Program-made: the position numbers and the translations under genes | Shown here: positions 1 through 64,000 of the stretch, piece after piece | How positions within the stretch are numbered: the stretch's first letter is position 1 | Layout of the letters: the number at the start of each line of letters is the position of its first letter | The notes under the pieces: generated by a model | Databases searched by the model: none | Told to the model about the DNA's origin: nothing | Seen by the model: the letters and a program-made list of their open reading frames with translations, nothing else | Virus record (IMG/VR): IMGVR_UViG_3300042453_002958 | Coordinates: 1-64,000 of that record | Source of the DNA: a virus | Direction: 5' to 3' (one strand) | Length of the DNA stretch: 64,000 bases

Positions 1-126
1 AAGTGACCGGCGTCGCTGGGACCACGATCATCTGGCACGCATACGTCGAGGCGTCGCAAATCTCAAACGACTACACGGCAAACTCTTTGTAATGCCTGCC
101 AAAAACAGGGAGGCGGCGACGCTCTG
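1..126 (+). repeat. Exact direct repeat, copy 1 (3' end of fibre gene plus 34 bp downstream)
   Basis: Identical to 36667-36792; first mismatch at 127 (a) vs 36793 (g). Confidence 0.97.
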
Positions 127-129
127 ACC

Positions 130-531
130 ATGCCGACCGACATCTTTCGCGCCGCGTCGCGGTTTCTCGAGGCCAAGCGGCACGCCGTCGCCACCAGCGA
201 AGTCGTCTACCGGCGCGACGACCGCGCCGTGTCGCTCCAGGCCACGATCGGCCGCACCGAGTACCAGCAGGACGACGGCTACGGGATCGTGACGCGGGCC
301 GAATCCCGCGACTTCCTGATCCGGGCTCTCGACCTCGCGATCGACGGCATCGTCACCCTGCCCGAGCCGGGCGACCGGATCGAGGAGCGCCAATGCGGCA
401 GCACGTTCGTCTATGAAGTGCTGCCGATCGGCGGACAGCAAGCGCACTACCGATACTCCGACCCATTCCGGCAAACGCTGCGCATCCACACCAAGCTCAT
501 CGGCGAAGAGGAGCAGCGATGCCCGCAGTGA
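130..531 (+). CDS. Head-tail adaptor/closure protein
   Basis: Size, position after head genes, 'PEPGDRIEE...YEVLP...YRYSDPFRQTLRIHTK' pattern typical of head-closure proteins. Confidence 0.65.
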   Translation: MPTDIFRAASRFLEAKRHAVATSEVVYRRDDRAVSLQATIGRTEYQQDDGYGIVTRAESRDFLIRALDLAIDGIVTLPEPGDRIEERQCGSTFVYEVLPIGGQQAHYRYSDPFRQTLRIHTKLIGEEEQRCPQ

Positions 532-947
532 TCGTCGAGCTCGCCGACGCCGTCGTCGCCGCCATCGCCGGGCAGGTGTTTTCCATGCCGCTCACGGCGT
601 CGCGAAAGTACGTCCCGCACTTCGACCTGAAAGAACTCGACGGCGTGCAGGTGACGGTCATGCCGCGATCGGTCGCGCTGACCAACGCCACGCGCAGCCG
701 CGCCGCGCACGAGGTGCTCGTCGACGTGGCCGTACAGCGGAAAGTGCCCTACGGCACCCCCGCCGACGTGGATCCGCTGATGCAGCTGGTCGAGGAAATC
801 GCCGACCACCTGACCCGATTGGGCATGCCGACCGTGCCCGCGTCGTGGGTGCGGATGGCCAACGAACCGATCTACGCCGCCGAGCACATGCGGGAAAAGC
901 GGCTTTTCACGAGCGTGCTGACGTTCACCTACCTAGTGCATCGATAA
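519..947 (+). CDS. Tail terminator/completion-like protein
   Basis: Position; homologous to 39508-39957 (MP.ASRKYVP.D..EL, DPLMQL.EEI). Confidence 0.55.
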   Translation: MPAVIVELADAVVAAIAGQVFSMPLTASRKYVPHFDLKELDGVQVTVMPRSVALTNATRSRAAHEVLVDVAVQRKVPYGTPADVDPLMQLVEEIADHLTRLGMPTVPASWVRMANEPIYAAEHMREKRLFTSVLTFTYLVHR

Positions 948-960
948 CCCGGAGGAATCC

Positions 961-1242
961 ATGTCGCCCGTCATGTCGCTATGGGAACAGATTCGGCTAC
1001 TCAACGAGTGGGCGCCGCTGCTCGGATACGGCCAGCGGTATCTGTCCGAAGTCGACCCGCACCGCCGGGTGCTGGTCGTCGTCGACGCCCTGGAGTGGCT
1101 CGCGTCGAAGACCGCGACCAAGCTCGACGACGAGCTCGTGTCGCACGTCACCGCGATCGCCAAGACGCCCGAGGGCGAGGGCTTCGTGCGGTTCCTCGTC
1201 GCCCAGGCCGACACGGTCGTCTCCGCGGAGGGCCGGGCATGA
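961..1242 (+). CDS. Hypothetical protein (protease/lysis-like cassette)
   Basis: GGAGG RBS; 'T.TKLDD' motif common in small phage proteins. Confidence 0.55.
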   Translation: MSPVMSLWEQIRLLNEWAPLLGYGQRYLSEVDPHRRVLVVVDALEWLASKTATKLDDELVSHVTAIAKTPEGEGFVRFLVAQADTVVSAEGRA

Positions 1243-1487
1243 CCCAGAATCTGCTCCAAGTGCTCGTCGGCATCGGACTCGTCGGATACGCGGTCGTGCT
1301 GCTCGCCCAGCGGGCCAAGACCCTCCGTCTGCCGTGGGGCAAGACGGCCGAGCGGGCGCCGGTCGATGACCTGCGACTCGTCATCGACCTTGCCGCACGG
1401 CTGCGCGACGCCGGCAAGACCGACGCCGTGGCGGTCTGCCAAAAGTTGCTCGACGAGCTGCTCAAGCCGGGGGTGCCCACGCCGTGA
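1239..1487 (+). CDS. Small membrane protein
   Basis: ATGA overlap; N-terminal hydrophobic helix. Confidence 0.6.
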   Translation: MTQNLLQVLVGIGLVGYAVVLLAQRAKTLRLPWGKTAERAPVDDLRLVIDLAARLRDAGKTDAVAVCQKLLDELLKPGVPTP

Positions 1488-1885
1488 AGCCGTTCGTGCT
1501 ACTCGCCGCCGGTCTGGTGCTGCTCTTCGGCGTGCCGACGCTGCCGGAGGCCGTGCTGTCGTGGAGGCCGTGGCCGACCGTGTCGCCGGCCCCGGCCACA
1601 GCGTCGACGGCCGCCGTGTACGTCTGGGAAAAGGATGACCACGGCGTGCCGCCCCACGTCACACGGGCGGTAGACCGACTCAACCGCGAGCGGCGGGTCG
1701 TCGCCACGATTTTCGAGGCCGACGCGACCGACGGGACCGGCGACGTTCCCGAGCAGTACCGCACCGCGCTCGACGCCGCCCGCAAGGCCGGTCTGCCGGC
1801 CCTCGTCGCCATGGCCGGCCAAACCGTGCTCCGCGTGACGCCGGCCCCCGCCAGCGAAGACGCCGTCATGGAGGCCGTGCCGTGA
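1484..1885 (+). CDS. Secreted/membrane-anchored protein, possibly thioredoxin-like fold
   Basis: N-terminal signal-like segment, Pro-rich linker, 'GLPALV' C-terminal motif. Confidence 0.5.
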   Translation: MKPFVLLAAGLVLLFGVPTLPEAVLSWRPWPTVSPAPATASTAAVYVWEKDDHGVPPHVTRAVDRLNRERRVVATIFEADATDGTGDVPEQYRTALDAARKAGLPALVAMAGQTVLRVTPAPASEDAVMEAVP

Positions 1886-2796
1886 ACGCGTTCGACGACA
1901 TCGACCCGCGGCTGATCGACGTGTTCCCCGTGGAGCACGACGGCTACCCCGACCACCTCGCCGCCGAGGACACTACCGACGCCCTGCGCGACGCGTGCGG
2001 CAACGCCGCTCGCGACTTCCCGGACGCGCTCTGGATCGAGCCGCGCGAGTGGGCCGACCGGGCACGCGCGAACGACGCGGCAAACGCGTGGGGTCTCAAC
2101 TACATCGACCGCTTCACGAACCAGGGGGCCGGAGGCGGCCGACCTGGCACCCATGAATGCACCTGCCACAGTCTCCGCGCCAACGCGGAGGCGGCCCGCA
2201 ACCGGGCAAGGGGCGTCAGCTACCCCGACGGGCCGCGGAAGGATGCACGCTACCCCGAGTCGGCCCTCTACGGATCGGTGTGGCTGTCGCCGCTCAGTGT
2301 CTATGCCGAAGCGAACCCCGACCAGTGGGGCGGCGCCAACGTCCGCCGCGTGCTCGAAATCGCCGCCCGCCGCGGCATGCTGCCAGAGACGATCCAGCCC
2401 CGCGACTACGGCTTCCGGCATGCGATCGCCGGCACAGCCGGCCGCGGCGGCATGAATCAGGCCAGCGGCCGCTGGCTGCGGGTGTCGAAGTTCCCGGACG
2501 GCTGGCAAGAAACGGCCGCGCACTTCCGCCCGCTGGAGGTGATCTTCCCGGAAAGCTACGAGCAGGCCGTGTGCTGCGTGCTCCACGGACTCGTCGTCAG
2601 CGTCGGCCGCAACGGCCACGCGGTGCCGTGGGCGCGGTGGAACGCCGCCAAAAAGCTGATGGCCTACCCCGACTCCTACGACATCATCCGCTACGACTCC
2701 GAGCGGACCGCCCGATCGGCATGGCGTGGATCGTTCGCCATCGTGTCGATGACCACGCCCGACGATTGGATGCACCCCGCCGGAGGCAACCCATGA
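1882..2796 (+). CDS. Papain-like (C1-type) cysteine peptidase, divergent
   Basis: NQG...ECTCH (Gln, Cys), GHAV (His), YPDSY in place of NSW; homologous to 51587-52732. Confidence 0.65.
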   Translation: MNAFDDIDPRLIDVFPVEHDGYPDHLAAEDTTDALRDACGNAARDFPDALWIEPREWADRARANDAANAWGLNYIDRFTNQGAGGGRPGTHECTCHSLRANAEAARNRARGVSYPDGPRKDARYPESALYGSVWLSPLSVYAEANPDQWGGANVRRVLEIAARRGMLPETIQPRDYGFRHAIAGTAGRGGMNQASGRWLRVSKFPDGWQETAAHFRPLEVIFPESYEQAVCCVLHGLVVSVGRNGHAVPWARWNAAKKLMAYPDSYDIIRYDSERTARSAWRGSFAIVSMTTPDDWMHPAGGNP

Positions 2797-3632
2797 GATT
2801 CTTTACCCTGCTCGCGATGCTGTTCGCCGCCACCGCCGCGGCGGCCCCGTGCTCCAACTGCGACGGCCACCGCGTCGTCGGCCCCGGCCCGGTGCTCTAC
2901 GCATGCCCGATCTGCGAAGGGACCGGCACCACGCCCGACATGCCGCCGGCCCCCGGCATCGCCGCCGCGGCCCCCGAGCCGGACCCCGAGCCGGCGATGA
3001 TGCGGGCGCTGCCCATCCAGGCCGAGCCGGCGCCGCCGGTCCGCGGCCGACCCCGGCCGGTCGTCGCCCGAATCGAGTCCGCGACCGGGCCAAGCCTGAG
3101 CTGCGGATCCGGGGTGCTGGTGGCGGCCAGCGGAACGCAGGCCATCGTGCTGACCAACTGGCACGTCGTCCGCGGGAGCCGCCACGACGTTCGCGTCTAC
3201 TGGCCGGACGGCTCCAAAAGCCCGGCCCGGGTCGTCGCGTCCGATGACGCATGGGATCTGGCGGCGCTCGTCGTCGCCCGACCGTCGGCCACGCCCGTGA
3301 CCATCGCCGCAACGGCCCCCCGGATCGGCGAGCCGCTGACCATCGCCGGCTATGGACCGCCCCCCTACCGCTACCGCGAGCAACGCGGCCCCGTCACCCA
3401 GTACGCGTCGCCCACGAACGAACACCCCGAGCAGTTCGTCGAGCTCCAGGCCACGGCGCGGCAGGGCGACTCCGGCGGCCCGATCTTCGACGCCCGGGGC
3501 GAGCTCGCCGGAGTGCTGTTCGGCACCCGCAGCGGCCACACGATCGGCCCGTGCTCCACGCGGCTGCGGGCATTCCTCGCCGCCGTCCACTGGCCCGACA
3601 CCTGCCCGGATGGGAGGTGCGCGAAGCGATGA
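2793..3632 (+). CDS. Secreted trypsin-like serine protease with N-terminal DnaJ-like Zn-finger repeats
   Basis: Signal peptide; CSNCDG/CPICEG; LTNWHVV, WDLAAL, GDSGGP catalytic triad motifs. Confidence 0.9.
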   Translation: MRFFTLLAMLFAATAAAAPCSNCDGHRVVGPGPVLYACPICEGTGTTPDMPPAPGIAAAAPEPDPEPAMMRALPIQAEPAPPVRGRPRPVVARIESATGPSLSCGSGVLVAASGTQAIVLTNWHVVRGSRHDVRVYWPDGSKSPARVVASDDAWDLAALVVARPSATPVTIAATAPRIGEPLTIAGYGPPPYRYREQRGPVTQYASPTNEHPEQFVELQATARQGDSGGPIFDARGELAGVLFGTRSGHTIGPCSTRLRAFLAAVHWPDTCPDGRCAKR

Positions 3633-3967
3633 CGCGAATGCACGAGCTCGCCGACGCCCGCGACTACGCCTGGGCCGCCCTCGCCAAGACGCCCGTGCGC
3701 CGGGCGGTGCTCGGCCGGCTGGCGTGTGACTCCATCGTCCGCGTCGCCCTCGCCGAAATGCCGGACGACGAGCAGATGGCCGCGTGCCGGCTCGAGACGG
3801 AGCCGCACCGCCGACTCGTCGCCCGGACGGCCAAGCGGGTGCGGGATCGCTACGAACAGCAATGCGGATTCGCGTTCACGACATTCCTACTGTCGTGGGC
3901 CATCTCCGCGATCGTGCAGGCGCTCGTGATCCGGTGGTGGAACAAGCGGCGGGAGGCGGACAAGTGA
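3629..3967 (+). CDS. Membrane protein with C-terminal TM helix
   Basis: ATGA overlap; resembles 53592-54005. Confidence 0.55.
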   Translation: MTRMHELADARDYAWAALAKTPVRRAVLGRLACDSIVRVALAEMPDDEQMAACRLETEPHRRLVARTAKRVRDRYEQQCGFAFTTFLLSWAISAIVQALVIRWWNKRREADK

Positions 3968-4248
3968 CGCAGCAGCAACGCGAAATATGGGAGGCCGCGA
4001 GCAAGTTCGGGGTGCCGTTCGTGGTGCTCGCGGTGCTGCTCTGGATGCTCCGCGAAGCGTCGCAAGCCATCCACGCGACCGTGCTGGTGCCGGTCGTCGA
4101 AAGCCACGTCGAGTTTCTCGACGGCATGGCCAGCACGCTCGAAGTGATCGCCGAAAGCCAGGACCGGCAAGCCGAAGCGATGCAAGAGCTGGCCGAAGGC
4201 CAGCGGGAAATCATCAACCGAATGGGCACCGCCGGGGGCCGACTGTGA
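3964..4248 (+). CDS. Holin-like single-TM coiled-coil protein
   Basis: FGVPFVVLAVLLWML TM followed by coiled coil. Confidence 0.5.
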   Translation: MTQQQREIWEAASKFGVPFVVLAVLLWMLREASQAIHATVLVPVVESHVEFLDGMASTLEVIAESQDRQAEAMQELAEGQREIINRMGTAGGRL

Positions 4249-4877
4249 TCGTCGCCGTCGAAAACAACACGAAGCGCGTTCGCGACGCGGCCCGGCGGGC
4301 CACGTTCAAGAATCTGGGCCACGCCGGCGCCGGGCTGCGGCTGGCCGCGCAGCGGCTGATCCGCACCCGGAAGGCGTCGAGCGATCCCGGGAAGCCGCCG
4401 CACACGCGGCAAGGGGCGCTCAAGCGGTCGATCCTCTACGCCGTCGAGGGCGACCATACCGTCGTCATCGGCCCGGCGGCCAGCATGATATCGGACGTGG
4501 CACGCGCTCACGAGCATGGCGGGCAACAGCGGCCACGAAGCCTCCGCGGCAAGACTCGCGAGCAGCTGCTCGCCGCCGGCACCAACTGGCGACTGCACGT
4601 CGGCGGCCACGGCCCGATCGGCGACGCCGCCGGAACCGCCTACATCAAGTTCACGAGCGAAGCGCAGGTCGAAAAAAGCGAGCGCTACATCGAAACCGCG
4701 CCCGGCGAAGCGTTCGGCAAGACCAAAAAGGCCCGCGACCAAGCCGAAAAGCGCCGCATTCGTGCCTCGCTCGCCGGCGGCATCGCCGCCACCTACCCCA
4801 AACGTCCTTTCATGGGGCCGGCCCTCATGAACAACCTCGACAGACTGCCCGCCATCTGGGCGAACAGCGTCCGCTGA
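4245..4877 (+). CDS. Neck/tail completion protein (HK97 gp10-like)
   Basis: PG.PPHT, VVIGP, HEHGG, YPKRPFMGPA motifs; homolog of 39960-40730. Confidence 0.7.
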   Translation: MIVAVENNTKRVRDAARRATFKNLGHAGAGLRLAAQRLIRTRKASSDPGKPPHTRQGALKRSILYAVEGDHTVVIGPAASMISDVARAHEHGGQQRPRSLRGKTREQLLAAGTNWRLHVGGHGPIGDAAGTAYIKFTSEAQVEKSERYIETAPGEAFGKTKKARDQAEKRRIRASLAGGIAATYPKRPFMGPALMNNLDRLPAIWANSVR

Positions 4878-4901
4878 CCCCTTTTTTTCACGGAGGATCG
4901 C

Positions 4902-5363
4902 ATGACTCGGATCGGTCTCGAATGCAAACTCTACCGAAACACGGGCACCTACGCCGTGCCGGTGTGGAACGAAATCGTCAACGCCAAGGATGTCACGGTC
5001 CCGATGACCAAGGGCGAGGCCGACACCTCGCGCCGCGGAACGGCGTGGAAGACCCGCAAGGGCACGCTCAAGGACGCAAGCATCGACTTCAAGCTGGTGC
5101 AGCTCGACGGCGACGACGACTTCACCGCGCTGCTGTCGTCCTACGTCAACAACACGCCAATCGAGCTCCTCGCGCTCAACGGCCCGATCGGTACCGCAGG
5201 CGTCCAGGGTCTGCGGGCCACTTGCGAAGTGTTCCAGTTCCAGGACAACCAAGCCCTCGAGTCCGCCGTCGAATACGACGTGAGCTGCAAGCCCACGCCC
5301 GCGACGACGGGCACCCCGGCGGTGCCGGTCGTGCCGACGTGGTTCGTCGTGGCGGGAACCTGA
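4902..5363 (+). CDS. Major tail tube protein
   Basis: GGAGG RBS; 'KDVTV...EADTSRRG' pattern; position before chaperone and tape measure. Confidence 0.75.
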   Translation: MTRIGLECKLYRNTGTYAVPVWNEIVNAKDVTVPMTKGEADTSRRGTAWKTRKGTLKDASIDFKLVQLDGDDDFTALLSSYVNNTPIELLALNGPIGTAGVQGLRATCEVFQFQDNQALESAVEYDVSCKPTPATTGTPAVPVVPTWFVVAGT

Positions 5364-5366
5364 TCC

Positions 5367-5924
5367 ATGAGCACGGAAAACACGAAGCCAACGGCCTTCA
5401 CGTTCTCCGACCATGCCGGACGCGCGTGGACGGTGTCGATCACGGTCGGCACCGTCACGCGGGTCCGGGAAATGCTCGGCGTGGACCTCATGCAGGCGAT
5501 CGAGGGCGACCTCGTGCCCAAGCTGATGCACGACCCGGTCATGCTGTGCAACGTGCTCTACTGCGCGTGCAAGCCGGAAGCGGACGCCCGCGGCCTGACC
5601 GACGTGCAGTTCGGCGAAAGCATGGGGGGCGACTCGCTGGCCGCCGGAGAGGAGGCGCTGCTCGAGGCCATCCGTTTTTTTTCCCATCCGTCCCGCCGCG
5701 ACCTGTTCTGGGCGATGGTGGCGAAGACGCGGGAACTGCGGACGCGGGCGGCGGCGATGGGCCGGAAGCGGCTGGACGATCCGCGGCTCGATCGCTACCT
5801 GACGGAGCAACTAAACGCGATGGCGACGATCGAGGGGATCGTCGTCCCCGAGTCACCGCCGACGGAGCCTGGAGACTCGTCTGGCAACTTGCCGGAATCG
5901 TCGGTGTCGACCCCCGCGGCCTGA
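5367..5924 (+). CDS. Tail assembly chaperone (G form)
   Basis: Between tube and tape measure; T8 slippery run at 5675-5682. Confidence 0.75.
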   Translation: MSTENTKPTAFTFSDHAGRAWTVSITVGTVTRVREMLGVDLMQAIEGDLVPKLMHDPVMLCNVLYCACKPEADARGLTDVQFGESMGGDSLAAGEEALLEAIRFFSHPSRRDLFWAMVAKTRELRTRAAAMGRKRLDDPRLDRYLTEQLNAMATIEGIVVPESPPTEPGDSSGNLPESSVSTPAA

Positions 5925-6208
5925 CGCTGCGGCAGTTGGTGTGGATGGCCGAAGCTCGCAGAAAGGATGAGTGGAATAGGACGGCGCGGGTGTGCAGCAC
6001 GTTGGCAAACTGCCACCGCAATGCCGAAAAGCGACCCACGCCGTTCACCGATGACGACTTCAATCCGTTCGCCGTTCCGGCTTCCCGAAAGCCGGTCCGC
6101 AAGGCTCCAATCACGGCCCTGCGGGTGATCTTCGTGGACCCAGCATCCAAGGTGGAAATATGGCATCCTCGTCCGACATCCGAGCCGGCGCAGCGTATAT
6201 CGAGCTGA
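5675..6208 (+). CDS. Tail assembly chaperone T extension, reached by predicted -1 frameshift
   Basis: -1 frame open from T8 run; encodes LAGIVGVDP..LTLRQL...FNPF, conserved with 41829-42243. Confidence 0.65.
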   Translation, partial: FFFPSVPPRPVLGDGGEDAGTADAGGGDGPEAAGRSAARSLPDGATKRDGDDRGDRRPRVTADGAWRLVWQLAGIVGVDPRGLTLRQLVWMAEARRKDEWNRTARVCSTLANCHRNAEKRPTPFTDDDFNPFAVPASRKPVRKAPITALRVIFVDPASKVEIWHPRPTSEPAQRISS

Positions 6209-7740
6209 CGCTCCGCGACCTCGCGAGCAAGGGGCTCGACGAAGCGGCCAAGCGGCTCCAGCACTTCGGCGACAGCATGGCCTGGACGGGGGCCAAGATC
6301 GCGGCGCTCGGTGCGTCCATCACCGCGCCGCTGGTCGCCATGGCGCACACGGCGGTGGATGCCATGGCCGCCATGGGCGACCAGATGGGCGGCGAGGATG
6401 CCAAGGCCGCGCGGGGGTATCTCGCGGCCATCCGCATGCTCACGACCCAACTGGGATTGTTCCGAAACGCCGTGGCCGGGGCGGTGCTGCCGGCCCTGAC
6501 CGAGCAGGCCGTCGTCCTCGGCCGGCTGGCCGCGCGGGCGGTCGAGTGGGCACGGGCCAACCGCGAGCTGATCGCCACGGTTTTCGGCGTCGGCGTCGCG
6601 ATCGTCATGGCCGGGGCCGCCATCGGGTTCCTCGGTGTCGTGATCGCCAAAGTCGGCAGCGTGCTCGCCGTGATGTCCACGGCCGTCAGCATCGCGGCCT
6701 CCGCGGTCTCGGTGCTCGGGACCGTGCTCGCAGCCATGCTCACGCCAATCGGCGCCGTCATCGCCGGGGTGCTCGCGCTCGGCGCCTACCTGCTCTACGC
6801 GTCCGGGCTCGGCGAAGCGGCCCTCGCGTGGCTCGGCGAAAAGTTCGTGGAGCTCAAAGACGAAGCGATCGCGTCGTGGGGGGCAATCGCCGACGCCCTC
6901 GCCACCGGCGACTTCGCGCTCGCCGGCAAGATCGTTTGGCTCACGCTGAAGCAGGAATGGACGAAGGGCGTGAACTGGATGAACGGCATCTGGCTCGGCG
7001 CCAAAAAGACGTTCCTCGACGTGTGGATGGCGGGATTTTTCCAAATGCAGCGCTATTGGACCGATGCGCTGGCCTACATGGAAACCAACTTCCCCGACAC
7101 CGTGAAGACGATGCGGCAGACGTGGGCGACGTTCAATAACTACATGACGCACGCGTGGAACACGTCCATCGGATTCATTCGCAAAGCGTGGGTCAACCTG
7201 AAAGCGCTGTTCGACGAAGACATCGACGTGAACGCGGAAGTCAACCGCATCAACGAAGAGCAGAACGCCGCCAACGCCCAGGCCGACGCGAAGCTCGAAG
7301 AAGACAAGCGGTTCGCCGAAGAGCGTTCCAAAATGCGGCCCGAAGAGATCGAGCGTGAGCGCCGCCGCAAGCAAGCCGACATCGACAACCGGCAAGCCGC
7401 CGACGCCGACGCCCGCCAGCAGCAGTTCGACGCCGACATGGCCGCGCTCGACGACGAGCTCGCCGCCGCCCGCGCGGAGCTCAACGCCGCCCGCAACAAA
7501 GCAAAAGACCAGCGGCAAGCCGCCGACAAGCAACGCCCGCAGCTCGAGGGGATTGGCGGCGGGCTCGGAATGGAAATGCAGCGGCTGGAAGGCCGCGGCA
7601 CGTTCAACGCCATGGCGGTGCGAGGGCTCGGGGCCAACTCGCTGGCCGAGCGGGCCGCCCGTGCCGGCGAGCAGACCGCGGAAAACACCCGGCGACTACT
7701 CGAAGCCTGGAATCGCGGCGTTCTGCCGGCCTTCAACTGA
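6160..7740 (+). CDS. Tape measure protein (526 aa)
   Basis: IRAGAAYIEL N-terminus, Ala-rich hydrophobic core, coiled coil. Confidence 0.85.
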   Translation: MASSSDIRAGAAYIELTLRDLASKGLDEAAKRLQHFGDSMAWTGAKIAALGASITAPLVAMAHTAVDAMAAMGDQMGGEDAKAARGYLAAIRMLTTQLGLFRNAVAGAVLPALTEQAVVLGRLAARAVEWARANRELIATVFGVGVAIVMAGAAIGFLGVVIAKVGSVLAVMSTAVSIAASAVSVLGTVLAAMLTPIGAVIAGVLALGAYLLYASGLGEAALAWLGEKFVELKDEAIASWGAIADALATGDFALAGKIVWLTLKQEWTKGVNWMNGIWLGAKKTFLDVWMAGFFQMQRYWTDALAYMETNFPDTVKTMRQTWATFNNYMTHAWNTSIGFIRKAWVNLKALFDEDIDVNAEVNRINEEQNAANAQADAKLEEDKRFAEERSKMRPEEIERERRRKQADIDNRQAADADARQQQFDADMAALDDELAAARAELNAARNKAKDQRQAADKQRPQLEGIGGGLGMEMQRLEGRGTFNAMAVRGLGANSLAERAARAGEQTAENTRRLLEAWNRGVLPAFN

Positions 7741-7747
7741 GGAAACC

Positions 7748-8572
7748 ATGCCCGGAACGATTATCGAGCACTTCGAGAGCGGGAAGGCCGTTTCCGGCCA
7801 GGAAGCGACGCGCGAGCTCCGCTACATCGTCACCGACGAGTCCAGCGAAACCGCGGTCGTGACGCTTGCGGCCAACACGGCCCCCGTGTCGGTCGCCGGG
7901 TTCGGCACGGGCCGGATCCTGCGACGGAAAACCATTTCTGTCACGCCCCTCGGCGGCAACGTGTGGGATGTCGTCGTGCCCTACGAGGGCGTCGACGCGG
8001 ACGAAGACGAAAGCCAGCGATCGTTCGAGACCGCCGGCGGCACGTTCCACATGACGCAGTCGATCGCGACGGTCGGCGTGTACCCGGAAGTCGAAGTGCC
8101 CTTCGCGCCCCCGCCCGACTTCAAAGGCGCCATCGGCGTCAACGGCGACAACGTCGACGGCGTCGACGTGACGATCCCGGTGTTCAACTTCACCGAGACA
8201 AAAAGGGTGCCGGCCGCCGACATGACCCGCGCGTATCAGTTCACCCTGTGCAACCTCACCGGCTGCGTCAACAGCGACGCGTTCAAGGGGTTTGCCGCCG
8301 GCGAAGTGCTGTTCCTCGGCGCAAGCGGGTCGCAAAAAGGCGTCGACGAGTGGGAAGTCGCGTTCAAGTTCGCAGCGTCGCCCAACGCGACCGACCTAAC
8401 GGTAGGTGACTTCACGGTCGACGCCAAAAAGGGGTGGGAATACCTCTGGGTGCGCTACGAAGACGCCGCCGACGATGACGCGAAAGCGCTCGTCAAGCGG
8501 CCGGTGGCGGCCTACGTCGAGCAGGTCTACCGGATCGCCGACTTCGCAGACCTGGGGATCGGCGAAGCATGA
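7748..8572 (+). CDS. Distal tail/hub-like protein
   Basis: After tape measure; GEVLFLGA and KKGWEYL shared with 44570-45514. Confidence 0.6.
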   Translation: MPGTIIEHFESGKAVSGQEATRELRYIVTDESSETAVVTLAANTAPVSVAGFGTGRILRRKTISVTPLGGNVWDVVVPYEGVDADEDESQRSFETAGGTFHMTQSIATVGVYPEVEVPFAPPPDFKGAIGVNGDNVDGVDVTIPVFNFTETKRVPAADMTRAYQFTLCNLTGCVNSDAFKGFAAGEVLFLGASGSQKGVDEWEVAFKFAASPNATDLTVGDFTVDAKKGWEYLWVRYEDAADDDAKALVKRPVAAYVEQVYRIADFADLGIGEA

Positions 8573-9471
8573 GCGGCGACTCCTACCGCCGGGTGCAATC
8601 GGGCCAGCCGCTGCGGATCGCGGCGGACGCCTGGAACGAAATGCTCCAGGTGGCCCGCGACCATCGGGCCTCGAGCGCCGTCGCCGCTGGCGGCATCGCC
8701 GGGGCCGTCCGCGACGCGGACATCGTGCTCGTGAAGAACGAAGCCGGGGCAGACGTGCCGCGGTTCGGCGTGCTTGGGATCGACGGTGTGATATTCACGG
8801 CCGCGGAAAACCTTTCGGAGTTTCAGTCGCGGATCGCGTTCCGCGGCGTGGAGCCGGCCTTGCCGGATCACCGCGGGAAGTTCGTGGTCTGCCTCGAGCC
8901 GATCGCGGACGGGAAGATCGGCCGCGCGTGGATTTCGGGGGTGTGCGCGGTTCGCGTGCAGATCAACTCCGCGACGCATCAATACTGCGACGCGATAGAC
9001 GGAGAGACGGAAAAGCTGGCGTCATCTGACAGCGGAAGCGCCCGCATCCTATACCGCGAGGGAACGGAAGGCGACGAATGGTGTGTGGTGCGACTCGGGG
9101 ACGGCGCGTCCGCGCCGGCCATGCGAATCGGCCAGTTCACGGGCGCATGGTACAACGAGCCCGGGGCGACGGGGGCCGACAACGTCAAGCTCGTCAAGTT
9201 ATACGTCCAGCCGGCAAACGCCAGCACGCCGAACGATTGGGTGCCGGAGCTTGACGCAGACGGCGAGGAAGTTCTCGCCGTCACACTCAACCTGTTTTCG
9301 TACATCCCGACGCGCAGCGGAAACGATGCGTTCCTCTGGTGCGCGGTCGTGCCGCTGTCGGATGTCTCTGGCGAATACTGGGCCGGCGGCTACGAAAACA
9401 TCGACGGCCAAGACGTGCCGATCATGCGGCCGTACTCAAAGCTGTGGCTCCTACTTTCCGCGGAGTGCTGA
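8569..9471 (+). CDS. Minor tail protein
   Basis: Homolog of 45511-46305 (GD.YR..Q.G..L.I.A..WN; C-terminal AEC). Confidence 0.6.
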   Translation: MSGDSYRRVQSGQPLRIAADAWNEMLQVARDHRASSAVAAGGIAGAVRDADIVLVKNEAGADVPRFGVLGIDGVIFTAAENLSEFQSRIAFRGVEPALPDHRGKFVVCLEPIADGKIGRAWISGVCAVRVQINSATHQYCDAIDGETEKLASSDSGSARILYREGTEGDEWCVVRLGDGASAPAMRIGQFTGAWYNEPGATGADNVKLVKLYVQPANASTPNDWVPELDADGEEVLAVTLNLFSYIPTRSGNDAFLWCAVVPLSDVSGEYWAGGYENIDGQDVPIMRPYSKLWLLLSAEC

Positions 9472-12400
9472 TGCCCGCGTTCCTGACCAACACCTCGAGC
9501 GACTGCTGCTGCCCGGAAATGCGGTGCTGCGCGCCGCAAACGGTCGTCGCGACGCCCGGAGGATGGGCCGGGACCAGTATGTCCATCTGGGTGCAGCGAA
9601 TCTACGGCGAAAGCGCACCCGCGCCCCTGCCGCAAGGATACGCCGACCTGTATATCGGCCCGCGTTCGTGCGCGTACGAGATGAACGCGCTCGGGTGCCA
9701 AGTCGAATACGAACTGGTATGGGACGGAACCAAGATGGTGGTGTCGGGCGACTCGATCTACCTAGGGTGCTACGACATCGTGTGGCCGGCGATCGCGTTC
9801 CCGCAAATGATCCCGTTCACGGACTACCAGTTCGAGAACTGCCCCCCCGGGCAAACTGCGGCCTCCGGCCTTGAGGGGCAGGTCTACGTCACTGGGTTCA
9901 ACGCCGACGCAGCGTTCGCAGCAAAATGCACCGAGCCGGAGACCGAGCTGCTGTGCGAAGCGCCGCCGGGTGGTGTCGACAGCATCGTCTACGGCCCCGC
10001 CGGCGGCCACTCCCAGCATCCCGGACGACGAACGTGGCTCAACGACTACAATAGCTCCTATGTCTGTCACCGCATCAAAGGCGACATGCGGCCGGAGTTT
10101 GTCGCCACCGTCAACCGCTCGACGCCCGCGACGCAAGCCGACATCGAAGCCCGGATAGTCTTCGATGTTTACTGCCGCCGCAACTGGGAGTTCTCCGTCG
10201 CATGCAACGACTACATCGTCCCTAGCTTGTCGTGCGCGGTAAGCGATGATCCGCCAGAAAACCCGCCAGCCGGGTCGTGGTTTTGCATCGACTACCGATG
10301 CGGGCCGCGGTTCCCGGACGCCTCCACTGGATCGGTGACGATCTGCGAGCAGCACAAATGCACCGCCCAGGACGGGACGGTGTGGCCCCACCTGATCCCG
10401 ATTTCTCTGACGCAGAACTACACGGCCACGCTCAAGCTGGAGCTCGTGCCCGGCGCCAACTGGACGCCCGGAGCGAACTACGGACTCGTCGGCCCTGACA
10501 CCTACCAAGCCGCCAAGGGCGCCCAGGCGGTGTGGTGGAGGGTCGGCGGCGTCGAGATCATCGCAAAGGGGACCGGCTACGAAGTCGGCGAATCGTTCGA
10601 GGTGGACTTCGATCCGTTCTGGATCCAGCAACTCACCGGGCGCGAAATCAACGTCGGATTCCCGGACTTCGATGTTGGCTGCGCGTCGCCGCTCGTCTGG
10701 CGCGACAAGTACGGGGAGCCGCCCGCCGTCGATGGCCTAGGCGTGAAGCGGTATTTCCAGCGACTGCGGGTGATGCAGGTCGACGACGATGGTGGCATCG
10801 AAGAGCTCGAGATTGTGCCGTGGTTTCAAAACCCGGAGTTCGTTCCAGGGTCGTGCAGCCCAATCACCAATCAGGCCGCAAAAACCAAGCACTACCCGGG
10901 ATACATGCGGGTCATCTGTCACCCCAACAGCGTCGACATCGGAGGGACCGGGTACGCAATCGGCGACTCGATCACGTTTACACCGCTTTCCCCCGCCGTC
11001 GAAACGCACGCGCCCGCCGTCGCCACGGTGGTCGATGTCGATGACGATGGGGCCGTGCTCGATTGGAGGGTCAACGGATCCGACATCTACTACTACGGCT
11101 ACGGGGCCGGGAATCAAAACTGCTACCTGCTCTCCGCTGACGAACGCGGAGCGTATCGGTGGCCTGACAAAACCGACCTCTGCTATCTGCACTGGGAAGG
11201 CGTCGGCGTCCCGGTGCGGCAAACCGACCTCGTCGCGGCCGCCGGCTTTTTCGTGAACACGGGCGGGCTCACCCAAACAAGCGTCACCGTGAGCCGGGTT
11301 CCGTGTCGAACGGCAATCAGCGTCGTCGTCGACTCCTACCGATACCAGCAGCTTGGGTTTCTTGGCGAAGCTGATTCGCCAGAGGGCGCCCAACAGTATC
11401 GGCTACTCAAAAAATACCCGCCGTATCCCAGATGCCCGGGTGGCGGCGCGCAAATCTTTCCCATCATCGGCGACGACGGCGGAAACGAAAGCGCGATCGG
11501 CGGCCCTCTGGTCGGCGGCGAAGTGAAGTCCGGCGGCGGCTACTACGCATTCGCCGACGTGGAGCACGTTGCCCCCACGCTGCCGACCGCCATTCCTGAC
11601 ATCGAAGACGGCTCGGGGGCCATGATCGGCGCGTTCACGTTCGGCGAAGTGCTGAACTTCCCGCAACCAGACTACGCCGACGGCGAAAAGCGCGAGCCGC
11701 CGGCTCGCCGGTTCGCCTACTTCCCGGTCACGGCCGCAAGCATCGCCAACGGCGGGTCCGGCTACCTTGTCGGCCAGGAGTTCGACGTTGCGCCGGTTGC
11801 CGGGGTGCAATGGTCGCACCCGTGGCGAAACTCTGGCGGCGACAACCCCGATCGCGTCGCCAACGGGGCGTGGTATCAGGCGCAAAACCTCACCGCGTCC
11901 GGGCACGTCCCCATCGAAACCACCGTCAACGGGGTGGTGACAATCGACGAAAACTTCGACCACCAGCCGTCCCTATGCCGGCTACGCGTGTCGGAAGTCG
12001 ACGAAGACGGCGCCATCACCGAGCTCGAGGTGTTGCACGGCGGGCTGATGTTCCGGCCGACGTGGTCATCGGGGGTGCGACATCCTGACGTGTACGTCGT
12101 TGTGGGAAGCGACACCGGCGACGGCGCAAGGGCCACGGTCGCGATCAACACGACCAGAACTAGCCCCACGTTCGGCGAAGTCACGGGATGTACGATCGTG
12201 TCGATTCCGGTCGAGGACCGCGCCGACCCTCTGCACTCCACGCCCGGAAATCCGGTCGCGTTTCCGCTTGGTGGCCGCGACTACGCCAACCCCGCGTCGG
12301 GAATGATGTGGGAGCTGCAAAACATGCAAATCGGCAGCACCTTCGGCGGCGCGCCGGCCTCGCTGCTGTCCTATGTGCCGTGGCATGGATGGGTCCACGA

Positions 12401-12938
12401 CGCCTACCACGACGAAAACTCGACGCACGACCTCATCCAAGGAAGCCACCCGCCGTTTCACCGCCGCGCCGAACATTGCACCCTCAATGAGTGCTACCAC
12501 TCGCTCCTAAACAGGTCGTACCCGATGTATCGCCTGTGGACGGGGATGTCTGTGAACGGGCCATACGGTCAAGGCGGCGCGCCGGGGGCGATAGGAACTC
12601 CAGACAGGGTCGAAAGCACCAACCTGTGCGACCAGGGGCAAGGACTAAACTCCTTGTCGCCGCTGCCGTCCGGCAGCCAGTTCGTCAACGGCAACCCAAA
12701 AGGCGCGTATGGCCTCTATCGACTCAAAGGCAAGGTGTCGACGGTCTACGCGCCGGGGCCGGAAGGCGTCGAGTGTGACACTTTCAACTACGAACAGTGG
12801 CGGCAACCATTCAACGGCCCGACGGCGCAAGTCGGCGACTACGTCGTGATCGAGCACGGCTACACCGTATCGCTGTCTGCCGTGATTCCGGTCTATCCCA
12901 ACTGCCCCGACCACGATGACGGGAGGGTGCTGCCGTGA
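9471..12938 (+). CDS. Large Cys-rich tail tip/receptor-binding protein
   Basis: About 1155 aa; N-terminal CCC...CC; repeated G(T/S)GY..G and VDDDG.I modules. Confidence 0.55.
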   Translation: MPAFLTNTSSDCCCPEMRCCAPQTVVATPGGWAGTSMSIWVQRIYGESAPAPLPQGYADLYIGPRSCAYEMNALGCQVEYELVWDGTKMVVSGDSIYLGCYDIVWPAIAFPQMIPFTDYQFENCPPGQTAASGLEGQVYVTGFNADAAFAAKCTEPETELLCEAPPGGVDSIVYGPAGGHSQHPGRRTWLNDYNSSYVCHRIKGDMRPEFVATVNRSTPATQADIEARIVFDVYCRRNWEFSVACNDYIVPSLSCAVSDDPPENPPAGSWFCIDYRCGPRFPDASTGSVTICEQHKCTAQDGTVWPHLIPISLTQNYTATLKLELVPGANWTPGANYGLVGPDTYQAAKGAQAVWWRVGGVEIIAKGTGYEVGESFEVDFDPFWIQQLTGREINVGFPDFDVGCASPLVWRDKYGEPPAVDGLGVKRYFQRLRVMQVDDDGGIEELEIVPWFQNPEFVPGSCSPITNQAAKTKHYPGYMRVICHPNSVDIGGTGYAIGDSITFTPLSPAVETHAPAVATVVDVDDDGAVLDWRVNGSDIYYYGYGAGNQNCYLLSADERGAYRWPDKTDLCYLHWEGVGVPVRQTDLVAAAGFFVNTGGLTQTSVTVSRVPCRTAISVVVDSYRYQQLGFLGEADSPEGAQQYRLLKKYPPYPRCPGGGAQIFPIIGDDGGNESAIGGPLVGGEVKSGGGYYAFADVEHVAPTLPTAIPDIEDGSGAMIGAFTFGEVLNFPQPDYADGEKREPPARRFAYFPVTAASIANGGSGYLVGQEFDVAPVAGVQWSHPWRNSGGDNPDRVANGAWYQAQNLTASGHVPIETTVNGVVTIDENFDHQPSLCRLRVSEVDEDGAITELEVLHGGLMFRPTWSSGVRHPDVYVVVGSDTGDGARATVAINTTRTSPTFGEVTGCTIVSIPVEDRADPLHSTPGNPVAFPLGGRDYANPASGMMWELQNMQIGSTFGGAPASLLSYVPWHGWVHDAYHDENSTHDLIQGSHPPFHRRAEHCTLNECYHSLLNRSYPMYRLWTGMSVNGPYGQGGAPGAIGTPDRVESTNLCDQGQGLNSLSPLPSGSQFVNGNPKGAYGLYRLKGKVSTVYAPGPEGVECDTFNYEQWRQPFNGPTAQVGDYVVIEHGYTVSLSAVIPVYPNCPDHDDGRVLP

Positions 12939-13447
12939 AAACTGCGTCCGTGTTCTGCCAGTGGCAGGAATCCGAGTCGCTGTGGACGTGCTCCCAGTGC
13001 GGGGCGCAAGTCGCCAAGGCCGCGATCCCGTCGCGGCCTCTCGCCGCGTGTCGCGTAGGAGCAGACGCCAACGGAATACCGTTCCGCTCGATTGCCGATG
13101 CCCGCCGCGACCCCAAGGTTTTCGAGCGGCTCACCACGGGGCCGGGAACCGAGCTCAAGAAACTGCTCGCGGCGTTTGGCATCCGCGCAACCGGCACCTG
13201 CCCGTGCAATCAGTACGCGGTGCAGATGAACGTGTGGGGGCCGGACCAATGCGAAAGCCGAATCGAACAAATCGTGCAGTGGCTTCGCGACGAAGCCGCG
13301 CGTAGACATCTGCCGTTCGCGGCATTCGCTGCGCGACGGCTCATCACACTCGCGATCCGAAACGCCAGAAGGGCTACCGACGACACACCCGCGGCCACGG
13401 ACGGCCGCACACCAACGCCAGGAGGGCCGGATGACACGCAAAGGTGA
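12935..13447 (+). CDS. Cys-rich putative Zn-binding protein
   Basis: CSQC, CPC; positional counterpart of 47489-47899. Confidence 0.5.
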   Translation: MKTASVFCQWQESESLWTCSQCGAQVAKAAIPSRPLAACRVGADANGIPFRSIADARRDPKVFERLTTGPGTELKKLLAAFGIRATGTCPCNQYAVQMNVWGPDQCESRIEQIVQWLRDEAARRHLPFAAFAARRLITLAIRNARRATDDTPAATDGRTPTPGGPDDTQR

Positions 13448-14453
13448 GCTAGGCGGCGACGACATCACGGCCATGGCGCGGCAGCTGGCGGCAACGCACC
13501 CCGACGCGCCGGTCAAGACGCTCGCGCGGCGGCTGGTCAAAGAGTGCAACGGCGCCATAACGCTGACGGCGGCCGAGCGCCGTATCGCGAGGCAGTTCGG
13601 CCGGTCTGGCGAGCGCAGCCGAAAGCAGATGGCCGGCACGGCCGTCGCGATGCGACCCGCGCGAGAAAGCGGATGGACGCCCGAAATGCCGCCAAGCAAG
13701 GCGGACCGCTGGGAACCCTACCGGCTCGAGGCCACCGGGGTCGTGGGAGTGCTGTCCGACATTCACGTCCCCTATCACGACGAGGTCGCTCTCCGGGCCG
13801 CGGTCGACCAGCTGCGGGGCGACCGGGTCGACGCGCTCGTGCTCAACGGCGACATCGCCGACTTCTATTCGATCAGCCGATACACGCGAAACCCCAAAAA
13901 ACGCAACTTCCGCGGCGAAGTCGACGCGGTGCGCGAAATGCTCGGCTGGATCCGCCAACAGTTCCGCGACATACCGATCGTGTTCAAGGCCGGAAATCAT
14001 GAAGAGCGCTGGAACGTGTGGCTTTGGAATCACGCCCCGGAAATCAGCGACGACCCGCGCACGAGCCTCGACCAATGGCTGGGCATGGACGACCACGGCA
14101 TCACGTTCGTCGACGACCAGCGGCCGATCATGGCCGGCGAGCTGCCGATCCTCCACGGCCATGAGAAGGGAAAGGGCATCACGGCCCCGGTCAATCAGGC
14201 CCGGGGCGCGTTCCTGCGACTCCACCACACCGTGCTCGAGGGCCACGGCCACCGGACGAGCGCACACTGCGAGCCGGATATGTTCGGCCGGGAAGTGTTT
14301 TGCTGGAGTACCGGGTGCCTTTGCGACCTGCGGCCGGAGTACGCCCGACTCAACAAGTTTAACCACGGATTCGCCAGCGTCCGCGTCCAGGCCGACGGGC
14401 AGTTCGACGTGTCAAACTTCCGCATTGCAAACGGAAAGGTCCGGTCGTCATGA
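13431..14453 (+). CDS. Calcineurin-like metallophosphoesterase
   Basis: SDIH, NGDIAD, GNHE, HGH, GHGH motifs. Confidence 0.9.
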   Translation: MTRKGELGGDDITAMARQLAATHPDAPVKTLARRLVKECNGAITLTAAERRIARQFGRSGERSRKQMAGTAVAMRPARESGWTPEMPPSKADRWEPYRLEATGVVGVLSDIHVPYHDEVALRAAVDQLRGDRVDALVLNGDIADFYSISRYTRNPKKRNFRGEVDAVREMLGWIRQQFRDIPIVFKAGNHEERWNVWLWNHAPEISDDPRTSLDQWLGMDDHGITFVDDQRPIMAGELPILHGHEKGKGITAPVNQARGAFLRLHHTVLEGHGHRTSAHCEPDMFGREVFCWSTGCLCDLRPEYARLNKFNHGFASVRVQADGQFDVSNFRIANGKVRSS

Positions 14454-14842
14454 GCGCCCCTGCCGTCACTCGACCGTGGGTCTACATCGCCAGCCCCTAC
14501 ACGAAGGGCGACGCCGCGATCAACACGCGGTTCCAAATGCGGATATGGGACGTGCTCTTCGACCTAGGCGTGGTGCCGATCGCTCCGCTCTGGAGCCACT
14601 TTCAGCACCTGCACAACCCCCGTCCCTATGGCGATTGGGTGGCCTACGATAACGAAATCATCGCCCGGTGCGATGCATGCCTGCGGATGACGGCGACCGA
14701 CGAAGCCACCGGCTACCGGCAGCACGAATCATCGGGCGCGGATGCCGAAGTGCGACTGTTCGAGGCGATGGGAAAACCCGTGTTCCACGACTTCTACTCG
14801 CTCAAGCAATGGATCGACGCCCTCGCGGAGTCGTGCGCATGA
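14450..14842 (+). CDS. Nucleoside 2-deoxyribosyltransferase-like (DUF4406/DUF1937-type) protein
   Basis: VYIASPYT...CDA...ESSGADAE...GKPVF. Confidence 0.7.
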   Translation: MSAPAVTRPWVYIASPYTKGDAAINTRFQMRIWDVLFDLGVVPIAPLWSHFQHLHNPRPYGDWVAYDNEIIARCDACLRMTATDEATGYRQHESSGADAEVRLFEAMGKPVFHDFYSLKQWIDALAESCA

Positions 14843-15399
14843 AAATCATCGGGTTCGCGGGCCGGATCGGATCGGGCAAGACGCTTGCGGCGTCCATGAT
14901 CCCCGACGCCCACTGCCTGCAATGGGCCGACCCCATCTATCGCGGGCTCGCCGCGATGCTGTCGATCCCGGACGAAGTGCTCCGCGACCGGGCGCAGAAA
15001 GAGCGGTTCCTCGACGTGGGCGGCCTGGACGTGGTGCCGCGCGACCTGCTTCGGACGCTCGGCACCGAGTGGGGCCGCGCGCTCGTCCACCCGGACATCT
15101 GGGTCACGCTGACGATGGACCGGATCGACACGCTCGCCGACGCGATCGGGGCGGACGCGTTCGCCGTCTGCGGGACACGATTCCCGAACGAAGTGAAGGC
15201 GATCCGCGAGCGTGGCGGCGAAGTCTGGTGGGTCGACCGCCCCGGCGTCGCAGTCGGCACGCACTCGAGCGACTTTCAGATCGGCCCGGACGACTGCGAC
15301 GACATCATCCGAAACACGGGCACGGTAGGCCAGCTGCGGCACCGCGTGCTCGGAGCGTATGCAGCGTACTCCGGAAGGGCGGCATGTCGGGCTTCCTGA
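14839..15399 (+). CDS. Deoxynucleoside monophosphate kinase
   Basis: IIGFAGRIGSGKT P-loop, LRTLGTEWGR, RFPNE. Confidence 0.9.
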   Translation: MKIIGFAGRIGSGKTLAASMIPDAHCLQWADPIYRGLAAMLSIPDEVLRDRAQKERFLDVGGLDVVPRDLLRTLGTEWGRALVHPDIWVTLTMDRIDTLADAIGADAFAVCGTRFPNEVKAIRERGGEVWWVDRPGVAVGTHSSDFQIGPDDCDDIIRNTGTVGQLRHRVLGAYAAYSGRAACRAS

Positions 15400-15530
15400 T
15401 CGCGGTGACGGGCGTCATCTACGCCTATGTTTCAATGGATCTGGCCTACCACGACAAGCCGGGTTTGGCCATTGCCTACGCCGGCTACGCGTTCGCCAAT
15501 ATCGGCCTCTATCTCGCCGCCACGAGGTGA
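15384..15530 (+). CDS. Small two-TM membrane protein
   Basis: 48 aa hydrophobic ORF filling the gap, overlapping the upstream stop. Confidence 0.5.
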   Translation: MSGFLIAVTGVIYAYVSMDLAYHDKPGLAIAYAGYAFANIGLYLAATR

Positions 15531-15533
15531 CGC

Positions 15534-16178
15534 ATGATTGATCGACTGACGCCCGACGCCGCCGCCTACGTCGTCGCCGCGATGGCGGAAATGCACGCGG
15601 CCGGAGTCAATGTCACGCTCGCCGACGAAGACAGCAAAGCATACGGCGGCAAGCTCGGCGGCTACTTTGACGAAGACGGGCCGACGTTCTTCGTCGCCAC
15701 GGCGGTCTCGCCGCAAGTCTGGCTGTCCGTGTTCATCCACGAGCACCAGCACTACCGGCAATGGCGGGCAAACTCCCCGACCTGGACGGCGCGGCTCGGG
15801 GAAGACTGCTGCGCGTGGTACCTGTTCGACGCGTGGCTCCAGGGGGTCGTCGAGCTGACGCCGCAGCAACGCGACAACGCGATCCGGCTGATCCTTGAGT
15901 GCGAGCGCGAATGCGAGACGATGGTGCTGTCAGAGCTCGAGGCCCGGCCAGGGCTCGGGCTGACGCTCGATTGGTACCACCGAGCGGCCAACGTCTACCT
16001 CGCGTGGTACGGCGTCTGCCGCCTGACGCGGCAGTGGTACCAGCGCTCCCCCTACGCCGACGACGAGCTCGTCTCCCTGATGCCGGCGGACCGGCTGCTG
16101 ACGGTCGAGGAGGCGATCCGGCCGACGCCGGCCGTGCTCGGGGCGATCGCGGCCAAGGTGTTCGCGGACGTGGCATGA
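15534..16178 (+). CDS. HEXXH zinc metallopeptidase-like protein
   Basis: FIHEHQH plus downstream E (ECERECE). Confidence 0.55.
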   Translation: MIDRLTPDAAAYVVAAMAEMHAAGVNVTLADEDSKAYGGKLGGYFDEDGPTFFVATAVSPQVWLSVFIHEHQHYRQWRANSPTWTARLGEDCCAWYLFDAWLQGVVELTPQQRDNAIRLILECERECETMVLSELEARPGLGLTLDWYHRAANVYLAWYGVCRLTRQWYQRSPYADDELVSLMPADRLLTVEEAIRPTPAVLGAIAAKVFADVA

Positions 16179-16191
16179 CAACGGTAGTTCA

Positions 16192-17094
16192 TCACGCCGC
16201 CGGGTTTCCCGGGGGGTGGTCGTCGGGCCGGATCCGCGGCAAGAGCTCCCACGGCTTCGGCTGGCGGGCTCCGGTGATCCGGGGGTCCAGGTAGCTCTCC
16301 CGCGTGATCGAGTCTGAGGAATGCCCCAGATACGCCGTGGCGTCGCCCCCGGCGGCATCCAGGTGGCTCGCCGTGCTCTTCCGAAGGACGTGGAACTGGA
16401 CATCCCTTCCGTCGCCAAGCCCGGCCCGCCGTGTGAGCGTCTTCCACCGCTTGCGAAGGGCGGTCATCGTGGCGCCCCAAAAAAACACCCGCTCGGCCCG
16501 GTGGTGCCGCAGCATGTCGTCCACCATGTCGCAGACCCACGGCGGCAGTTCGTAGGCGCGTTCCTGCCGCTTCCCCTTGCGAGTGTGCGGAGGCACGACC
16601 AACCACGGCCGCCTCCAGTTGTCGCGGGTGATCGCCAGCGTGGCCGTGATCCGCTCGCCGCTGTAGAAGAGCACCGCGATAAGCGTCGGGAAAAACAGCT
16701 TCGCCGGCACCGGCCCGACCCATCCCGTGCTGCGCTCCGCGACCGCGAACAGCCGCGACAGCTCCGCTTCCGTCAACGCCCGCGGCGTCCGCTCGGGGAC
16801 GACCTCCGCGCTGACGCACGGCCGCAGCCTAACGATGCCGCGGGCCTGCGCCAGATTCCAGAGCGCCAGCAACCCCGACCGCTCGCGGGCCACGGACTCC
16901 GGCGCGAGCTTCTCGCCGCGTTTGGCAAGAAACTGGCTCACGCGCAGATCCTCAAAATCCTCGAGCACCGCCGGGCGGCCGAGCCACCGCGAAAACTGCG
17001 TGATCGCGTGCCGCAGCAGCCGGACCGACTCCGGGCTTCGGCCGCGGAGTTTGAGCGGAACGTAGATGTCCGCGAGAAACTGATCGAGCGTCAT
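16192..17094 (-). CDS. int: Tyrosine integrase
   Basis: SGER, RKGK, FHVLRKS, LGHS, SYLD catalytic motifs; GAGGGAGG RBS. Confidence 0.9.
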   Translation of the reverse strand: MTLDQFLADIYVPLKLRGRSPESVRLLRHAITQFSRWLGRPAVLEDFEDLRVSQFLAKRGEKLAPESVARERSGLLALWNLAQARGIVRLRPCVSAEVVPERTPRALTEAELSRLFAVAERSTGWVGPVPAKLFFPTLIAVLFYSGERITATLAITRDNWRRPWLVVPPHTRKGKRQERAYELPPWVCDMVDDMLRHHRAERVFFWGATMTALRKRWKTLTRRAGLGDGRDVQFHVLRKSTASHLDAAGGDATAYLGHSSDSITRESYLDPRITGARQPKPWELLPRIRPDDHPPGNPAA

Positions 17095-17202
17095 GGCGTG
17101 TCCTCCCTCGTGTGGGATATAGGTCACGCTTCCGTGCGGGGAATGCCCTTCCGTGCTGGGGTGTCGGCCGTGCCGGCTTTGCCGGTCGATCCGTCCGAGA
17201 AT

Positions 17203-17223
17203 GGTTCGGTCCCACCCCCGCCA
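17203..17223 (+). other. Putative attP core resembling a tRNA 3' end (Met-like)
   Basis: GGTTCGGTCCCACCCCCGCCA resembles T-arm plus acceptor strand; just upstream of int; no tRNA 5' half. Confidence 0.45.
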
Positions 17224-17296
17224 CTTTCAACCGTTGCGATCCCCGTCGGGGACGGCAACGCAGAATGCCCGGGAAACCGGGGCTAGTCTGTAGGGA

Positions 17297-17581
17297 ATGG
17301 AGCCCGCCATGCCAGCCCCGCGTGATCGACACCCGGGCGGACGGCCGCGGACGCGGGCGCCGTCGCCGCTGTTCGTTCGGATCGAATCCTTGGCACGGCG
17401 TAGGGGGCTTCGTCTCGACCAGCTAGCAGAAATCGCCGGCGTCGGCCGTGCAACGCTCTACCAGCTGAACGACCCGAAGGTGTCAACCGCCCGCGCGATC
17501 GCCGCAGCTCTCGGTGTGACGCTGGACCGTCTAACGCGAGACGAACCCGCCGCGAAGCCGCGCCGCCAACGGTCGGCGTGA
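17297..17581 (+). CDS. XRE-family HTH regulator (candidate repressor)
   Basis: LDQLAEIAGVGRATLYQL...PKVSTARAIAAALGVTLDRL. Confidence 0.85.
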   Translation: MEPAMPAPRDRHPGGRPRTRAPSPLFVRIESLARRRGLRLDQLAEIAGVGRATLYQLNDPKVSTARAIAAALGVTLDRLTRDEPAAKPRRQRSA

Positions 17582-17850
17582 TATGCGGCGGATGATAACG
17601 TCGGCCACTCGCGTCACGCGGCCGGGCAACGCGCGATCGGCGGGGTGATATGCGGCACACCCGCCGCTACGGGGAACCGCAGAAACAATGGTTCTCCAAT
17701 CGATGTATCGCCGGTGCCCACGCGGTTCGCAGTAACGGTTTATCCTTCCGCCCGCTGCCGCCCCGAGCGACGCATGATCGCCGTCGGGCATCTGAGCTAT
17801 CGCCGCCGGCGCGGCGTCATGACTCGTGTCGGATCGCATCGCTCGCGTCC

Positions 17851-18153
17851 TCACTTGTCCGCCATCTGGATCGAGTGCCGCGCCATGCGCTCCGGCTGGA
17901 TCCGCTTGAAGTAGACGACGAAGACAAGATTGCTCTCGCCGTGATTGCCCTGGAGCAACGCGCCTAACTCGGCCAGCCGCGTCGCGGCCCTCGTGTTGAA
18001 GCGGCGAAACGCGACGCGCAGAAACGTAGTCGGCGGGTCCGCGGCCTCGAACTGGTCGAGGAATATCTGCTCGGGCGCGTCGCGGTATCCGTCCGCGCGG
18101 TAGAGCTGCTCGGCCGCTTCGCGAATCTGCGCGGCTGTCAGTCCGGCAATCAT
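17851..18153 (-). CDS. Hypothetical protein
   Basis: GGAGGG RBS; divergent from early operon. Confidence 0.45.
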   Translation of the reverse strand: MIAGLTAAQIREAAEQLYRADGYRDAPEQIFLDQFEAADPPTTFLRVAFRRFNTRAATRLAELGALLQGNHGESNLVFVVYFKRIQPERMARHSIQMADK

Positions 18154-18215
18154 TGGTCCCTCCATGCCGTGGCGGCCGTGATTCTAGCGGTTTGTCCGTT
18201 CTGTGGAAAACCCTC

Positions 18216-18243
18216 TTGACGCGATTGTCCGTGCGCCATAAAA
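18216..18243 (+). promoter_or_regulatory. Putative early rightward sigma70 promoter
   Basis: AACCCTC-TTGACG context also seen at 61153-61165; -10 weak (CATAAA). Confidence 0.4.
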
Positions 18244-18584
18244 CCCCTCCCCGTGACGCCCAACGTGGGCATCGCCGCGACGCTCACGCGATCGCGAAAA
18301 CGGACTTCTCAGGCGAGGGACTGCCACATGACCGCCACCAGCAATCGCGTGGCGTCCCGCATCGACAAGGGACGCACGAATGCGAAACCGAATCGCGGGA
18401 CTGACGACACCGGAGCACGATTCGCTCGACGATGGGCCGCTCGACGATCAGGCGGCCATGGAGTTCGCCCGCTGGACCCCGTCGCAGCGGCGGCTACGCA
18501 GGATGTTCGCACGGATGCAACGTCGGAGGATCCGACGGATTCTGCGGATGCACTCGGCCCCGGTCGCCATGGAGGGCGCCCGGG

Positions 18585-18779
18585 ATGCTGAGGCTACGCC
18601 GCAGAGTGGGCGAGCGGATCGTCGTCATCCCGCCGGACTCCGGGCCGATCCGTGTGACGGTCGTGGAAGTGGACGGGGGCAAAGTGTGGATCGGAGTGGA
18701 CGCCGACGCGGACACGAAGATCTACCGCGAAGAGGTATACCGACGAGTGCTCGAGGAGCGACAGCAGCCGCAGGAATGA
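18585..18779 (+). CDS. csrA: Carbon storage regulator CsrA/RsmA-like RNA-binding protein
   Basis: MLRLRRRVGERIVV...V.IGVDA...IYREEV. Confidence 0.85.
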   Translation: MLRLRRRVGERIVVIPPDSGPIRVTVVEVDGGKVWIGVDADADTKIYREEVYRRVLEERQQPQE

Positions 18780-19039
18780 TGCCGATGGGTTGCATCGCTG
18801 GCGACGCCATGCCGGGCGACGCGGAGGCGGCGGGGGCCGCGGCCGAAATCGCCGAGCAGGCCGGACTGTGCCGCGGGGATCTGGTGCTGTTCTTCGACGC
18901 TGAACGCGGGTTTCGCCAGCTCACCGCGGCATGGGTGATCCAGGTGACGACGCGCGGAGATGTCGTCGTCGAAACGTGCCTGGAGCGGTGCGAGCTGCTC
19001 GTGTCGGCCAGCCAGATCGCGCGGAGGATCCCGTCGTGA
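18776..19039 (+). CDS. Hypothetical protein
   Basis: ATGA-coupled to csrA. Confidence 0.5.
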   Translation: MMPMGCIAGDAMPGDAEAAGAAAEIAEQAGLCRGDLVLFFDAERGFRQLTAAWVIQVTTRGDVVVETCLERCELLVSASQIARRIPS

Positions 19040-19263
19040 AGCAACTCAACCGATCGGCGAGGGTGAGCCGGCGGCCAGCGGACGCTGCCGCGTGGATGCG
19101 AGCCCGGGTGTGGCGTCTGGTGCAGGCCGTGCGGCAGCTGCACGAGTCGGAAGTCTGCGTGTCCGCGAAGACCTACCGACAGGATCCGATGCTCCGAATG
19201 CTGGTCCGCGACACCGCGGACGAAATCGCGGCCGAGCTCCGCGTGCAAGGGGGGCCACTGTGA
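19036..19263 (+). CDS. Hypothetical protein, homolog of 62301-62528
   Basis: ARVWRLVQAV...LRMLVRD vs ARACRLLRAV...LRMVRE. Confidence 0.55.
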   Translation: MKQLNRSARVSRRPADAAAWMRARVWRLVQAVRQLHESEVCVSAKTYRQDPMLRMLVRDTADEIAAELRVQGGPL

Positions 19264-19417
19264 TGACCGCGTGTTTCGTGGCCGGGATCGCCGTCGGCGT
19301 CGGATGCACCGCTCTGGCGGTGGTGTTCGGCGCGGTGACGGCGTGCTGCTCGCGACGTAGCGATCGGCACTGGGACTGTGTTCGTGACCAACTGTTTTCC
19401 CACGATGGAGGTGAGCG

Positions 19418-20254
19418 ATGACCGAATCTGCGATTGCGGTGACACCGGCCAAGCGGTCGGTGCTGATGACGATGGCGACACGCTACGGGATGGAGCCCGA
19501 AGCGTTCGAGGCGACCGTGCGGGCCACATGCGGCATGGCGGGTGCGACACGCGAGGAGTTCGCGGCGTTCCTGCTCGTCGCGAAGGAATACGCCCTGAAC
19601 CCGGCCACGCGAGAAATCTACGCGTTTCCGAAAAAGGGCGGCGGAATCCAGCCGATCGTGTCCATCGACGGGTGGATCACGATGGGGAACAACCACCCGC
19701 AGATGGATGGCCTCGAGGTCGACTTCCAGCACGACGACGCCGGGAAGTTGGTGTCGGCTACGGCCCGCGTCTTTCGGAAGGATCGGTCGCACCCGGTCGT
19801 CGTGACGGAGTATCTGGCCGAGTGCATCCGGCCGACGGACCCGTGGAAGATGCAGCACCGGATGCTCCGGCACAAGGCGGCGATCCAAGCCTTCCGCTAC
19901 GCGTTCGGCTTCTCGGGGATCATGGAGCCGGACGAAGCCGAGGGGGTCGAGAGCCGGGCGGCCAGCACGACCACGCCCGAGCCGCGCGCGGTGCAAGAGC
20001 TGCCACCGCTGACCGAGGCCGAGTGGCAAAAGCTGATGCCCGCGTGGATCCGTGCGGTCGCGGCCGGCCGCAAAACGGGCGGCGACATCCTCGCCTTTGC
20101 CCGGACGCGGTGGTCGCTGACCGACGGCCAAGCCGACCAGATCATGCTGATCGGCGCCACCGTCGCCGATGACGGCGAAATCGTCGAGGCCGTGGCGGTG
20201 GGCCGCGGTGACGCGTGGGAACCGCCGGTCGGCGACGAAGGGGGTGCCGCATGA
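19418..20254 (+). CDS. bet: Bet/RecT-family single-strand annealing recombinase
   Basis: LNPATREIYAFP...PIVSIDGW...W...RMLRHKA.IQ..RYAFG. Confidence 0.92.
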   Translation: MTESAIAVTPAKRSVLMTMATRYGMEPEAFEATVRATCGMAGATREEFAAFLLVAKEYALNPATREIYAFPKKGGGIQPIVSIDGWITMGNNHPQMDGLEVDFQHDDAGKLVSATARVFRKDRSHPVVVTEYLAECIRPTDPWKMQHRMLRHKAAIQAFRYAFGFSGIMEPDEAEGVESRAASTTTPEPRAVQELPPLTEAEWQKLMPAWIRAVAAGRKTGGDILAFARTRWSLTDGQADQIMLIGATVADDGEIVEAVAVGRGDAWEPPVGDEGGAA

Positions 20255-21933
20255 AGATCATCTCGCTCGCCCAAGGCTCGCCGGAGTGGCTCGCGCACCG
20301 CGCCGCCCACTTCAACGCAAGCGACGCGCCGGCCATGCTCGGGTGCTCCCCGCACAAAAGCCGCCGACAGCTGCTCGCGGAGTGTGCCACGGGCATCACG
20401 CCGGAAGTCGACCCGGCGACGCAACGGCGGTTCAACAACGGCCACCGGCTGGAAGCCCTCGCGCGGCCCATGGCCGAGCAAATCGTCGGCGAGCCGCTCT
20501 ACCCGGTGACGGGCACGAACGGCCGCTACTCCGCGAGTTTCGACGGTCTGACGCTCGGGGGCGAAACCGCATTCGAGCACAAGGCGCTCAACGGCGACAT
20601 CCGGGCCGCGTTCCAATCCGGGGCCGACCTGCCCATGCACTACCGCGTGCAGATGGAGCACCAACTGCTCGTGAGCGGGGCCGGTCGCGTGCTGTTCGTG
20701 GCGAGCGATTGGGACGCCGCCGGGAATCTGCTCGAGTCGCACCACCGCTGGGTCGAATCGGACCCGGTGCTCCGCGAGCGGATCGTGGCCGGATGGACGC
20801 AGTTCGCGGCCGACCTAATGTCCTTCGAGCCGGCCGCGCCGGCGGAAGCGGCGCCGGTGGGAACCGCGCCGGAAACGCTGCCGGCCCTGCGGATCGAAGT
20901 CGAGGGCACCGTCATCGCCAGCAACCTCCAGACGTTCCGCGAAACCGCCATCACGGCAATCCGCCACGTCCGCCGAGACTTGACGACCGATCAGGACTTC
21001 GCGGACGCGGAGCTGTCGGTCAAATGGTGCCGGGAAGTCGAGACCCGGATCGACGCCGCCAAGGCTCACGCGCTGTCGCAGACCGCGTCCATCGAAGAGC
21101 TTTTCCGCACGCTCGACGACGTGTCCGCGGAGGCTCGCCGGGTGCGGCTCGACCTGGAGAAGCTGGTCCGCGGGCGGAAGGATGAAATCCGAACGTCGAT
21201 CGTGGTCGACGCCCAGCGGGCGCTGGCGAAGCATGTCGCCATGCTGTCGGCCGAAACCATGCCCTTCGAGCTTCGGCCGCCGGCGGCGGACTTCGGCGGG
21301 GCGGTCAAGGGGAAGCGTTCGATCACGGCCATGCACGACGCCGTCGACCACGCTCTGGCCGACGCCAAGATGGCCGCGGACGCGGAGGCCCGGGTCGTGC
21401 GAGCAAACGTCGCCGCATTCCGCGACATGGCGGCGGGCCGCGAGTCGCTCTTCCCCGACGGCGGGAAACTGATCGGCATGGAGCCGGCGGCGTTCCGCGA
21501 GTTGGTGGCCGGCCGGATCGCCCGGGCTGACGCGGAAAACGCGGAGCGTGCCCGGAAGGCCGCGGAAGCGGCAACGGCGGCGGCGCCGGAAGCGGCCACG
21601 CCGCCGGCCGTGCTCCACCAAACGACCGGCCCGGGGGCGCCGGAAACCGCGGCGGCGGCCGCGGCGGACGACGACTTCGGCGACGGCGACGAAGCGGCCA
21701 GCGAACCGGCCACGCTGAGCCTTGGCGACATCAACGCCCGGCTCGGGATCACGATGTCGGCCGCGTTCATCGCCAACACGCTGCAAGTGGCGCCAGCCGG
21801 GCGGAATCGCCGGGCGCTGCTGTTCACCGATCGCCAGTTCCGGGCCATCTGCCAGCGGCTGGCGTCGCACGTTCACGCGGTGAGCGCGCGGACTCGTGTT
21901 CGGGAAGTTGCAACGATCGGAGATGAATCATGA
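20251..21933 (+). CDS. YqaJ-like exonuclease with long helical extension
   Basis: QGSPEW, ASDAPAMLG, ASFDG, FEHK, Y.VQMEHQL. Confidence 0.9.
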   Translation: MKIISLAQGSPEWLAHRAAHFNASDAPAMLGCSPHKSRRQLLAECATGITPEVDPATQRRFNNGHRLEALARPMAEQIVGEPLYPVTGTNGRYSASFDGLTLGGETAFEHKALNGDIRAAFQSGADLPMHYRVQMEHQLLVSGAGRVLFVASDWDAAGNLLESHHRWVESDPVLRERIVAGWTQFAADLMSFEPAAPAEAAPVGTAPETLPALRIEVEGTVIASNLQTFRETAITAIRHVRRDLTTDQDFADAELSVKWCREVETRIDAAKAHALSQTASIEELFRTLDDVSAEARRVRLDLEKLVRGRKDEIRTSIVVDAQRALAKHVAMLSAETMPFELRPPAADFGGAVKGKRSITAMHDAVDHALADAKMAADAEARVVRANVAAFRDMAAGRESLFPDGGKLIGMEPAAFRELVAGRIARADAENAERARKAAEAATAAAPEAATPPAVLHQTTGPGAPETAAAAAADDDFGDGDEAASEPATLSLGDINARLGITMSAAFIANTLQVAPAGRNRRALLFTDRQFRAICQRLASHVHAVSARTRVREVATIGDES

Positions 21934-22166
21934 TCCGGCGAGCCTTGCGGTGGATCTTCGGGATCGACGCGTTCGAGCGGATGGAGGCCGAGCTGCACCA
22001 AATGGAAGTCCACCGTAAAGCCTACCGTGACAACGCGCGGAGTCTTTCGGAGGAAAACTCGCGGCTCCGAAAAACGATCGCCGAGCAGCGGTCGCTGCTC
22101 GTGATGCTCCGCGACGTGAATCGCGAGATGGACGAACGTATCGGGAAGTTGGAGGGTGTCGCGTGA
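21930..22166 (+). CDS. Coiled-coil hypothetical protein
   Basis: ATGA-coupled ORF. Confidence 0.55.
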   Translation: MIRRALRWIFGIDAFERMEAELHQMEVHRKAYRDNARSLSEENSRLRKTIAEQRSLLVMLRDVNREMDERIGKLEGVA

Positions 22167-22348
22167 AGTCCCCGGAAGCCAGGGAATACGAGCGGCTCGA
22201 CCGGCATATCCGCACGGCAAACAGCGTCCGCGAGCTGCTGATATGGGACGCCGGGCGGGCAATGGCCGCGCTGCCGGCCACGCACGACAAGGCGCTCGCC
22301 CGAGCGGTGGCCGCGCGAATGCAGCACCTGACGGGGCGGAAGCCATGA
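22163..22348 (+). CDS. Hypothetical protein
   Basis: GTGA-coupled, GGAGG RBS. Confidence 0.5.
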   Translation: MKSPEAREYERLDRHIRTANSVRELLIWDAGRAMAALPATHDKALARAVAARMQHLTGRKP

Positions 22349-22701
22349 GCGACTATTGGCCAGAGCGAACGGACTTCGGGCCGCTGTTCTCCGCGCCCAA
22401 GGCCCGCGCGAGCGATCCGCCGACATCCCACGCGGCCGCGCGATCACGCGGCCTGACCGGCCAAAAGCTGCTCGTGTACGAAGCCCTCGCCGCCGGCCCT
22501 GCCGGCCAGACCGAGCTCGGCCAGCGGATCGGGATGGACGCCCACCGCGTCAACAAGCGGCTCGCGGACCTCGAAAGCGAAGGGCTTGCCGCGCCGACGG
22601 GCGACGAAGTTCGCAACGCTGGCGGGTGCCTGGAGCGGGTTTGGCGACGGATCGCAACCAATGCGGAATCGAATGGAGGCCAGCATGGCACGGAAGCCTG
22701 A
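22345..22701 (+). CDS. Winged-helix DNA-binding protein
   Basis: ARASDPPTSHAAA motif; ELGQRIG...KRLADLESEGL. Confidence 0.7.
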   Translation: MSDYWPERTDFGPLFSAPKARASDPPTSHAAARSRGLTGQKLLVYEALAAGPAGQTELGQRIGMDAHRVNKRLADLESEGLAAPTGDEVRNAGGCLERVWRRIATNAESNGGQHGTEA

Positions 22702-23731
22702 CACGCGGCACGTTCTGCCGCTGTTTTGCGACGACCTGATCGCGTCCACCGTGGACATGACGCCCGCGTGCTTCGGCGCGTACATGCGGCTCATCTGCTA
22801 CGCGTGGACGCGCGGCGGACTGCCGAACGACGAGCGAGCATGCGATCGGATCGCCGGCGGGATGGAGCCGGGGGATTGGGACACCATCCGGCCGCGACTG
22901 ATCGAGCTGGACGACGGCCGCTTGAGCCACGACCGCCTCGAGCGGGAGCGGGCGGCGGTTGACAGCATGGCCGAGAAGCGATCCGAAGCCGGCCGGAAGG
23001 GAAACGACACCCGCTGGGGATCGCAAACGGATCGCAAAGCGATCGCAAACGGATCGCAAAGCGATCGCAAAGCCATCGCAAACGAATCGCGTGCTTCTTC
23101 GGATTCTGCGCCATGGCCCGTCGACCGGGCCGGATGTCGGGAATCCGATTCGGAATCGAGTTCCATCGACACCCGCGAATCTCCGGCAAAAACCGCGGTT
23201 CGATCGCAAAGCGATCGCAAACGGATCGCAAACGGATCGCAAAGCGATCGCAAAACGATCGCCCCTACTCCTACCCTACTCCTACCCAAGCAAGAGGAAA
23301 GACAATACGCGCGCGCCGACGGCGAAACGCCGCAGCCGGGGGCCGGGAACGCGGGGCCAGAGCCGGGGGCCGACGGGGACCCCGCGGCGGCCACGAAGCC
23401 CGCGGCCCGCCCGCGGCGGCCCGGATGGGTGCATGACGAGTGGGCGCGGATCGTCGAGGTGTGGAACGCGACCGATCGCGCCGTGCCCTGGACGCTCGTG
23501 ACGCCGCCGAACGGATTCGCCGACCTTGCCGCGTCCCCGGGGTGGGTCGCGCAAGCCCTCGCGGCGGTCGCCATGCTCCCCGAGTGCCGACGGTTCGAGC
23601 GGCCCGTGCCGTGGACGCAGTTCGTGCGGGATCTGGACCGGATTATCGCCGGCGAGTTCCGCGATCCGAGGGAGGCCCCGCGCCAGCTGGCCGCAGCCGG
23701 GGGCCGCCCGCAACGAAGGGGAAATCTATGA
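22685..23731 (+). CDS. Replication initiator (YdaU/DUF1376-like N-terminus)
   Basis: PLFCDDLIAST...GAYMRLICYAW..GGLP; internal iterons. Confidence 0.8.
   Translation: MARKPDTRHVLPLFCDDLIASTVDMTPACFGAYMRLICYAWTRGGLPNDERACDRIAGGMEPGDWDTIRPRLIELDDGRLSHDRLERERAAVDSMAEKRSEAGRKGNDTRWGSQTDRKAIANGSQSDRKAIANESRASSDSAPWPVDRAGCRESDSESSSIDTRESPAKTAVRSQSDRKRIANGSQSDRKTIAPTPTLLLPKQEERQYARADGETPQPGAGNAGPEPGADGDPAAATKPAARPRRPGWVHDEWARIVEVWNATDRAVPWTLVTPPNGFADLAASPGWVAQALAAVAMLPECRRFERPVPWTQFVRDLDRIIAGEFRDPREAPRQLAAAGGRPQRRGNL
23019..23262 (+). repeat. Two arrays of 11-bp-period iterons GATCGCAAA(CG/GC): putative origin
   Basis: About 6-7 units at 23019-23090 and 5-6 units at 23202-23262 inside the initiator gene. 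Confidence 0.8.
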
Positions 23732-24321
23732 GCCGGACGTGGGACGAAAACCGCGAGACGATCAACGGGCTCTGGCCGATGGCGCAGTTCACCGCGGAGG
23801 AAGCCGATCTGTGGCGATCCGACCTGGAGCCGCTGAACCAAGACGCGCTGTTCGAGGCGATCCGGCAGGTGAAACGGTCCCGGGACTCAGTCTACCCGCA
23901 ACTCGCTTGGGTGCATGACGCGTATCGCCAGCTGCGGGCGGCGCAGCGTGTCGCCGAGCGGATGCACGACGAGCGCCAGCCGGCCTACTCCGGGGAGCGA
24001 CTCGTGATCGACGCGGAGGATAGCCGCCGGCTTCGGGCGCAGTTCGAGGCGGACATCGGCGCCGCAGCGACGATCGAAGCCCTCGACCACGTCGCCGCTT
24101 CGATCGCGGCGTCGCTCGAGCGGATGGAGGCCGTGGCGGCGGTCGTGCTCTGCGGGAAAGTGCGGGAGGCCCGGCAGCGGCTCGAGCACCCGGAAATCCC
24201 CCAGCGGTCGGCGCCATCCATGCGGTCGGCGCCGCGGGACGCGCGCGAGTGGCACGGCGAAGAGCACTCGCGATCGGAGTTCCTCCGCGTGCTGTCCGAT
24301 TCCGAGCTCGGCCGGGATTGA
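23728..24321 (+). CDS. Putative helicase loader/inhibitor-like protein
   Basis: Directly follows initiator; W...L..L...L..AI....YP pattern. Confidence 0.4.
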   Translation: MSRTWDENRETINGLWPMAQFTAEEADLWRSDLEPLNQDALFEAIRQVKRSRDSVYPQLAWVHDAYRQLRAAQRVAERMHDERQPAYSGERLVIDAEDSRRLRAQFEADIGAAATIEALDHVAASIAASLERMEAVAAVVLCGKVREARQRLEHPEIPQRSAPSMRSAPRDAREWHGEEHSRSEFLRVLSDSELGRD

Positions 24322-24377
24322 AGAAGTGCCCCCCGTCGCGACACGATACAACCATGGATGCGAGCACGGACGCGAGC

Positions 24378-24866
24378 ATGAATGCCAGAACGGTCATCGG
24401 CATCGACCCCGGGCCGCGGGAGTCGGCGTTCGTCGCGTGGGATGGCGAACGCGTGGTGTCGGCGGGAGACATGCCGAACCACCAGTTGGTGGCCTACCTG
24501 GACTCCGCGTCGTCGCCGGTCGCATGCGAGTGGATCGAATCGTTCGGGATGTCGGTCGGCCGCGAAGTGTTCGAGACCGTCTTCGCGATCGGGATGTTTT
24601 CCACGCGCGTCGCGAGAATGCGGCTGGTGCCGCGGCGTGACGTGAAGTTGCACCTATGCTCGTCTGTCCGGGCGAAAGACGGGAACATCCGCCAAGCCCT
24701 GATCGACCGCTTCGGCGCCGTCGGCACGAAGCGGAACCCGGGGCCGCTGGCCGGAATCAGCCAGCACCGATGGGCGGCCCTCGCCGTCGCGGTGACGGCA
24801 TTCGACCTAGCGGTCACGGACCACGAAGCCACGTTCCACCGCGATCACGCGAACGTGGTGGCATGA
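24378..24866 (+). CDS. RuvC-like Holliday junction resolvase
   Basis: VIGIDPG, ACEWI, KDGNIRQALIDRFG, ALAVA. Confidence 0.75.
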   Translation: MNARTVIGIDPGPRESAFVAWDGERVVSAGDMPNHQLVAYLDSASSPVACEWIESFGMSVGREVFETVFAIGMFSTRVARMRLVPRRDVKLHLCSSVRAKDGNIRQALIDRFGAVGTKRNPGPLAGISQHRWAALAVAVTAFDLAVTDHEATFHRDHANVVA

Positions 24867-25372
24867 TGGTCGCAGATCACACCGCCGCCGACGTGCTCGC
24901 GTTCGTGGCCGCGAGTGCCGCGCGCTACGTCGCGCGATCCGGGGGCGACGCGGAGGAAATCACGCAGCGGATCATGCTGGCCATCGGCGAGCCGGTGAGG
25001 CACGGCGAATCCGAGTGGGCCTACACCGTGACGGCGGTGCGGAACGCGGTCGCTTCGATCGCGCGGCACGACCGGCGACTCCGTCGTTTTCCGGCGGTGC
25101 CCGTCGTCTCCGCGCACTCCGGGATCGCGCAACGCGACGCGATGTCCGATCAGGAGCGGATCGAGCTGCGAATCGACATCGACGCGTGCCTGGAGCGTGA
25201 AGGTGAGCAGGTGAGGCGGCTTTGCCGATTGCTCGAGACGATGAGCGTCGCGGAGGCGTCGCGCGTGATGAACGTGCCGCGGTCGACGCTCGCCGGCTGG
25301 CTTGCCGGGCTGCGCGACCGGATGGAGGCGAAGGGGCTGTCGCCGGGCCGAAAAGGTACTCCCGGCGGTTGA
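24863..25372 (+). CDS. ECF sigma factor-like late regulator
   Basis: DAEEITQ, VRNAV region-2-like; SVAEASRVMNVPRSTL region-4 HTH. Confidence 0.65.
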   Translation: MMVADHTAADVLAFVAASAARYVARSGGDAEEITQRIMLAIGEPVRHGESEWAYTVTAVRNAVASIARHDRRLRRFPAVPVVSAHSGIAQRDAMSDQERIELRIDIDACLEREGEQVRRLCRLLETMSVAEASRVMNVPRSTLAGWLAGLRDRMEAKGLSPGRKGTPGG

Positions 25373-25456
25373 AAAAAACCCCCACGGCCTACGGAACGAC
25401 CGACTATTCAGTCAAACTTGTCCCACCAAAAAAAAGAATGAACCGGCGGCCCCCTC

Positions 25457-25485
25457 TTGACGTATGGTATCCAGTCGGATATCAT
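25457..25485 (+). promoter_or_regulatory. Cassette promoter A1 with operator in spacer
   Basis: TTGACG-17-TATCAT; palindrome TATCC-AGTC-GGATA. Confidence 0.85.
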
Positions 25486-25537
25486 ACAGACGTGCGAGCG
25501 AATGAGACTCGCAAAACGAAAACGGGAACCCGCGACC

Positions 25538-25810
25538 ATGACCACGACTGCGACCAGCTGGAAAAAAGGCGACCGCGTGAAACTGACCACGACCACCGCC
25601 GGCCCCGAGTTGCTCGAGATCGTGAGCTTTCGCCGTACCGGCGCCGAGCAGCGCGTCGTGCTCGCGGACGCTGAAACCGCGGCCCGAATCCGGGCCGGTG
25701 AAGTCGACGCCCGAATCGTCGTCCTCACCGGAATCGGCGGCCGCGTTCGCGAGATTGAAACGCAGCGATTCCACCGGCTTGCCGCCCGCGGGCTCGCCGT
25801 CCACGCCTGA
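25538..25810 (+). CDS. Cassette orphan protein A-1
   Basis: Follows promoter A1; GACCATGACC start. Confidence 0.65.
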   Translation: MTTTATSWKKGDRVKLTTTTAGPELLEIVSFRRTGAEQRVVLADAETAARIRAGEVDARIVVLTGIGGRVREIETQRFHRLAARGLAVHA

Positions 25811-25840
25811 CCACCAAGGAATAAACCGCCGGCCGCCCTC

Positions 25841-25869
25841 TTGACGAATGGTATCCAATCGGATATCAT
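25841..25869 (+). promoter_or_regulatory. Cassette promoter A2 with operator in spacer
   Basis: TTGACG-17-TATCAT; TATCC-AATC-GGATA. Confidence 0.85.
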
Positions 25870-25897
25870 TACGGTAACACGGGAGAGAAAACGAATC

Positions 25898-26386
25898 ATG
25901 TCGACGATCGAAGTGATGGGGATGGCCGAGGAAGGAACTTGCCAGCACTGCGGGACGAACTGCCCTCGCCGGCGGGTTGCTGTCCGCGCCGTCTACGCCG
26001 ACGGCTCCACGGGCGAAGTCGAGCTTTGGGGTGTCGTCTGCGCCGGCTCGGCCCGGTACGGTCGCCGGACTGCGGCGAACGGAAACCGCGTCCGCCAGGA
26101 CGCCGAGCACGCGGACCGCGTCGCGGAGCTGGACCGGCTCGACCGCGAGCGTCGCTTCGCCTACCGCGTCGCCGGCGAAGTGCCGGTCGAGGGCGGGCCG
26201 CGGAACGCCGCGAATCTTCGCTACCGCCGGACCGGACGGCCGATCGTCGGCAGCTACTTCCTCGCCGACGAAGCGGGGCGGATTGTGCGCGTCGACGGGA
26301 CCGATCCCGCTGACGTAAAGCTGTTCGCCGACCGCGGCTTCACGACCCCGGTGTCCTCGCCGGTTCCCACCGCGATCCACGCCTGA
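25898..26386 (+). CDS. Cassette protein A-2 with putative Zn finger
   Basis: CQHCG...WGVVCA; GGGAG RBS. Confidence 0.65.
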   Translation: MSTIEVMGMAEEGTCQHCGTNCPRRRVAVRAVYADGSTGEVELWGVVCAGSARYGRRTAANGNRVRQDAEHADRVAELDRLDRERRFAYRVAGEVPVEGGPRNAANLRYRRTGRPIVGSYFLADEAGRIVRVDGTDPADVKLFADRGFTTPVSSPVPTAIHA

Positions 26387-26403
26387 ACACCACGGAGCAT
26401 TCA

Positions 26404-26667
26404 ATGCGATACTACGAAGTGAAGACCGCGAACACGACCTACTACCTGCGCGCGGATGCCGGCCGCGTCCACCACGACGGAATCAACCGCGACGCCACCA
26501 CCGACGTGTGGGGCGGCCGGTTCCAGTTCTTCACGCTGGCCGGGACGAAAATGCCCCGCGTCGGGTGCCCGATGCACGGCCAAAATGCTACGGGCCGCAT
26601 CCAAACAAGCCCGGTTCGGTCCGTTCGCAGAATCGGGGTCCGCGAGTTCACGCGGGCGGGTGCCTGA
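26404..26667 (+). CDS. Cassette orphan protein A-3
   Basis: CACGGAG RBS. Confidence 0.6.
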   Translation: MRYYEVKTANTTYYLRADAGRVHHDGINRDATTDVWGGRFQFFTLAGTKMPRVGCPMHGQNATGRIQTSPVRSVRRIGVREFTRAGA

Positions 26668-26669
26668 CC

Positions 26670-26861
26670 ATGAAAATCGACCCCGCCCACTACGTTCGAG
26701 TCGGAACCGCCGCGAAAATCGCCGGAGTGACGCGTGCCTACGTTCGCCGACTGATACACGAGCAAAAGCTCGAGGCGATCCCGCTGGACGGGATCTTTCT
26801 GGTGCGTCGACGTGACGCCGAAGCCCTGAAACGCCACCGCGAGGAGCGCGACCATGACTGA
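26670..26861 (+). CDS. Small excisionase-like (HTH_17/MerR-type) HTH protein
   Basis: MKIDPAHYVRVGTAAKIAGVTRAYVRRLI; homolog of 55302-55535. Confidence 0.75.
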   Translation: MKIDPAHYVRVGTAAKIAGVTRAYVRRLIHEQKLEAIPLDGIFLVRRRDAEALKRHREERDHD

Positions 26862-27525
26862 CCTGCCGACGCGACAGAATCCGCTGCTGTTCGACAAAAC
26901 CGACCCCGTCGTCGACCCGGACGTGATCCGAAAAGCGCACGTCACGGTGGTGCGGGAGCGGAAACGCGACATCCGCGATTTGCGACGCAAGGAAAACGCC
27001 GCCGAAGCCGTCTCCGGCCTGCACCTGGACGGCCGCGAAATCTTCGGGCTGACGAAGGGCCAGTTTTCGCTGACCGACATGATCGACGCCGCGCTGGCCA
27101 TCACCGGGCCGGCCGAGTTGCACGTCTCGACCTGGACCGCCGCGAATACGGACGTGTCGAAAATGCTCGAGATGATCGGGTCCGGGAAGCTGACTGCCGC
27201 GCGGTGGCTTGTGGACGTGACGTTCGTGCGACGCGCCCCCCAGCTGGCGGCCCGTATCCGCGAAGCGTTCGGCGCCGACGCGATCCGCGTCACCCGGACA
27301 CACGCCAAGTTTTCCGTGATTCGGAACCAGACGTGGTCGGTCGTGGTGCGCACCAGCATGAATCTCAACCACAACCCGCGGCTCGAAGACTTCACGATCG
27401 CCCACGACCCGGAGCTCGCCGCGTTTCTTTTGGAGGCCATGGACGATGTCTGGAAAACGCAAAAGCGAACAATCGCCGACGGAAGCCACACCGCCGCCAC
27501 CGAGTGGTGGCATCGCCACGGCTGA
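26854..27525 (+). CDS. Phospholipase D-like (HxK) nuclease-fold protein
   Basis: HAKF...TSMNLN.NPRLE. Confidence 0.65.
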   Translation: MTDLPTRQNPLLFDKTDPVVDPDVIRKAHVTVVRERKRDIRDLRRKENAAEAVSGLHLDGREIFGLTKGQFSLTDMIDAALAITGPAELHVSTWTAANTDVSKMLEMIGSGKLTAARWLVDVTFVRRAPQLAARIREAFGADAIRVTRTHAKFSVIRNQTWSVVVRTSMNLNHNPRLEDFTIAHDPELAAFLLEAMDDVWKTQKRTIADGSHTAATEWWHRHG

Positions 27526-27802
27526 ACCGCCCGCCACGATCGCCGTGGTGCAATGGCTGATAAGCGGCGCGAGCGAGCACGATGTCGTCGAGGCATTGCG
27601 GGCCAAGTACCCCGGGACAGACGCCCGCAAAACCATGGCGGCCGTGTTCGAATACTTCGCGCACGAAGGAGCGCCAGACGCGGACGCCCTCCGCGGGTTC
27701 GTGCTGACCGCATACCGCGAGCTGTACCGCCGCATGCTGGACATCGGCGACTTCGATGGCGCCCGAAAAGTGCTCAAGAATATCACCGAGGTAGGACTGT
27801 GA
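27446..27802 (+). CDS. Putative terminase small subunit
   Basis: Position immediately before large subunit; start uncertain. Confidence 0.45.
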   Translation: MSGKRKSEQSPTEATPPPPSGGIATAEPPATIAVVQWLISGASEHDVVEALRAKYPGTDARKTMAAVFEYFAHEGAPDADALRGFVLTAYRELYRRMLDIGDFDGARKVLKNITEVGL

Positions 27803-29904
27803 CGCTCTTCGGCGCCGGCTCCGGCCGCAAGCAAAAACACGCCGACCGCCACGACAAACGCAAGGCCGCAAGCGCCAGCCGCGACAAGGCGGTAAGCGCT
27901 GCCGGTCGCGACATCGGCGAACTGCCCGCCGTCGCCGATCCAGACCGCAAGGCCGCTTGCCGGCTGAACTTTCGGCTGTTTTGCGAGACCTACTACCGAG
28001 ACCAGTTCTACCTCGAATGGTCCGACGACCACCTGGAGATCATCGCGGCGCTCGAGGCCGCCGTGCTGCGCGGCGAGTTGCTCGCGTTCGCCATGAGCCG
28101 CGGCAGCGGCAAAACCGCACTGATCGAGGCCGCGGCCGCGTGGGCGCTGTTCTTCGGTCACCAGCAGTTCGTGGTCATCATCGGCGCCACCGAAGAGCAC
28201 GCCGCGCAGATGCTGGAAAACATCAAAGTGTCGTGCGAGACACGCGAACTCCTCGCGGCGGACTTCCCCGAAGTGTGCTACCCCATCGCCAAGCTCGAAA
28301 GAATCAACAATCGCGCCCGCGGCCAGCTGTTCCGCGGCAAGCCCACCCACATCCACTGGAACGGCGACGACGTGCAACTCCCCACGATCCCGGGATCGCC
28401 GGCATCGGGCGGAATCATCCGCGTCCGCGGCATCACCGGATCCATCCGCGGCATGGCCGTCACGCGGGCGTGCGATGGCCGCAAGGTTCGTCCGTCGCTC
28501 GTGCTCGTGGACGATCCGCAGACCGACAAAAGCGCGCGAAGCCCGTCGCAAGTCGCCCAGCTGGAAAAAGTTTTCAAGGGGGCGGTGCTCGGGCTTGCCG
28601 GCCCCGACGTGCAAATCGCCGGACTCGTCACCGTGACCGTCGTAGCCCCGGACGACCTAGCGGAGCGACTGCTCGACCGCGAGCGGAACCCGGCTTGCCA
28701 TGGCCGGCGAATGAAACTGGTCTACGCGTGGCCGACCGAGACCGAACTATGGGAGCAATACGCCGAGTTGCGGAAGGCCGGCCAGCGGAGCGGCGTCGGA
28801 ACCGCGGACGCCGACAAGCTGTTCGCCGACAACCTCGAGCGGATGACCGCGGGGTGCCGTGTCGGCTGGCCGGCACGCAAGAAAACCGGCGAGATCCACG
28901 CTATCCAATCCGCCTACAACCTCCGCATCGACAAGGGGGAGGCCGTGTTCGCGGCCGAGTTCCAAAACGAGCCGCTGCCGCTCGTCGACCGGGCCGTCGA
29001 AGAGCTCACCGCGCCCGAGATCACGGACAAAACCAACCGCTACCCCAGGGGATTCGTCCCGCTGGCGTGCCAGTATCTGTCGATGTTCGTCGACTGCCAA
29101 AAAGACGTTCTCTACTGGGCCGTGTGCGCGTGGGAAGACACGTTCTCCGGCTACGTCATCGACTACGGCACTTTCCCCGATCAGCGGCGGCCGTACTTCA
29201 CGGTCCGCGAAGTGACGCGAAAGCTGACGGACGTGTCCAAAGCCAAAAGCGTCGAGGGGGCGCTGCTCGAGGGACTGCACTCGCTGACCGCAAACTTCCT
29301 GGGCCGCGAGTGGAAGCGCGAAGATGGCGCCACCATGCGAATCGAGCGTTGCCTTGTGGACGCGAACTACATGAGCGACACCGTCTACCAGTTTTGCCGC
29401 GAGTCGTCGCGGGCCGGCGTGATGCCAAGCCACGGCCAGGGCGTCAAGGCGTCCAGCCTTCCATTCGCCATGTACGCGCGGAAGCCGGGCGACCGCGTCG
29501 GGCACTACTGGCGGATCCCAAACACGGCAAAGCGTCGCGTCATCCGCCACGTCATGATCGACACGAACTACTGGAAATCGTTCATCCACGCGCGGCTCGC
29601 CACGCCGCGGGGCGATGCCGGGTGCCTGAGTCTCTTCGGCGAACACGGCGACCTGCACCGCATGCTCGCGGACCACCTTGTCGCCGAGTATCGCGTCAGC
29701 AACACCGCCAAAGGCCGAACCGTCGAAGAGTGGAGCCCGCGGCCGGGACGGCCGGATAACCACTGGCTCGACTGTCTGGTCGGCTGCGCCGTCGGCGCGT
29801 CGATGCAGGGGGCGACGCTGTCGGGGTCGCAGGGATTCGCGGCCGCGCGAAAGCGGCGGGTTTCGTTCGCCGAGATGCAACGCCAACGGAGGGCCGGGGC
29901 ATGA
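27799..29904 (+). CDS. Terminase large subunit (GpA-like)
   Basis: MSRGSGKT Walker A, LVLVDD Walker B, C-terminal DNHWLDC nuclease. Confidence 0.92.
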   Translation: MTLFGAGSGRKQKHADRHDKRKAASASRDKAVSAAGRDIGELPAVADPDRKAACRLNFRLFCETYYRDQFYLEWSDDHLEIIAALEAAVLRGELLAFAMSRGSGKTALIEAAAAWALFFGHQQFVVIIGATEEHAAQMLENIKVSCETRELLAADFPEVCYPIAKLERINNRARGQLFRGKPTHIHWNGDDVQLPTIPGSPASGGIIRVRGITGSIRGMAVTRACDGRKVRPSLVLVDDPQTDKSARSPSQVAQLEKVFKGAVLGLAGPDVQIAGLVTVTVVAPDDLAERLLDRERNPACHGRRMKLVYAWPTETELWEQYAELRKAGQRSGVGTADADKLFADNLERMTAGCRVGWPARKKTGEIHAIQSAYNLRIDKGEAVFAAEFQNEPLPLVDRAVEELTAPEITDKTNRYPRGFVPLACQYLSMFVDCQKDVLYWAVCAWEDTFSGYVIDYGTFPDQRRPYFTVREVTRKLTDVSKAKSVEGALLEGLHSLTANFLGREWKREDGATMRIERCLVDANYMSDTVYQFCRESSRAGVMPSHGQGVKASSLPFAMYARKPGDRVGHYWRIPNTAKRRVIRHVMIDTNYWKSFIHARLATPRGDAGCLSLFGEHGDLHRMLADHLVAEYRVSNTAKGRTVEEWSPRPGRPDNHWLDCLVGCAVGASMQGATLSGSQGFAAARKRRVSFAEMQRQRRAGA

Positions 29905-30092
29905 TGACCGAGCAAACTGACGCCGTCGGGATCGCGTGCCCGCGGTGCGGGTGCCAAGATCTGCGGACGACAAAAACCATGCGAGTCCGCGACGGCATGA
30001 TCCGCCGCTACCGCTCGTGCCGACACTGCGGCCGGACGATGACGACGCACGAAGTGACGACGCGGCGCGAAGCGGTGCGTCGGCGCGGCTGA
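29901..30092 (+). CDS. Zinc-ribbon protein (Ogr/NrdR-like)
   Basis: CPRCG...RRYRSCRHCG...TTHE. Confidence 0.7.
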   Translation: MMTEQTDAVGIACPRCGCQDLRTTKTMRVRDGMIRRYRSCRHCGRTMTTHEVTTRREAVRRRG

Positions 30093-30208
30093 CCGCAGCC
30101 GTTTCCTATATGTAGGAAGACTCCAGAAATCCGGCGGCGGTGCGCCGCCACTTCGCGCGCAAACGGCGTTTCTTGTCTCCAGAGGAATCATCCTCGGGAG
30201 CGCCGCCC

Positions 30209-30409
30209 GTGCCGGACGACACGATCACCGACGCCATTCGCGAGAACGCCGCCGGCCCCGCAAAGGCCAGCGGCGACTCCATCTCGGTCGAGCAGCACTC
30301 GATCCGCGAGCAGATCGAGGCGGATCGCTACCTCGCCAGCAAGCGGGCCGCGTCCAAGCCGCACCGCGGCCTGCGATTTACCCGCATCGTCCCCCCGGGG
30401 GCCGAGTAG
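30209..30409 (+). CDS. gpW-like head completion protein
   Basis: Small ORF between terminase and lambda-type portal. Confidence 0.65.
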   Translation: MPDDTITDAIRENAAGPAKASGDSISVEQHSIREQIEADRYLASKRAASKPHRGLRFTRIVPPGAE

Positions 30410-31909
30410 ATGGGGTGGCTTTCCCGACTGTTTTCGTCGCCGATGGCCGCCCCGCGGACGGTCGCGCGGCATGCGCTCCGCATGATCCGCGGCAGCTATG
30501 ACGCCGCGCGGACGACCGACGACAACCGGAAGCACTGGGCGAACGTCGACAGCCTCTCGGCCAACGCCGCGCTGTCGCCGTCCGTCCGGCAGACGCTCCG
30601 CGAGCGTGCCCGCTACGAAGTCGCGAACAACTGCTACGCGGCGGGACTCGTGCGGACGGTCGCCAACGACCTGATCGGCACGGGGCCGACGCTCCAGATC
30701 GTCGCCCCCGACGGGCACGACGCCAACCCGATCGAGCGTTCGTGGTCGCAGTGGGCCAAGGCCGTGAAGCTCGCGCGGAAGCTGCGGTGCATGCGGCAAT
30801 GCCTCAGCCGCGACGGCGAAGCGTTCGCGGTGATGTTCACGAACCCGAAGATCGACCACCCCGTCAAGCTCGACCTCCGGCTGGTCGAGGCCGAGCAGGT
30901 GACGACGCCCACGCTGATCCGCGAAAACGCGGTCGACGGGATCGTCTTCGACGAGTACGGGAATCCGCTCGCCTACCACATCCTTCGCACCCACCCGGGC
31001 GACGTGCTCCACACGATGGAGTACGACGAAGTGCCGGCCGAATACGTCATCCACTGGTACCGGCTCGAGCGGCCCGGCCAAAAGCGGGGCGTGCCGATCC
31101 TCGCGCCCGCACTGCCGCTGTTTTCCAAGCTGCGGCGGTTCACGCTCGCCGTGCTCGGGGCCGCCGAAGCCGCCGCGATGCAGGCCGGCGTGCTCTACAC
31201 CGACGGCGCGCCGCACGACGAAGACGTGGAGGGCGAAGCGTTTGAGTCGGTCGAGTTCGAGCGGAATATGTTCACGACCCTACCCGGCGGCTACCGCCTG
31301 GAGCAGCTGAAAGCCGAGCAGCCGACGACGACGTACTCCGAGTTCAAGGCCGAGCTGATCGACGAGGCGGCGCGGTGCGAAAACGTGCCGAGCAACATCG
31401 CCCGCGGCAACTCGTCCGCCTACAACTACGCCAGCGGCCGCCTCGACAACCAGATGTTCGGCCGGTCGCAGCACGTTGACCACTCCGAAGTCGAGGAAGA
31501 GGTCATCGACCGCATCTGGGCCGCCTGGATCGACGAAGCGGCCCGCGAGCCCGGCGTAATCCCCGACGGATTCCCGCCGATGGCCGAGTGCTCCCACGAA
31601 TGGTTTTGGGACGGCCGCGAGCACGTCGACCCGAACAAGGAAGCCAACGCGCAGGCCACCCGGCTCGCGAACCTCACCACGTCGCTCGCGGAGGAGTGGG
31701 CCAACCGCGGCCGCGATTGGGAGAAGGGCATGCGGCAGATCGCTCGCGAGCGACAGCTGCTCGCCGAGCTGGGCCTGTCGCTGCCGGACGCCACGCAGGT
31801 GACGACCGCGTCGTCCGCCGCCTCCGCGCTGTCGGACATTGCCGACGGCGACGAATCCGCCGCCGGCCAAGCCGGACTCGCGATCGCCAACCGCAGGGGA
31901 GGCCGATGA
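30410..31909 (+). CDS. Portal protein, lambda family
   Basis: LRERARYEVANN, RPGQKRGVP, NYASGRLD, VDPNKE. Confidence 0.92.
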   Translation: MGWLSRLFSSPMAAPRTVARHALRMIRGSYDAARTTDDNRKHWANVDSLSANAALSPSVRQTLRERARYEVANNCYAAGLVRTVANDLIGTGPTLQIVAPDGHDANPIERSWSQWAKAVKLARKLRCMRQCLSRDGEAFAVMFTNPKIDHPVKLDLRLVEAEQVTTPTLIRENAVDGIVFDEYGNPLAYHILRTHPGDVLHTMEYDEVPAEYVIHWYRLERPGQKRGVPILAPALPLFSKLRRFTLAVLGAAEAAAMQAGVLYTDGAPHDEDVEGEAFESVEFERNMFTTLPGGYRLEQLKAEQPTTTYSEFKAELIDEAARCENVPSNIARGNSSAYNYASGRLDNQMFGRSQHVDHSEVEEEVIDRIWAAWIDEAAREPGVIPDGFPPMAECSHEWFWDGREHVDPNKEANAQATRLANLTTSLAEEWANRGRDWEKGMRQIARERQLLAELGLSLPDATQVTTASSAASALSDIADGDESAAGQAGLAIANRRGGR

Positions 31910-33975
31910 TGGACCGCAAGAGCCGTCGCCGACGCGAACGCATGATCCTCGCCGGGGCCAATCGCCCGTTCGAGCTCTGCGGCTCGGCGGTCGTCAACAT
32001 CGAGGCCGGCGCCCCCGACGCCACGGCACCGGCCACGGTGCTGATCGAAGCGTACTCCGGCGGGCTGATGAACGTGGACGGAATCGGCCAGATGGTGGCC
32101 GACGTGCGCGGCATCGAGGCCGACGGCCGCGTGGTGCTGCTCTCCGGCCACGAAAACACGCTCTCGGCAACGCTCGGCAGCGCGACCGTCCAGGTCGTCG
32201 ACGGCCGGAGGCTGATGGCCACCGGGACGATCAGCCGCACCAACCCGATCGCCGCCACCGCCATCGAGCTGAGCCGCGATAGCGTGCCGCTCCAGGCGTC
32301 CATCGGGGCCGAGCCGATCGAGCCGCCAATCCGCATACGGGGCGGACAGTCGGTCGAGGTCAACGGCCGCACGATCACCGCCGGCCCGGGGGGCTTCCTG
32401 CTCTACCGGCGCACCCGGCTCCGACACATCGCGATTCTGCCCAACGGGGCGGACGCAAAGACCAGTGTTTCCATCGCGGCCGAGGCCGCACCAAACCAGG
32501 AGGGTTTCGACGTGGACTTCAATACTTGGGTCGAGTCGCTCGGCATGGTCGTCGCGGACCTCACCGCCGAGCAGGTCACGCTGCTCCAGAGCGTCTACGA
32601 CAAGCTGATGGCGGCCGAAAAGGCCGACGACGCCGGCGAAGTCGAGACCCCCGAAACGACCGCGACCGTGGCCGCGTCCGCCGTCGCCACCATCCGCGCG
32701 CAGATGGCCGCCGAAACCACCCGCGTCAACGCCATCCGCGCCGTCTGCGGCGATCGGCATGGCGACATCGCCGCCAAGGCCATCGCCGACGGCTGGGACT
32801 CGACCCGTGCCGAGCTCGAGGTGCTCCGCTCGTCGCGGCCGCGCCTCCCGGCCATCCACGCCAAGGAAAACGCCGTGAACACGAAGATCATCGAGGCGAG
32901 CCTGTGCATGGCCGCCGGCATCAACGTCGAGAAGTCCTACTCCGAAGAAACCCTCGACCGGGCCAGCAAGTTCCGCCGGCGCGGCCTCCGGTGGCACGCC
33001 GAGCAGATCGCGGCGGCCAGCGGCAAGGCGATCGACGCCGATCCGGGCACGCAGCAGTGGATCCAGGCGGCGTTCTCCACCAGCGAGCTCTCGGGAATCG
33101 TCGGCAACGTGGCCAACAAGGCTCTCCAGGACGCGTTCGCCATGGCTCCGTCCGTGGCCGAGCAGATCACGGCGACGCGCAGCCACACGAACTTCCAGCC
33201 CAACACCGTCTACTCGCTCGCCCTCAACGGCGAGCTCCAGCTCGTCAGCAAGGACGGCGAGCTCAAGCACCTGCGGATGGCCGAGGAAAGCCGGACCCGT
33301 CAGGTGCAGACCCGCGGCGCGGTGCTGAGCATCACGCGGCAGGATCTCATCAACGACGACCTGAACGCGTTCGCGGACAACGCCAAGGCCATGGGCCGGA
33401 AGGCCGTCCACTCCCGCGAGAAAACGCTGTTCGCCGCGCTCAACGCGACGGCCGCGGGTTCGTCGTTCTTCACCACGGCCCGGGGCAACTACTTCGAGGG
33501 TGCGGCGACCAACCTTCAGTCGTCCAGCCTCGCCACCGCGGTGCAGATGTTCCGCGATCAGGTCGGCCCGGACGGTCTGCCGGTGATGGTCGACCCCACC
33601 ATCCTGCTCGTGCCGACGGCCCTCGAGCAGACGGCCAAGGAGCTCATGAACAGCCAGTACGTCGTCGGGCCGACCACGGCCAAGACGCCGTCGGCGAACG
33701 TGTGGCAGGGTTCGTTCACCCCGCTCGTGTCGCCGTGGCTGTCCAACTCCACGCTGACCGGCAACTCGTCGACCGCGTGGTACCTGCTCGGGAACCCCGC
33801 CGACCTCGCGGCCCTGGAGATCGCCTACCTCAACGGCCTCCAGACGCCGACGGTCGAGTTCTTCGGCATGGACACCAACCCCGAAGTGCTCGGCGTGTCG
33901 TGGCGGGTGTTCTGGGACTTCGGCGTAGCGCTCGCCGAGTACCGCGCCGGCGTAAAGAGCAAGGGCGCGGCCTGA
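31906..33975 (+). CDS. Prohead protease-scaffold-major capsid fusion (Mu gpT-like capsid)
   Basis: AYSGG, H and QASIGA protease motifs; helical linker; ITRQDLINDDL, LLVPTALE, AWYL, YLNGLQTP capsid motifs. Confidence 0.9.
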   Translation: MMDRKSRRRRERMILAGANRPFELCGSAVVNIEAGAPDATAPATVLIEAYSGGLMNVDGIGQMVADVRGIEADGRVVLLSGHENTLSATLGSATVQVVDGRRLMATGTISRTNPIAATAIELSRDSVPLQASIGAEPIEPPIRIRGGQSVEVNGRTITAGPGGFLLYRRTRLRHIAILPNGADAKTSVSIAAEAAPNQEGFDVDFNTWVESLGMVVADLTAEQVTLLQSVYDKLMAAEKADDAGEVETPETTATVAASAVATIRAQMAAETTRVNAIRAVCGDRHGDIAAKAIADGWDSTRAELEVLRSSRPRLPAIHAKENAVNTKIIEASLCMAAGINVEKSYSEETLDRASKFRRRGLRWHAEQIAAASGKAIDADPGTQQWIQAAFSTSELSGIVGNVANKALQDAFAMAPSVAEQITATRSHTNFQPNTVYSLALNGELQLVSKDGELKHLRMAEESRTRQVQTRGAVLSITRQDLINDDLNAFADNAKAMGRKAVHSREKTLFAALNATAAGSSFFTTARGNYFEGAATNLQSSSLATAVQMFRDQVGPDGLPVMVDPTILLVPTALEQTAKELMNSQYVVGPTTAKTPSANVWQGSFTPLVSPWLSNSTLTGNSSTAWYLLGNPADLAALEIAYLNGLQTPTVEFFGMDTNPEVLGVSWRVFWDFGVALAEYRAGVKSKGAA

Positions 33976-34041
33976 GCCGCCCCGTCGCTCGCCTGATCGA
34001 GACCACAACCACAACCACCCCAAGAAAGAAGGACCGAAGAC

Positions 34042-34371
34042 ATGGCGACTGCGGACTACATCCACTCCGGCGACGTGATCGACTTCACGCCGGGCAGCGA
34101 CACGGCGGCCGGCGCCGTCGTCGTCCAGGGCACCCAGATCGGCGTGACCAAGGTGGCCGTGCCGGCCAACACCCAGGGCACGCTCCACGTCCAAGGCGTG
34201 TTCGACATCGCCTGCGCGACGGGGACCACGTTCTCGGCCGGTGCGCTCCTCTACTGGAACGCCGGGTCGCAGCTGGTGACGACGACGAACACGGACGTTC
34301 TGATCGGCCGGGCGGCGGTCGCGAAGACTGCCGGCCAGCTCAAGGCCCGGGTTCGTATCGGCTGCGCCTGA
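34042..34371 (+). CDS. DUF2190 capsid cement/decoration protein
   Basis: GDVIDFTP...GAVVVQG...GVFD...G.LLYW. Confidence 0.85.
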   Translation: MATADYIHSGDVIDFTPGSDTAAGAVVVQGTQIGVTKVAVPANTQGTLHVQGVFDIACATGTTFSAGALLYWNAGSQLVTTTNTDVLIGRAAVAKTAGQLKARVRIGCA

Positions 34372-34397
34372 TCGGCCGTCCGGCCTAACTGAAAACC

Positions 34398-34440
34398 GAC
34401 GGGGCGCCGCGCAAGCCCAAGCACGGCGCGGCGCCCCGTC
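34398..34440 (+). terminator. Perfect 15-bp GC stem-loop after head genes (terminator or stabiliser)
   Basis: GACGGGGCGCCGCGC...GCGCGGCGCCCCGTC; weak U-tract. Confidence 0.55.
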
Positions 34441-34468
34441 TCTCGGTTCGCTCTACGCCGCGTGAGGG

Positions 34469-34843
34469 ATGGCCGTGTCCTCGACCAGTTGCACCGCCGA
34501 TTCGGTCGCGTTCGAGCGGCTCGCCGCCACGCTGCCGCTCGCGTTCAACGTGGGCGACGACTTCCCGTTTCGGCTGCTCATCAACCGGGATCTGACCGGC
34601 TACACGCTGGCCGCCACCATCGTCAACGCGTCCACCGGGGCCACGGCGGCCACGTTCGCCATCACGACGACGCTGACCACCGTGGCGGGCGTCACGAACA
34701 CGCGCGTCAACCTTTCGCTGACCGACACGCAGACCGCAACGCTCGTGCCCCCGACCCAGTACCGATGGAGTTTCCGGTGGACGACCCCCACCGGCGACAC
34801 CCGCACCATTCTCTCCGGCCGCGTCCGCGCGGTGAGGCGGTGA
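34469..34843 (+). CDS. Fibre base/adaptor-like beta protein
   Basis: GDDF...DLTGYT...LSLTDTQT...TILSG.V pattern preceding the fibre. Confidence 0.5.
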
Positions 34844-34847
34844 TGCC

Positions 34848-36758
34848 ATGAGCGACACGATCACGGTCGACGGCGGCGAAACGATCATCGTGGCGCCGGA
34901 CGCGTGCGCGACCGCTGACTGCGAAGTGCTCGTCAGCATCGTCACGGGCCAGGACGGTGCCGTCGGGCCAGCCGGACCGCAGGGGCCGGCGGGTGCAGCT
35001 GGACAAACCGGACCCGCCGGGGCCGCCGGGCCGCAGGGACCGGCAGGGCCAGCCGGGGCAACGGGGGCAACGGGGCCAGCAGGGGCGACCGGGGCCGCAG
35101 GGCCGACCGGACCGCAGGGGCCGGCGGGGGCGGCCGGTGCCGCCGGCCCGCAAGGGCCAGCCGGGCCAGCCGGCACGACGACCTGGGCCGGGATCACGGA
35201 CAAGCCGGCCACGTTCGCGCCGTCCGATCATGCCCACGGCGCCATCACGCCCGACGGAAGGATCGGCGACAACACGACATCAGGGCGATTCGTCGTCACG
35301 ACCGACCTGGGAGACCTGGCCACGGCCGGCGCCTCGACGGGCAGGTCGCTGCTCGGCCTCGGCGGCGCGGCGACGCTGAACGTCGGCACCGCGGCCGGCA
35401 CGGTGGCGGCGGGCAACGACGCGCGGCTCTCCGACGCGCGGACGCCGACGGCCCACACCCACGCCAACCTCGGCACGGAGGATGCAAAGCAAGACTTCTA
35501 CATCAACCTCGCCAACGGCCTGCCAAACATCGAAAACGGCGTGCCGACTGAGGTAAACCATCGCGCCGTGGCGTGGATTCAGAATAGAAGCCACTTCGGC
35601 GCGGGTCGGTTCAATCATTACGGCGAGTTCCCGGCACACGCCGGGCAATATAGCGCGACTTTCGGATGGGCCTGTCACGTCATCGACAACACAACTTCAT
35701 CGGACGGCAATCAAGCGAAGGGCAGTTTCGCCGCCGGTTACGGCAACACTGTCGGCGCGTCGATGTCGTCGGCGCTCGGCCAATACAACCTCGTCCGAAA
35801 CGTAGGGCACGCGATTGGCGCATACAACCAGGTCGGCGGATCGGGCGACCAGATTGTGGCGCACAACTGGACAAGCCCGACCGCAAGCCACTCTGTCGAG
35901 ATCAGCGGAAACAGGTCATCGACGTATCCCGTAGGCACTGTGGTTGCGGTCCTTTTGGCGAGCGCCTCGAATGTGGACTCTTGGCAGCCAAACAAGGTTT
36001 CGGCGGTCTCCTACAACGCCGGAACGAACAGGACCGTGATTACGCTTGTCGCGCCGGCCGAGTTTCAAGCGGCCACGACTGATTTTTTGGAGCAGGCGAG
36101 CGGGATCGGACAATCCAACGTCCTTACTCGCTCTCTGATCTGCACGCTAAACGGCGGCGGCGAGGGGATCGCGATCGGATGGCGAAACATCATCCCGACA
36201 TCCCGCGGGTTCGCAATCGGTACCGATCACAACCTGGTGGGCCAACACGGATTCGCGCTCGGTCGCCAGGTCGTGACGAAGAACGCCTACCAGGGCGGCT
36301 TTGGAACCGGCTACCTGATGAACGGCTCGACGCGGCATATCGCGCAGATGAATATGTGGTGCCTGAAGCGGCGCACCACCGACGCCACGCCGGCGGTGAT
36401 GACGATCGACGGACTGTCCACGGTGGCCTCGACCAACTCCATCATTTTAGAGGAGCGGTCGGTATATCGGATGCGATTTGAAATCGCCGGACGTGGGACT
36501 GGGGACATAGCCTACGGCGAAACAATCACGGCAACCGTCAAGCGAGACGGGTCTTCAAACCTGACGATTGTCGGGCAGGCGAGCTCTAACAAGCACACCG
36601 ACAGCGGCCTTTCGACTGCATCTGCCACCCTAAAAGCAAACGGGACGCTCGACTCCGTAGAGCTGGAAGTGACCGGCGTCGCTGGGACCACGATCATCTG
36701 GCACGCATACGTCGAGGCGTCGCAAATCTCAAACGACTACACGGCAAACTCTTTGTAA
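34848..36758 (+). CDS. Collagen-like fibre protein with YadA-like head repeats
   Basis: Gly-X-Y run (34964-35175), [25 protein letters not shown] fibre repeats, S.A.G..N repeats. Confidence 0.8.
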
Positions 36759-36792
36759 TGCCTGCCAAAAACAGGGAGGCGGCGACGCTCTG
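36667..36792 (+). repeat. Exact direct repeat, copy 2; phage A/phage B junction
   Basis: Identical to 1-126. Confidence 0.97.
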
Positions 36793-36860
36793 GCCGCTCA
36801 AATCCCGGGGTTTACACCCCGGCGCGGATCGCTACGCTGCCGGTGAACGGGTGAACACCT

Positions 36861-37901
36861 ATGATCGAACACCTGCACCGACTCGCGGCCCACGCCTACT
36901 ACTGCGGCGAGCACGACGTGGGACGCCGCGCGTGCGAGCGGCTCATGCGCATGGACCTATCCCCGGAGAAGGACGAAGCCGTCCGCTCCAACCGGACGTG
37001 GTACACCAGGCCGCTCGGCGACCTGGTGGACGTGTGGCTCACTCCGCTTGAGCCCGCCGTCCGGGTCGGCTGGTCTCGGTTCAACCCGTCGGTCGTGATC
37101 CACGACGGCGTACCGCTCTACAACGTCCGCACCAGCAACTACCGGATCGACGACAACGGCCAGTACGTCATGCCGCCGGAAGATGCCGGCGTGATCCGCA
37201 CCGACAACCTGCTCTACGAGCGGCCCGGTCTCGCGACCATGCTGCAGTGCGACTACCCGCGGTCGCAGTTTCCGGTCGATGGGCTGGAGGACGTGCGGCT
37301 CAACTCGATCGACGGCCGGCTCTACGCATCGGCCACGCTCCGCAATCTCGACGGACAGGACGGCACCTGCCGGATGGCCTACGGCGAAGTCGTGGACGGC
37401 CGGATCGCGAGTCTCGTGTGCCACGACACGGTGGACGGCAAGCACGAGAAGAACTGGATGCCGATCGTGGGCCAGAAGCGGTGGCTCTACTCGTGCTCGG
37501 CCAACGGCCACGTCTGTCTGGTGGAGGATGCCGGCGACGACTGGACGGTCACGGCCTACGCCGAGTCGCCGCCGGTGGCCCGGGCGTTTCGCGGCGGCTC
37601 GCAGCTCGTGCCGATCGGCGGCGGCGAGTGGCTGGCGGTGATCCACGAGGTCGCGATGGTCAAGGGCCGCCGGGTCTACGAGCACCGCTTCGTGCTGTTC
37701 TCCGAAGCCGACTGGTCCATCGCGGCCGTGTCGCCGCCGTTCGCGTTTCGCGAACCGCGAAAGATCGAGTTCTGCGCCGGGCTGGCCCTCCGCGGCGGCA
37801 AGCTGATCGCCACGTTCGGCGTGCGTGACGCGGAGGCATGGATGGCCGAGATGGCGGTCGAGCAGGTGCGATCCATCCTGGAGAGTCCGACATGGGAGTG
37901 A
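36861..37901 (+). CDS. TPR remnant plus beta-propeller glycosidase/phosphorylase-like (GH130-like) protein
   Basis: FNPS, GLEDVRL, EKNWMP, RGGSQ, IEFCAGL, FGVRD motifs. Confidence 0.65.
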   Translation: MIEHLHRLAAHAYYCGEHDVGRRACERLMRMDLSPEKDEAVRSNRTWYTRPLGDLVDVWLTPLEPAVRVGWSRFNPSVVIHDGVPLYNVRTSNYRIDDNGQYVMPPEDAGVIRTDNLLYERPGLATMLQCDYPRSQFPVDGLEDVRLNSIDGRLYASATLRNLDGQDGTCRMAYGEVVDGRIASLVCHDTVDGKHEKNWMPIVGQKRWLYSCSANGHVCLVEDAGDDWTVTAYAESPPVARAFRGGSQLVPIGGGEWLAVIHEVAMVKGRRVYEHRFVLFSEADWSIAAVSPPFAFREPRKIEFCAGLALRGGKLIATFGVRDAEAWMAEMAVEQVRSILESPTWE

Positions 37902-38452
37902 GCGTGGACGTGCCGGCCGTGGACACCATCCGGGCACTGCTGGAAGCCAACTGGCGGGACGACGATTGGTTCGGCTGCGACAGCCGGGTGATCTTCCACT
38001 ACGCCATGAAAGCGCAGGTCTGCCGGCGGTTCGCGCCCCGGCGGGTGATCGAGATCGGCACCCGCTGCGGCTACTCGCTGCTCACGTTCGCGACCGTGGC
38101 CCCGCGGGCGTCGTTTCTCTGCATCGACGGGGCGATGGACGCCGACAGCTACGACTGTCTCGCCCACTGGCGGCGGCTGGTGGACCGGCACGAGATCGAC
38201 GCCGACCTGGTCGTGGTGGACTCGCACGCGATCAAGTCGCTCCCGCCGGCCGACTTCGCCCATATCGACGGCGACCACTCCTACGAGGGTGCCCTGGCGG
38301 ATCTGCGGCTCGTGGCTCACTGCCGGGCGATCCTGGCGGACGACTGCGACAACCGCGACGTGCGGCGGGCGGTCGAGACGTTCGCCCGCGAGCAGGCCCG
38401 GACGGTGGAGTATTTCGATGACGGGCTGCGGCAGGGGGCCATCCTGACATGA
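37892..38452 (+). CDS. Class I SAM-dependent methyltransferase (Methyltransf_24-like)
   Basis: VIEIGTRCGYS, HIDGDHSYEG, ADD. Confidence 0.85.
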   Translation: MGVSVDVPAVDTIRALLEANWRDDDWFGCDSRVIFHYAMKAQVCRRFAPRRVIEIGTRCGYSLLTFATVAPRASFLCIDGAMDADSYDCLAHWRRLVDRHEIDADLVVVDSHAIKSLPPADFAHIDGDHSYEGALADLRLVAHCRAILADDCDNRDVRRAVETFAREQARTVEYFDDGLRQGAILT

Positions 38453-39504
38453 AGGTCGCCATCTACGCCCTCGCGAAGAACGAGTCCGCCAACGTGGCCC
38501 GCTGGGAGGAGTCGTGCCGGGACGCGGACGTTCGCGTGGTCACTGACACCGGCTCCACCGACGACACCGTGCAGCTGCTGGAGGCCGCGGGGGTCACGGT
38601 GGCCCGCGGTGCCCCGATCCCGTGGCGGTGGGACGACGCCCACAACCTCTCGCTCATGCACGTCCCCGCGGACGTGGACGTGGCGATCCGGCTCGACCTG
38701 GACGAAGCCCTCGACCCCGGGTGGCGGGCGGCCCTGGAGGCCGCGTGGAAGCCGGAGACCACGAAGCTCCGCTACTGGTACTGGTGGTCAGACGCGCTCC
38801 GGTTTCGCTGCGACCGGATCCACTCCCGCACCGGCTACCGCTGGACGGGGGCGACCCACGAGGGGCTCGTGCGGTGGGACGGGGCCGAGGTGCAGACCTT
38901 CAACGACGACGTGGTGATCCGCCACCACCGGCAGCCCGGCAAGATGCACAAGAGCGACCTGTCGCTGCTCCGCCAGGCGGTCCGCGAGAATCCGGCCGAC
39001 GCGCGGATGCAGTGGTATTTCGCTCGGGAGCTCGACTACGCCGGAGAGGCCGAGGCCCGCGATTCGTTCGAGCGATACCTGCGGATGCCGGGCGGATCGC
39101 CGCACGAGCGGGCGTATGCCAGGCGAGTGCTTGCGAGACTGGAGCCATCCAATGCAAGCCGCCACCTGTTTCATGCCCTGACCGAATCTCCGGACGAGCC
39201 CGAGGTGACCGTCGCCGTGGCCGAGAAAGCGTGGGAGATGGGCGACTACGTCGGAACGCTCTACTGGGCACGTCAGGCCGTTTCGTGCCCGGAGGAGTCG
39301 ATGTCGCACGCCAGCGACCCGCGAGCGTATTCGGACGTCGCCCCGGACCTCGCCGCATCGGCGGCGATGAAACTCGGTCGCTACGCAGAAGCCCTCCGCC
39401 ACGCCCGCGAAGCCCTTCGCCGAAGCCCTAGCGACGAGCGGCTGGCCAAGAACGTCCGGCTACTTGAGACAATGGAATCGGAGGACGGCCCAAAGGCCGA
39501 ATAG
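38449..39504 (+). CDS. GT2 glycosyltransferase with C-terminal TPRs
   Basis: KNES, DTGSTDDT, LDLDE, THE motifs; TPR helices. Confidence 0.88.
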   Translation: MKVAIYALAKNESANVARWEESCRDADVRVVTDTGSTDDTVQLLEAAGVTVARGAPIPWRWDDAHNLSLMHVPADVDVAIRLDLDEALDPGWRAALEAAWKPETTKLRYWYWWSDALRFRCDRIHSRTGYRWTGATHEGLVRWDGAEVQTFNDDVVIRHHRQPGKMHKSDLSLLRQAVRENPADARMQWYFARELDYAGEAEARDSFERYLRMPGGSPHERAYARRVLARLEPSNASRHLFHALTESPDEPEVTVAVAEKAWEMGDYVGTLYWARQAVSCPEESMSHASDPRAYSDVAPDLAASAAMKLGRYAEALRHAREALRRSPSDERLAKNVRLLETMESEDGPKAE

Positions 39505-39507
39505 CCA

Positions 39508-39957
39508 ATGTCGATCGCCGTGCAGATTGCCGACTCGCTCGCCGCAGCCCTGTCGGCGTATCCGCTCTCCATGCCAGTGGCTGCTTCCCGCAAATACGTC
39601 CCTGACTACGACGGCACCGAGCTGCAGTCGCTGCGAGTGGCCGTGGTGCCGGGACCGATTGAGACCGAGCGCGTGGCGCGCGGACAAGACCTGTTCACGC
39701 ACTCTGTAATGGTCATGATTGGCAAGGCCACAGACGGCAGTAACGAGCAGATAGATCCGCTCATGCAGCTCTGCGAGGAGATCATGGACGCGATCCGCAG
39801 CGGCACCTTGGGCACTGCGGGGATGCCGGACAATGCGAAATACTTCGGCTCGACGTTCGACGCGACGTTTGACCGCGACAACCTCAACGACCGCCGCATG
39901 TTTCTCGCCCAGATCGGGGTTACGTACCGGGTGCCACGCGAACACGTATTGGTGTAG
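39508..39957 (+). CDS. Tail terminator/completion-like protein
   Basis: Homolog of 519-947. Confidence 0.55.
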   Translation: MSIAVQIADSLAAALSAYPLSMPVAASRKYVPDYDGTELQSLRVAVVPGPIETERVARGQDLFTHSVMVMIGKATDGSNEQIDPLMQLCEEIMDAIRSGTLGTAGMPDNAKYFGSTFDATFDRDNLNDRRMFLAQIGVTYRVPREHVLV

Positions 39958-39959
39958 CC

Positions 39960-40730
39960 ATGCAGTTCATGCCAATCGGCGGCAATCCATTCGGGGCCGC
40001 CCTCAGCGGCGGCTTTCGGATCCCGAGTATTTCGCTGCGGGTCAGCACGAGCTTTTTCTTTGACCGGGACGCCGTGAAGTCTTCCCTGAGCGCTATGGAG
40101 CTAAAGGCGCTCTCCAAGGGCTCGATGCGGATCAAGGACTACGCCAAGCGGTCCATTCGCAAGATGGGGGCAGGCCGCCCCCGGCTCAAGATCATGAAAG
40201 ACAACCCCGGGGTGGCGCTGGCCGCGCTCGCCTCCAGGCCGACGACGAGCCAGCGGACGCGACGCACGCTGCAAACCAGGATCATGGAGATTCAGACCAG
40301 GCCGCCGTCTCGCCCGGGCACGCCACCGCACACGCACGTCCCCTACTCGCACATGCTTGGGTTTCGCCGAAACCTGTGGAACTACTTTGATCCGCAGACA
40401 CGGTCGGCGGTGGTCGGTCCCAGCAAGAAGGGCAAGATGCTGCCATACCTGCATGAGTTCGGCGGGACTCAGACTCTGTCGGTTTGGGTATTTCGCAACC
40501 GCTACCCAGGTGGCCAGGTCATCACGAGAACCGGTGCCACAGGAGACCGGCCGAGAAACTCCGCGATGTGGCAGGTGACCTCGCAGCGGCGGACGGTCAC
40601 GTATCCTGAGCGGCCATTTATGCACCCAGCGATGATGCGTGCTGTCGCAAACGGGGATCTCGCGAAGGCGTTCGGCGGCCAGTTCAGCGTGGCGCAGGCC
40701 GGCCGCGGGACGTTCATCCGTGGGTCGTAG
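39960..40730 (+). CDS. Neck/tail completion protein
   Basis: PGTPPHTH, VVGP, HEFGG, YPERPFMHPA. Confidence 0.7.
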   Translation: MQFMPIGGNPFGAALSGGFRIPSISLRVSTSFFFDRDAVKSSLSAMELKALSKGSMRIKDYAKRSIRKMGAGRPRLKIMKDNPGVALAALASRPTTSQRTRRTLQTRIMEIQTRPPSRPGTPPHTHVPYSHMLGFRRNLWNYFDPQTRSAVVGPSKKGKMLPYLHEFGGTQTLSVWVFRNRYPGGQVITRTGATGDRPRNSAMWQVTSQRRTVTYPERPFMHPAMMRAVANGDLAKAFGGQFSVAQAGRGTFIRGS

Positions 40731-40787
40731 GCATGTATACTGACGTATAGGTACACTGACCTAGCCGCACAAGGAGCCTCCGCAGCC

Positions 40788-41156
40788 ATGCCAGCCCACA
40801 CGTACTACCTCGGCAAGAACGGGACGTTCACTTTCTCGGCGGGAATCGCCAACAACGACGTCAAGACGGTCACCGTCAATCGCGAGACCGCTGCCGAGGC
40901 AGACGTGACGACCAGGGCAAGCGGTGACGAGCAGGAGTTCGCCTTTGTGCGAAAGAACACGTCGATCGACGTGGTCGTGCTGCACCACACGATCACCGGC
41001 GGCCTCGGGACGACCGGCACGATCACCTGCACGCTGTCGCCGAGCGGGCCGTTTGCCAGCCCTTCGGGCGTGTTCCAGGTCATGAGCATTTCAGAGTCGC
41101 AGGATCTCGACAACGCCGTTGAATGGACTGTCAACCTTCGCAAGACGGCTGGTTGA
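40788..41156 (+). CDS. Tail tube protein paralog 1
   Basis: AAGGAG RBS; VKTVTV...EADVTTR, QDLDNAVE resemble 4902-5363. Confidence 0.65.
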   Translation: MPAHTYYLGKNGTFTFSAGIANNDVKTVTVNRETAAEADVTTRASGDEQEFAFVRKNTSIDVVVLHHTITGGLGTTGTITCTLSPSGPFASPSGVFQVMSISESQDLDNAVEWTVNLRKTAG

Positions 41157-41180
41157 TCGGCCCAACGAAACAGGTGGGCC

Positions 41181-41552
41181 GTGGCCAACGAGAAGTTCGT
41201 CCTTGGGCGCGAGTGCGTGTTTCGCGTGGACGGGCTCCTTACGCTGCGGAGCGTCCGTGACGTAGGCGTGAGGAGAACCACGACAGAGGTGGATGCGACT
41301 GGCTACGGCCACTCGTCTCGTTCGTCAGTCGTGACCCACCGCACTTACGAGATCGACGTCGAGGTTTTTGATCCGGAGGAAGTCGAGGCGCTGCGGAACG
41401 CCGAGTCTTCCGACACGCCGATCACTGTGACGACGACCAATGGGCTCATGCCCATAAGCGGCAAGTTCACCATTCACGAAGTCGTCGCCGATGAGGGCAT
41501 CGACGACGCTGTCGTGGCACGATTTTCACTGAGGCAGTGGGGCCACCCATGA
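41181..41552 (+). CDS. Tail tube protein paralog 2
   Basis: LGRECV, VRDVGV...EVDAT, IDDAVV resemble 4902-5363. Confidence 0.6.
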   Translation: MANEKFVLGRECVFRVDGLLTLRSVRDVGVRRTTTEVDATGYGHSSRSSVVTHRTYEIDVEVFDPEEVEALRNAESSDTPITVTTTNGLMPISGKFTIHEVVADEGIDDAVVARFSLRQWGHP

Positions 41553-42106
41553 AGACGTTCACGGACACCGAGGGCAGGCTTTGGAATGTTCGCGGGAGTC
41601 TAGGGGCTTTCGAGCGAGTGAAGACATCGACCGGCGTGGACATGCTTGACCTGCCGACCACGCAAAACTGTCTCAAGGAGATCAACAACGTATTCACGCT
41701 GGGGCGCGTGCTCTACGCGATGTGCCAAGAGCAAGCGGATGGCCGCGGGCTGACGCCGGAGCAGTTCGCCGACGCCTTCAATGCCGACACGCTGCACGAT
41801 GCGAGCAACGCTCTGCTCGATGAGGTGGTTTTTTTTTGCCGGAAGGAGATGCGGCCAGTGCTGCAGATGGCGCTGGACAAGGCGAGGCAGGCCGACGCCA
41901 GGATCGTGGAGACGATGCAGTCGAGGGTGCAGAGCATGGAGCGCCACATGGACGTCGCGATCGAGAACCTGTTGACATCTACAAGCTCTGCTACGAGCTC
42001 GCCGGCGTCATCGGAGTCCATCCAGCAGAGTGGACCCTACGCGGGCTCATCTGGGCCGCCACGGCCAAGCAGAAAGAGGCGTGGGGTCACACCTCAACCG
42101 TCGTAG
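41549..42106 (+). CDS. Tail assembly chaperone (G form)
   Basis: Homolog of 5367-5924; T9 run 41829-41837. Confidence 0.75.
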   Translation: MKTFTDTEGRLWNVRGSLGAFERVKTSTGVDMLDLPTTQNCLKEINNVFTLGRVLYAMCQEQADGRGLTPEQFADAFNADTLHDASNALLDEVVFFCRKEMRPVLQMALDKARQADARIVETMQSRVQSMERHMDVAIENLLTSTSSATSSPASSESIQQSGPYAGSSGPPRPSRKRRGVTPQPS

Positions 42107-42243
42107 CCCAGCACTACTCGATCCACCGCGACCCCAAGAAGCGGCGAGAGCCCTACCAGCCCAACGAGTTCAATCCGTTCCACGAAAAAGCGAAGCCGAA
42201 GATGCTGGACGAGAAATCCCTCGCTGAAATGTTTGGGGACTGA
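41829..42243 (+). CDS. Tail assembly chaperone T extension via predicted -1 frameshift
   Basis: -1 frame open from T9; LAGVIGVHP..WTLRGL...FNPF. Confidence 0.65.
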
Positions 42244-42245
42244 AC

Positions 42246-44561
42246 ATGGCCGGCGCTGGTGGAGTCCGTGCGGGCGGTGCCTTCGTAGAGATCTACGCGA
42301 AGGATACCCGTTTCCAGCAGGCCATGGCCCGCGTGCAGGGACGGCTCAAGGCGATCGGATCCACGATGCAGTCCCTAGGCACGTCGATGTCGCTGGTCGG
42401 CACCGCTTTGGGCATCCCCATGGTGCTCGCCGCCAAGACTGCGGCGAAGTTTGAAGACGCGATGCTCGGCATGAAGGCCGCGGCCGGCCTGACCGACGGC
42501 GAACTAAAGGCCGTCGAGAAGGCGGCCCTCGATTTGTCCAAAACCATGGGGGTCGCGCCGTCCGGCATCGCGGAGGCGTTTCTGGAGTTGCTCAAGGCCG
42601 GCATGTCGCTGGAGCAGGTGCTGGGCGGTGCGGGCAAGGCGGCCGTGGAGTTCGCCCGCGTGTCGGGCGTCGAGATGGCAGAGGCAGCTGTGTTCATGAA
42701 GGTCTCGATGAACACGTTTGGAGTTTCGGCCACCGAAGCCGTCGATACGCTCTCTGCTGCTGCGGACGCGAGCGAAACGTCGATCGCGGCGATGGTTGAA
42801 TCGTTCGGGCTTGTCGGGTCTGCGGGGGCATTGTTCAACCAATCACTGTTCGATATTTCGCAAGGTCTCGCGGTGCTCGCCCGCTTCGGCATCAAGGGCG
42901 AGGAAGCCGGCACGGGGATCAAGACTGCCCTCATGCGTCTCACGTCGCCCTCGATGGAGGCGGAGGAGGCGCTGGCGAAGATCGGGCTGACGCTCGAAAA
43001 CTTTCGCAACGTGGACGGCGAGCTGTTGCCGCTCGTGCAGATCGTCGGCGTTCTCGAAAAGGCGCTTGAGGGCGTAGACCAGGTCATGAGAGACAGGATT
43101 CTCGGCCAGGTCTTTGGCGATCGCGGTATTCGTGTTGTCGGTGCGTTCCTCAACGTAGGCGTCGAAGGCTTCGGTGACATCGCGGACGCGATGGAGGCCA
43201 ACCTGCCGGTCGCGATGAAGTTTCAGATCCTCATGAGCGGAATCACCGGTGCGCTGCAGACCATGTACGCCGCCGTGGAGCGGTTGTCGATTGCGTTCGC
43301 CAAGGCCCTTGGCCCAAACATCGGCTACGCGGCTGCGGCGGCCGCACGATTCATCGACGTCGTGGCGGCCCTCATTGCCGCGTTCCCCGGCGTGGCGACG
43401 GCCGCGGCTGCAGGCACGGCTGCTCTGGTAGGGCTCGGCGTGGTGCTCATCACGACCGGGCTCGCGTTCAAGGTGCTGGCCGCTGCCGTCGGCATCTTCT
43501 CGGCGGCATTGGCCCTGCTCACTTCGCCGATCGGTATAGCCACGGCGGCGCTCGTGGGCGGCGTGGCGATCATGCTCGCGAATATGTACCAGCTATCGCC
43601 GGAGTTTGCGGCAGAGATGGACGCGATTATGGCGGCAGCCATGTCGCTGGATTTCGGCGTCGCGTGGGAGCTGATGAACATAAACCTAGCGATCGCATTG
43701 GTGAAGTTTCAGCAGTATTGGCACGACACATTTTCCGCCGTCAAAAATACCGTGATGGGCGTGAGCGACTTCATTGGCGACATGCTCACGGAGGGGCTCG
43801 ACAGGTTTCTCGGCTTGTTCGGATCGGACATTCTCTGGATGCAGGCCCAGTTGGAGCGTCTCGGCCTGTATTTCAAGGCGGCTTTCGATTGGGATTTCTG
43901 GATCAACGGGCTAGATGACGCCATCGCGGAGGTCGATGCCCGCGTGGAGCGTGAGCGCGAATCGCTGCCCACAGCCGACGCGAGAGCAGCGGCGAGGGAG
44001 TTCGAGCGAGATAGGCGGGCAGAAGAAAGACGCGCGGCTGACGCCGCGGCGGCGGATCTCACTCCGGAAGTCATCGCGGACCTGGAAGCACAACGGGATC
44101 GCATAAAGAGGCGTGCGGCTGCTGAGCGAGAGGCAAGAAAGCAGGAGACGAAGGGCAGCGAGGCAAAGCGTGGAGGGCCTGAGTTTCCGAACATGGACCC
44201 CACCGTTGGCGGCGTGAGCGCCAGGTCGATCGGCACGTTCTCGGCTGCGATCGCCGGGCGGGTCGGTGTCGGTCCGGAGTTGGCAACGATGCACACGATC
44301 GCGGCCAACACCGGAAGGGCTGCAGATGCGCTAGAAGGGATGCTCCGTGGTGACTTCAAGGGGGCCGCTCCGATCGGTGACGTCGAGGCCATGCGAGATG
44401 CCATAGCCGCCGCCGCCAAGAGTCCAGAGGCTGCGGTCGCCGGCGGCGCCGAGTCGCTGGTGACCCCAATGGAAATGACGGCCGCGTCTGTCGGCGAGGC
44501 CGCGCGTCATTTGAGCGAGCTGGTGAAGCTCGCCCGCTCCGGCGGTATCGCGTTCGCATAG
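42246..44561 (+). CDS. Tape measure protein with TP901-type core (771 aa)
   Basis: VRAGGAFVEI, GIKGEEAGTGIKTALMRL, QVFGDRG. Confidence 0.92.
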   Translation: MAGAGGVRAGGAFVEIYAKDTRFQQAMARVQGRLKAIGSTMQSLGTSMSLVGTALGIPMVLAAKTAAKFEDAMLGMKAAAGLTDGELKAVEKAALDLSKTMGVAPSGIAEAFLELLKAGMSLEQVLGGAGKAAVEFARVSGVEMAEAAVFMKVSMNTFGVSATEAVDTLSAAADASETSIAAMVESFGLVGSAGALFNQSLFDISQGLAVLARFGIKGEEAGTGIKTALMRLTSPSMEAEEALAKIGLTLENFRNVDGELLPLVQIVGVLEKALEGVDQVMRDRILGQVFGDRGIRVVGAFLNVGVEGFGDIADAMEANLPVAMKFQILMSGITGALQTMYAAVERLSIAFAKALGPNIGYAAAAAARFIDVVAALIAAFPGVATAAAAGTAALVGLGVVLITTGLAFKVLAAAVGIFSAALALLTSPIGIATAALVGGVAIMLANMYQLSPEFAAEMDAIMAAAMSLDFGVAWELMNINLAIALVKFQQYWHDTFSAVKNTVMGVSDFIGDMLTEGLDRFLGLFGSDILWMQAQLERLGLYFKAAFDWDFWINGLDDAIAEVDARVERERESLPTADARAAAREFERDRRAEERRAADAAAADLTPEVIADLEAQRDRIKRRAAAEREARKQETKGSEAKRGGPEFPNMDPTVGGVSARSIGTFSAAIAGRVGVGPELATMHTIAANTGRAADALEGMLRGDFKGAAPIGDVEAMRDAIAAAAKSPEAAVAGGAESLVTPMEMTAASVGEAARHLSELVKLARSGGIAFA

Positions 44562-44569
44562 GCAAACCA

Positions 44570-45514
44570 ATGGCATATCCAGAAGTTATCGAGCTGTTTG
44601 ATTCAGGCTCCGGCGGCCTGACGACGAACGACAAGGGTGGTCTGGAACGAGAGGTCACCCTACGGTGGCTCGTCTCGCAGAAGGCAAACTACCTGGCTGC
44701 CGAGCAGTGGGCCGTCGCAAACGCACCGCTCTACTGGTCTGGCCACAAGCGGGCCAGGCTCGACATTCGCGGATTGGGCAACTACTGGTGGGAGATCTCT
44801 GCCCAGTACGTGAATCTGTCGATTGAGTCCGACGAGGAGGAGCCGGATCCGCAGTCACAGGACTCCGGGTCTGGTTGCCAGGGGGTCTCGACGAGTATTT
44901 CGTTCGACACGAGCAGCGGCACCGCCCATATCACTCAGGCGAATAAGACAAACACGGCCGGGCTCGCGGGGGCCACCGGGCAGGCCAAGTACGCCAAGGC
45001 CGGCGAGACCGCGCCGGATACCGAAGGGGCCATCGACATCGAGGGGGACCAGGTCCGCGGCGTGGACGTGACGGTTCCGGCGTTCACGTTCTCGGAGACC
45101 TGGACGTTCCCAGCGGCGTGCGTCGTCGAGTCGTACCTTGAAACGCTCTACGAGCTTTCCGGCAAGATCAACAACGCGCCGTGGCGGATGTTTGGAAAGG
45201 GCGAGGTGCTGTTTCTCGGCGCTCGCGGCCAAGCCGAGCGCGGGGCGACGACTTGCCAAGTCACGTTCTCGTTCTCTGCCAGTCCGAATAAGACCGGCAT
45301 ACAGATCGGCGCAATCACCGGCATCGACAAGGGTGGCTGGGACTACCTCACGGTTACCTACGACACGGTTGCCGCCGCCGGGTCGCTCATCAAGCGGCCT
45401 CGATACGTCTACGTCAGCAGCGTCTACGAAGGCGCAGACTTCTCTCGGCTCGCTATCGGTGGCACACAGTTCCCAAGCGTGTACCAGCCGAAAAAGAACT
45501 TTGAGGCAAAGTGA
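44570..45514 (+). CDS. Distal tail/hub-like protein
   Basis: Homolog of 7748-8572. Confidence 0.6.
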   Translation: MAYPEVIELFDSGSGGLTTNDKGGLEREVTLRWLVSQKANYLAAEQWAVANAPLYWSGHKRARLDIRGLGNYWWEISAQYVNLSIESDEEEPDPQSQDSGSGCQGVSTSISFDTSSGTAHITQANKTNTAGLAGATGQAKYAKAGETAPDTEGAIDIEGDQVRGVDVTVPAFTFSETWTFPAACVVESYLETLYELSGKINNAPWRMFGKGEVLFLGARGQAERGATTCQVTFSFSASPNKTGIQIGAITGIDKGGWDYLTVTYDTVAAAGSLIKRPRYVYVSSVYEGADFSRLAIGGTQFPSVYQPKKNFEAK

Positions 45515-46305
45515 TGTCCTCCGGCGACCCGTATCGCAAGGCGCAGCCTGGCGAGAAGCTCACCATCCATGCGGCGACGTGGAACCGGATGGTGGACCTC
45601 GTCAGGCCGGCGGCTTCGTCGGCCCCAGGCGAGGAGTTTTCGTACCGGCGGACCAACTTTCGCGTCTATTGCCGAAATGATACGAGCGAAACGATACCGC
45701 AGTGGGGGGTGTTGCACATCGACGGCGTATTGCCTACGCCAAGCGGTGCGACTGGAGCCGAGGCCGACCAGTTTCAGTCGTCGCCAGCGATCATTGGCAT
45801 CACGCCAACCGGGACGACCAACGCTGGCTTCGTGGTTGCGGTGGAGCCGATTGAGAAAGATCAGTTGGGGATGGTGGCGATCGACGGCGTCGTCCAGTGC
45901 AAGTTGGACATCAAGGCTGCGGATCATCGGTTTGCCACGCCCAAGCCCGGCTCGGCGACCGAGCTGCAGACGGCGTCGTCCGGCGAGGCTGCGATTCTCT
46001 GGAAAGAGTCGGGCACCGGGACTGGCAAGTGGGGGCTCGTTCGGATTGGGGCCGGGGCGGGGGGCGGCGTGATGGTTGGCAAGATCACCGGGACGTGGGC
46101 AAAGGGTGGCACGCAAACGGTTTGGGAGCACACGGGCGCGGGCGAGCAGGTCAGCGGGCCTAGCGGGCCGGTTTCCATTACCGGCGTGAACAGATTTGCC
46201 AGCGTGTCCGCGACGGGGTCTGCGGCGAAGTGGGTGGCCGTGGCCAACGTCGATTCTCATTGGCACCTCATCGCGGCGGAGTGTTCTGATGATCCTCCTG
46301 CCTAA
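45511..46305 (+). CDS. Minor tail protein
   Basis: Homolog of 8569-9471. Confidence 0.6.
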   Translation: MMSSGDPYRKAQPGEKLTIHAATWNRMVDLVRPAASSAPGEEFSYRRTNFRVYCRNDTSETIPQWGVLHIDGVLPTPSGATGAEADQFQSSPAIIGITPTGTTNAGFVVAVEPIEKDQLGMVAIDGVVQCKLDIKAADHRFATPKPGSATELQTASSGEAAILWKESGTGTGKWGLVRIGAGAGGGVMVGKITGTWAKGGTQTVWEHTGAGEQVSGPSGPVSITGVNRFASVSATGSAAKWVAVANVDSHWHLIAAECSDDPPA

Positions 46306-47479
46306 CTGCACCTGCTGCGGATGCTCGGAAGAATGTTGCCGCACGCGCACCTACTCATACGAAGACACCGAGCCTCCAGGCAAATGGTTTGACGAATGTC
46401 CGAACATCGGAAACTGCGCCGATGGAGAAGATGCCGTCGTCGGCGACTGCGCTGATGATGTGATAGAGGGATACATTGTCGAGCGTTTCTGCAAGCAGTC
46501 GATAGCAGGCAAGGAGATCCACGCATTTCTGCGGGAAAACTCCAAGATCGACGACTACGGGACGATCGCGGGAATCGACACTATCGAGGAGTGCGGAATC
46601 CTCGGGATCATAGAGGCAGATCACGACATCACCAGCGAGTTGGAGTTTGAGGATGACGGGGCTTACTTGATCGCAAAGGTTCCGTTCCGCGCTGAAAACA
46701 GTCAGCTCGGCGGACCAGTCGGTGCTGCGGGCGTTGTGATCTGTTGGTGCTGTGTTGATCCGCAAGAGCCGCCGCCCGAAGGCGGCGTGTGCCCTTGCTG
46801 TGCCGGACCGCCGCCCCCTCCCCCGCCGTCTTGCTGCTCAAAACTGGATACGTGCGAGGATGGAACTCTTATCAAGAGGTGCGGTAAATACGTCCCGTCT
46901 CAATGTTGTAGCTCGCACCAAGAAGATAGTGAGTCTGCGGTCGAGATATGCGGAGGCGAGAGTCCCCCCGTTATCTCTTGCGAGGAGAACGGCCACTTCC
47001 CTGCGACCAATGCTCCGCACGACTGCCTAAACAGCGAGTTCCAGGGCGGCGCGTGGGTTACTGTTTCCGACTGGTCTGCTTTTGATCCGGCCGAGACAGA
47101 CCCAGACCTGATCGCGCTGTATGCCGAGGTTGACTCAAAGGTGAACCAGTCGTTTTTTGTTCCGTTTACTTGTCTAGGCGCAGCCACGAAGACGTTCGAT
47201 CTTGGCGTCGGAGCCGGAGCCGATAGGACAACTGCCGGCACTCGCTGCAATGACGCGAACTGGTTTGCAGAAGTGAGCGTCAATCTCTGCGCAAGAACTG
47301 CATCCGTAACTGTCAGCAACGACAGTTGCTGGTCTGCTACGGCTGTAGGAATAAACCTCTCGGACCTTACGGCTATCGGCGTTCCGTGCAACTCGTGGAC
47401 CGGGTGCATCTGCGAGGGGTTCAGTGGAGAGAACGAAGGATTCGGAGGCGGCGAGGTTGCCGTTTCCGCCTCCGCATAA
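46289..47479 (+). CDS. Cys-rich acidic tail tip protein
   Basis: About 33 Cys in about 396 aa by hand count; poly-Pro hinge. Confidence 0.55.
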   Translation: MILLPNCTCCGCSEECCRTRTYSYEDTEPPGKWFDECPNIGNCADGEDAVVGDCADDVIEGYIVERFCKQSIAGKEIHAFLRENSKIDDYGTIAGIDTIEECGILGIIEADHDITSELEFEDDGAYLIAKVPFRAENSQLGGPVGAAGVVICWCCVDPQEPPPEGGVCPCCAGPPPPPPPSCCSKLDTCEDGTLIKRCGKYVPSQCCSSHQEDSESAVEICGGESPPVISCEENGHFPATNAPHDCLNSEFQGGAWVTVSDWSAFDPAETDPDLIALYAEVDSKVNQSFFVPFTCLGAATKTFDLGVGAGADRTTAGTRCNDANWFAEVSVNLCARTASVTVSNDSCWSATAVGINLSDLTAIGVPCNSWTGCICEGFSGENEGFGGGEVAVSASA

Positions 47480-47488
47480 TGGTGGTGC

Positions 47489-47899
47489 ATGAACGAAATG
47501 TGTCAGTTTGAGCGGCAAGAAGACGGTGGCCTCGCGTGCCGAGTTTGCGGCCTGCGTGCCCCAAAAAGCTCCTCCAGTCCCGTCGCTGCTTGCCGTCCCC
47601 GTCGCCCGATAGTCTCCGCAGAACCGCAAGTCCCGATCTTTCGGAAAGCGGGAAACTTCGCGGTATCGGCAGCCAAGCACGTCGCCGCCGGGGCTCCACG
47701 ATGCACGGACGAGCAGGTCGCAGCGCGTTACGCGATCTGCGTCGGGTGCGAGCACTACGACGGGAGCGAGTGCCGGAAGTGCGGATGCCCCGTCGTTCGG
47801 AAACGCCAGTGGGTCAGCAAACTCTCCTGGGCCGGAGAGTCGTGCCCGGCCGGCAAATGGGGGCCGGTTACCGGGGTTGACGCCCCTCCCCAGCCGTAG
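47489..47899 (+). CDS. Cys-rich putative Zn-binding protein
   Basis: CRVC, RYAICVGC, CRKCGC, CPAGKW. Confidence 0.65.
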   Translation: MNEMCQFERQEDGGLACRVCGLRAPKSSSSPVAACRPRRPIVSAEPQVPIFRKAGNFAVSAAKHVAAGAPRCTDEQVAARYAICVGCEHYDGSECRKCGCPVVRKRQWVSKLSWAGESCPAGKWGPVTGVDAPPQP

Positions 47900-47940
47900 A
47901 CACTCGACCAGGTGGACGGCGGTACACCGCGGAGGTGCCG

Positions 47941-48192
47941 ATGGCTGATCGTCTCGTGGATCGGATCGCGGACCGGGTTTCGCGGCTGGAGCGAAAACCC
48001 CGCAACTTCTTCGAGCGGCTCCCGCCGGAGGCGCAGGCCGAGCTGCTCGACGTTCGCCGGCGGTTTCAGTCCGGTGAGCTGCAGACCTCCGCGTCGGCTC
48101 TCGCCGACCTCTTGATCGAGGAGTCGGCGGCCGACGGGATCGAGTTGTGCGGACCCCAGGGGCTGCGGGTATGGCTGACGCGAAACGACTGA
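47941..48192 (+). CDS. Hypothetical protein
   Basis: GGAGG RBS. Confidence 0.55.
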   Translation: MADRLVDRIADRVSRLERKPRNFFERLPPEAQAELLDVRRRFQSGELQTSASALADLLIEESAADGIELCGPQGLRVWLTRND

Positions 48193-49250
48193 CCGACCGG
48201 GTGGTCGAGCGTGCCGAGCAAGCCGACCGGCTCGCGGCCGACGCCGAGATCGCCCGGCTGCGTTCGGAGGTGGCGTCGTACCGCAAGCGGTACAGCGACG
48301 CCCTCGCGGCCATCGACCGCGAGCGTGACCGGGCCGACGCGGCCCTCTCGCTCCGGGGGCTGGAGCCGGTGCGGAGCAAGCCGCCCGGCAAGCGGACCGC
48401 CAAGCGGCACGCGGCCACCATGGTTTTCATGCTCTCGGACATTCACTGCGAGGAGCGGGTGGACCCGGCGACCGTCAACGGCGAGAACGACTACTCGCTC
48501 GACGTGTGCCAGCGGCGGCTCGACGAGTTGCAGCGGCGGCTGTTCACGATGCTCGACCACGAGCGGGGGCTGGCCGACATCCGGCGGATGGTGGTTTGGC
48601 TGGGCGGCGACTTCATCACGGGGCACATTCACCCGGACTGCGTGGAGGTCACGCAGCTGACCCCGCCCAACGCGACCCGGTGGATCGGCGAGCGGCTCCG
48701 CGGGATGCTCGACGCGATCGCCGAGCGGGTCGAATCGGTGATCGTCTGCACCAACGCGGGCAACCATGGGCGGAGCACCGAGAAGCTCCGGATCGCCACC
48801 GAGCTGGACCACTCGTGGGAGCAGCTCATGTACCACACGCTCGCCCGGGAGGAGCGAAACGCCAACGTCGAGTGGCGGATCGCGACCGGGCACCTCGGCT
48901 ACGTGGACCTGGACGGGTTCATTCTCCGCACGACCCACGGCCACTCGATCCGCTACGCCGGCGGCGTCTACGGGTTGGCCCTGCCGGCCAGCAAGGCGAT
49001 CGCGGCGTGGGACGTGAGCCGCCGGGCGGACCTGACGATCTTCGGGCACTATCACAACTGGGGTTGGCTCCGCGGTGCCCGCTACGTCTCGAACGGCAGC
49101 GTGATCGGCTACTCCCCGTACGCCGTGTACATCAAAGCGAGCAGTGCCGAGCGGCCCTGCCAGGGGCTCGTGGTGATCGACCACGGGCGGCACGAAGTGA
49201 CGAAAGCATACCCATTGTTTTGCGACGCGGACCTACGGGAGACCGCGTGA
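48171..49250 (+). CDS. Calcineurin-like metallophosphoesterase with N-terminal coiled coil
   Basis: SDIH, GGDFI, GNHGR, HGH, GHYH, SNGS. Confidence 0.88.
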   Translation: MADAKRLTDRVVERAEQADRLAADAEIARLRSEVASYRKRYSDALAAIDRERDRADAALSLRGLEPVRSKPPGKRTAKRHAATMVFMLSDIHCEERVDPATVNGENDYSLDVCQRRLDELQRRLFTMLDHERGLADIRRMVVWLGGDFITGHIHPDCVEVTQLTPPNATRWIGERLRGMLDAIAERVESVIVCTNAGNHGRSTEKLRIATELDHSWEQLMYHTLAREERNANVEWRIATGHLGYVDLDGFILRTTHGHSIRYAGGVYGLALPASKAIAAWDVSRRADLTIFGHYHNWGWLRGARYVSNGSVIGYSPYAVYIKASSAERPCQGLVVIDHGRHEVTKAYPLFCDADLRETA

Positions 49251-49981
49251 CGCTTCTCTCCGACGACTACATCGCCAAGGCCACGGCCGACGCTCGCCGC
49301 TACCAGGGCCAGTGGTGCGGCACGGCGGGCAACCTTGCCGCACACACGATGCGGCTCATCCGCGAGCGCGAAAGGATTCTCTCGATGCTGGAGCTACGCG
49401 ACGGGGTTCGGATCATCGGCATCGCCGGCCACATCGGGGCGGGCAAGAGTCTGGTGGCGTCCATGATCCCGGAGTCCACTCACATTCAATGGGCCGACCC
49501 GATCTACCGCGGGCTGTCGGCGATGTTCGACGTGCCCGAGGAGGTTTTGCGGGGCCGGGTCCAGAAAGAGGGGGCGATGCCGGGGGCCGAGACCACGGTG
49601 CGGCACTGTCTCCGCACGCTCGGCACCGAGTGGGGCCGCGACCTGATCCACCCGGACCTGTGGGTTCGGCTGACCATGCAGCGGATCGACATGCTCGCGG
49701 ACCAGACCGGGGCCAACGTCTTCGCCATCTGCGGCACGCGGTTCCCCAACGAAGTCGCCGCGATCCGCGAGCGTGGCGGGGAGGTTTGGTGGGTGAGCCG
49801 GCCCGGCGATGAGCCGGCCGACTGCCCGCACGTCAGCGATCGGATGATCGGCCGCGACGACTGCGACGTGGAGATCCAGAACGGCGGCACCATCGACCAG
49901 CTCCGGGCGTCGGTTCAAGCGGCATGGGCGGATTTTCTGCGCGCCCGCGGCGTACCTGAACACCCGTACAATGGTGAATAG
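49247..49981 (+). CDS. Deoxynucleoside monophosphate kinase with N-terminal extension
   Basis: GHIGAGKS, LRTLGTEWGR, RFPNE; close to 14839-15399. Confidence 0.88.
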   Translation: MTLLSDDYIAKATADARRYQGQWCGTAGNLAAHTMRLIRERERILSMLELRDGVRIIGIAGHIGAGKSLVASMIPESTHIQWADPIYRGLSAMFDVPEEVLRGRVQKEGAMPGAETTVRHCLRTLGTEWGRDLIHPDLWVRLTMQRIDMLADQTGANVFAICGTRFPNEVAAIRERGGEVWWVSRPGDEPADCPHVSDRMIGRDDCDVEIQNGGTIDQLRASVQAAWADFLRARGVPEHPYNGE

Positions 49982-49986
49982 AGACC

Positions 49987-50217
49987 ATGGACTCCCTGTT
50001 TCGCCAGACCGCCCGCGGCCGTGAGCCGCTCGCATCGTCGAGCGAAGCGGGGCACCACGTTCACTACCAGCCGTCGCGGCGGGTTGGGATTGGCTCGATC
50101 ACCAGCCGCCGGCCCGGGCAACCCAAGCCGCTCACGTTCTACGAAATGCTCGCCCTTCAGCTCGGCGTCACGCTCGCCGAGGCCAAACGACTCCACGCTC
50201 TAGGAGAGACTCGCTGA
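49987..50217 (+). CDS. Hypothetical protein
   Basis: Fills gap; coupled to next gene. Confidence 0.45.
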   Translation: MDSLFRQTARGREPLASSSEAGHHVHYQPSRRVGIGSITSRRPGQPKPLTFYEMLALQLGVTLAEAKRLHALGETR

Positions 50218-50711
50218 TGGCCAACTCACTCTCGGTCGCCGGCAACACCCGGATCTCGTGGTCGCTGTCGGACGCGGACGCCCAGCCGCAGGTGTCGATG
50301 TCGGCCCAGCGGTCGTCGGCCCGGGCGATCACCAACGGCACCGGCCCCAACCAGGCCACCGTGGCGTTCACCACCGCGCTCACGATCACGGGCGTGGGTT
50401 CGTCCACCATCAACGTCAACGCGGCCCCGGTGACGTCGTTCGGGTTCGCGGGCAAAGCCGTGTTCACGAACATCCGCGAGATGCTGGTCTCGGTGCCCAC
50501 CGGCCCGACGGGCGGCTGGGTGCTGTTCAGCGCCCCCACCGGCACGACCGGGGCGACGGGCGTGGCGGTCCGCGTCGGCGGGCAGCTGCACCTGGTGGAC
50601 TACCTCACCGGGATCTCGACGGCCACCGGGGCGTGGACGTTCCAGAACGGCCCGACCGGCACGTACGGCGTGGACTTCACGGCGATCGGTCTCGGCTCTT
50701 ACGCGGACTGA
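50217..50711 (+). CDS. Thr/Gly-rich beta-strand protein, possibly structural
   Basis: AGGAG RBS; composition. Confidence 0.5.
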   Translation: MANSLSVAGNTRISWSLSDADAQPQVSMSAQRSSARAITNGTGPNQATVAFTTALTITGVGSSTINVNAAPVTSFGFAGKAVFTNIREMLVSVPTGPTGGWVLFSAPTGTTGATGVAVRVGGQLHLVDYLTGISTATGAWTFQNGPTGTYGVDFTAIGLGSYAD

Positions 50712-50713
50712 CC

Positions 50714-51049
50714 ATGACCGCTGATTTCAGCCGCGTCGAGCTCTACCTGTCGGACGCCCGCAAAGCCGCGGCGGACGGGCTGACGTGGGCAGAGTTCGGC
50801 GAGCTGCTGGTGGCGTTCTTGAAGATCGCCATGGCCATGTACGACGAGGTCGCGAGCATGACCGGCGAGCAGAAGAAAGCCGCCGTGCTCGCCGGGGTTG
50901 GCCGGCTATTCGACGTGGCGGCCGACAACTGCATCCCGCTCATGCTCTGGCCGGTGTGGGGGCTCGCCCGCGGCCCGGTCCGGCTCCTGGTGCTGGCCCT
51001 CGCCAGCGGTGCCATTGAACAACTTCTCCCGCTCGTGAGGGTCCGATGA
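50714..51049 (+). CDS. Hypothetical amphipathic/holin-like protein
   Basis: ADGLTWAEF, GEQKKAAV motifs. Confidence 0.5.
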   Translation: MTADFSRVELYLSDARKAAADGLTWAEFGELLVAFLKIAMAMYDEVASMTGEQKKAAVLAGVGRLFDVAADNCIPLMLWPVWGLARGPVRLLVLALASGAIEQLLPLVRVR

Positions 51050-51600
51050 TCGCTCTCGCTCTGATCGCCGCCGCGGCCGTGGCGTTTGGCTGGCCGCAGC
51101 TCGCTCCGCTCGTCGAGAAGGCCAAGGCCGTGGCCCCCACGCTCACGCCCCGCCACTACGCCGGCATCGCCCTGGTGGCTGCGGCGATCGCGTATGGGTT
51201 TGCCCCCGGCCCCGGCCCGGCCCCCGGCCCGTCGCCGGCACCCGATCCCGGCCCGCTGTCGCTGCGGGGGTTGTTCGCCGGCCCCACGGCGTCCGAGGAC
51301 GCCGTCTTGGTGGGGGCCATGTGCGACGAGATCGCGGACGAGATCCAGTTTGCCGCTGGCCAGCCGGAGGGCTATCTGGCCACCGGGGTGGCTGTCGATG
51401 AGCTGCGGCGGCGGGTCCGCGAGTTTCGCTGCCGGGGTATTTCGATCGGGGACCGGCAGCCGGCAGCCCGGGACGCGATCGCCAAGTTTCTCGAAGGGGC
51501 GGTCGGCACGGACGGCGGCCCGCTGAGTGCCGAGCAGCGATCGGCGTGGGTGGCGGCGTACCGCGACGTGGGGAGGGCGGCGACCGATGCGGCGAAGTAG
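51046..51600 (+). CDS. Membrane-anchored protein with (PG/PA)n linker
   Basis: Two hydrophobic segments then PGPGPAPGPSPAP. Confidence 0.6.
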   Translation: MIALALIAAAAVAFGWPQLAPLVEKAKAVAPTLTPRHYAGIALVAAAIAYGFAPGPGPAPGPSPAPDPGPLSLRGLFAGPTASEDAVLVGAMCDEIADEIQFAAGQPEGYLATGVAVDELRRRVREFRCRGISIGDRQPAARDAIAKFLEGAVGTDGGPLSAEQRSAWVAAYRDVGRAATDAAK

Positions 51601-52732
51601 CGAATGGACCTGGTCGGCGATCGCGTTCGTCGTGTTCGCGGCGGTGCTGGGCACGCTCGTGTCCCGCTACGTGTCGCGGATCGCCGACAGGGTCGAGACG
51701 AACTACGGTTACCTGCCGGACCCGGAGGGGACGCGGGAGTTTCTCCGCGAGCTCGACCAGCCGATGTTTCGCCAGGCCGGGGCCGAGGTGATCGCCGGGG
51801 CCAAGGGCCACGACGCATACCTCTATCGGTTCGCTGACCGCTGCCACCGGCAGAAGTACGGCAAGCCATTCGGGCCGTGGAACCAGGGGCCGCACGGGTC
51901 GTGCGTGTCGTTTGGCTGGGCGATGGGCTCCTACGTTGGCCAGTGCGTTGACCACGTCGCGGGCGGGCTGGCGGAGTGCCCGCTGCTGGTGGCGACCGAG
52001 CCGATCTACGGCGGCTCGCGGACCGCGGGGCGGATGCCGCCGGTGGTCACGGCCGGGTATTCGGACGGCTCCTACGGCGGGGCCGCGGCCCGCTGGGTGT
52101 CGGGCCGGTGCCGCGACACCACCGTGGGCGGGATCCTGTACCGGCAGAAGTACGGCGACGTCGATCTCTCGGCGTACTCGATCGACCGCTCCCGGGCGTG
52201 GGGCAACTCGGGCGTGCCGAAGCCGCTCGCGGTGCTGGCCAACCAGCACACCGCCACGGCCGTCGCCCTGTGCGAAGACTGGGACTCCCTGGTCTCGGCT
52301 CTTGAGTCGGGCATGTGCGTCCCGGTGTGCTCGAACGTCGGGTTCGCGTCCGGCGACCGCGACGCCGATGGGTTCTGCCGACGGGCGTCCACCTGGAACC
52401 ATTGCCTCGTGGCGATCTCTGTGAAGTACGCCAAGAACAACGGCCCGGGCTCCGCCACCCCGATGAAGAATCCCCGCGACGGCGTCCTGCTGATGAACAG
52501 CTGGGGCTCCTACGTGGGCGGGGGCAAGCACCCGCTCGATCAGCCGGACGGCTCGTTCTGGATCACGCGGGCCGACGCCGAAGCGATTCTTGCCCAGGGC
52601 GATTCGTTCGTAATCGGCTCGGTCAACGGCTTCAAGTACCGCGACCTCGACCACGCCGGCTGGCTGCAGCCGGCCCCGGCCCCAACCGACGCCGCGAAGG
52701 TGCCGGCCATCAACCACTCGCTCGCTCTGTAG
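51587..52732 (+). CDS. Membrane-anchored papain-like (C1) cysteine peptidase
   Basis: N-terminal TM; NQGPHGSCV, WNHC, MNSWG, GSFWI. Confidence 0.88.
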   Translation: MRRSSEWTWSAIAFVVFAAVLGTLVSRYVSRIADRVETNYGYLPDPEGTREFLRELDQPMFRQAGAEVIAGAKGHDAYLYRFADRCHRQKYGKPFGPWNQGPHGSCVSFGWAMGSYVGQCVDHVAGGLAECPLLVATEPIYGGSRTAGRMPPVVTAGYSDGSYGGAAARWVSGRCRDTTVGGILYRQKYGDVDLSAYSIDRSRAWGNSGVPKPLAVLANQHTATAVALCEDWDSLVSALESGMCVPVCSNVGFASGDRDADGFCRRASTWNHCLVAISVKYAKNNGPGSATPMKNPRDGVLLMNSWGSYVGGGKHPLDQPDGSFWITRADAEAILAQGDSFVIGSVNGFKYRDLDHAGWLQPAPAPTDAAKVPAINHSLAL

Positions 52733-52740
52733 GTGACCCC

Positions 52741-53001
52741 ATGACCAAGCGTGCCATCGTTCTCTCGTGTCTCGCGTGTCTCGTGGCCGGTTATTTGGCC
52801 GCTTCGGTCCCGGGCTTCGACCCGGTGAACCCGTTCAACCCCCGGCCCCAGCGGCCGTTTCTCCAGCTCATTTCGCGGCTGGCGAAGCTCGGGTTGTGGG
52901 TCACGGTTTTCGCCGAGCCAGCCCCGCGGCCGGTCGAGCAGCAATACGCCGCCGCACACTGTGACGACAGGACCATGATCTGCCACGCGGAGGGATGGTG
53001 A
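52741..53001 (+). CDS. Small secreted/membrane protein
   Basis: Signal-like N-terminus. Confidence 0.5.
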   Translation: MTKRAIVLSCLACLVAGYLAASVPGFDPVNPFNPRPQRPFLQLISRLAKLGLWVTVFAEPAPRPVEQQYAAAHCDDRTMICHAEGW

Positions 53002-53252
53002 TGCTTCAACTTGTCGTTTGGGTCGTTTTCGGATGGATCGCGGGCTCCGTCGCGGAGTGGTTGTGGCCACCTGCGAAGCCGCACGCCAAGTGGCAGACGA
53101 TCGCCATTGGCGTGATCGGATCGGTGGCCGGTGGTTTGGCCGGTTCGCTCGTGAGCGGCGACCACTACCGGCCGGCCGGGATCGTGCTGTCGGTGCTGGG
53201 GGCGGTGGCGTGCATGTTCGTCTGGCGCAAACTCGATGAGGTGAAGCCGTGA
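52995..53252 (+). CDS. GlsB/YeaQ/YmgE (transglycosylase-associated) membrane protein
   Basis: W.VFG.IAG..A..L.P...TI..GVIGS..GG...S.LGA pattern. Confidence 0.8.
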   Translation: MVMLQLVVWVVFGWIAGSVAEWLWPPAKPHAKWQTIAIGVIGSVAGGLAGSLVSGDHYRPAGIVLSVLGAVACMFVWRKLDEVKP

Positions 53253-53581
53253 GCATGGTGTGGCGGTGGGTTATTTCGATGCTCGTGTGGCTGTCGGCCG
53301 ACCACGAGCGGATCGCCACCGAGCCGGCCCGGGCGGCTGCGGCCGTGGCGGTGGCCCGCGCGTCGATCATCGAGCAGATGGAGGCCCGGCCCCTGCCCCC
53401 GGCCCCGCCGGGGCCGACGGCGTGCAAGTGCTCGGCCACCTGCGTGCGTGGGTCGTGGCGGCCCGATGGCCGCATCGAGGCCCGGTGCGATTGCACCTGC
53501 CCGCGGTGCGTGGCGGAGCGGGCGAAGCCCGGCACGGTTCGATCGGGGACGTGCCAGAGCGGTACGTGCCCGCCCCGGTGA
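53249..53581 (+). CDS. Cys-rich small protein
   Basis: CKC..TC..G...PDG...CDCTCP; C-terminal CQSGTCP like the CPDGRC end of 2793-3632. Confidence 0.55.
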   Translation: MSMVWRWVISMLVWLSADHERIATEPARAAAAVAVARASIIEQMEARPLPPAPPGPTACKCSATCVRGSWRPDGRIEARCDCTCPRCVAERAKPGTVRSGTCQSGTCPPR

Positions 53582-53591
53582 GGGCGACCAG

Positions 53592-54005
53592 GTGAACGAC
53601 GCGATCGTCCAGCTGCAGGCACACGTACGCTACCGGCTGGGCACGCGGGTGACCTACGCCCATGCGTGGCGGGTCGATGCCCTGAGCCGGCTGGTGCTCC
53701 GGCATTGGCCGCACGCCCACCTGGAGGATGCCGTGGTGGCCGGTGGCCGCCACTCGATCGCGGTCACCCATGCCATGACCTTGATGCGGTCGCAGGTCCG
53801 CGAGCAGTGGGAGGCCCGGCACGGGTCGGGGCCGCTATGGGATCTCGTGCTGGGTGGCACGGTCACGGCCACCGGCATGATCCTGCTCGATCTCTGGTGG
53901 CCGAGCCCGGGGTGGCGGTCAATCCTGGTGGCGATGTCGCGGTCACTGGCTGACGATCGCCAGCACGGCGTCGATGGCGTCGTGGATCGCCCGGGCCAGT
54001 TGTGA
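53592..54005 (+). CDS. Membrane protein, homolog of 3629-3967
   Basis: VREQWEARHG...LLDLWW vs VRDRYEQQCG...VIRWW. Confidence 0.5.
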   Translation: MNDAIVQLQAHVRYRLGTRVTYAHAWRVDALSRLVLRHWPHAHLEDAVVAGGRHSIAVTHAMTLMRSQVREQWEARHGSGPLWDLVLGGTVTATGMILLDLWWPSPGWRSILVAMSRSLADDRQHGVDGVVDRPGQL

Positions 54006-54076
54006 GTCTGTGCCAAGCTCTTGGCCGATCCGCACGAGCACGAGCGAGCGGACGATGGCGGACCATGTGGTGCGGG

Positions 54077-54475
54077 TCATGGCTGCCCGCCATTCTTCCG
54101 CTCGTTGTCGATCAGCTCCTGCAGGCTGTCGAGGAAAGAATCATCGCACCCGTCGATGGCAGTCTTGGCCATCCTCAGCAACTGTTCTTCGAGGATTTCG
54201 TTGTTTGCAAGTTCAAAGACGAGGTCTTCAGTTAGATCTGGCAGTGTCCATTTTGCTTCACGCTTCAGGTCGTCAATGCAACGGGCGATGGCATCCACCA
54301 CGCTCCTTGTGTCGTCTCGGAGCTGCCCATTCCGCTTCTCGTCGTTGGCGAACCATTCGGGCGCAGGATTCACCTGACGGGCAACTGATCTTTTCGTTGA
54401 GAAACAGTCGCGGTGCGACTGCTCGTCGGAGTCGGCCGGGTTCCATTCAATGCGGATAGAGAAAAACGGCTTCAT
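54077..54475 (-). CDS. Acidic hypothetical protein
   Basis: AGGAGG RBS; visibly lower GC. Confidence 0.6.
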   Translation of the reverse strand: MKPFFSIRIEWNPADSDEQSHRDCFSTKRSVARQVNPAPEWFANDEKRNGQLRDDTRSVVDAIARCIDDLKREAKWTLPDLTEDLVFELANNEILEEQLLRMAKTAIDGCDDSFLDSLQELIDNERKNGGQP

Positions 54476-54963
54476 GAAAAAACCTCCTGTGCCAAGAGTT
54501 GAGCCGGAAACGATGCCACGTCAACGTCCGCCGGGCTGGTTGTCCATTCGTAGGTGACGCCGTCCGGGTGCCGGGACGGCGGCAGCACGGACTGGGCGGC
54601 CCGCCCACCGAGCCGTATTTCGATGCTGTCAAACTTCACGACCGCCGACTCCGGCATCCAGGGTTCCCAGCGAAAAAGCCGGTGCTCCCCGCGGGCCGAC
54701 CGCCAGGTCGGGGTGGGCAGGTCGAGCACGCCGAACGCGGCCAGCTGCTCCCGGCCGGCGGGGTCGTCGTATTCGACGTCCACGACCCCGGACCCGGGGC
54801 CGAGCAGGAGCCCCACGTTGTCGCCGGCGGCGAGCCACCGGGCCACGTCGTCCGGGCTGGTTGTGCCACGGTGCTGCCAGCCGGTGCCGAGCGGGCGTTT
54901 CGCCCGGCGGGCGACGCGGACGAAACGGCAACCGGCGGCGGCGAGGGCGGAGATGGGGGTCAT
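54472..54963 (-). CDS. Stand-alone bifunctional primase-polymerase (Prim-Pol) domain
   Basis: KRP...WQ, NVGLLLG, VVDVEYD, RGEHRLF, VLPPSRHPDG..YEW. Confidence 0.85.
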   Translation of the reverse strand: MTPISALAAAGCRFVRVARRAKRPLGTGWQHRGTTSPDDVARWLAAGDNVGLLLGPGSGVVDVEYDDPAGREQLAAFGVLDLPTPTWRSARGEHRLFRWEPWMPESAVVKFDSIEIRLGGRAAQSVLPPSRHPDGVTYEWTTSPADVDVASFPAQLLAQEVFS

Positions 54964-55193
54964 GCGGCACCCCCTTCGGCCCGAACGAAGTACGGGGCCA
55001 TGCCATCGGCCATGATCTCGTCGCACGTCTCCCAAGCGTCCTTGAGTGTGGCGAAGCGCTTCACGCGGTCGGACTCCGGGGCGATCGGGGTGATCCGGCC
55101 GCCACATTTCAGCAGGCAGCAGATTTGCGACGTGATGATCGCGAGCACGTAGTAACCGGCGGTCGAGGTCTCGGTGTAGATCGGGGCGGTCAT
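54960..55193 (-). CDS. Cassette orphan protein B-7
   Basis: ACAACCAGGAG-GACCATGACC leader after promoter B4. Confidence 0.65.
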   Translation of the reverse strand: MTAPIYTETSTAGYYVLAIITSQICCLLKCGGRITPIAPESDRVKRFATLKDAWETCDEIMADGMAPYFVRAEGGAA

Positions 55194-55242
55194 GGTCTCG
55201 GTCTCCTGGTTGTGGCCGCGGGTTTCGTCCCGCGTCGGTCTA

Positions 55243-55271
55243 GTTATATTCGATCGGCAAATAGGTGTCAA
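55243..55271 (-). promoter_or_regulatory. Cassette promoter B4
   Basis: TTGACA-cctatttgccgatcgaa-TATAAC; upstream AAAAACTTTTCT. Confidence 0.9.
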
Positions 55272-55301
55272 GTGGTGAGAAAAGTTTTTTTGGTTGTGGG
55301 G

Positions 55302-55535
55302 TCAGGCCCGGCCGTCGGCCTTGTGGATCCGGGGCCGCCCGCGGCCGACCGGGTCGCGAGTCCATTTCTCGCAAGCGGTGCGGAGGGCGAAGAAATAGCC
55401 GTCGATCTCGATACCGGCGATGCCCCCGGCCCCCGGCCCCTTCTTGACGAGCTCGCGGAGATAGTAGCGCGAGACTCCGGCGAGCCGGGCTCCGGTCTGA
55501 ATCGATACGTACGCTTTGGGGTCGATCTTTGCCAT
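55302..55535 (-). CDS. Small HTH regulator (homolog of 26670-26861)
   Basis: MAKIDPKAYVSIQTGARLAGVSRYYLRELV; C-terminal GRGRPR. Confidence 0.75.
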   Translation of the reverse strand: MAKIDPKAYVSIQTGARLAGVSRYYLRELVKKGPGAGGIAGIEIDGYFFALRTACEKWTRDPVGRGRPRIHKADGRA

Positions 55536-55541
55536 GGGTGC

Positions 55542-55569
55542 ATTATTGCCGGGCGGCTGCGGCGGTCAA
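55542..55569 (-). promoter_or_regulatory. Operator-less promoter for the HTH gene, predicted leaderless mRNA
   Basis: TTGACC-16-AATAAT with 6 nt between the -10 and the ATG; no RBS. Confidence 0.5.
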
Positions 55570-55609
55570 GCCGGGTTGTCTGCTGGTTGTGCATGGGTTG
55601 TCCGTGCGG

Positions 55610-55849
55610 TCAGTCCGCGAACATGGGGACGCAACGGGCGACCGGCTGCCGGGCCGGGCCGACCGGAGCACCGGCGGCGTCCAGGTCGAGCAGGAAGCGG
55701 TCCGCGGCCCGGCGGGCATCGGTGCCGGGCTGGGCGTGGCGGTCCGCCTCGCGGGCATCGGCGAGCGCGAGGGCGTCAACCGCCCGGCGGATGCTGTCGG
55801 GCATCGCGGAGTAACGGGAGGCGAGTCGGGCGAAGGTGGCAGCGGTCAT
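55610..55849 (-). CDS. Cassette orphan protein B-6
   Basis: ACAACCAGGAG leader. Confidence 0.6.
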   Translation of the reverse strand: MTAATFARLASRYSAMPDSIRRAVDALALADAREADRHAQPGTDARRAADRFLLDLDAAGAPVGPARQPVARCVPMFAD

Positions 55850-55891
55850 GGCGTCGGGCTCCTGGTTGTGGGTTGGTTGTGGTGGGGTCGG

Positions 55892-56170
55892 TCAGTTGGG
55901 CAGCCTGCAGTTGCGAGCGTGGCGGTCAATCGTCTCGCACCAGGTGCGGACGGCCGCCCGGGTGTCCGCCATCGTGGCCGGGCTCGTGCGGACGTCGAGC
56001 GTCCAGGTGTAGCCGTCGAAAGCGAAACAATCTGCGAGCCATCGGCGGCCGGAAAAGTCGCGGCGGATGTGCACGCGGCCGGTTAGCTGGCCGGCCGGGT
56101 TGTGCACGGCATATCCCGCCGTGGTCGCCGTGGCGGTCGTGCCGTGCGCGAACGTGATGAACGTGGCCAT
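55892..56170 (-). CDS. Cassette orphan protein B-5
   Basis: ACAACCAGGAG leader. Confidence 0.6.
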   Translation of the reverse strand: MATFITFAHGTTATATTAGYAVHNPAGQLTGRVHIRRDFSGRRWLADCFAFDGYTWTLDVRTSPATMADTRAAVRTWCETIDRHARNCRLPN

Positions 56171-56274
56171 GGTTGTGCTCCTGGTTGTGGCGGTTGGTTG
56201 TCGGGTGGCGATGTGCCAGCCGGCCCGGTTCCCGCCGTCCTCCGTGGGGCGGCGGTGGCCGGGGCGGCCGGGCG

Positions 56275-56883
56275 TCACGGGTAGCCGCGGACCTCGTCGA
56301 GCACGGCCCCGGCTGCGGCTGTCTGCCGGCGGATCCGGGCGATGATGCCCGCGGACGTCTTGAGCTGCGGCACCTTGACGAACGGGTGAACGGGCTGCCG
56401 GTCGGCGAGTCGCAGCCCGGCGGACGGGCGACGGTAGACGTGGTAAGGCTCCCAGCGCTGGCCGGTGTGGGCGGCCCGCCACGACTGCGCCGCGGCGTCG
56501 ATGGCGTACTCGATCGCGGACAGTTCCGCGACCGCGGCGGCGACCGCGTCTTGCCGGGCAGCTTCACGAGCGGCCCGGGCACGATCGGCGGCGGCGGCTT
56601 CCAGCCGATCGGCGTCGGCACGGATCGCGTCCACGGTGGCCGGTGTGATGCTGGCATAGGTGAACACGCACACGCTCCCGACGATCGCGGTGCGGCCGTC
56701 GTCGAGGTTGTGGAGCGTGAACAGGTAGCGCAGCCCGTGGTGGCCGCACGAGCAGCGGCCCACGGCCCGGGGTAGTTCGCAGCAGTCGCCCCGATACTCC
56801 CAGCGGGAGCCGTCGCCAAGGGCAGCGGCGAGCCGTTCGGCGTAGTGGCAGCGGTTACGGGCTTGGGTGGCGGTCGTGGTCAT
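56275..56883 (-). CDS. Cassette protein B-4 with putative Zn finger
   Basis: CSCGH...VGSVC; follows promoter B3. Confidence 0.65.
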   Translation of the reverse strand: MTTTATQARNRCHYAERLAAALGDGSRWEYRGDCCELPRAVGRCSCGHHGLRYLFTLHNLDDGRTAIVGSVCVFTYASITPATVDAIRADADRLEAAAADRARAAREAARQDAVAAAVAELSAIEYAIDAAAQSWRAAHTGQRWEPYHVYRRPSAGLRLADRQPVHPFVKVPQLKTSAGIIARIRRQTAAAGAVLDEVRGYP

Positions 56884-56930
56884 GGTCTCGGGTCTCCGGT
56901 GGTTGTGGCCGTCGTGGCCGTGGTGGTGGT

Positions 56931-56959
56931 GTTATATCCAATCGGCAAATAGGATGCAA
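56931..56959 (-). promoter_or_regulatory. Cassette promoter B3
   Basis: TTGCAT-cctatttgccgattgga-TATAAC; upstream AAAAACTTTTCT. Confidence 0.85.
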
Positions 56960-56977
56960 GGGGTCAAGAAAAGTTTT

Positions 56978-57292
56978 TCAGTCCAGGTGCTCCGCGAGCT
57001 CCCACGCGGCCCGGGCCGCGGCGGCGGCGATGTCGTCCACGCTCGGCCGCTGGCGCTTCCCGCCGCGGCGGCGGCGGTTCAACTCGTCGGCACAGTAGTT
57101 GATTTCGTCGGCGTAGTAGCCGTGGTTCGGCTGGTCCGGCCATGCTTCGAGCGTGGCGCGGCAATCGGCGATCACGTAGAGCAGTTCGGCGTCCGATCGG
57201 CTGCGGCACAGTTTGGGGTAGGCCGCGTGGTCGATGTGCTTGGTGGCGGCGGGGTGGTCCATCCAGCCGGTCGCGTTGGTTGTGGTGCTCAT
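56978..57292 (-). CDS. Cassette orphan protein B-3
   Basis: CAACGGAG-GACCATG leader; GYYADEINYCADELNRR. Confidence 0.65.
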   Translation of the reverse strand: MSTTTNATGWMDHPAATKHIDHAAYPKLCRSRSDAELLYVIADCRATLEAWPDQPNHGYYADEINYCADELNRRRRGGKRQRPSVDDIAAAAARAAWELAEHLD

Positions 57293-57398
57293 GGTCTCGT
57301 CTCTCCGTTGGGGTTGGTTGTGGGTTGTCGGGCGACGCGCCCGGCATCCCCCTGGCCGGCCGCGGCGGATGCCGGGGCCGGCGTGGGGGCGGCCGTGC

Positions 57399-58406
57399 TC
57401 AGCGCTTCGGCTTGCCGCCGTAGGCGGCGGTCGAAAACACTTCGGCCGACTCCGGCAGGTAGGCGGAGCTGCTGACGGTCCAGCCGCCGTATCGGCTGTC
57501 TCCGAGATAGTTGCCGCCGCCCATGCTGTAGTTTTCGCGGTGCTCGATGGACTCCTCGCGGATGTGCCACTCCAGCGGCACGACCGGCCCGTGTGCCGTG
57601 TGCAGGGGCTGCAGCGGGTTCGCGGCCGCGTGGGCTTCGGCAGCGGCCCGCGTCGGCAGCGGCCCGGCGACCAGGTCGCGGTGCCAGCCGGACACGGTGC
57701 CAGCGTAGACCCGTTCGCCGCGGTCGTCGGTGTAGTCGGTGCTCGTGACCGGCTTGACGTACCAGCGGCCAAGGCCCGGCCCGTAGTCGGCCGTGGGCTT
57801 GAACGCGGCCGCGGCTTTCCGCAGCTGGGCGAACGACTCGCGCTTCCCGCGGCCGAAGCCGATCACGACCTCGCGGGCGGTGCGGTGGCCGAAGTAGTCG
57901 CTCTGGCTGTCCGACTCATCGACCCGAAACTTTGCAAAGATCACGCGGTCGGCGCCCGCGTCGCTCATCGCCGTGGCGAGCGCGTCGCGGCTCATCGTCC
58001 GCAGCTGCGGCACGTCGTCGTACGCCACCGCGTCCGCCTCCGCACGGGCCATGCGGCGCTCCTCGGCGTCGCGGTGGCGGCTGGCCATTTCTTCAAGGCC
58101 GCGGACCGTCTCGGCGACGTCGTCCGCGAGATACTGCCGGCCGTCGTTCGTGGCGCAGTTGTAGACCAGCGGCGGCCAGCCGTGATCGTCGGCACGCTCC
58201 GCGATGATTTCGAGCGCGGCGGACGCGATTTCGGTTTTCGTTATCGGCTCCACCGTGTCGCCGTACTGGTCCGCAAGCGCGGCCGCGTTCGCGGCGGCCA
58301 CGACGGCGAGCAGGTCGGCCACGTCGGCCAACTGGCCAAGGCCAAGCCGCACGGCGGCGGCGGCGAAGGATGCGAGATTCGACACTTCAAGGTTCGCGAC
58401 GCTCAT
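57399..58406 (-). CDS. Cassette protein B-2, polyvalent-protein-like domain
   Basis: DESDSQSDYF...VIGF...LRKAA...EHRENYSMGGGNYLG...GW, as recalled from large polyvalent proteins of conjugative elements. Confidence 0.6.
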   Translation of the reverse strand: MSVANLEVSNLASFAAAAVRLGLGQLADVADLLAVVAAANAAALADQYGDTVEPITKTEIASAALEIIAERADDHGWPPLVYNCATNDGRQYLADDVAETVRGLEEMASRHRDAEERRMARAEADAVAYDDVPQLRTMSRDALATAMSDAGADRVIFAKFRVDESDSQSDYFGHRTAREVVIGFGRGKRESFAQLRKAAAAFKPTADYGPGLGRWYVKPVTSTDYTDDRGERVYAGTVSGWHRDLVAGPLPTRAAAEAHAAANPLQPLHTAHGPVVPLEWHIREESIEHRENYSMGGGNYLGDSRYGGWTVSSSAYLPESAEVFSTAAYGGKPKR

Positions 58407-58468
58407 TTGAGATTCTCCGTTCTTGGTGTTGTGGGCCGGTTTTCCCGCCGGCCCGATCGGGTTGTGCA

Positions 58469-58497
58469 GTTATAGCCGATCGGCAAATAGAAGTCAA
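58469..58497 (-). promoter_or_regulatory. Cassette promoter B2
   Basis: TTGACT-tctatttgccgatcggc-TATAAC. Confidence 0.9.
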
Positions 58498-59078
58498 AAG
58501 GGGGCAGGTGCAAGGGCCGCACGAGTACGGGGCCGGCCGGCCGTCGGATGCCGGGCAAACCACTGGCAATCGGCGAGCGAGACCCGCCAGTTTCGGCCGA
58601 TCTTGTGGCCGCGGACCTTGCCGGCCTTCACGAGTTGCCGCAGCCATTGTTCGGTAACGTCCGCGATCGCGGCCCCTTCGACCAGGCCGACGAACGTCTC
58701 CGCGGCCCCGTTGTCCGCGGCCAGCTCCGCGAGCCGGGCGATCGTCTCGCCCATGACATCGTCGGCCGGTCGCATTGTGGGGGCCGACTCCGCGAGCTCC
58801 GCGAAAAGGTCGTCCGCGGTCATGCCACGATCGGCGGCGGTAACGTCAAGGCCGCGGATGTAGGTTGCATCCCCACCGGCAAGCGCGGCCCGGTTCCGGA
58901 TCCGCCAGTGTCCGCCGTGCTCGTCTCCACAACTGGCGGAGAAGGCCCCGCGGCGAAACTCGCCGATCCGCTCCAGCTCTGCGGCTTCGATCGCCCTGGT
59001 CTCGCGGTATGCGGCCAGCACGTCCGCCCAATCGAGTCCGGCGGCGGCGGCGGCTTGCTTGTGGGCTTGCGTGTTCAT
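58494..59078 (-). CDS. Cassette protein B-1 with C-terminal HTH_17-like domain
   Basis: EGAAIADVTEQWLRQLVKAGKVRGHKIGRNWRV, AGRPR; GGGAG RBS. Confidence 0.75.
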   Translation of the reverse strand: MNTQAHKQAAAAAGLDWADVLAAYRETRAIEAAELERIGEFRRGAFSASCGDEHGGHWRIRNRAALAGGDATYIRGLDVTAADRGMTADDLFAELAESAPTMRPADDVMGETIARLAELAADNGAAETFVGLVEGAAIADVTEQWLRQLVKAGKVRGHKIGRNWRVSLADCQWFARHPTAGRPRTRAALAPAPF

Positions 59079-59103
59079 GGTCTCTTGCTCCCGTGTTGTG
59101 ATG

Positions 59104-59131
59104 ATAATAGCCGATCGGCAAATAGAGTCAA
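59104..59131 (-). promoter_or_regulatory. Cassette promoter B1
   Basis: TTGACT-ctatttgccgatcggc-TATTAT. Confidence 0.85.
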
Positions 59132-59280
59132 GCCCCATCACAAAAAAAACAAGAAGCCCGGAAACCGCGGGCGATCGTGCGGAGCATATTGCCGATCGGA
59201 CACTTGGCAAACGCGAAACCGGACCCCGGCCGGTCGTGCTCGTGACGGTCCGCGGGCGGGCGGAGACCTGGTGCAGGTCG

Positions 59281-59370
59281 TCTCGTCGTCTCGTCGTCTC
59301 GTCGGTCGGTCGGTCGGTCGGTCGGTCGGTCGGTCGGTCGGTCGGTCGGTCGGTCGTCGTCGTCGTCGTC
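59281..59370. repeat. Compound microsatellite (TCTCGTCG)3, (GTCG)14, (TCG)4-5
   Basis: Read directly. Confidence 0.95.
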
Positions 59371-59380
59371 ACCAGCTCGC

Positions 59381-59514
59381 CGGGCCGGCCATCGAAATAC
59401 CAGCCGAGGCCGGCGGGCCGGCGATCGAAATACCCCACGCGAGGGGTGCCCCACCGAAATACCACCTAGGGGGGGTGTGTTGCGTTTTGCAACACCCCCA
59501 CCTAGGTGGGGGGG
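59381..59514. repeat. Three CGAAATACC direct repeats followed by nested palindrome
   Basis: 59393, 59426, 59455; CCACCTAGG...GTGTTGC-GTTTT-GCAACAC...CCTAGGTGG. Confidence 0.9.
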
Positions 59515-59661
59515 TAACAGGGACGTTGCGCCCCCCACGGCGGGGGGGTCCTTCGCCCCGCGGCACGCGGGGTGCCCCGGCTGCGAACTACACCCAATCG
59601 ATGACTGCCGCCCGAAAGGCCCCCAAGAGCCGCAGGACGCCCGCCGCTGATCGCGGCGTGC

Positions 59662-60648
59662 TCACGCCGCAGGATCCTCTTTCCCCCGGAACTGGAGCAC
59701 GTCCGGGGGTCCGCTCGACGCCCCCGGCGGCGTCGATGGGGGTGTCGGCTGATCGTCTAGGTCGAGCGGCGGCAGCCAACCCAAGCCACCGTAGTCCGTA
59801 GGGCATATGTCGGGATCGACATATCTCTGCTGGAGATTCGGATCCGTGTGATCGAGCAGCCGCGTGGCCGCCGAGCTGCCGCCAGCGAGGGCGGCAAAAC
59901 TCGCGGCCGTCCGTCTCAGCCCGTGGAAGCCCCTGTACCGCACCCCGGCCGACTCGCACAAGACTTTCAGCGAGGCCCACTGCGACCTGGTCCGCCGATC
60001 CCACGGCCACACCAGGTCGTCGGGGCCGCGGCGGTGCTCGGCGAGCATCGCGGCCAGCTGCGGCGTGATCGACCGCTCGATGTCGCGAGTCGAGCCCTTT
60101 CTGGTCGCCCCGAGCAGCACGATCCGGCACCGCTCCAGGTCCACCTGTCCCCAGCGGAGCGCGGTGAGTGCCGAGAATCGTTCGCCGGAGCACACCGCGG
60201 CGTAGATGAGAGTCGGCCACCACCATCGGGCCGGAAGCCCGCCGACCTTGCCGATCCGCTTCTTGCCGTACCGGATGAGCTTCTCCACGTCTTCGGCCGT
60301 GTAGGCCCGGCCGACAGGCAGCCGCGTCGGCACCTTGATCTTGGGCAGCTCCGGAAACTCCGCGGCCCACCGCTTGCGGGCGGCGTAGGTCCAGACCGCG
60401 GCGATCATGACGCGATCCTTTCGCACGCTCGCGGGACTGGGCCGCCGCCCGGCCCACGCGATCGTCTCGGCCCGCCACCGCAGGTAGCGGGCGACGACCA
60501 GGTCGTCGAAGTCGTCGGTCGTCGCCGGCCGACCCAGGAACCGCTCGAACCGATCCCACAGCATCCGGTACAGCCCGGCCGTGTGGGGCTTCAACTCCCG
60601 CAGCAGAGCGTACCGCTCCGCGACCTCCCGAACCGTCATGGCACCCAT
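59662..60648 (-). CDS. int: Tyrosine integrase
   Basis: SGER, RKG, FHGLRR, LDHT, RYVD; homolog of 16192-17094. Confidence 0.9.
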   Translation of the reverse strand: MGAMTVREVAERYALLRELKPHTAGLYRMLWDRFERFLGRPATTDDFDDLVVARYLRWRAETIAWAGRRPSPASVRKDRVMIAAVWTYAARKRWAAEFPELPKIKVPTRLPVGRAYTAEDVEKLIRYGKKRIGKVGGLPARWWWPTLIYAAVCSGERFSALTALRWGQVDLERCRIVLLGATRKGSTRDIERSITPQLAAMLAEHRRGPDDLVWPWDRRTRSQWASLKVLCESAGVRYRGFHGLRRTAASFAALAGGSSAATRLLDHTDPNLQQRYVDPDICPTDYGGLGWLPPLDLDDQPTPPSTPPGASSGPPDVLQFRGKEDPAA

Positions 60649-60736
60649 CGTCGTCTCTCCCTCATGGTTGATCGGGGCAGACTACCACACCTGCACACCC
60701 GTACATCCATGACGGTGGGGGGTACGACCCCCAGGC

Positions 60737-60756
60737 TTCGACTCCCCTCGCCTCCA
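60737..60756 (+). other. Putative attP core matching a tmRNA-type 3' end
   Basis: TTCGACTCCCCTCGCCTCCA: T-loop plus Ala-type acceptor strand; upstream of int. Confidence 0.65.
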
Positions 60757-60891
60757 CTCGACATCTGCCCGGCACCCCGACTCTCTCACCGCGACGACCC
60801 GCAAGCAAGCAACGGGTTCGAGCGGGTGCAGTCGGGGGGCCGGGACAGGTTGGACAGTTGATTCGGCTGACGCCAGCGTTAGTATGGAGAC

Positions 60892-61116
60892 ATGATCGTG
60901 GCGCTACCTCCCAACCGCAAGCTGATCGGCACCCGCGACGCCGCCAAGATCCTTGGCATAAGCATGGGGCGGCTTCGCCAGCTCGCCCTCGACGGGACGG
61001 TGTGGAGTGACCACGCCGCAGCAAACGCTCGCGTGTTCGACGAGACAGAGATCCGCAAGCGGGCCAAGGTGCCCAGGACTACTGGGCGCAAGCCCGGCGG
61101 ATTTCGGGCCGGCTGA
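60892..61116 (+). CDS. HTH protein (excisionase/Cro-like)
   Basis: LIGTRDAAKILGISMGRLRQLA. Confidence 0.75.
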   Translation: MIVALPPNRKLIGTRDAAKILGISMGRLRQLALDGTVWSDHAAANARVFDETEIRKRAKVPRTTGRKPGGFRAG

Positions 61117-61131
61117 TTTCAGCGGCTTTTT
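61108..61131 (+). terminator. Putative intrinsic terminator
   Basis: GCCGGCTGA-TT-TCAGCGGC followed by T5. Confidence 0.5.
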
Positions 61132-61159
61132 CATGGGGACTCCTTTTCGGAGAACCCTC

Positions 61160-61187
61160 TTGACACGTTCTGACGCTCGCGTATATT
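61160..61187 (+). promoter_or_regulatory. Putative early rightward promoter
   Basis: TTGACA-16-TATATT. Confidence 0.55.
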
Positions 61188-61424
61188 TCCGCACCGTCGT
61201 TCATACGCTGTCGTCTGAACGACGCGGGCCGAGAAGTTTCGACTCCTCCACTCAATGTTTCTCGCGGGCTAGACGGCACAAAAAAACGAGTTGACCAACA
61301 ACTGAACTTGCGTACACCTAGGACATGCCACTCATCACGGTGATGGGTGGGCCACTCAGGCGAGGGACGCCGATGAAAACGAGAAAGAACGCATCGGCGG
61401 CCCGACTCACGAAGGGAGCCGGTC

Positions 61425-61736
61425 ATGGACATGGACGTCGAGATAAGAAACCTGCGGACCAAGGGCCGCGAGATCGAGGAGATCGCGGAGCTCTACGGGC
61501 TGGACGTGGCCGACGTGGAGGAGAGGCTGGCGTCGGCGTGGCGGGATCCACGATTCGGCGGCAAGGCCGAGCCGAACGAGTACCTCATCATGCTGGAGGC
61601 GAGCGCGGTGCGGATGCACTGGTCGCCGGAGGAGGAGTCGCGGCGACGGGGGCAGCGGAACGGCTGGACGCCGCCGGATGCGTCGGAGTCGATCTTCGCC
61701 AAGCCCGTCGCGAGCTTGCGGTACAGGTCTGCGTGA
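61425..61736 (+). CDS. HTH-containing hypothetical protein
   Basis: GREIEEIAELYGLDVADV. Confidence 0.6.
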   Translation: MDMDVEIRNLRTKGREIEEIAELYGLDVADVEERLASAWRDPRFGGKAEPNEYLIMLEASAVRMHWSPEEESRRRGQRNGWTPPDASESIFAKPVASLRYRSA

Positions 61737-62077
61737 CCGCCGGCACCCTGCGGGCCAGAGCCCGGGACGCCATGGACTGCTGCCACGGCCGGCTGCCGCT
61801 CAACGAGACGATCGACCTGTCGATCGACGAGCGAATCGAGCAGGGCGACGCCGAGGCTCTGTTCGACGCCGTCGTGGAGGCCATGGAGACCCTCGCGGAC
61901 CTGCAGGACCGGATCGCCGAATCGTACATGTGTGACGCCGACACCATGCGGCGGCTCGCGGCCGTGCGGCTCCGAAAGGAGCTGACGGGCCGGGACTGGC
62001 GTGGTGCGGCGTGGCCGGAGCAGGAGACCGCCGCGACGGATCGCGGCGGGAGGGAGGCCGGCGGAGCCGGTCGCTGA
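61733..62077 (+). CDS. Hypothetical protein
   Basis: GTGA-coupled. Confidence 0.5.
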   Translation: MTAGTLRARARDAMDCCHGRLPLNETIDLSIDERIEQGDAEALFDAVVEAMETLADLQDRIAESYMCDADTMRRLAAVRLRKELTGRDWRGAAWPEQETAATDRGGREAGGAGR

Positions 62078-62134
62078 CAGGACGGACACCCGGCGAGCCA
62101 CGGTAGGCAAGCCGGCCAATACACGGAGGGGCTC

Positions 62135-62452
62135 GTGCTGATTCTCAGCCGCTACCAGGGACAGGCAATCCGGATCGGTCCGGACGTGACGGTCGTGGTG
62201 ACCGCGATCAAGCAGGCCAACGGCTGCCGCCCCATGGTGAAGCTGGGCATCGACGCGCCCCAGTCCATCACGGTGATCCGCGAGGAAATCGAGGAGCGAT
62301 ATGGCGCACCAGACGACGGCGACCAGCGATGCCGCGAGGCGTCGAGAGGCGAAGCAGGCACTGGGGCTCGCCCGTGCGTGCCGGCTTCTCCGAGCAGTGA
62401 ATCTCATGCTCACGTCCGCGGCGGCTGTCCGCGGCCAGAGCAGGGTGTTTGA
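62135..62452 (+). CDS. csrA: CsrA/RsmA-like RNA-binding protein
   Basis: MLILSRYQGQAIRIG.DV.V.V...VKLGIDAP..I.VIREEI. Confidence 0.9.
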   Translation: MLILSRYQGQAIRIGPDVTVVVTAIKQANGCRPMVKLGIDAPQSITVIREEIEERYGAPDDGDQRCREASRGEAGTGARPCVPASPSSESHAHVRGGCPRPEQGV

Positions 62453-62528
62453 TGGCGACTTGCGGATGGTCCGCGAGGCCGCAGAGCTGATGAACGAGTG
62501 GGCCAAGGACGAGGGCACAAAAACATGA
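62301..62528 (+). CDS. Hypothetical protein, homolog of 19036-19263
   Basis: GAGGAG RBS; shared motifs. Confidence 0.55.
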   Translation: MAHQTTATSDAARRREAKQALGLARACRLLRAVNLMLTSAAAVRGQSRVFDGDLRMVREAAELMNEWAKDEGTKT

Positions 62529-63418
62529 AGATCACAAGAGGTATCCGACAGACACCGAGCCGCGTGGTGATCCACGGGGTCGAGGGCATCGGCAAGAGCA
62601 CGCTGGCGGCACAGTTCCCGAACCCGATCGTGCTCGACACCGAAGACGGCACCAACCACCTGGACGTGGCCCGGGTGACGTGCGGCGACTGGGCGACGTT
62701 CAAGGCCGCACTGGTCGAGATCGCGGGCGACACGCAGGGGTTTCAGAGCATCGTGATCGACTCGATGGACTGGGCCGAGCGGCTGCTGATCGAGAAGCTC
62801 TTGAAAGATGCCAACAAGCGGAGCATCGAGGACTTCGGTTTCGGCAAGGGCTACACGATGGTCGCGGAGGCCGTGTCGCGGCTGCTCGACGACCTGGACG
62901 TGATCGTCGGCAAGGGCATGAACGTCGTGCTCGTGGCCCACACCAAGGTCGCCCGCACGAGCCCGCCGGACATGGACGAGGGCTACGACCGCTTCGAGCT
63001 GAAACTGACCAAGCAGAGCGGGCCGCTCGTCAAAGAATGGGCCGACGCGATCCTGTTCGCCAACTACAAGACGCGGCTGGTCGAGGGCCAGGACGGCCGG
63101 ACGCGGGCCAAGGGCGGCAAGGAGCGGGTGCTGCACACCGAGCGGGCCGCGGCGTGGGACGCGAAAAACCGCTGCGGTCTCCCGGCCGAGATCCCCATGG
63201 ACATCGCGGCCCTTGCCCCGCTGTTCGCCCTGCCGAAGCCGCGGTCGTGGCGGGACCGGGTCCGCGAGGCCGCGACTGTCGAAGCCCTTGGGGCGATCGG
63301 GGACGACGTGGATGCCGCGGAGTCGTCGGGCAAGTTGCAGCCGGACCAGGCCGACGCCCTGCGGCAGATGATCGCGGGCCGGCACGACGAGATCCAGCCG
63401 CAGGAGGCCACAGCATGA
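62525..63418 (+). CDS. Sak4-like AAA ATPase recombinase (AAA_24)
   Basis: HGVEGIGKST, DTEDGT, IVIDSMDW, GFGKGY, EWAD, AKNR. Confidence 0.88.
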   Translation: MKITRGIRQTPSRVVIHGVEGIGKSTLAAQFPNPIVLDTEDGTNHLDVARVTCGDWATFKAALVEIAGDTQGFQSIVIDSMDWAERLLIEKLLKDANKRSIEDFGFGKGYTMVAEAVSRLLDDLDVIVGKGMNVVLVAHTKVARTSPPDMDEGYDRFELKLTKQSGPLVKEWADAILFANYKTRLVEGQDGRTRAKGGKERVLHTERAAAWDAKNRCGLPAEIPMDIAALAPLFALPKPRSWRDRVREAATVEALGAIGDDVDAAESSGKLQPDQADALRQMIAGRHDEIQPQEATA

Positions 63419-63615
63419 CCGGCACCCAGGTCGAGCGGGACGAGCAGACCGCCCACGAATCGGTGATGCAGGTGATCGAGGACGCCGTGACCGCGTTCAA
63501 GCGGGGCGGCATGAGCTACGACCGGGCCGCGACGGTGATCGGCACGGCACTGGCGAAAGAGTCGGCGCGGCCGGCTCGGATCGGTGAGACACACGCACCA
63601 GAGGTTACGACATGA
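63415..63615 (+). CDS. Hypothetical protein
   Basis: ATGA-coupled, AGGAGG RBS. Confidence 0.5.
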   Translation: MTGTQVERDEQTAHESVMQVIEDAVTAFKRGGMSYDRAATVIGTALAKESARPARIGETHAPEVTT

Positions 63616-64000
63616 ACTGGGACGATTTCGGCACGGTCGATGAGGGCGAGTCGGGCGTGGTGGAGCAGCTCTGCCCGGAGGGTGCCCACACGGCCACGAT
63701 CGGCTGGTTGAAGATGCAGCCGAAGGAGTGGGCGGAGTGTGAAGCCAACCCCAAGGGCATGTGCCTGACGGTGCGGCTCGACGTGAAGAAGGGCATCAAA
63801 GCCGTCTTCGACACGATCCCCTGCCACCGCCGGGCGACCATCGAGGCGCTCTGCCGGTCGGCCCGGATCGACCCGCCGCGGGGCGATTGGGACGAGAGCG
63901 AGTTGAAGGGCTGCGTCGTGACGTTCGAGAGCGTCATTTCGCTGTCGAAGAAGGGCAACGACTACGTGCTGATAAAGGGCTACAAGCCCAACGCGGACCC
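63612..64000 (+). CDS. Single-stranded DNA-binding protein (DUF669-like), truncated by window
   Basis: PEG.H.A.I motif, downstream of Sak4; frame open to window end. Confidence 0.55.
   Translation, partial: MNWDDFGTVDEGESGVVEQLCPEGAHTATIGWLKMQPKEWAECEANPKGMCLTVRLDVKKGIKAVFDTIPCHRRATIEALCRSARIDPPRGDWDESELKGCVVTFESVISLSKKGNDYVLIKGYKPNAD

Follow-up and report, generated by a model that had tools for sequence, protein, structure and literature searches.

Results

Organization of the phage A array

The window (the whole stretch of 64,000 nucleotides analysed here, which belongs to a contig of 77 kb) carries, in the genome of phage A, an array of small genes and repeated promoters placed between a sigma-like gene and the nuclease and terminase genes. 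The features of this locus are the following:

24863..25372, + strand: sigma-70/ECF-like gene, immediately upstream of the array and given as context (phrog_1740, E 6e-5)
25424..25456, + strand: upstream half of repeat 1 (CCACCA, A-tract, GAATGAACCG), UP-element-like
25457..25485, + strand: promoter P_A1, with -35 TTGACG, a 17-nt spacer and -10 TATCAT
25468..25481, + strand: O_A1, putative operator TATCC-AGTC-GGATA, whose final TA is the first two bases of the -10
25493..25513, + strand: 5'-leader hairpin with a 6-bp stem and the loop C-GAATGAGA, kept in relatives with compensatory changes
25538..25810, + strand: cargo gene A1, 90 aa, orphan, missing along with one promoter copy in the relative L002
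25800..25816, + strand: copy 1 of a 17-nt direct repeat (TCCACGCCTGA-C-CACCA), spanning the A1 stop codon
25841..25869, + strand: promoter P_A2 (TTGACG-17-TATCAT), from the consensus scan and the repeat search
25852..25865, + strand: O_A2, putative operator TATCC-AATC-GGATA, inside P_A2
25898..26386, + strand: cargo gene A2, 162 aa, with CxxC, orphan, missing along with P_A2 in a contig of run X3
26376..26392, + strand: copy 2 of the 17-nt direct repeat, spanning the A2 stop codon
26404..26667, + strand: cargo gene orf3, 87 aa, orphan, replaced in L003 by a divergent allele and in a contig of run X4 by 40 nt
26670..26861, + strand: HTH-A, a winged HTH of MerR/Xis type and 63 aa, recognition helix V-T-R-A-Y-V-R-R-L-I, proposed as dimeric repressor of O_A1 and O_A2
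26854..27525, + strand: endonuclease (phrog_16945), overlapping the HTH-A stop codon and always between HTH and TerS in this phage type
27799..29904, + strand: terminase large subunit, gpA type (GpA_nuclease, E 4e-28)

The product of the sigma-like gene matched TIGR02937 with an E-value of 2.4e-6, below the cutoff, and gave weak matches to Sigma70_r2 and to an HTH. On the other side of the array the genes, including the terminase and structural ones, are all on one strand with no obvious terminator, and no terminator was found between HTH-A and the overlapping nuclease and terminase genes. The search of Rfam with 25300-27000 gave no match. Regarding isolated phages, none of them is close, the identity of the terminase being at most 29% across half its length.

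Two promoters with a palindrome in the spacer

Promoters were scored against the housekeeping sigma-70 consensus (E. coli-like), the host being possibly one of the Pirellulales. P_A1 and P_A2 were the only near-consensus sigma-70-type promoters that the scan found in 16000-31000, each of them agreeing at 10 of 12 positions. They share a 29-nt core, TTGACG-NN-TGGTATCC-NN-TCGGATATCAT, which occurs exactly twice in the window (25457-25485 and 25841-25869, + strand), whereas zero matches are expected in shuffled sequence. The likeness reaches upstream through an A-tract (CCACCA-A-rich-GAAT-R-AACCG) to about 60 bp in total, and this confirms the two palindrome-bearing repeats of about 60 bp, with the extent that an earlier note on this DNA had described. 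The promoters of relatives have A/T tracts at an equal upstream distance.

The 14-bp palindrome TATCC-N4-GGATA, with 0-1 mismatch allowed, has two sites in the whole 77-kb contig and both of them are in the 17-nt spacers. The register is fixed, since the -35 is followed by 5 nt and then by the 14-mer, whose last TA opens the -10; this arrangement is invariant and holds in both of the specificity classes described below. Furthermore, the spacer is of 17 nt in nearly all the promoter copies of phage A and its relatives, and the hexamers of the operator promoters agree with the housekeeping consensus at 10-11 of 12 positions. A palindrome with two mismatches at 22207 was discarded, because such sites occur at chance frequency and this one is apparently in coding sequence.

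The HTH-A protein

HTH-A is the single member of its family that the family-profile search found in phage A. Its predicted structure (pLDDT 90; E8-10, H11-18, H22-30, E36-39, E42-46, H47-62) shows a MerR-like winged-helix fold formed by a strand, the helix-turn-helix, a beta-hairpin wing and a C-terminal helix. The best structural matches were the DNA-binding domain of RacA, BldC, Pukovnik Xis, P2 Cox and N-domains of the MerR family, with TM of 0.6-0.7 and a probability of about 1.0, yet every E-value was above 0.01, and the sequence identity to the RacA, BldC, Cox and Xis-type matches was 19-31%. The 63-aa model ends in one short C-terminal helix, with neither the coiled-coil dimerisation helix nor the effector-binding domain of MerR.

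At the sequence level, the profile search against sequences of solved structures gave spurious weak matches only, and the scores against HTH_17 (PF12728, 21.0 bits) and TIGR01764 (23.3 bits) were below the curated cut-offs of 27 and 28.8 respectively. The link of HTH-A to HTH_17 is transitive, through the C-terminal domain of the phage B protein 58524-59078, which passes the HTH_17 cut-off (28.3 bits versus 27) and also matches the HTH-A family profile (E 2.6e-10). The mad1 profile (PADLOC PDLC04133) was matched with an E-value of 1.5e-7 and 29.6 bits, residues 7-61 aligning to positions 4-58 of 60.

The homodimer prediction of HTH-A reached an ipSAE of 0.65, versus 0.00 for the best of three controls; among proteins of solved structure, 20 of the 30 same-chain pairs scored that high, as did 1 of the 23 single chains. 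The dimer runs agreed in at least 86% of the contacts, with a partner pLDDT of at least 90. The predicted interface would consist of the N-terminus (residues 1-10), which is conserved in the family, and the wing (37-44). Such a symmetric homodimer fits a palindromic site. Tandem fusions of two domains were also found in the family.

Linkage and co-variation of regulator and operator

The 50 distinct homologues studied came from 38 viral loci, 39 metagenome loci, one MAG contig and both phages of this contig, and they belong to related uncultured freshwater phages (about 50). Database homologues of HTH-A numbered 12, and the contexts were taken from related loci. An operator was counted as near the HTH gene when an A-type site, TATCC-N4-GGATA with 0-1 mismatch, was within 1.5 kb.

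All of the 40 homologues with the V-T-R-A-Y helix have an A-type site near the gene (perfect in 30 of them), whereas none of the 10 homologues with other recognition helices has one; these latter show TTGCC-type sites wherever any site was found. In the viral loci there were 20 perfect A-type sites in 70 kb near the HTH gene, as opposed to 3 in 198 kb elsewhere. The helices V-S-R-F/Q-W-M-L-Q and V-S-R-Y-Y-L-R-E pair with TTGNCGATCGNC-type sites, which differ from A-type sites at the symmetric positions 2-3 and 12-13. The Fisher p of the pairing of helix and site in the 50 homologues was about 1e-10, a value that overstates independence because the co-variation consists of only 2-3 independent evolutionary switches.

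The pairing is kept in four synteny contexts, and nothing else is common to all four:

i) Sigma-like gene, cargo, HTH, nuclease and terminase.

ii) XRE / integrase, HTH and promoter.

iii) Integrase, 185-aa HTH protein, cargo, HTH, promoter and Prim-Pol.

iv) HTH within the late region, with an operator promoter on each side. Here the HTH's own promoter holds a conserved one-mismatch operator, which reads as a signature of autoregulation.

Despite these rearrangements the HTH gene is directly beside a site in most loci, and in some it comes ahead of the regulated promoter and not behind it. Phage A itself is a counterpoint, its operators being 0.8-1.2 kb upstream of the HTH-A gene and not adjacent to it. 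The proposal that operator and regulator travel together thus holds in this sample; homologues commonly lacking the motif, which would have spoken against it, are not what the V-T-R-A-Y group shows. Site linkage and the co-variation of helix and site, as read from the sequences, also support the view that the cognate repressor is likely to be HTH-A.

The bare 14-mer TATCCGATTGGATA was rejected as a collection-wide probe, since it is too unspecific (112 loci, 11 of them high-GC). All 5 high-GC loci with promoter context encode the HTH; the other 6 are without HTH and have no genes in common with the phages of the window. The copy of L097 sits in a DNA polymerase III alpha gene, and the flanks of L152 are identical to those of L097. 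L001 was a chance match in lower-GC coding DNA.

The counterpart in phage B

The related features of phage B are:

55243..55271, - strand: promoter B4, with a TTGCC-type operator in identical register, beginning 31 nt past the HTH-B stop
55302..55535, - strand: HTH-B, homologue of HTH-A with recognition helix V-S-R-Y-Y-L-R-E-L
56931..56959, - strand: promoter B3, with a hybrid operator that contains an 11-mer shared with phage A
58524..59078, - strand: 185-aa protein with a second HTH-family member as its C-terminal domain

HTH-A and HTH-B share 38% identity across 58 aa (pairwise E 9e-11), so the homology claimed between them was borne out. Judging by their sequences, the operators of A and B are of one architecture, with identical register, and of different specificity classes; therefore, cross-binding is not expected, except perhaps at B3, whose operator joins a left half of B type (TTGCC) to a right half of A type (GGATA). 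This hybrid nature is why phage B shares with P_A2 the 11-mer TATCCAATCGG, which we found as reported, at 25852 and at 56935, the phage B copy being on the strand opposite to the promoter. The statement that the array ends in the HTH is right for phage A and wrong for phage B, where promoter B4 and two genes come after HTH-B. Furthermore, the C-terminal domain of 58524-59078 would be, by its sequence matches, an equally good candidate as HTH-B for the protein that binds in phage B.

Cargo genes and their polymorphism

No similarity was detected between the cargo genes of phage A and those of phage B, in agreement with the different cargo noted earlier. Cys motifs are present in A2 and also in the gene that comes first after B3, yet comparison of the two gave an E-value of 0.43, with no detectable homology. 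The phage A cargo had no match in Pfam, PHROGs or PADLOC, and the protein atlas gave sub-threshold leads only, with nothing above 0.85 for A2. The cargo of relatives includes a DNA methylase, LPD29 and DUF551.

Each of the three phage A cargo genes is missing in some natural variant, and the cargo sets vary among phage A, L003-L008 and L041. The comparisons with sequencing runs X3 and X4 were made on assembled contigs. The two copies of the 17-nt repeat are 576 bp apart, which is the size of the X3 deletion.

Discussion

A probable autoregulated module

We think it probable that the array is an autoregulated repressor-operator module of the Aca (anti-CRISPR-associated) kind, in which HTH-A acts on TATCC-N4-GGATA over variable orphan genes. 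P_A1 and P_A2 would be strong promoters, dependent by their appearance on the host sigma-70 and active in the host (possibly of the Pirellulales), and they would give a burst of A1, A2 and orf3 expression. HTH-A would then dimerise in vivo and the homodimer would bind the 14-bp palindrome which, filling the 3' part of the spacer and overlapping the first two bases of the -10 at both promoters, would let it shut off expression by occluding RNA polymerase. Among the small genes of the transcription unit that P_A1 and P_A2 would drive, HTH-A comes last, so that the arrangement would constitute a negative-feedback loop. Since there is no terminator after HTH-A, repression might extend to the genes for packaging, and this would fit poorly with a simple early shut-off. 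Promoter, operator and regulator would form a unit that recurs at varied sites in the genomes of related phages, with exchange of the genes that lie between or behind its parts; in the phage A lineage the repeated promoters and the 17-nt gene-end repeat may have been the recombination points for cargo exchange.

Other readings were weighed against this one. An improbable one, though the best placed of them, is that HTH-A is mainly an excisionase (recombination directionality factor) or a bifunctional protein of Cox/Apl type, the palindromes being secondary targets or bound by something else. The HTH gene is directly after the integrase in L009-L013 and inside the integrase operon in phage B-like loci, but in phage A the integrase (16192-17094, - strand) is 9.6 kb from HTH-A and on the opposite strand, in L015-L028 the HTH is in the late region with the integrase not nearby, and its constant neighbour is the operator promoter and not the integrase. 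HTH-A does match weakly phrog_66 ('excisionase and transcriptional regulator') and TIGR01764, two homologues carry the JGI label 'excisionase family', and the structural matches include Pukovnik Xis, RdfS and P2 Cox. However, the sites found linked to the family are promoter-spacer palindromes and not att-arm direct repeats, and the dimer predicted for HTH-A is symmetric. It is less probable still that the palindromes are bound by another regulator, be it the XRE protein of 17297-17581 (an option the earlier note had named), the product of 17851-18153 or a host factor such as LexA, with the HTH as a syntenic passenger. Phage A encodes further HTH regulators, and additional ones could lie beyond the ends of the loci, which are partial. 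Nevertheless, the XRE/immunity region and the early promoter 18215-18243 are without A-type site, and a 92%-complete relative that holds both HTH and operator has no XRE homologue (E up to 0.01). With a host factor, the existence of two operator classes that track the recognition helix of the phage HTH would be left without explanation, and a passenger would not be retained at 1.5 kb or less from the site across four rearranged contexts.

Activation instead of repression, with the palindrome serving it, seems to us the most improbable of the three: either the sigma-like factor 24863-25372 would recognise P_A1 and P_A2 as late promoters, or the HTH would activate in the manner of MerR, by remodelling the spacer. 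MerR proteins indeed bind between -35 and -10, but MerR-activated promoters have spacers of 19-20 nt, and the spacer here is not over-long, with 17 nt; the 63-aa HTH-A is, moreover, without coiled-coil and effector domains. As for the sigma-like factor, its gene is directly upstream in phage A-type genomes, an ECF-like GAACC-N16-CGTAT overlaps the promoter in phage A, L006-L008 and L041, and the co-oriented downstream genes would suit late transcription. Against this, near-consensus hexamers with an optimal spacer point to the housekeeping sigma factor, and the identical promoter architecture is found in loci without a sigma-like gene within the stretch examined. Repression by HTH-A stays the preferred reading.

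Comparison with known systems

RacA (N-domain), BldC, P2 Cox and Pukovnik Xis have about 60 aa and, according to the model, the same fold as HTH-A. The target of RacA is an inverted repeat of 14 bp, and P2 Cox acts both as promoter repressor and as excisionase. BldC and the Xis proteins assemble head-to-tail on direct repeats, whereas the putative site of HTH-A is palindromic and its predicted dimer symmetric.

The acr-aca operons (Aca1-Aca13 and the AcrIIA1 N-domain) resemble the phage A array in the strong near-consensus promoter with an inverted repeat within its core, in the order of variable small genes first and a conserved small HTH gene last, in the varied genomic positions, and in a regulator that can be used for guilt-by-association (PMC9410906). 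Every one of the tested Aca families has an inverted repeat in a near-consensus core promoter and represses that promoter (PMC9410906). Both Aca-type features, the inverted repeat in the core promoter of the regulator's operon and the variable small genes upstream of the conserved HTH, are present here, and since strong promoters that hold an inverted repeat and are autorepressed are already well established, the module extends a known principle and is not a new mechanism. It differs from the Aca systems in the MerR/Xis-type winged-helix fold of HTH-A, and two surveys of Aca proteins mention neither HTH_17 nor excisionase nor MerR. Furthermore, no phage A cargo gene is a known anti-CRISPR, some HTH loci place the regulator ahead of the regulated promoter, and the hosts are uncultured freshwater bacteria, for which the lead is one Pirellulales MAG contig.

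Only tentatively, and with more doubt than confidence, can the HTH family with its fixed-register operators be taken as an Aca-like marker of counter-defence/host-takeover arrays in freshwater Planctomycetota phages, with at least two orthogonal specificity classes (TRAY/TATCC and SRxW+SRYY/TTGCC) and the co-evolving 5'-leader hairpin as a second, post-transcriptional layer. If this were true, the orphan cargo would be a pool of new anti-defence proteins in a host group without a cultured phage model. The module marks hypervariable accessory gene sites in uncultured freshwater phages, possibly of Pirellulales, and could steer the search for anti-defence genes, a use that aca genes already have in Proteobacteria and Firmicutes. 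The regulator-operator pair is specific and cheap to test, and reporters should work in E. coli because the promoters are near the E. coli consensus. The natural variants, in two symmetric operator positions and one recognition helix, also make a compact system for the study of DNA reading by minimal MerR/Xis-fold proteins.

Regarding the MADS defence operon, the profile of its first gene, MAD1 (PDLC04133), is matched by HTH-A over its full length. MAD1 has about 60 aa and is treated by the MADS authors as a widespread regulator type, and defence is little affected when it is deleted (bioRxiv 10.1101/2023.03.30.534895). HTH-A is in a phage and not in a bacterial defence island; the mad2-mad8 genes are absent, and the ten neighbouring proteins gave no further PADLOC match.

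Finally, repressor sites repeated and dispersed in a phage genome, as in the HTH loci, are also known as the stoperators of cluster A mycobacteriophages (L5 gp71). A genome of that cluster contains about 20-30 of these asymmetric sites, to which the immunity repressor binds, whereas phage A has only two sites, palindromic and within promoter spacers. L005-L008 and L041 have promoterless copies of the site between genes, for example right after the HTH stop codon, and these copies would suit a roadblock.

Promoters and gene neighbourhood of the phage A array

The repeated promoters with an internal palindrome that the earlier note had described in phage A were borne out. The exact core TTGACG-NN-TGGTATCC-NN-TCGGATATCAT has only two copies, 25457-25485 and 25841-25869, with 0 occurrences expected by chance, and these promoters are the sole 10/12 matches to the sigma-70 consensus within 15 kb. 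The palindrome, TATCC-N4-GGATA (A-type site), is found in the whole contig at 0-1 mismatch only as the operators O_A1 and O_A2. The register is invariant in this and in the phage B operator type: the -35 hexamer, 5 nt and the 14-mer, whose last TA opens the -10.

The window covers the initial 64 kb of a virus record of 77,375 bp, whose habitat is freshwater lakes. The record contains the genomes of two phages, related yet diverged: phage A (around 1-36666) and phage B (from 36667), whose junction is a 129-bp stretch with 99% identity (1-129 versus 36667-36795). The genomes could have been joined in assembly, through a segment that they share, or the record could be a true recombinant; the observation also takes in 35145-35548 and contig positions 76975-77375. 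All phage A genes are on the plus strand from around 18.6 kb round to 16.2 kb, and the array marks the boundary of the replication/recombination and packaging blocks.

Features of the array and its surroundings
24354-24866, plus: Holliday-junction resolvase, replication/recombination block, upstream of the array
24863-25372, plus: sigma-70/ECF-like gene, end of the same block, directly upstream of P_A1
25457-25485, plus: promoter P_A1, with O_A1 (25468-25481)
25538-25810, plus: cargo gene A1
25841-25869, plus: promoter P_A2, with O_A2 (25852-25865)
25898-26386, plus: cargo gene A2
26404-26667, plus: cargo gene orf3
26670-26861, plus: HTH gene (product HTH-A)
26854-27525, plus: endonuclease (phrog_16945, E 9e-42, H-x-K motif), packaging block, downstream of the array
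27545-27802, plus: possible small terminase, packaging block
27799-29904, plus: large terminase of the gpA type, packaging block

No terminator was seen between the array and the packaging genes, which the array's promoters may also feed. In phage A the HTH stop codon lies within the endonuclease gene; the endonuclease is 85-99% identical in all type I relatives (see below), always encoded between HTH and small terminase, and it may be part of the packaging machinery. In phage A, as in several relatives, a GAACC-N16-CGTAT pattern (25441-25468) overlaps the promoter, and beside the sigma-70/ECF-like gene an overlapping ECF-type promoter is conceivable.

Linkage of HTH gene and operator

The proposed homology between the HTH proteins of both phages holds, 26670-26861 and phage B 55535-55305 (minus strand) sharing 38% identity (pairwise E 9e-11). 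We gathered homologues from 12 database clusters, 38 viral-contig loci, 39 metagenome loci and one Pirellulales MAG contig, and extracted 50 distinct protein sequences. All 40 proteins with the recognition helix V-T-R-A-Y-x-x-R-L/M have an A-type site (0-1 mismatch) within 1.5 kb, perfect in 30 of them, against 0 of the 10 with other helices (V-S-R-F/Q-W-M-L-Q, V-S-R-L-W-M-R-K and V-S-R-Y-Y-L-R-E of phage B). In the viral loci, 20 perfect sites lie in the 70 kb near the HTH gene versus 3 in the other 198 kb, and those 3 are promoter-located too. The claim that operator and regulator travel together, which by the earlier note would fall if homologues commonly lacked the motif, is supported.

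Of the ten proteins with other helices, seven have a detected TTGNCGATCGNC-type site, and L185 showed a variant site on manual inspection; near the HTH genes of L033 and L037 no promoter-register site was seen. Both operator types have the core CCGAT(C/T)GG in common; their differences fall symmetrically, at positions 2-3 and 12-13, as would be expected of diverging repressor-operator pairs.

The phage B operators are of the different type, TTGCCGATCGGCTA. The operator of promoter B3 (56935-56948, minus-strand promoter) is a hybrid, its left half (TTGCC) being of the B type and its right half (GGATA) of the A type, which explains the 11-mer common to promoters A2 and B3; that 11-mer, also noticed earlier, is real. 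Left halves are constant among the phage B operators, with right halves GGCTA, GAATA and GGATA, an asymmetry that could reflect a constraint from the -10 or two different paralogues binding. Phage A has one member of the HTH family and phage B two, therefore the candidate binder there is ambiguous. Almost all early genes of phage B at 55100-59100 (minus strand) have a leader rich in CA, made of CACAACCA repeats, in front of a GGAG ribosome-binding site; L192 has a different repeated leader, TACCGCCGAGG, in the same role.

The HTH protein and its possible roles

HTH-A (63 aa) matches Pfam HTH_17, TIGR01764 and phrog_66 weakly, below their cut-offs, and the PADLOC mad1 profile over its full length (E 1.5e-7). 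In the MADS operon, MAD1 comes first and is small, regulator-like and dispensable (bioRxiv 10.1101/2023.03.30.534895). AlphaFold models HTH-A (pLDDT 90) as a MerR/Xis-type winged helix, with RacA, BldC, Pukovnik Xis, P2 Cox and MerR-family N-domains as best structural matches (TM 0.6-0.7, E above 0.01). The homodimer prediction passed, with ipSAE 0.65 versus 0.00 for the best of 3 controls, at least 86% contact agreement between runs and partner pLDDT of at least 90; 20 of 30 proteins solved as one-chain pairs and 1 of 23 solved as single chains reach this ipSAE mark, counts that apply only roughly because HTH-A was run with a custom alignment. The predicted interface (residues 1-10 and 37-44, that is K-I-D-P-x-x-Y-V and the D-G wing) comprises the most conserved non-helix parts of the family. 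This lends support to a putative dimer that would fit a palindrome.

A library-wide profile search with the HTH domain gave 973 representative clusters (E up to 0.001), many with two to seven tandem domain copies. In P0013, P0014, P0016, P0018 and loci L039/L192 the winged HTH occurs as a tandem fusion of two different copies or as two adjacent genes, an arrangement suggesting hetero-dimeric regulator forms.

The palindromes might instead be bound by the XRE protein, as the earlier note had allowed. However, the XRE gene has no A-type site nearby, its nearby early promoter (18215-18243) lacks one, and a 92%-complete type IV relative that has HTH and operator yielded no homologue of XRE at E up to 0.01. 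A host factor would leave unexplained that the operator classes track the phage HTH helix. As for the function of HTH-A, a spacer of 17 nt and the lack of a coiled coil make MerR-style activation unlikely. A recombination-directionality role is possible and could coexist with repression, as in P2 Cox.

By analogy, the closest known logic to this putative repressor module is the acr-aca operon, where a strong near-consensus promoter with an inverted repeat in its core is combined with small genes that vary and a small HTH autorepressor that is conserved (PMC9410906). The fold class here is different. No cargo is a known anti-CRISPR, therefore we do not claim Aca family membership for HTH-A.

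Synteny types

Comparison of neighbourhoods by tblastn with all window proteins yielded four types, across which the sole constant partner of the HTH gene is the operator promoter.

Neighbourhoods of the HTH gene
Type I (phage A, L003-L008, L041): sigma-like gene, cargo, HTH, endonuclease, terminase
Type II (L009-L013): opposite-strand XRE, followed by integrase, HTH, operator promoter
Type III (phage B, L033-L038): integrase, 185-aa HTH_17 protein, cargo, HTH, operator promoter, Prim-Pol
Type IV (L015-L028): HTH within the late region; one operator promoter belongs to the HTH gene itself, another lies 17 nt past its stop codon

In type IV the operator in the HTH's own promoter has one mismatch, which is conserved (right half GGCTA or GGGTA), and that in the downstream promoter is perfect in nearly all loci, a pairing that suggests graded autoregulation. 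Type I relatives, unlike phage A, have an extra site within 6 nt past the HTH stop, just before the endonuclease gene begins; this site lacks a good -35 and could act as a roadblock. In L015-L028 (locus positions around 7968-8220) the HTH gene, and in several the next gene too, starts 6-7 nt after the -10 hexamer, therefore the transcripts are predicted to be leaderless.

Cargo as exchangeable units

In the L002/L003 relative (around 95% identical) there is a single promoter, and a 384-bp unit that comprises gene A1 and one copy of the promoter is missing; the break point is inside the promoter repeat. A contig of run X3, from an independent freshwater study, joins 25811 to 26388, and P_A2 and gene A2 are gone. 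These 576 bp equal the spacing of the 17-nt direct repeat TCCACGCCTGA-N-CACCA (25800-25816 and 26376-26392), which lies across the stop codons of the unrelated genes A1 and A2; the window has just these two copies (0.04 expected), and the natural variant is deleted exactly between them. The contig of run X4 has 40 other letters where orf3 stands. Among the relatives, L005 has A1 beside A2 with no promoter between, L006 A2 alone, L008 A2 and orf3, and L041 an orf3-like gene alone. With deletions and breaks at the promoter and 17-nt repeats, the cargo variation looks like recombination at short repeats, unlike a dedicated site-specific cassette system.

No known family was found for the phage A cargo proteins in Pfam, PHROG, PADLOC or the protein atlas. 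In relatives, the genes that follow the same promoters encode a DNA methylase, a protein with an LPD29 domain, DUF551 proteins and a LexA-like DNA-binding protein, besides many orphans, and in phage B Prim-Pol lies downstream of an operator promoter.

Leader hairpin and repeat arrays

A 5'-leader hairpin (25493-25513) follows P_A1, is absent after P_A2 and recurs just after the operator promoters of ten loci (L004, L005, L011, L014, L029, L031, L161, L164, L168, L178). It has no Rfam match. Its loop, C-GA(A/T)TG(A/T)GA, is invariant, and the stems vary between loci and stay paired: 94.7% of alignment cells are paired, both partners change in four of six pairs, and covariation scores 0.67 versus 0.21 in shuffles, none of 500 reaching the observed value.

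Inside the gene 22586-23731, two arrays of 11-bp repeats, GATCGCAAA(C/G)(C/G), at 22997-23284 are likely an iteron-type origin contained in a replication gene.

What the first reader, a model, noticed from the sequence alone, without database searches (positions are those of the whole stretch)
54077..59200. Phage B: array of orphan-gene cassettes under repeated promoter-operator elements with an embedded HTH regulator
Seen: four near-consensus sigma70 promoters (55243-55271, 56931-56959, 58469-58497, 59104-59131) share the spacer CTATTTGCCGATCGG, with a fifth, inverted operator copy at about 59188-59200. Two promoters share an AAAAACTTTTCT upstream element. The array drives about ten small unrelated genes: Zn-finger, polyvalent-like, Prim-Pol and acidic proteins. 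It also contains two HTH_17-like domains (55302-55535 and the C-terminus of 58494-59078). Known analogies are the IncN CUP/ArdK regulon, T4-type PeSL cassettes and Acr/Aca operons. Inference: an immediate-early, self-silencing anti-defence or host-takeover regulon whose repeats also allow cassette shuffling. I do not recall it being described for this phage group.
Basis: partly seen in the sequence, partly recalled or inferred. Interest (0 to 1): 0.82.

Follow-up and report, generated by a model that had tools for sequence, protein, structure and literature searches.

The report
Repressor-controlled early-gene array, planctomycete phage
A 41.8-kb temperate phage, probably of lake Pirellulales (Planctomycetota), drives ten leftward genes from four look-alike promoters that each carry the same palindromic site, most likely for a small phage DNA-binding protein, and relatives swap unknown genes in and out between these units.

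Summary
Four promoter units (55243-55271, 56931-56959, 58469-58497, 59104-59131, minus strand) share the spacer CTATTTGCCGAT.G. No other copy lies in the 77-kb contig, and none is expected by chance. A fifth, inverted copy (59188-59199) abuts what I identify as the attP core. About 90 related uncultured phage contigs have the same layout: int, attP, promoter, g10, promoter, variable genes, g8, variable genes, g4, promoter, variable genes, PrimPol.

The shared spacer is a 14-bp dyad, usually centred 12 nt after the -35 hexamer. Its sequence differs between phage groups but is mostly shared by the promoters within one phage. It tracks the recognition helix of g4, a 77-aa Xis/BldC-type winged helix. 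It does not track g10, whose helix is nearly invariant.

Best reading: g4 represses the whole array, including its own gene, and may also act at attP. Cassette junctions sit exactly at gene boundaries, and a lake-metagenome contig lacks the P2+g7 cassette.

Anti-defence function, early timing and repression itself are untested. The cassette proteins match nothing known.

The scan had already found the sister system in phage A of this contig. This is a new variant of known kinds (Aca-like autorepression, Apl/Cox-like dual use, PeSL/moron-like shuffling).

The parts
59662..60648 (-). Tyrosine integrase (328 aa)
   Evidence: Pfam Phage_integrase 3.4e-6, 27.4 bits against a cut-off of 27.1. Conserved next to the array in relatives.
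59197..59227 (-). Probable attP core (GGGGTCCGGTTTCGCGTTTGCCAAGTGTCCG on the minus strand)
   Evidence: Conserved in all relatives. A 27-nt degenerate pattern matches once in 596 Gb, in a Pirellulales MAG chromosome contig about 760 nt from RNase P RNA. Alignment. That genome lacks g10.
59188..59199 (+). Fifth operator copy, inverted; dyad centre at 59195/59196; overlaps the attP core by 3 nt
   Evidence: The equivalent site varies between relatives, and in several it resembles that phage's own operator: a full TTGGCGATCGCCAA in L006/L007/L013, TCGGATAC in L011.
59141..59172 (-). Intrinsic terminator-like hairpin GCCCGcggtttcCGGGC followed by a T-run, between attP and P4
   Evidence: Hairpin and T-run are present in relatives.
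59104..59131 (-). P4: TTGACT, 16-nt spacer, TATTAT; 10-bp perfect palindrome GCCGATCGGC at 59112-59121
58494..59078 (-). g10 (194 aa): helical N-domain plus C-terminal Xis/BldC-type winged helix; first gene of the array; HTH nearly invariant across relatives
   Evidence: Pfam HTH_17 2.5e-6. PHROG excisionase 1.1e-6. Alignment. AF2 pLDDT 85. The C-terminal domain gives weak, sub-threshold matches to BldC, RdfS, Pukovnik Xis and P2 Cox.
58469..58497 (-). P3: TTGACT, 17-nt spacer, TATAAC; the -35 overlaps the g10 stop codon; palindrome at 58477-58486
58433..58454 (-). 5'-leader hairpin GGGCCGGcgggaaaaCCGGCCC
   Evidence: A hairpin lies at the same place after g10 in all relatives. Stems differ and the loop start is conserved.
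57399..58406 (-). g9 (335 aa), variable cassette, unknown fold
   Evidence: Present in only 3 of 20 relatives. 106 homologues, none named, one from Schlesneria sp.. AF2 pLDDT 95. No PDB match: Foldseek E >= 0.18, best VIA Z 5.6.
56978..57292 (-). g8 (104 aa), conserved backbone gene, unknown function
   Evidence: Present in 15 of 20 loci. No family hit.
56931..56977 (-). P2 (TTGCAT, 17-nt spacer, TATAAC) with the upstream tract GAAAAACTTTTCT
56275..56883 (-). g7 (202 aa, Cys/His-rich). Together with P2 it forms a 703-bp promoter-plus-gene cassette (56278-56980).
   Evidence: Absent from L001/L003, with junctions at the g8 and g7 stop codons. A lake-metagenome contig joins 56277 to 56981.
55892..56170 (-). 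g6 (92 aa), variable
55610..55849 (-). g5 (79 aa), frequent
55302..55535 (-). g4 (77 aa, pI 10.2): small Xis/HTH_17-type winged helix with a GRPR tail; proposed operator-binding repressor
   Evidence: Paralogue of the g10 C-terminal domain. Found just upstream of the last promoter in every locus that holds it. Its helix co-varies with the operator. At least 234 protein clusters, their longest contigs at most about 45 kb.
55243..55291 (-). P1 (TTGACA, 17-nt spacer, TATAAC) with the upstream tract AAAAAAACTTTTCT
   Evidence: The unit is conserved after g4 in relatives.
55218..55233 (-). 5'-leader hairpin GCGGGacgaaaCCCGC, followed by the CACAACC..GGAG leader
54960..55193 (-). g3 (77 aa), variable
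54472..54963 (-). g2: stand-alone PrimPol (AEP) domain, 163 aa, conserved
   Evidence: Pfam 1.7e-23. PHROG DNA primase 3.2e-23.
54077..54475 (-). g1 (132 aa, pI 4.6), variable, last clear gene of the array

Best explanation
**Setting (shown).** This is the leftward early block of a temperate 41.8-kb phage. Its host is probably a lake Pirellulales bacterium.

**Unit anatomy (shown).** Expression comes from four modular units. Each unit has:
- an A/T tract (absent at P3, whose upstream side is g10 coding sequence),
- a -35 hexamer,
- a 14-bp dyad of the type T(T/A)(G/T)CCGA|T.GG..A, centred 12 nt after the -35 and reaching into the first bases of the -10,
- a -10 hexamer,
- a 5' hairpin (not at P4),
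- a CACAACC..GGAG leader.

**Regulator (inferred).** The dyad is the operator of g4, a 77-aa Xis/BldC-type winged-helix protein encoded inside the array. On entry, host RNA polymerase fires all four promoters. g4 is made from P2 (from P3 or P4 in relatives that lack P2). It then binds the spacers, blocks the polymerase and stops read-through. The whole array, g4 included, settles at a low level.

**Fifth site (inferred).** The fifth operator touches the attP core. There g4 may also help or direct Int, or strengthen repression of P4 by looping.

**g10 (inferred).** g10 is always the first gene and its DNA-reading helix is invariant. It probably has a different, conserved target, possibly an excision-factor role.

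**Cassette exchange (exchange shown, mechanism inferred).** The conserved units and leaders act as homology patches. Single genes or promoter-plus-gene cassettes are exchanged through them between related phages.
For: **The repeat is real and unique.** 4 matches against 0 expected. No further copy in the 77-kb contig.

**The same architecture recurs.**
- 20 IMG/VR loci found with g10 and 77 found with g4.
- A 42.8-kb contig binned with a Pirellulales MAG.

**Geometry.** The dyad centre lies 12 nt after the -35 in 73 of 97 distinct units. The consensus of those units is symmetric.

**Operators differ between phage groups but are mostly shared within a phage.** The P2-g7 cassette carries the WIN-type operator in WIN and L002, and L013's own type in L013.

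**g4 helix tracks the operator.**
- Helices of the ..SR.W[ML].. type go with TTGCCGA.
- VTRAY..RLI goes with GTATCCGA..GGATAC.
- ISRLHLREC goes with (A/G)(G/A)CCGAACG. There the P3 next to g10 has the same core although g10 is unchanged.

**g10 is a poor specificity candidate.** Its helix is almost invariant in 21 phages. A-type phages have operators and g4 but no g10.

**Fold.** g4 and the g10 C-terminal domain are homologous. The g10 domain weakly resembles BldC, RdfS, Pukovnik Xis and P2 Cox.

**attP.** The core has a single match in host DNA.

**Cassette junctions sit at stop and start codons.** A natural contig lacks exactly the P2+g7 cassette.
Against: - No binding, transcript or infection data. 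No RNA run holds the phage.
- g4 and the promoter after it are about 30 bp apart, so part of the co-variation could be linkage and shared descent.
- Some phages mix operator types. L009-L012 have TATCC-type sites at P4/P3 with an SR.W-type g4. The L008/L014 group has CCCATGGG-type sites at P4/P3. This hints at a second regulator.
- Known Xis-, Apl- and BldC-type proteins bind direct repeats rather than palindromes. g4 has no evident dimerisation part.
- g4 itself is below Pfam's threshold.
- Three -10 hexamers end in C.
- The dyad statistics come from units picked with a pattern that already demanded the motif.
Confidence: 0.6

Rival explanations
1. g10, not g4, is the operator-binding repressor, or the two act together. 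On this view g10 is a CI-like protein with an oligomerising N-domain, expressed from the auto-regulated P4 next to int and attP.
For: - g10 is the first gene behind the first operator-bearing promoter in every relative.
- It has a clear HTH_17 domain and a 125-aa helical domain that could oligomerise.
- The central CCGA|T.GG of the operator is as invariant as the g10 helix.
Against: - The g10 helix stays the same while the operator flanks change.
- A-type phages keep promoter operators without g10.
- L019 and L020 have g10, but no operator-bearing promoter was found around it.
Confidence: 0.15
2. The dyad is the site of a MerR-style activator rather than a repressor. A winged-helix protein would bind between -35 and -10 and remodel the spacer to switch the promoters on.
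For: - HTH_17, Xis and BldC belong to the MerR-like fold class, and MerR operators lie in the spacer (established knowledge).
- In some relatives the unit after g10 has a 19-nt spacer and a poor -10, for example TTGATT-19-TACCAC.
Against: - In this phage the spacers are 16-17 nt with good hexamers, so no remodelling is needed.
- g4 lacks the long coiled-coil and effector domain of MerR proteins (77 aa).
Confidence: 0.1
3. No phage regulator is involved. The shared spacer would reflect recent duplication or gene conversion of one strong promoter, or a host factor site.
For: - The units recombine.
- Leaders and upstream tracts are also repeated.
Against: - Within the phage the spacer is better conserved than the -35 hexamer, and the flanks differ.
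- The motif is a dyad and keeps its position in about 90 diverged phages, while its outer bases change in step with g4.
- A host site would not diversify in this way.
Confidence: 0.08
4. The operators serve prophage immunity. The array would be the lytic early-left operon (excision factor, PrimPol), held silent in the lysogen by g4 or another phage repressor, with in-line sites also acting as roadblocks like mycobacteriophage stoperators. This overlaps with the best explanation and differs mainly in when the switch matters.
For: - The phage is temperate: integrase, and an attP core with a host match.
- The array starts at attP and contains an Xis-like first gene and a replication gene.
- Operators lie in line with transcription at each operon junction, with no terminators between them.
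Against: - Both HTH genes lie behind the promoters they would silence. That gives damping rather than a bistable switch.
- The strong rightward promoter at 61160-61187 has no such operator.
- A third small HTH (60892-61116) is a better-placed candidate for lysis-lysogeny control.
Confidence: 0.2

Closest known systems
acr-aca operons (Aca autorepressors; PMC9410906, PMC8633003, PMC13551039)
   Same: - A strong promoter carries an inverted repeat within it.
- A small DNA-binding protein encoded at the end of the same operon is the presumed binder.
- The small genes upstream of that regulator are variable.
- The logic is a burst followed by damping.
   Different: - No known Acr is present.
- The binder is an Xis/HTH_17-type winged helix. 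The 2026 Aca survey does not mention HTH_17, excisionase or MerR.
- One regulator would serve four promoters in series plus a site at attP.
- The array includes a replication gene.
Apl of coliphage 186 and Cox of P2: both excision factor and early-promoter regulator (PMC7498355)
   Same: - A small Xis-fold protein encoded in the early operon.
- Sites both at early promoters and next to the att core.
- P2 Cox appears among the weak fold matches of the g10 domain (4lhf).
   Different: - Apl and Cox sites are direct repeats one helical turn apart. Here the site is a 14-bp dyad inside the spacer.
- There are four promoters rather than one switch region.
- The excision role is not tested.
PeSL cassettes of T4-type phages (PMC2839356, PMC4122927)
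   Same: - Repeated sigma-70-type early promoters are paired with a stem-loop and lie between variable ORFan genes.
- Exchange happens at these repeats.
   Different: - PeSL stem-loops are terminators and carry no repressor site.
- Here the hairpin follows the promoter as a 5' leader, and every unit carries an operator.
- Many junctions lie in the leader at gene boundaries rather than in the promoter itself.
- This phage is temperate.
Morons of lambdoid phages (own knowledge: Juhala et al. 2000)
   Same: The P2+g7 segment is a self-contained promoter-plus-gene insert between two backbone genes. It is present or absent among close relatives.
   Different: It has no terminator of its own. Its promoter carries the resident phage's operator, so the insert is wired into the phage circuit.
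IncN CUP repeats / ArdK regulon of pKM101 (own knowledge)
   Same: Repeated strong promoter elements in front of leading-region genes are controlled by an element-encoded repressor.
   Different: That system is on a plasmid and drives known anti-restriction genes. The repressor family is different. I did not check it against sequence here.
Mycobacteriophage D29 Gp36 and Streptomyces BldC (PMC12266134; PDB 6ama)
   Same: These are tiny MerR/Xis-like proteins that act as transcription regulators rather than only as excisionases. BldC is the top, weak fold match of the g10 domain (Foldseek E 0.15, probability 0.98).
   Different: Both bind direct repeats as head-to-tail multimers. Neither is known to sit in promoter spacers of a repeated array.

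Membership tests
HTH_17 / excisionase-type winged helix (Pfam PF12728) | Sequence match to the family profile above the curated cut-off | tested here: met
   g10: 28.1 bits against a cut-off of 27, E 2.5e-6. g4 itself is below threshold, but 5 of 8 family members hit HTH_17 at up to 2.7e-4, and the g4 profile matches the g10 domain at 98% probability.
HTH_17 / excisionase-type winged helix (Pfam PF12728) | Xis/MerR-like fold of the domain | tested here: inconclusive
   g10 residues 127-179 against Pukovnik Xis: VIA Z 5.6, rmsd 2.8, 52 aligned. Against BldC: Foldseek E 0.15, probability 0.98, TM 0.64-0.68. RdfS, lambda Xis and P2 Cox are also listed. All E-values are above 0.001. g4 was not folded.
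Aca-type autorepressor operon | Inverted repeat inside the operon's promoter | tested here: met
   10-bp perfect palindromes in P3 and P4 and partial ones in P1 and P2. 14-16-bp perfect palindromes in relatives.
Aca-type autorepressor operon | Regulator gene in the same operon, downstream of the cargo genes | tested here: met
   g4 is the last gene behind P2, and the last gene before the final promoter in every locus that holds it.
Aca-type autorepressor operon | A known anti-CRISPR gene in the operon | tested here: not met
   No family hit for any cargo protein in Pfam, PHROGs, NCBIfam or PADLOC.
Aca-type autorepressor operon | The protein binds the repeat and represses | not testable with these tools
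   Only co-variation of helix and operator is available.
Dual RDF/regulator (Apl, Cox) | Binding sites both at early promoters and beside the att core | tested here: met
   Operator copies lie in P1-P4 and at 59188-59199, overlapping the core by 3 nt. These are sites inferred from sequence, not shown binding.
Dual RDF/regulator (Apl, Cox) | Sites are direct repeats about one helical turn apart | tested here: not met
   The sites are single dyads.
Dual RDF/regulator (Apl, Cox) | Stimulates excision | not testable with these tools
   An excision assay is needed.
PeSL (promoter-early stem-loop) | Strong sigma-70-like promoter joined to a stem-loop that terminates transcription | tested here: not met
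   Hairpins follow the promoter and have no T-run. Only the hairpin before P4 looks like a terminator.
PeSL (promoter-early stem-loop) | Insertions, deletions and replacements between relatives are bounded by the repeats | tested here: met
   Homology with L001, L021 and L022 breaks at the P3 leader, the g8 stop/P2, the g7 stop and the P1 leader/g3 start. The 56277|56981 joint is seen in a lake contig.
MerR-type activated promoter | Over-long 19-20-nt spacer holding the dyad | tested here: not met
   Spacers are 16-17 nt in this phage. Spacers of 19 nt occur only in some relatives.
Prim-Pol (PF09250) | Profile match above the cut-off | tested here: met
   g2: 84.3 bits against 22.8, covering profile positions 3-156 of 158.
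Tyrosine integrase (PF00589) | Profile match above the cut-off | tested here: met
   27.4 bits against 27.1, which is marginal. An HGLRR motif and a C-terminal Tyr are visible in the translation.

The most novel reading that the evidence does not exclude
One family of about 75-aa Xis-fold proteins has evolved into the specificity element of a portable expression system in planctomycete phages. Each phage lineage would carry its own operator 'dialect', written into every promoter unit and beside the attP core. The same protein would then both throttle an integron-like array of exchangeable early genes and set the direction of integration or excision. Incoming cassettes would have to adopt the resident operator to be tolerated.
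Probability: 0.25. Interest if true: 0.75.

Novelty: new variant of a known kind. Interest (0 to 1): 0.6.

Why it matters
Little is known about how phages of Planctomycetota control their genes. Here sequence alone gives a testable circuit: defined promoters, a defined operator with natural variants, a candidate binder with matching natural variants, an attP/attB pair and a likely host order.

If g4 proves to be the binder, the roughly 90 related contigs provide a ready-made set of orthogonal repressor-operator pairs and strong promoters for a phylum with few genetic tools.

The exchangeable slots mark about a dozen ORFan families as candidates for early host-interaction functions. One of them (g9) has a confidently predicted fold with no match among solved structures.

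Tried and rejected
- **Public phage records:** blastn of the region found nothing.
- **Rfam on 53.5-61.5 kb:** only a chance miRNA-like hit in the microsatellite.
- **tRNA at the att site:** none in L097 or L099. The attB is therefore not a tRNA gene.
- **g9:** no Pfam, PHROG, PDB-sequence or fold match despite pLDDT 95. The ESM Atlas gave no usable hit. 'Polyvalent-like' is dropped.
- **g8:** Atlas hits below 0.9 only.
- **PADLOC:** none of the ten proteins matches.
- **g10 N-domain:** only generic helical matches, Z no higher than 6.3.
- **RNA evidence:** no RNA holder is listed.
- **Prophages in Pirellulales genomes:** of 401 sampled, one besides G002 matched only the g10 N-terminal domain (G155, residues 1-117, E 1e-14) and several matched only the HTH domain. 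A motif scan of the ten fetched loci found no operator promoter, but it also missed the known array in L097. No integrated copy with attL and attR was identified.
- **CsrA idea:** I considered that the CACAACC..GGAG leader is a CsrA site. It does not fit the ANGGA consensus well, so I left it.
- **Weak promoter-like match 59210-59183:** it is not conserved in relatives, so I treat it as an operator only.
- **Short-sided joints** (for example 55214|56871): these are ambiguous because they lie in repeated leaders.

Full report
**Setting.** The window is the first 64 kb of a 77,375-bp virus record. The record is a path through two circular phage genomes of 36,666 and 41,827 bp. These share about 1.2 kb and are joined through 126/127-nt graph overlaps: 1-126 equals 36667-36792, and 35422-35548 equals 77249-77375. 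This agrees with earlier notes of the scan. The finding lies in 'phage B'. In that phage most genes run rightward, and only the block from about 53.9 to 60.6 kb runs leftward.

**Observation.** On the minus strand there are four units:
- P1, 55243-55271: TTGACA-cctatttgccgatcgaa-TATAAC
- P2, 56931-56959: TTGCAT-cctatttgccgattgga-TATAAC
- P3, 58469-58497: TTGACT-tctatttgccgatcggc-TATAAC
- P4, 59104-59131: TTGACT-ctatttgccgatcggc-TATTAT

The joint pattern has 4 matches against 0.00 in shuffles. No other copy lies in the 77 kb. The spacer is better conserved than the -35 hexamer, while the flanks differ. P3 and P4 contain the perfect palindrome GCCGATCGGC. ATTGCCGATCGG lies inverted at 59188-59199. 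P1 and P2 share an AAAAACTTTTCT tract at about -40 to -55. Three -10 hexamers end in C, so a strict sigma-70 scan lists only P4 of the four units.

**Genes.** In order of transcription:
- integrase, 59662-60648 (Pfam, marginal)
- a non-coding stretch with repeats
- a terminator-like hairpin, 59156-59172
- P4, then g10 (194 aa; C-terminal HTH_17 2.5e-6; PHROG excisionase)
- P3, then g9 (335 aa) and g8 (104 aa)
- P2, then g7 (202 aa), g6, g5 and g4 (77 aa)
- P1, then g3, g2 (PrimPol, 1.7e-23) and g1 (pI 4.6)

g4 is a paralogue of the g10 C-terminal domain (BLASTP 3e-7; hhalign 98%, E 2.7e-14). Both end in a GRPR motif. The other seven proteins have no match in Pfam, PHROGs, NCBIfam or PADLOC.

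**Relatives.** g10 retrieved 20 IMG/VR loci. A g4 alignment retrieved 77. The g4 family has at least 234 clusters, all metagenomic, with longest contigs up to about 45 kb.

The layout is constant: int, attP region, promoter, g10, promoter, [variable], g8, [variable, sometimes another promoter], g5, g4, promoter, [variable small genes], PrimPol. Among the 20 loci, g9 occurs in 3, g7 in 2, g6 in 1-3, g3 in 3 and g1 in 2. Other families fill the same slots.

**The spacer motif is a dyad operator.** In 73 of 97 distinct units the best dyad centre lies 12 nt after the -35 hexamer. The consensus of those units is symmetric, T(T/A)(G/T)CCGA|T.GG(A/C)(T/A)A. Its outer right bases are the first two bases of the -10. 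These numbers come from units that were selected with a motif-containing pattern, so they describe the site rather than prove it.

Relatives show full palindromes: TTGGCGATCGCCAA, CTATCCGATCGGATAG and GTATCCGATCGGATAC. Operator 'dialects' differ between phage groups and are mostly shared by the promoters of one phage. The same P2-g7 cassette carries TATTTGCCGATTGG in this phage and L002, but GTATTGTCGATCGAC in L013, which matches L013's other promoters.

**Which protein reads it.** The g10 helix (..ADVTEQWLRQLVKAGKVRG..) is almost invariant in 21 phages, down to 43% overall identity. The g4 helix varies, and it tracks the operator in the promoter that follows g4:
- Some twenty helix variants of the ..SR.W[ML].. 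type go with TTGCCGA.
- About ten distinct VTRAY..RLI or KTRAY..RLI variants with a detected promoter go with GTATCCGA..GGATAC.
- ISRLHLREC goes with (A/G)(G/A)CCGAACG.
- VARITLREA goes with TTTTGCCGATCGGTA.
- This phage's own VSRYYLREL, which has a 4-aa insertion, goes with ATTTGCCGA.

In the ISRLHLREC phages the unit beside g10 has the same CCGAACGA core although g10 is unchanged. The A-type phages, including phage A of this contig, have promoter operators and a g4 homologue but no g10. L019 and L020 have g10, but no operator-bearing promoter was found around it. I therefore assign the operator to g4.

The limits of this assignment are as follows:
- g4 and the following promoter are adjacent and inherited together.
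- L009-L012 mix TATCC-type sites with an SR.W-type g4.
- The L008/L014 group has CCCATGGG-type sites at the two promoters around g10. A second regulator is possible.

**Fold.** The g10 model (pLDDT 85) has a helical N-domain without a convincing match (best Z 6.3). Its C-terminal winged helix gives weak matches to BldC (Foldseek E 0.15, probability 0.98), RdfS, Pukovnik Xis (Z 5.6, rmsd 2.8, 52 residues), lambda Xis and P2 Cox. The g4 profile gives a weak sequence hit to Pukovnik Xis (E 0.49).

**attP, host and the fifth copy.** Upstream of P4 all relatives share GGTCCGGTTTCGC.TTTGCCAA.TGTCC. A 27-nt degenerate pattern for it matches once in 596 Gb of prokaryote genomes. I estimate that about 0.002 matches would be expected by chance. 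The match lies in a Pirellulales MAG contig that also carries RNase P RNA about 760 nt away. No tRNA is present there. The shared stretch is 28-31 nt, and that genome has no g10. This looks like an empty attB.

Three further points agree with a planctomycete, probably Pirellulales, host:
- A 42.8-kb contig with the same array is binned in another Pirellulales MAG.
- One g9 homologue is from Schlesneria sp..
- All DNA runs that hold half or more of the stretch's sampled words are lake water.

The core is window 59197-59227, and the fifth operator copy overlaps it by 3 nt. The site at this position varies between relatives. In several it resembles that phage's own operator: a full TTGGCGATCGCCAA in L006/L007/L013, and TCGGATAC in L011. 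A site for an Xis-fold protein beside the core is what one expects of a recombination directionality factor. Apl of phage 186 is a documented case of one protein serving both att and the early promoters (PMC7498355). P2 Cox is a second such case (own knowledge). Unlike their sites, this one is a dyad rather than direct repeats.

**Unit anatomy beyond the promoter.** Except before g10, the units are followed by a hairpin whose stem differs between phages and whose loop is similar (ACGA, GATTGA and similar). After it comes a CACAACC..GGAG leader. The hairpin after g10 shows two stem positions with compensatory changes in 12 sequences. CACAACC occurs 16 times on the minus strand between 52.9 and 58.5 kb, and only 5 times elsewhere in the contig.

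**Cassette exchange.** Against the close relatives L001, L021 and L022 (89-96% identity in shared blocks), homology breaks at four places:
- at 58414, just before the g9 ribosome-binding site
- at the stop codons of g9 and g8
- at 56277, the g7 stop codon
- at 55188, the g3 start codon

P2+g7 is a 703-bp promoter-plus-gene insert, 56278-56980. A contig of a lake-water run joins 56277 to 56981 with three other letters between. Unitigs of those runs end at the same junctions (table 8). One refinement applies: the repeated leaders at gene boundaries serve as junctions as much as the promoters do.

**What remains open.**
- The function of every cargo protein. g9 has a confident model (pLDDT 95) with no PDB fold match (Foldseek E >= 0.18; VIA Z no higher than 5.6, on the helical N-part only).
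- The timing of expression and the sign of regulation.
- The role of g10.
- Lysis-lysogeny control. A third small HTH (60892-61116, +) with its own promoter and terminator, together with the strong operator-less promoter at 61160-61187 that heads the rightward genes (Sak4-like protein, resolvase, terminase), are more likely to hold that switch.

**Comparison with known systems.** The circuit works like an acr-aca operon (PMC9410906, PMC8633003), but it has no known Acr, a different regulator fold and four promoters in series. It resembles Apl/Cox in its sites at both promoters and att, PeSLs (PMC2839356) and morons in how genes are exchanged, and D29 Gp36 and BldC as tiny MerR/Xis-like regulators (PMC12266134). 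None of these combines all the features. Each feature is known on its own.

The scan had already reported the sister system in phage A (e1-6083146). This report adds the co-variation across both types, the contrast between g10 and g4, the attP link, the probable host and the population-level cassette polymorphism.

**Verdict.** This is a new variant of known kinds, with interest 0.6.

Noticed in passing
window 59197-59227; L099:1026-1057: Probable attP core with a single 28-31-nt match in a Pirellulales MAG chromosome, in an intergenic stretch about 760 nt downstream of RNase P RNA. It is not a tRNA gene. This gives a host and an attB for this group of uncultured phages.
   Followed up: partly
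window 59228-59600: Between the core and int lie a (GTCG)n-type microsatellite, three CGAAATACC repeats (possible Int arm sites) and CTAG-rich palindromes. Relatives have other microsatellite units at the same place, for example (TCGATGG)n in L006, L013 and L014.
   Followed up: no
window 58433-58454 and 55218-55233 (minus); equivalent sites in L001-L096: Most promoter units are followed by a 5'-leader hairpin. The stems differ between phages and the loops are similar (ACGA, GATTGA, CGGGAAAA). The hairpin after g10 is kept even in L019 and L020, where I found no operator promoter.
   Followed up: partly
window 52898-58466, minus strand: The leader word CACAACC (usually CACAACC..GGAG before the start codon) occurs 16 times on this strand here and 5 times in the rest of the 77-kb contig. 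It is a translation leader private to the array, of unknown meaning.
   Followed up: partly
window 60851-61187: A third small HTH gene (60892-61116, +, 74 aa) has its own promoter-like site and a terminator-like hairpin. A near-consensus promoter without the operator follows (61160-61187, TTGACA-16-TATATT), and then a 235-nt leader before the rightward genes. This is a likely lysis-lysogeny control point.
   Followed up: partly
window 57116-57205 (+): ARAGORN calls a 90-nt tRNA-Arg(TCG) antisense to the conserved protein gene g8. It is probably a false call.
   Followed up: no
window 1-126 / 36667-36792 and 35422-35548 / contig 77249-77375: The record is two circular phage genomes (36,666 and 41,827 bp) written as one contig through 126/127-nt overlaps. 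It is an assembly-graph path, not a biological fusion.
   Followed up: yes
L008:256-290, L014:359-395 and the units after their g10: In one subgroup the two promoters flanking g10 carry a different palindrome (TCCCATGGGA / GTCCCATGGGAC), while the promoter after g4 keeps TTGCCGAT.GGATA. This suggests a second operator specificity in the same array.
   Followed up: no
window 54077-54475: g1 (acidic, pI 4.6) lies in a stretch whose G+C looks visibly lower than its surroundings (read by eye, not computed). It is present in only 2 of 20 relatives, so it looks recently acquired.
   Followed up: no
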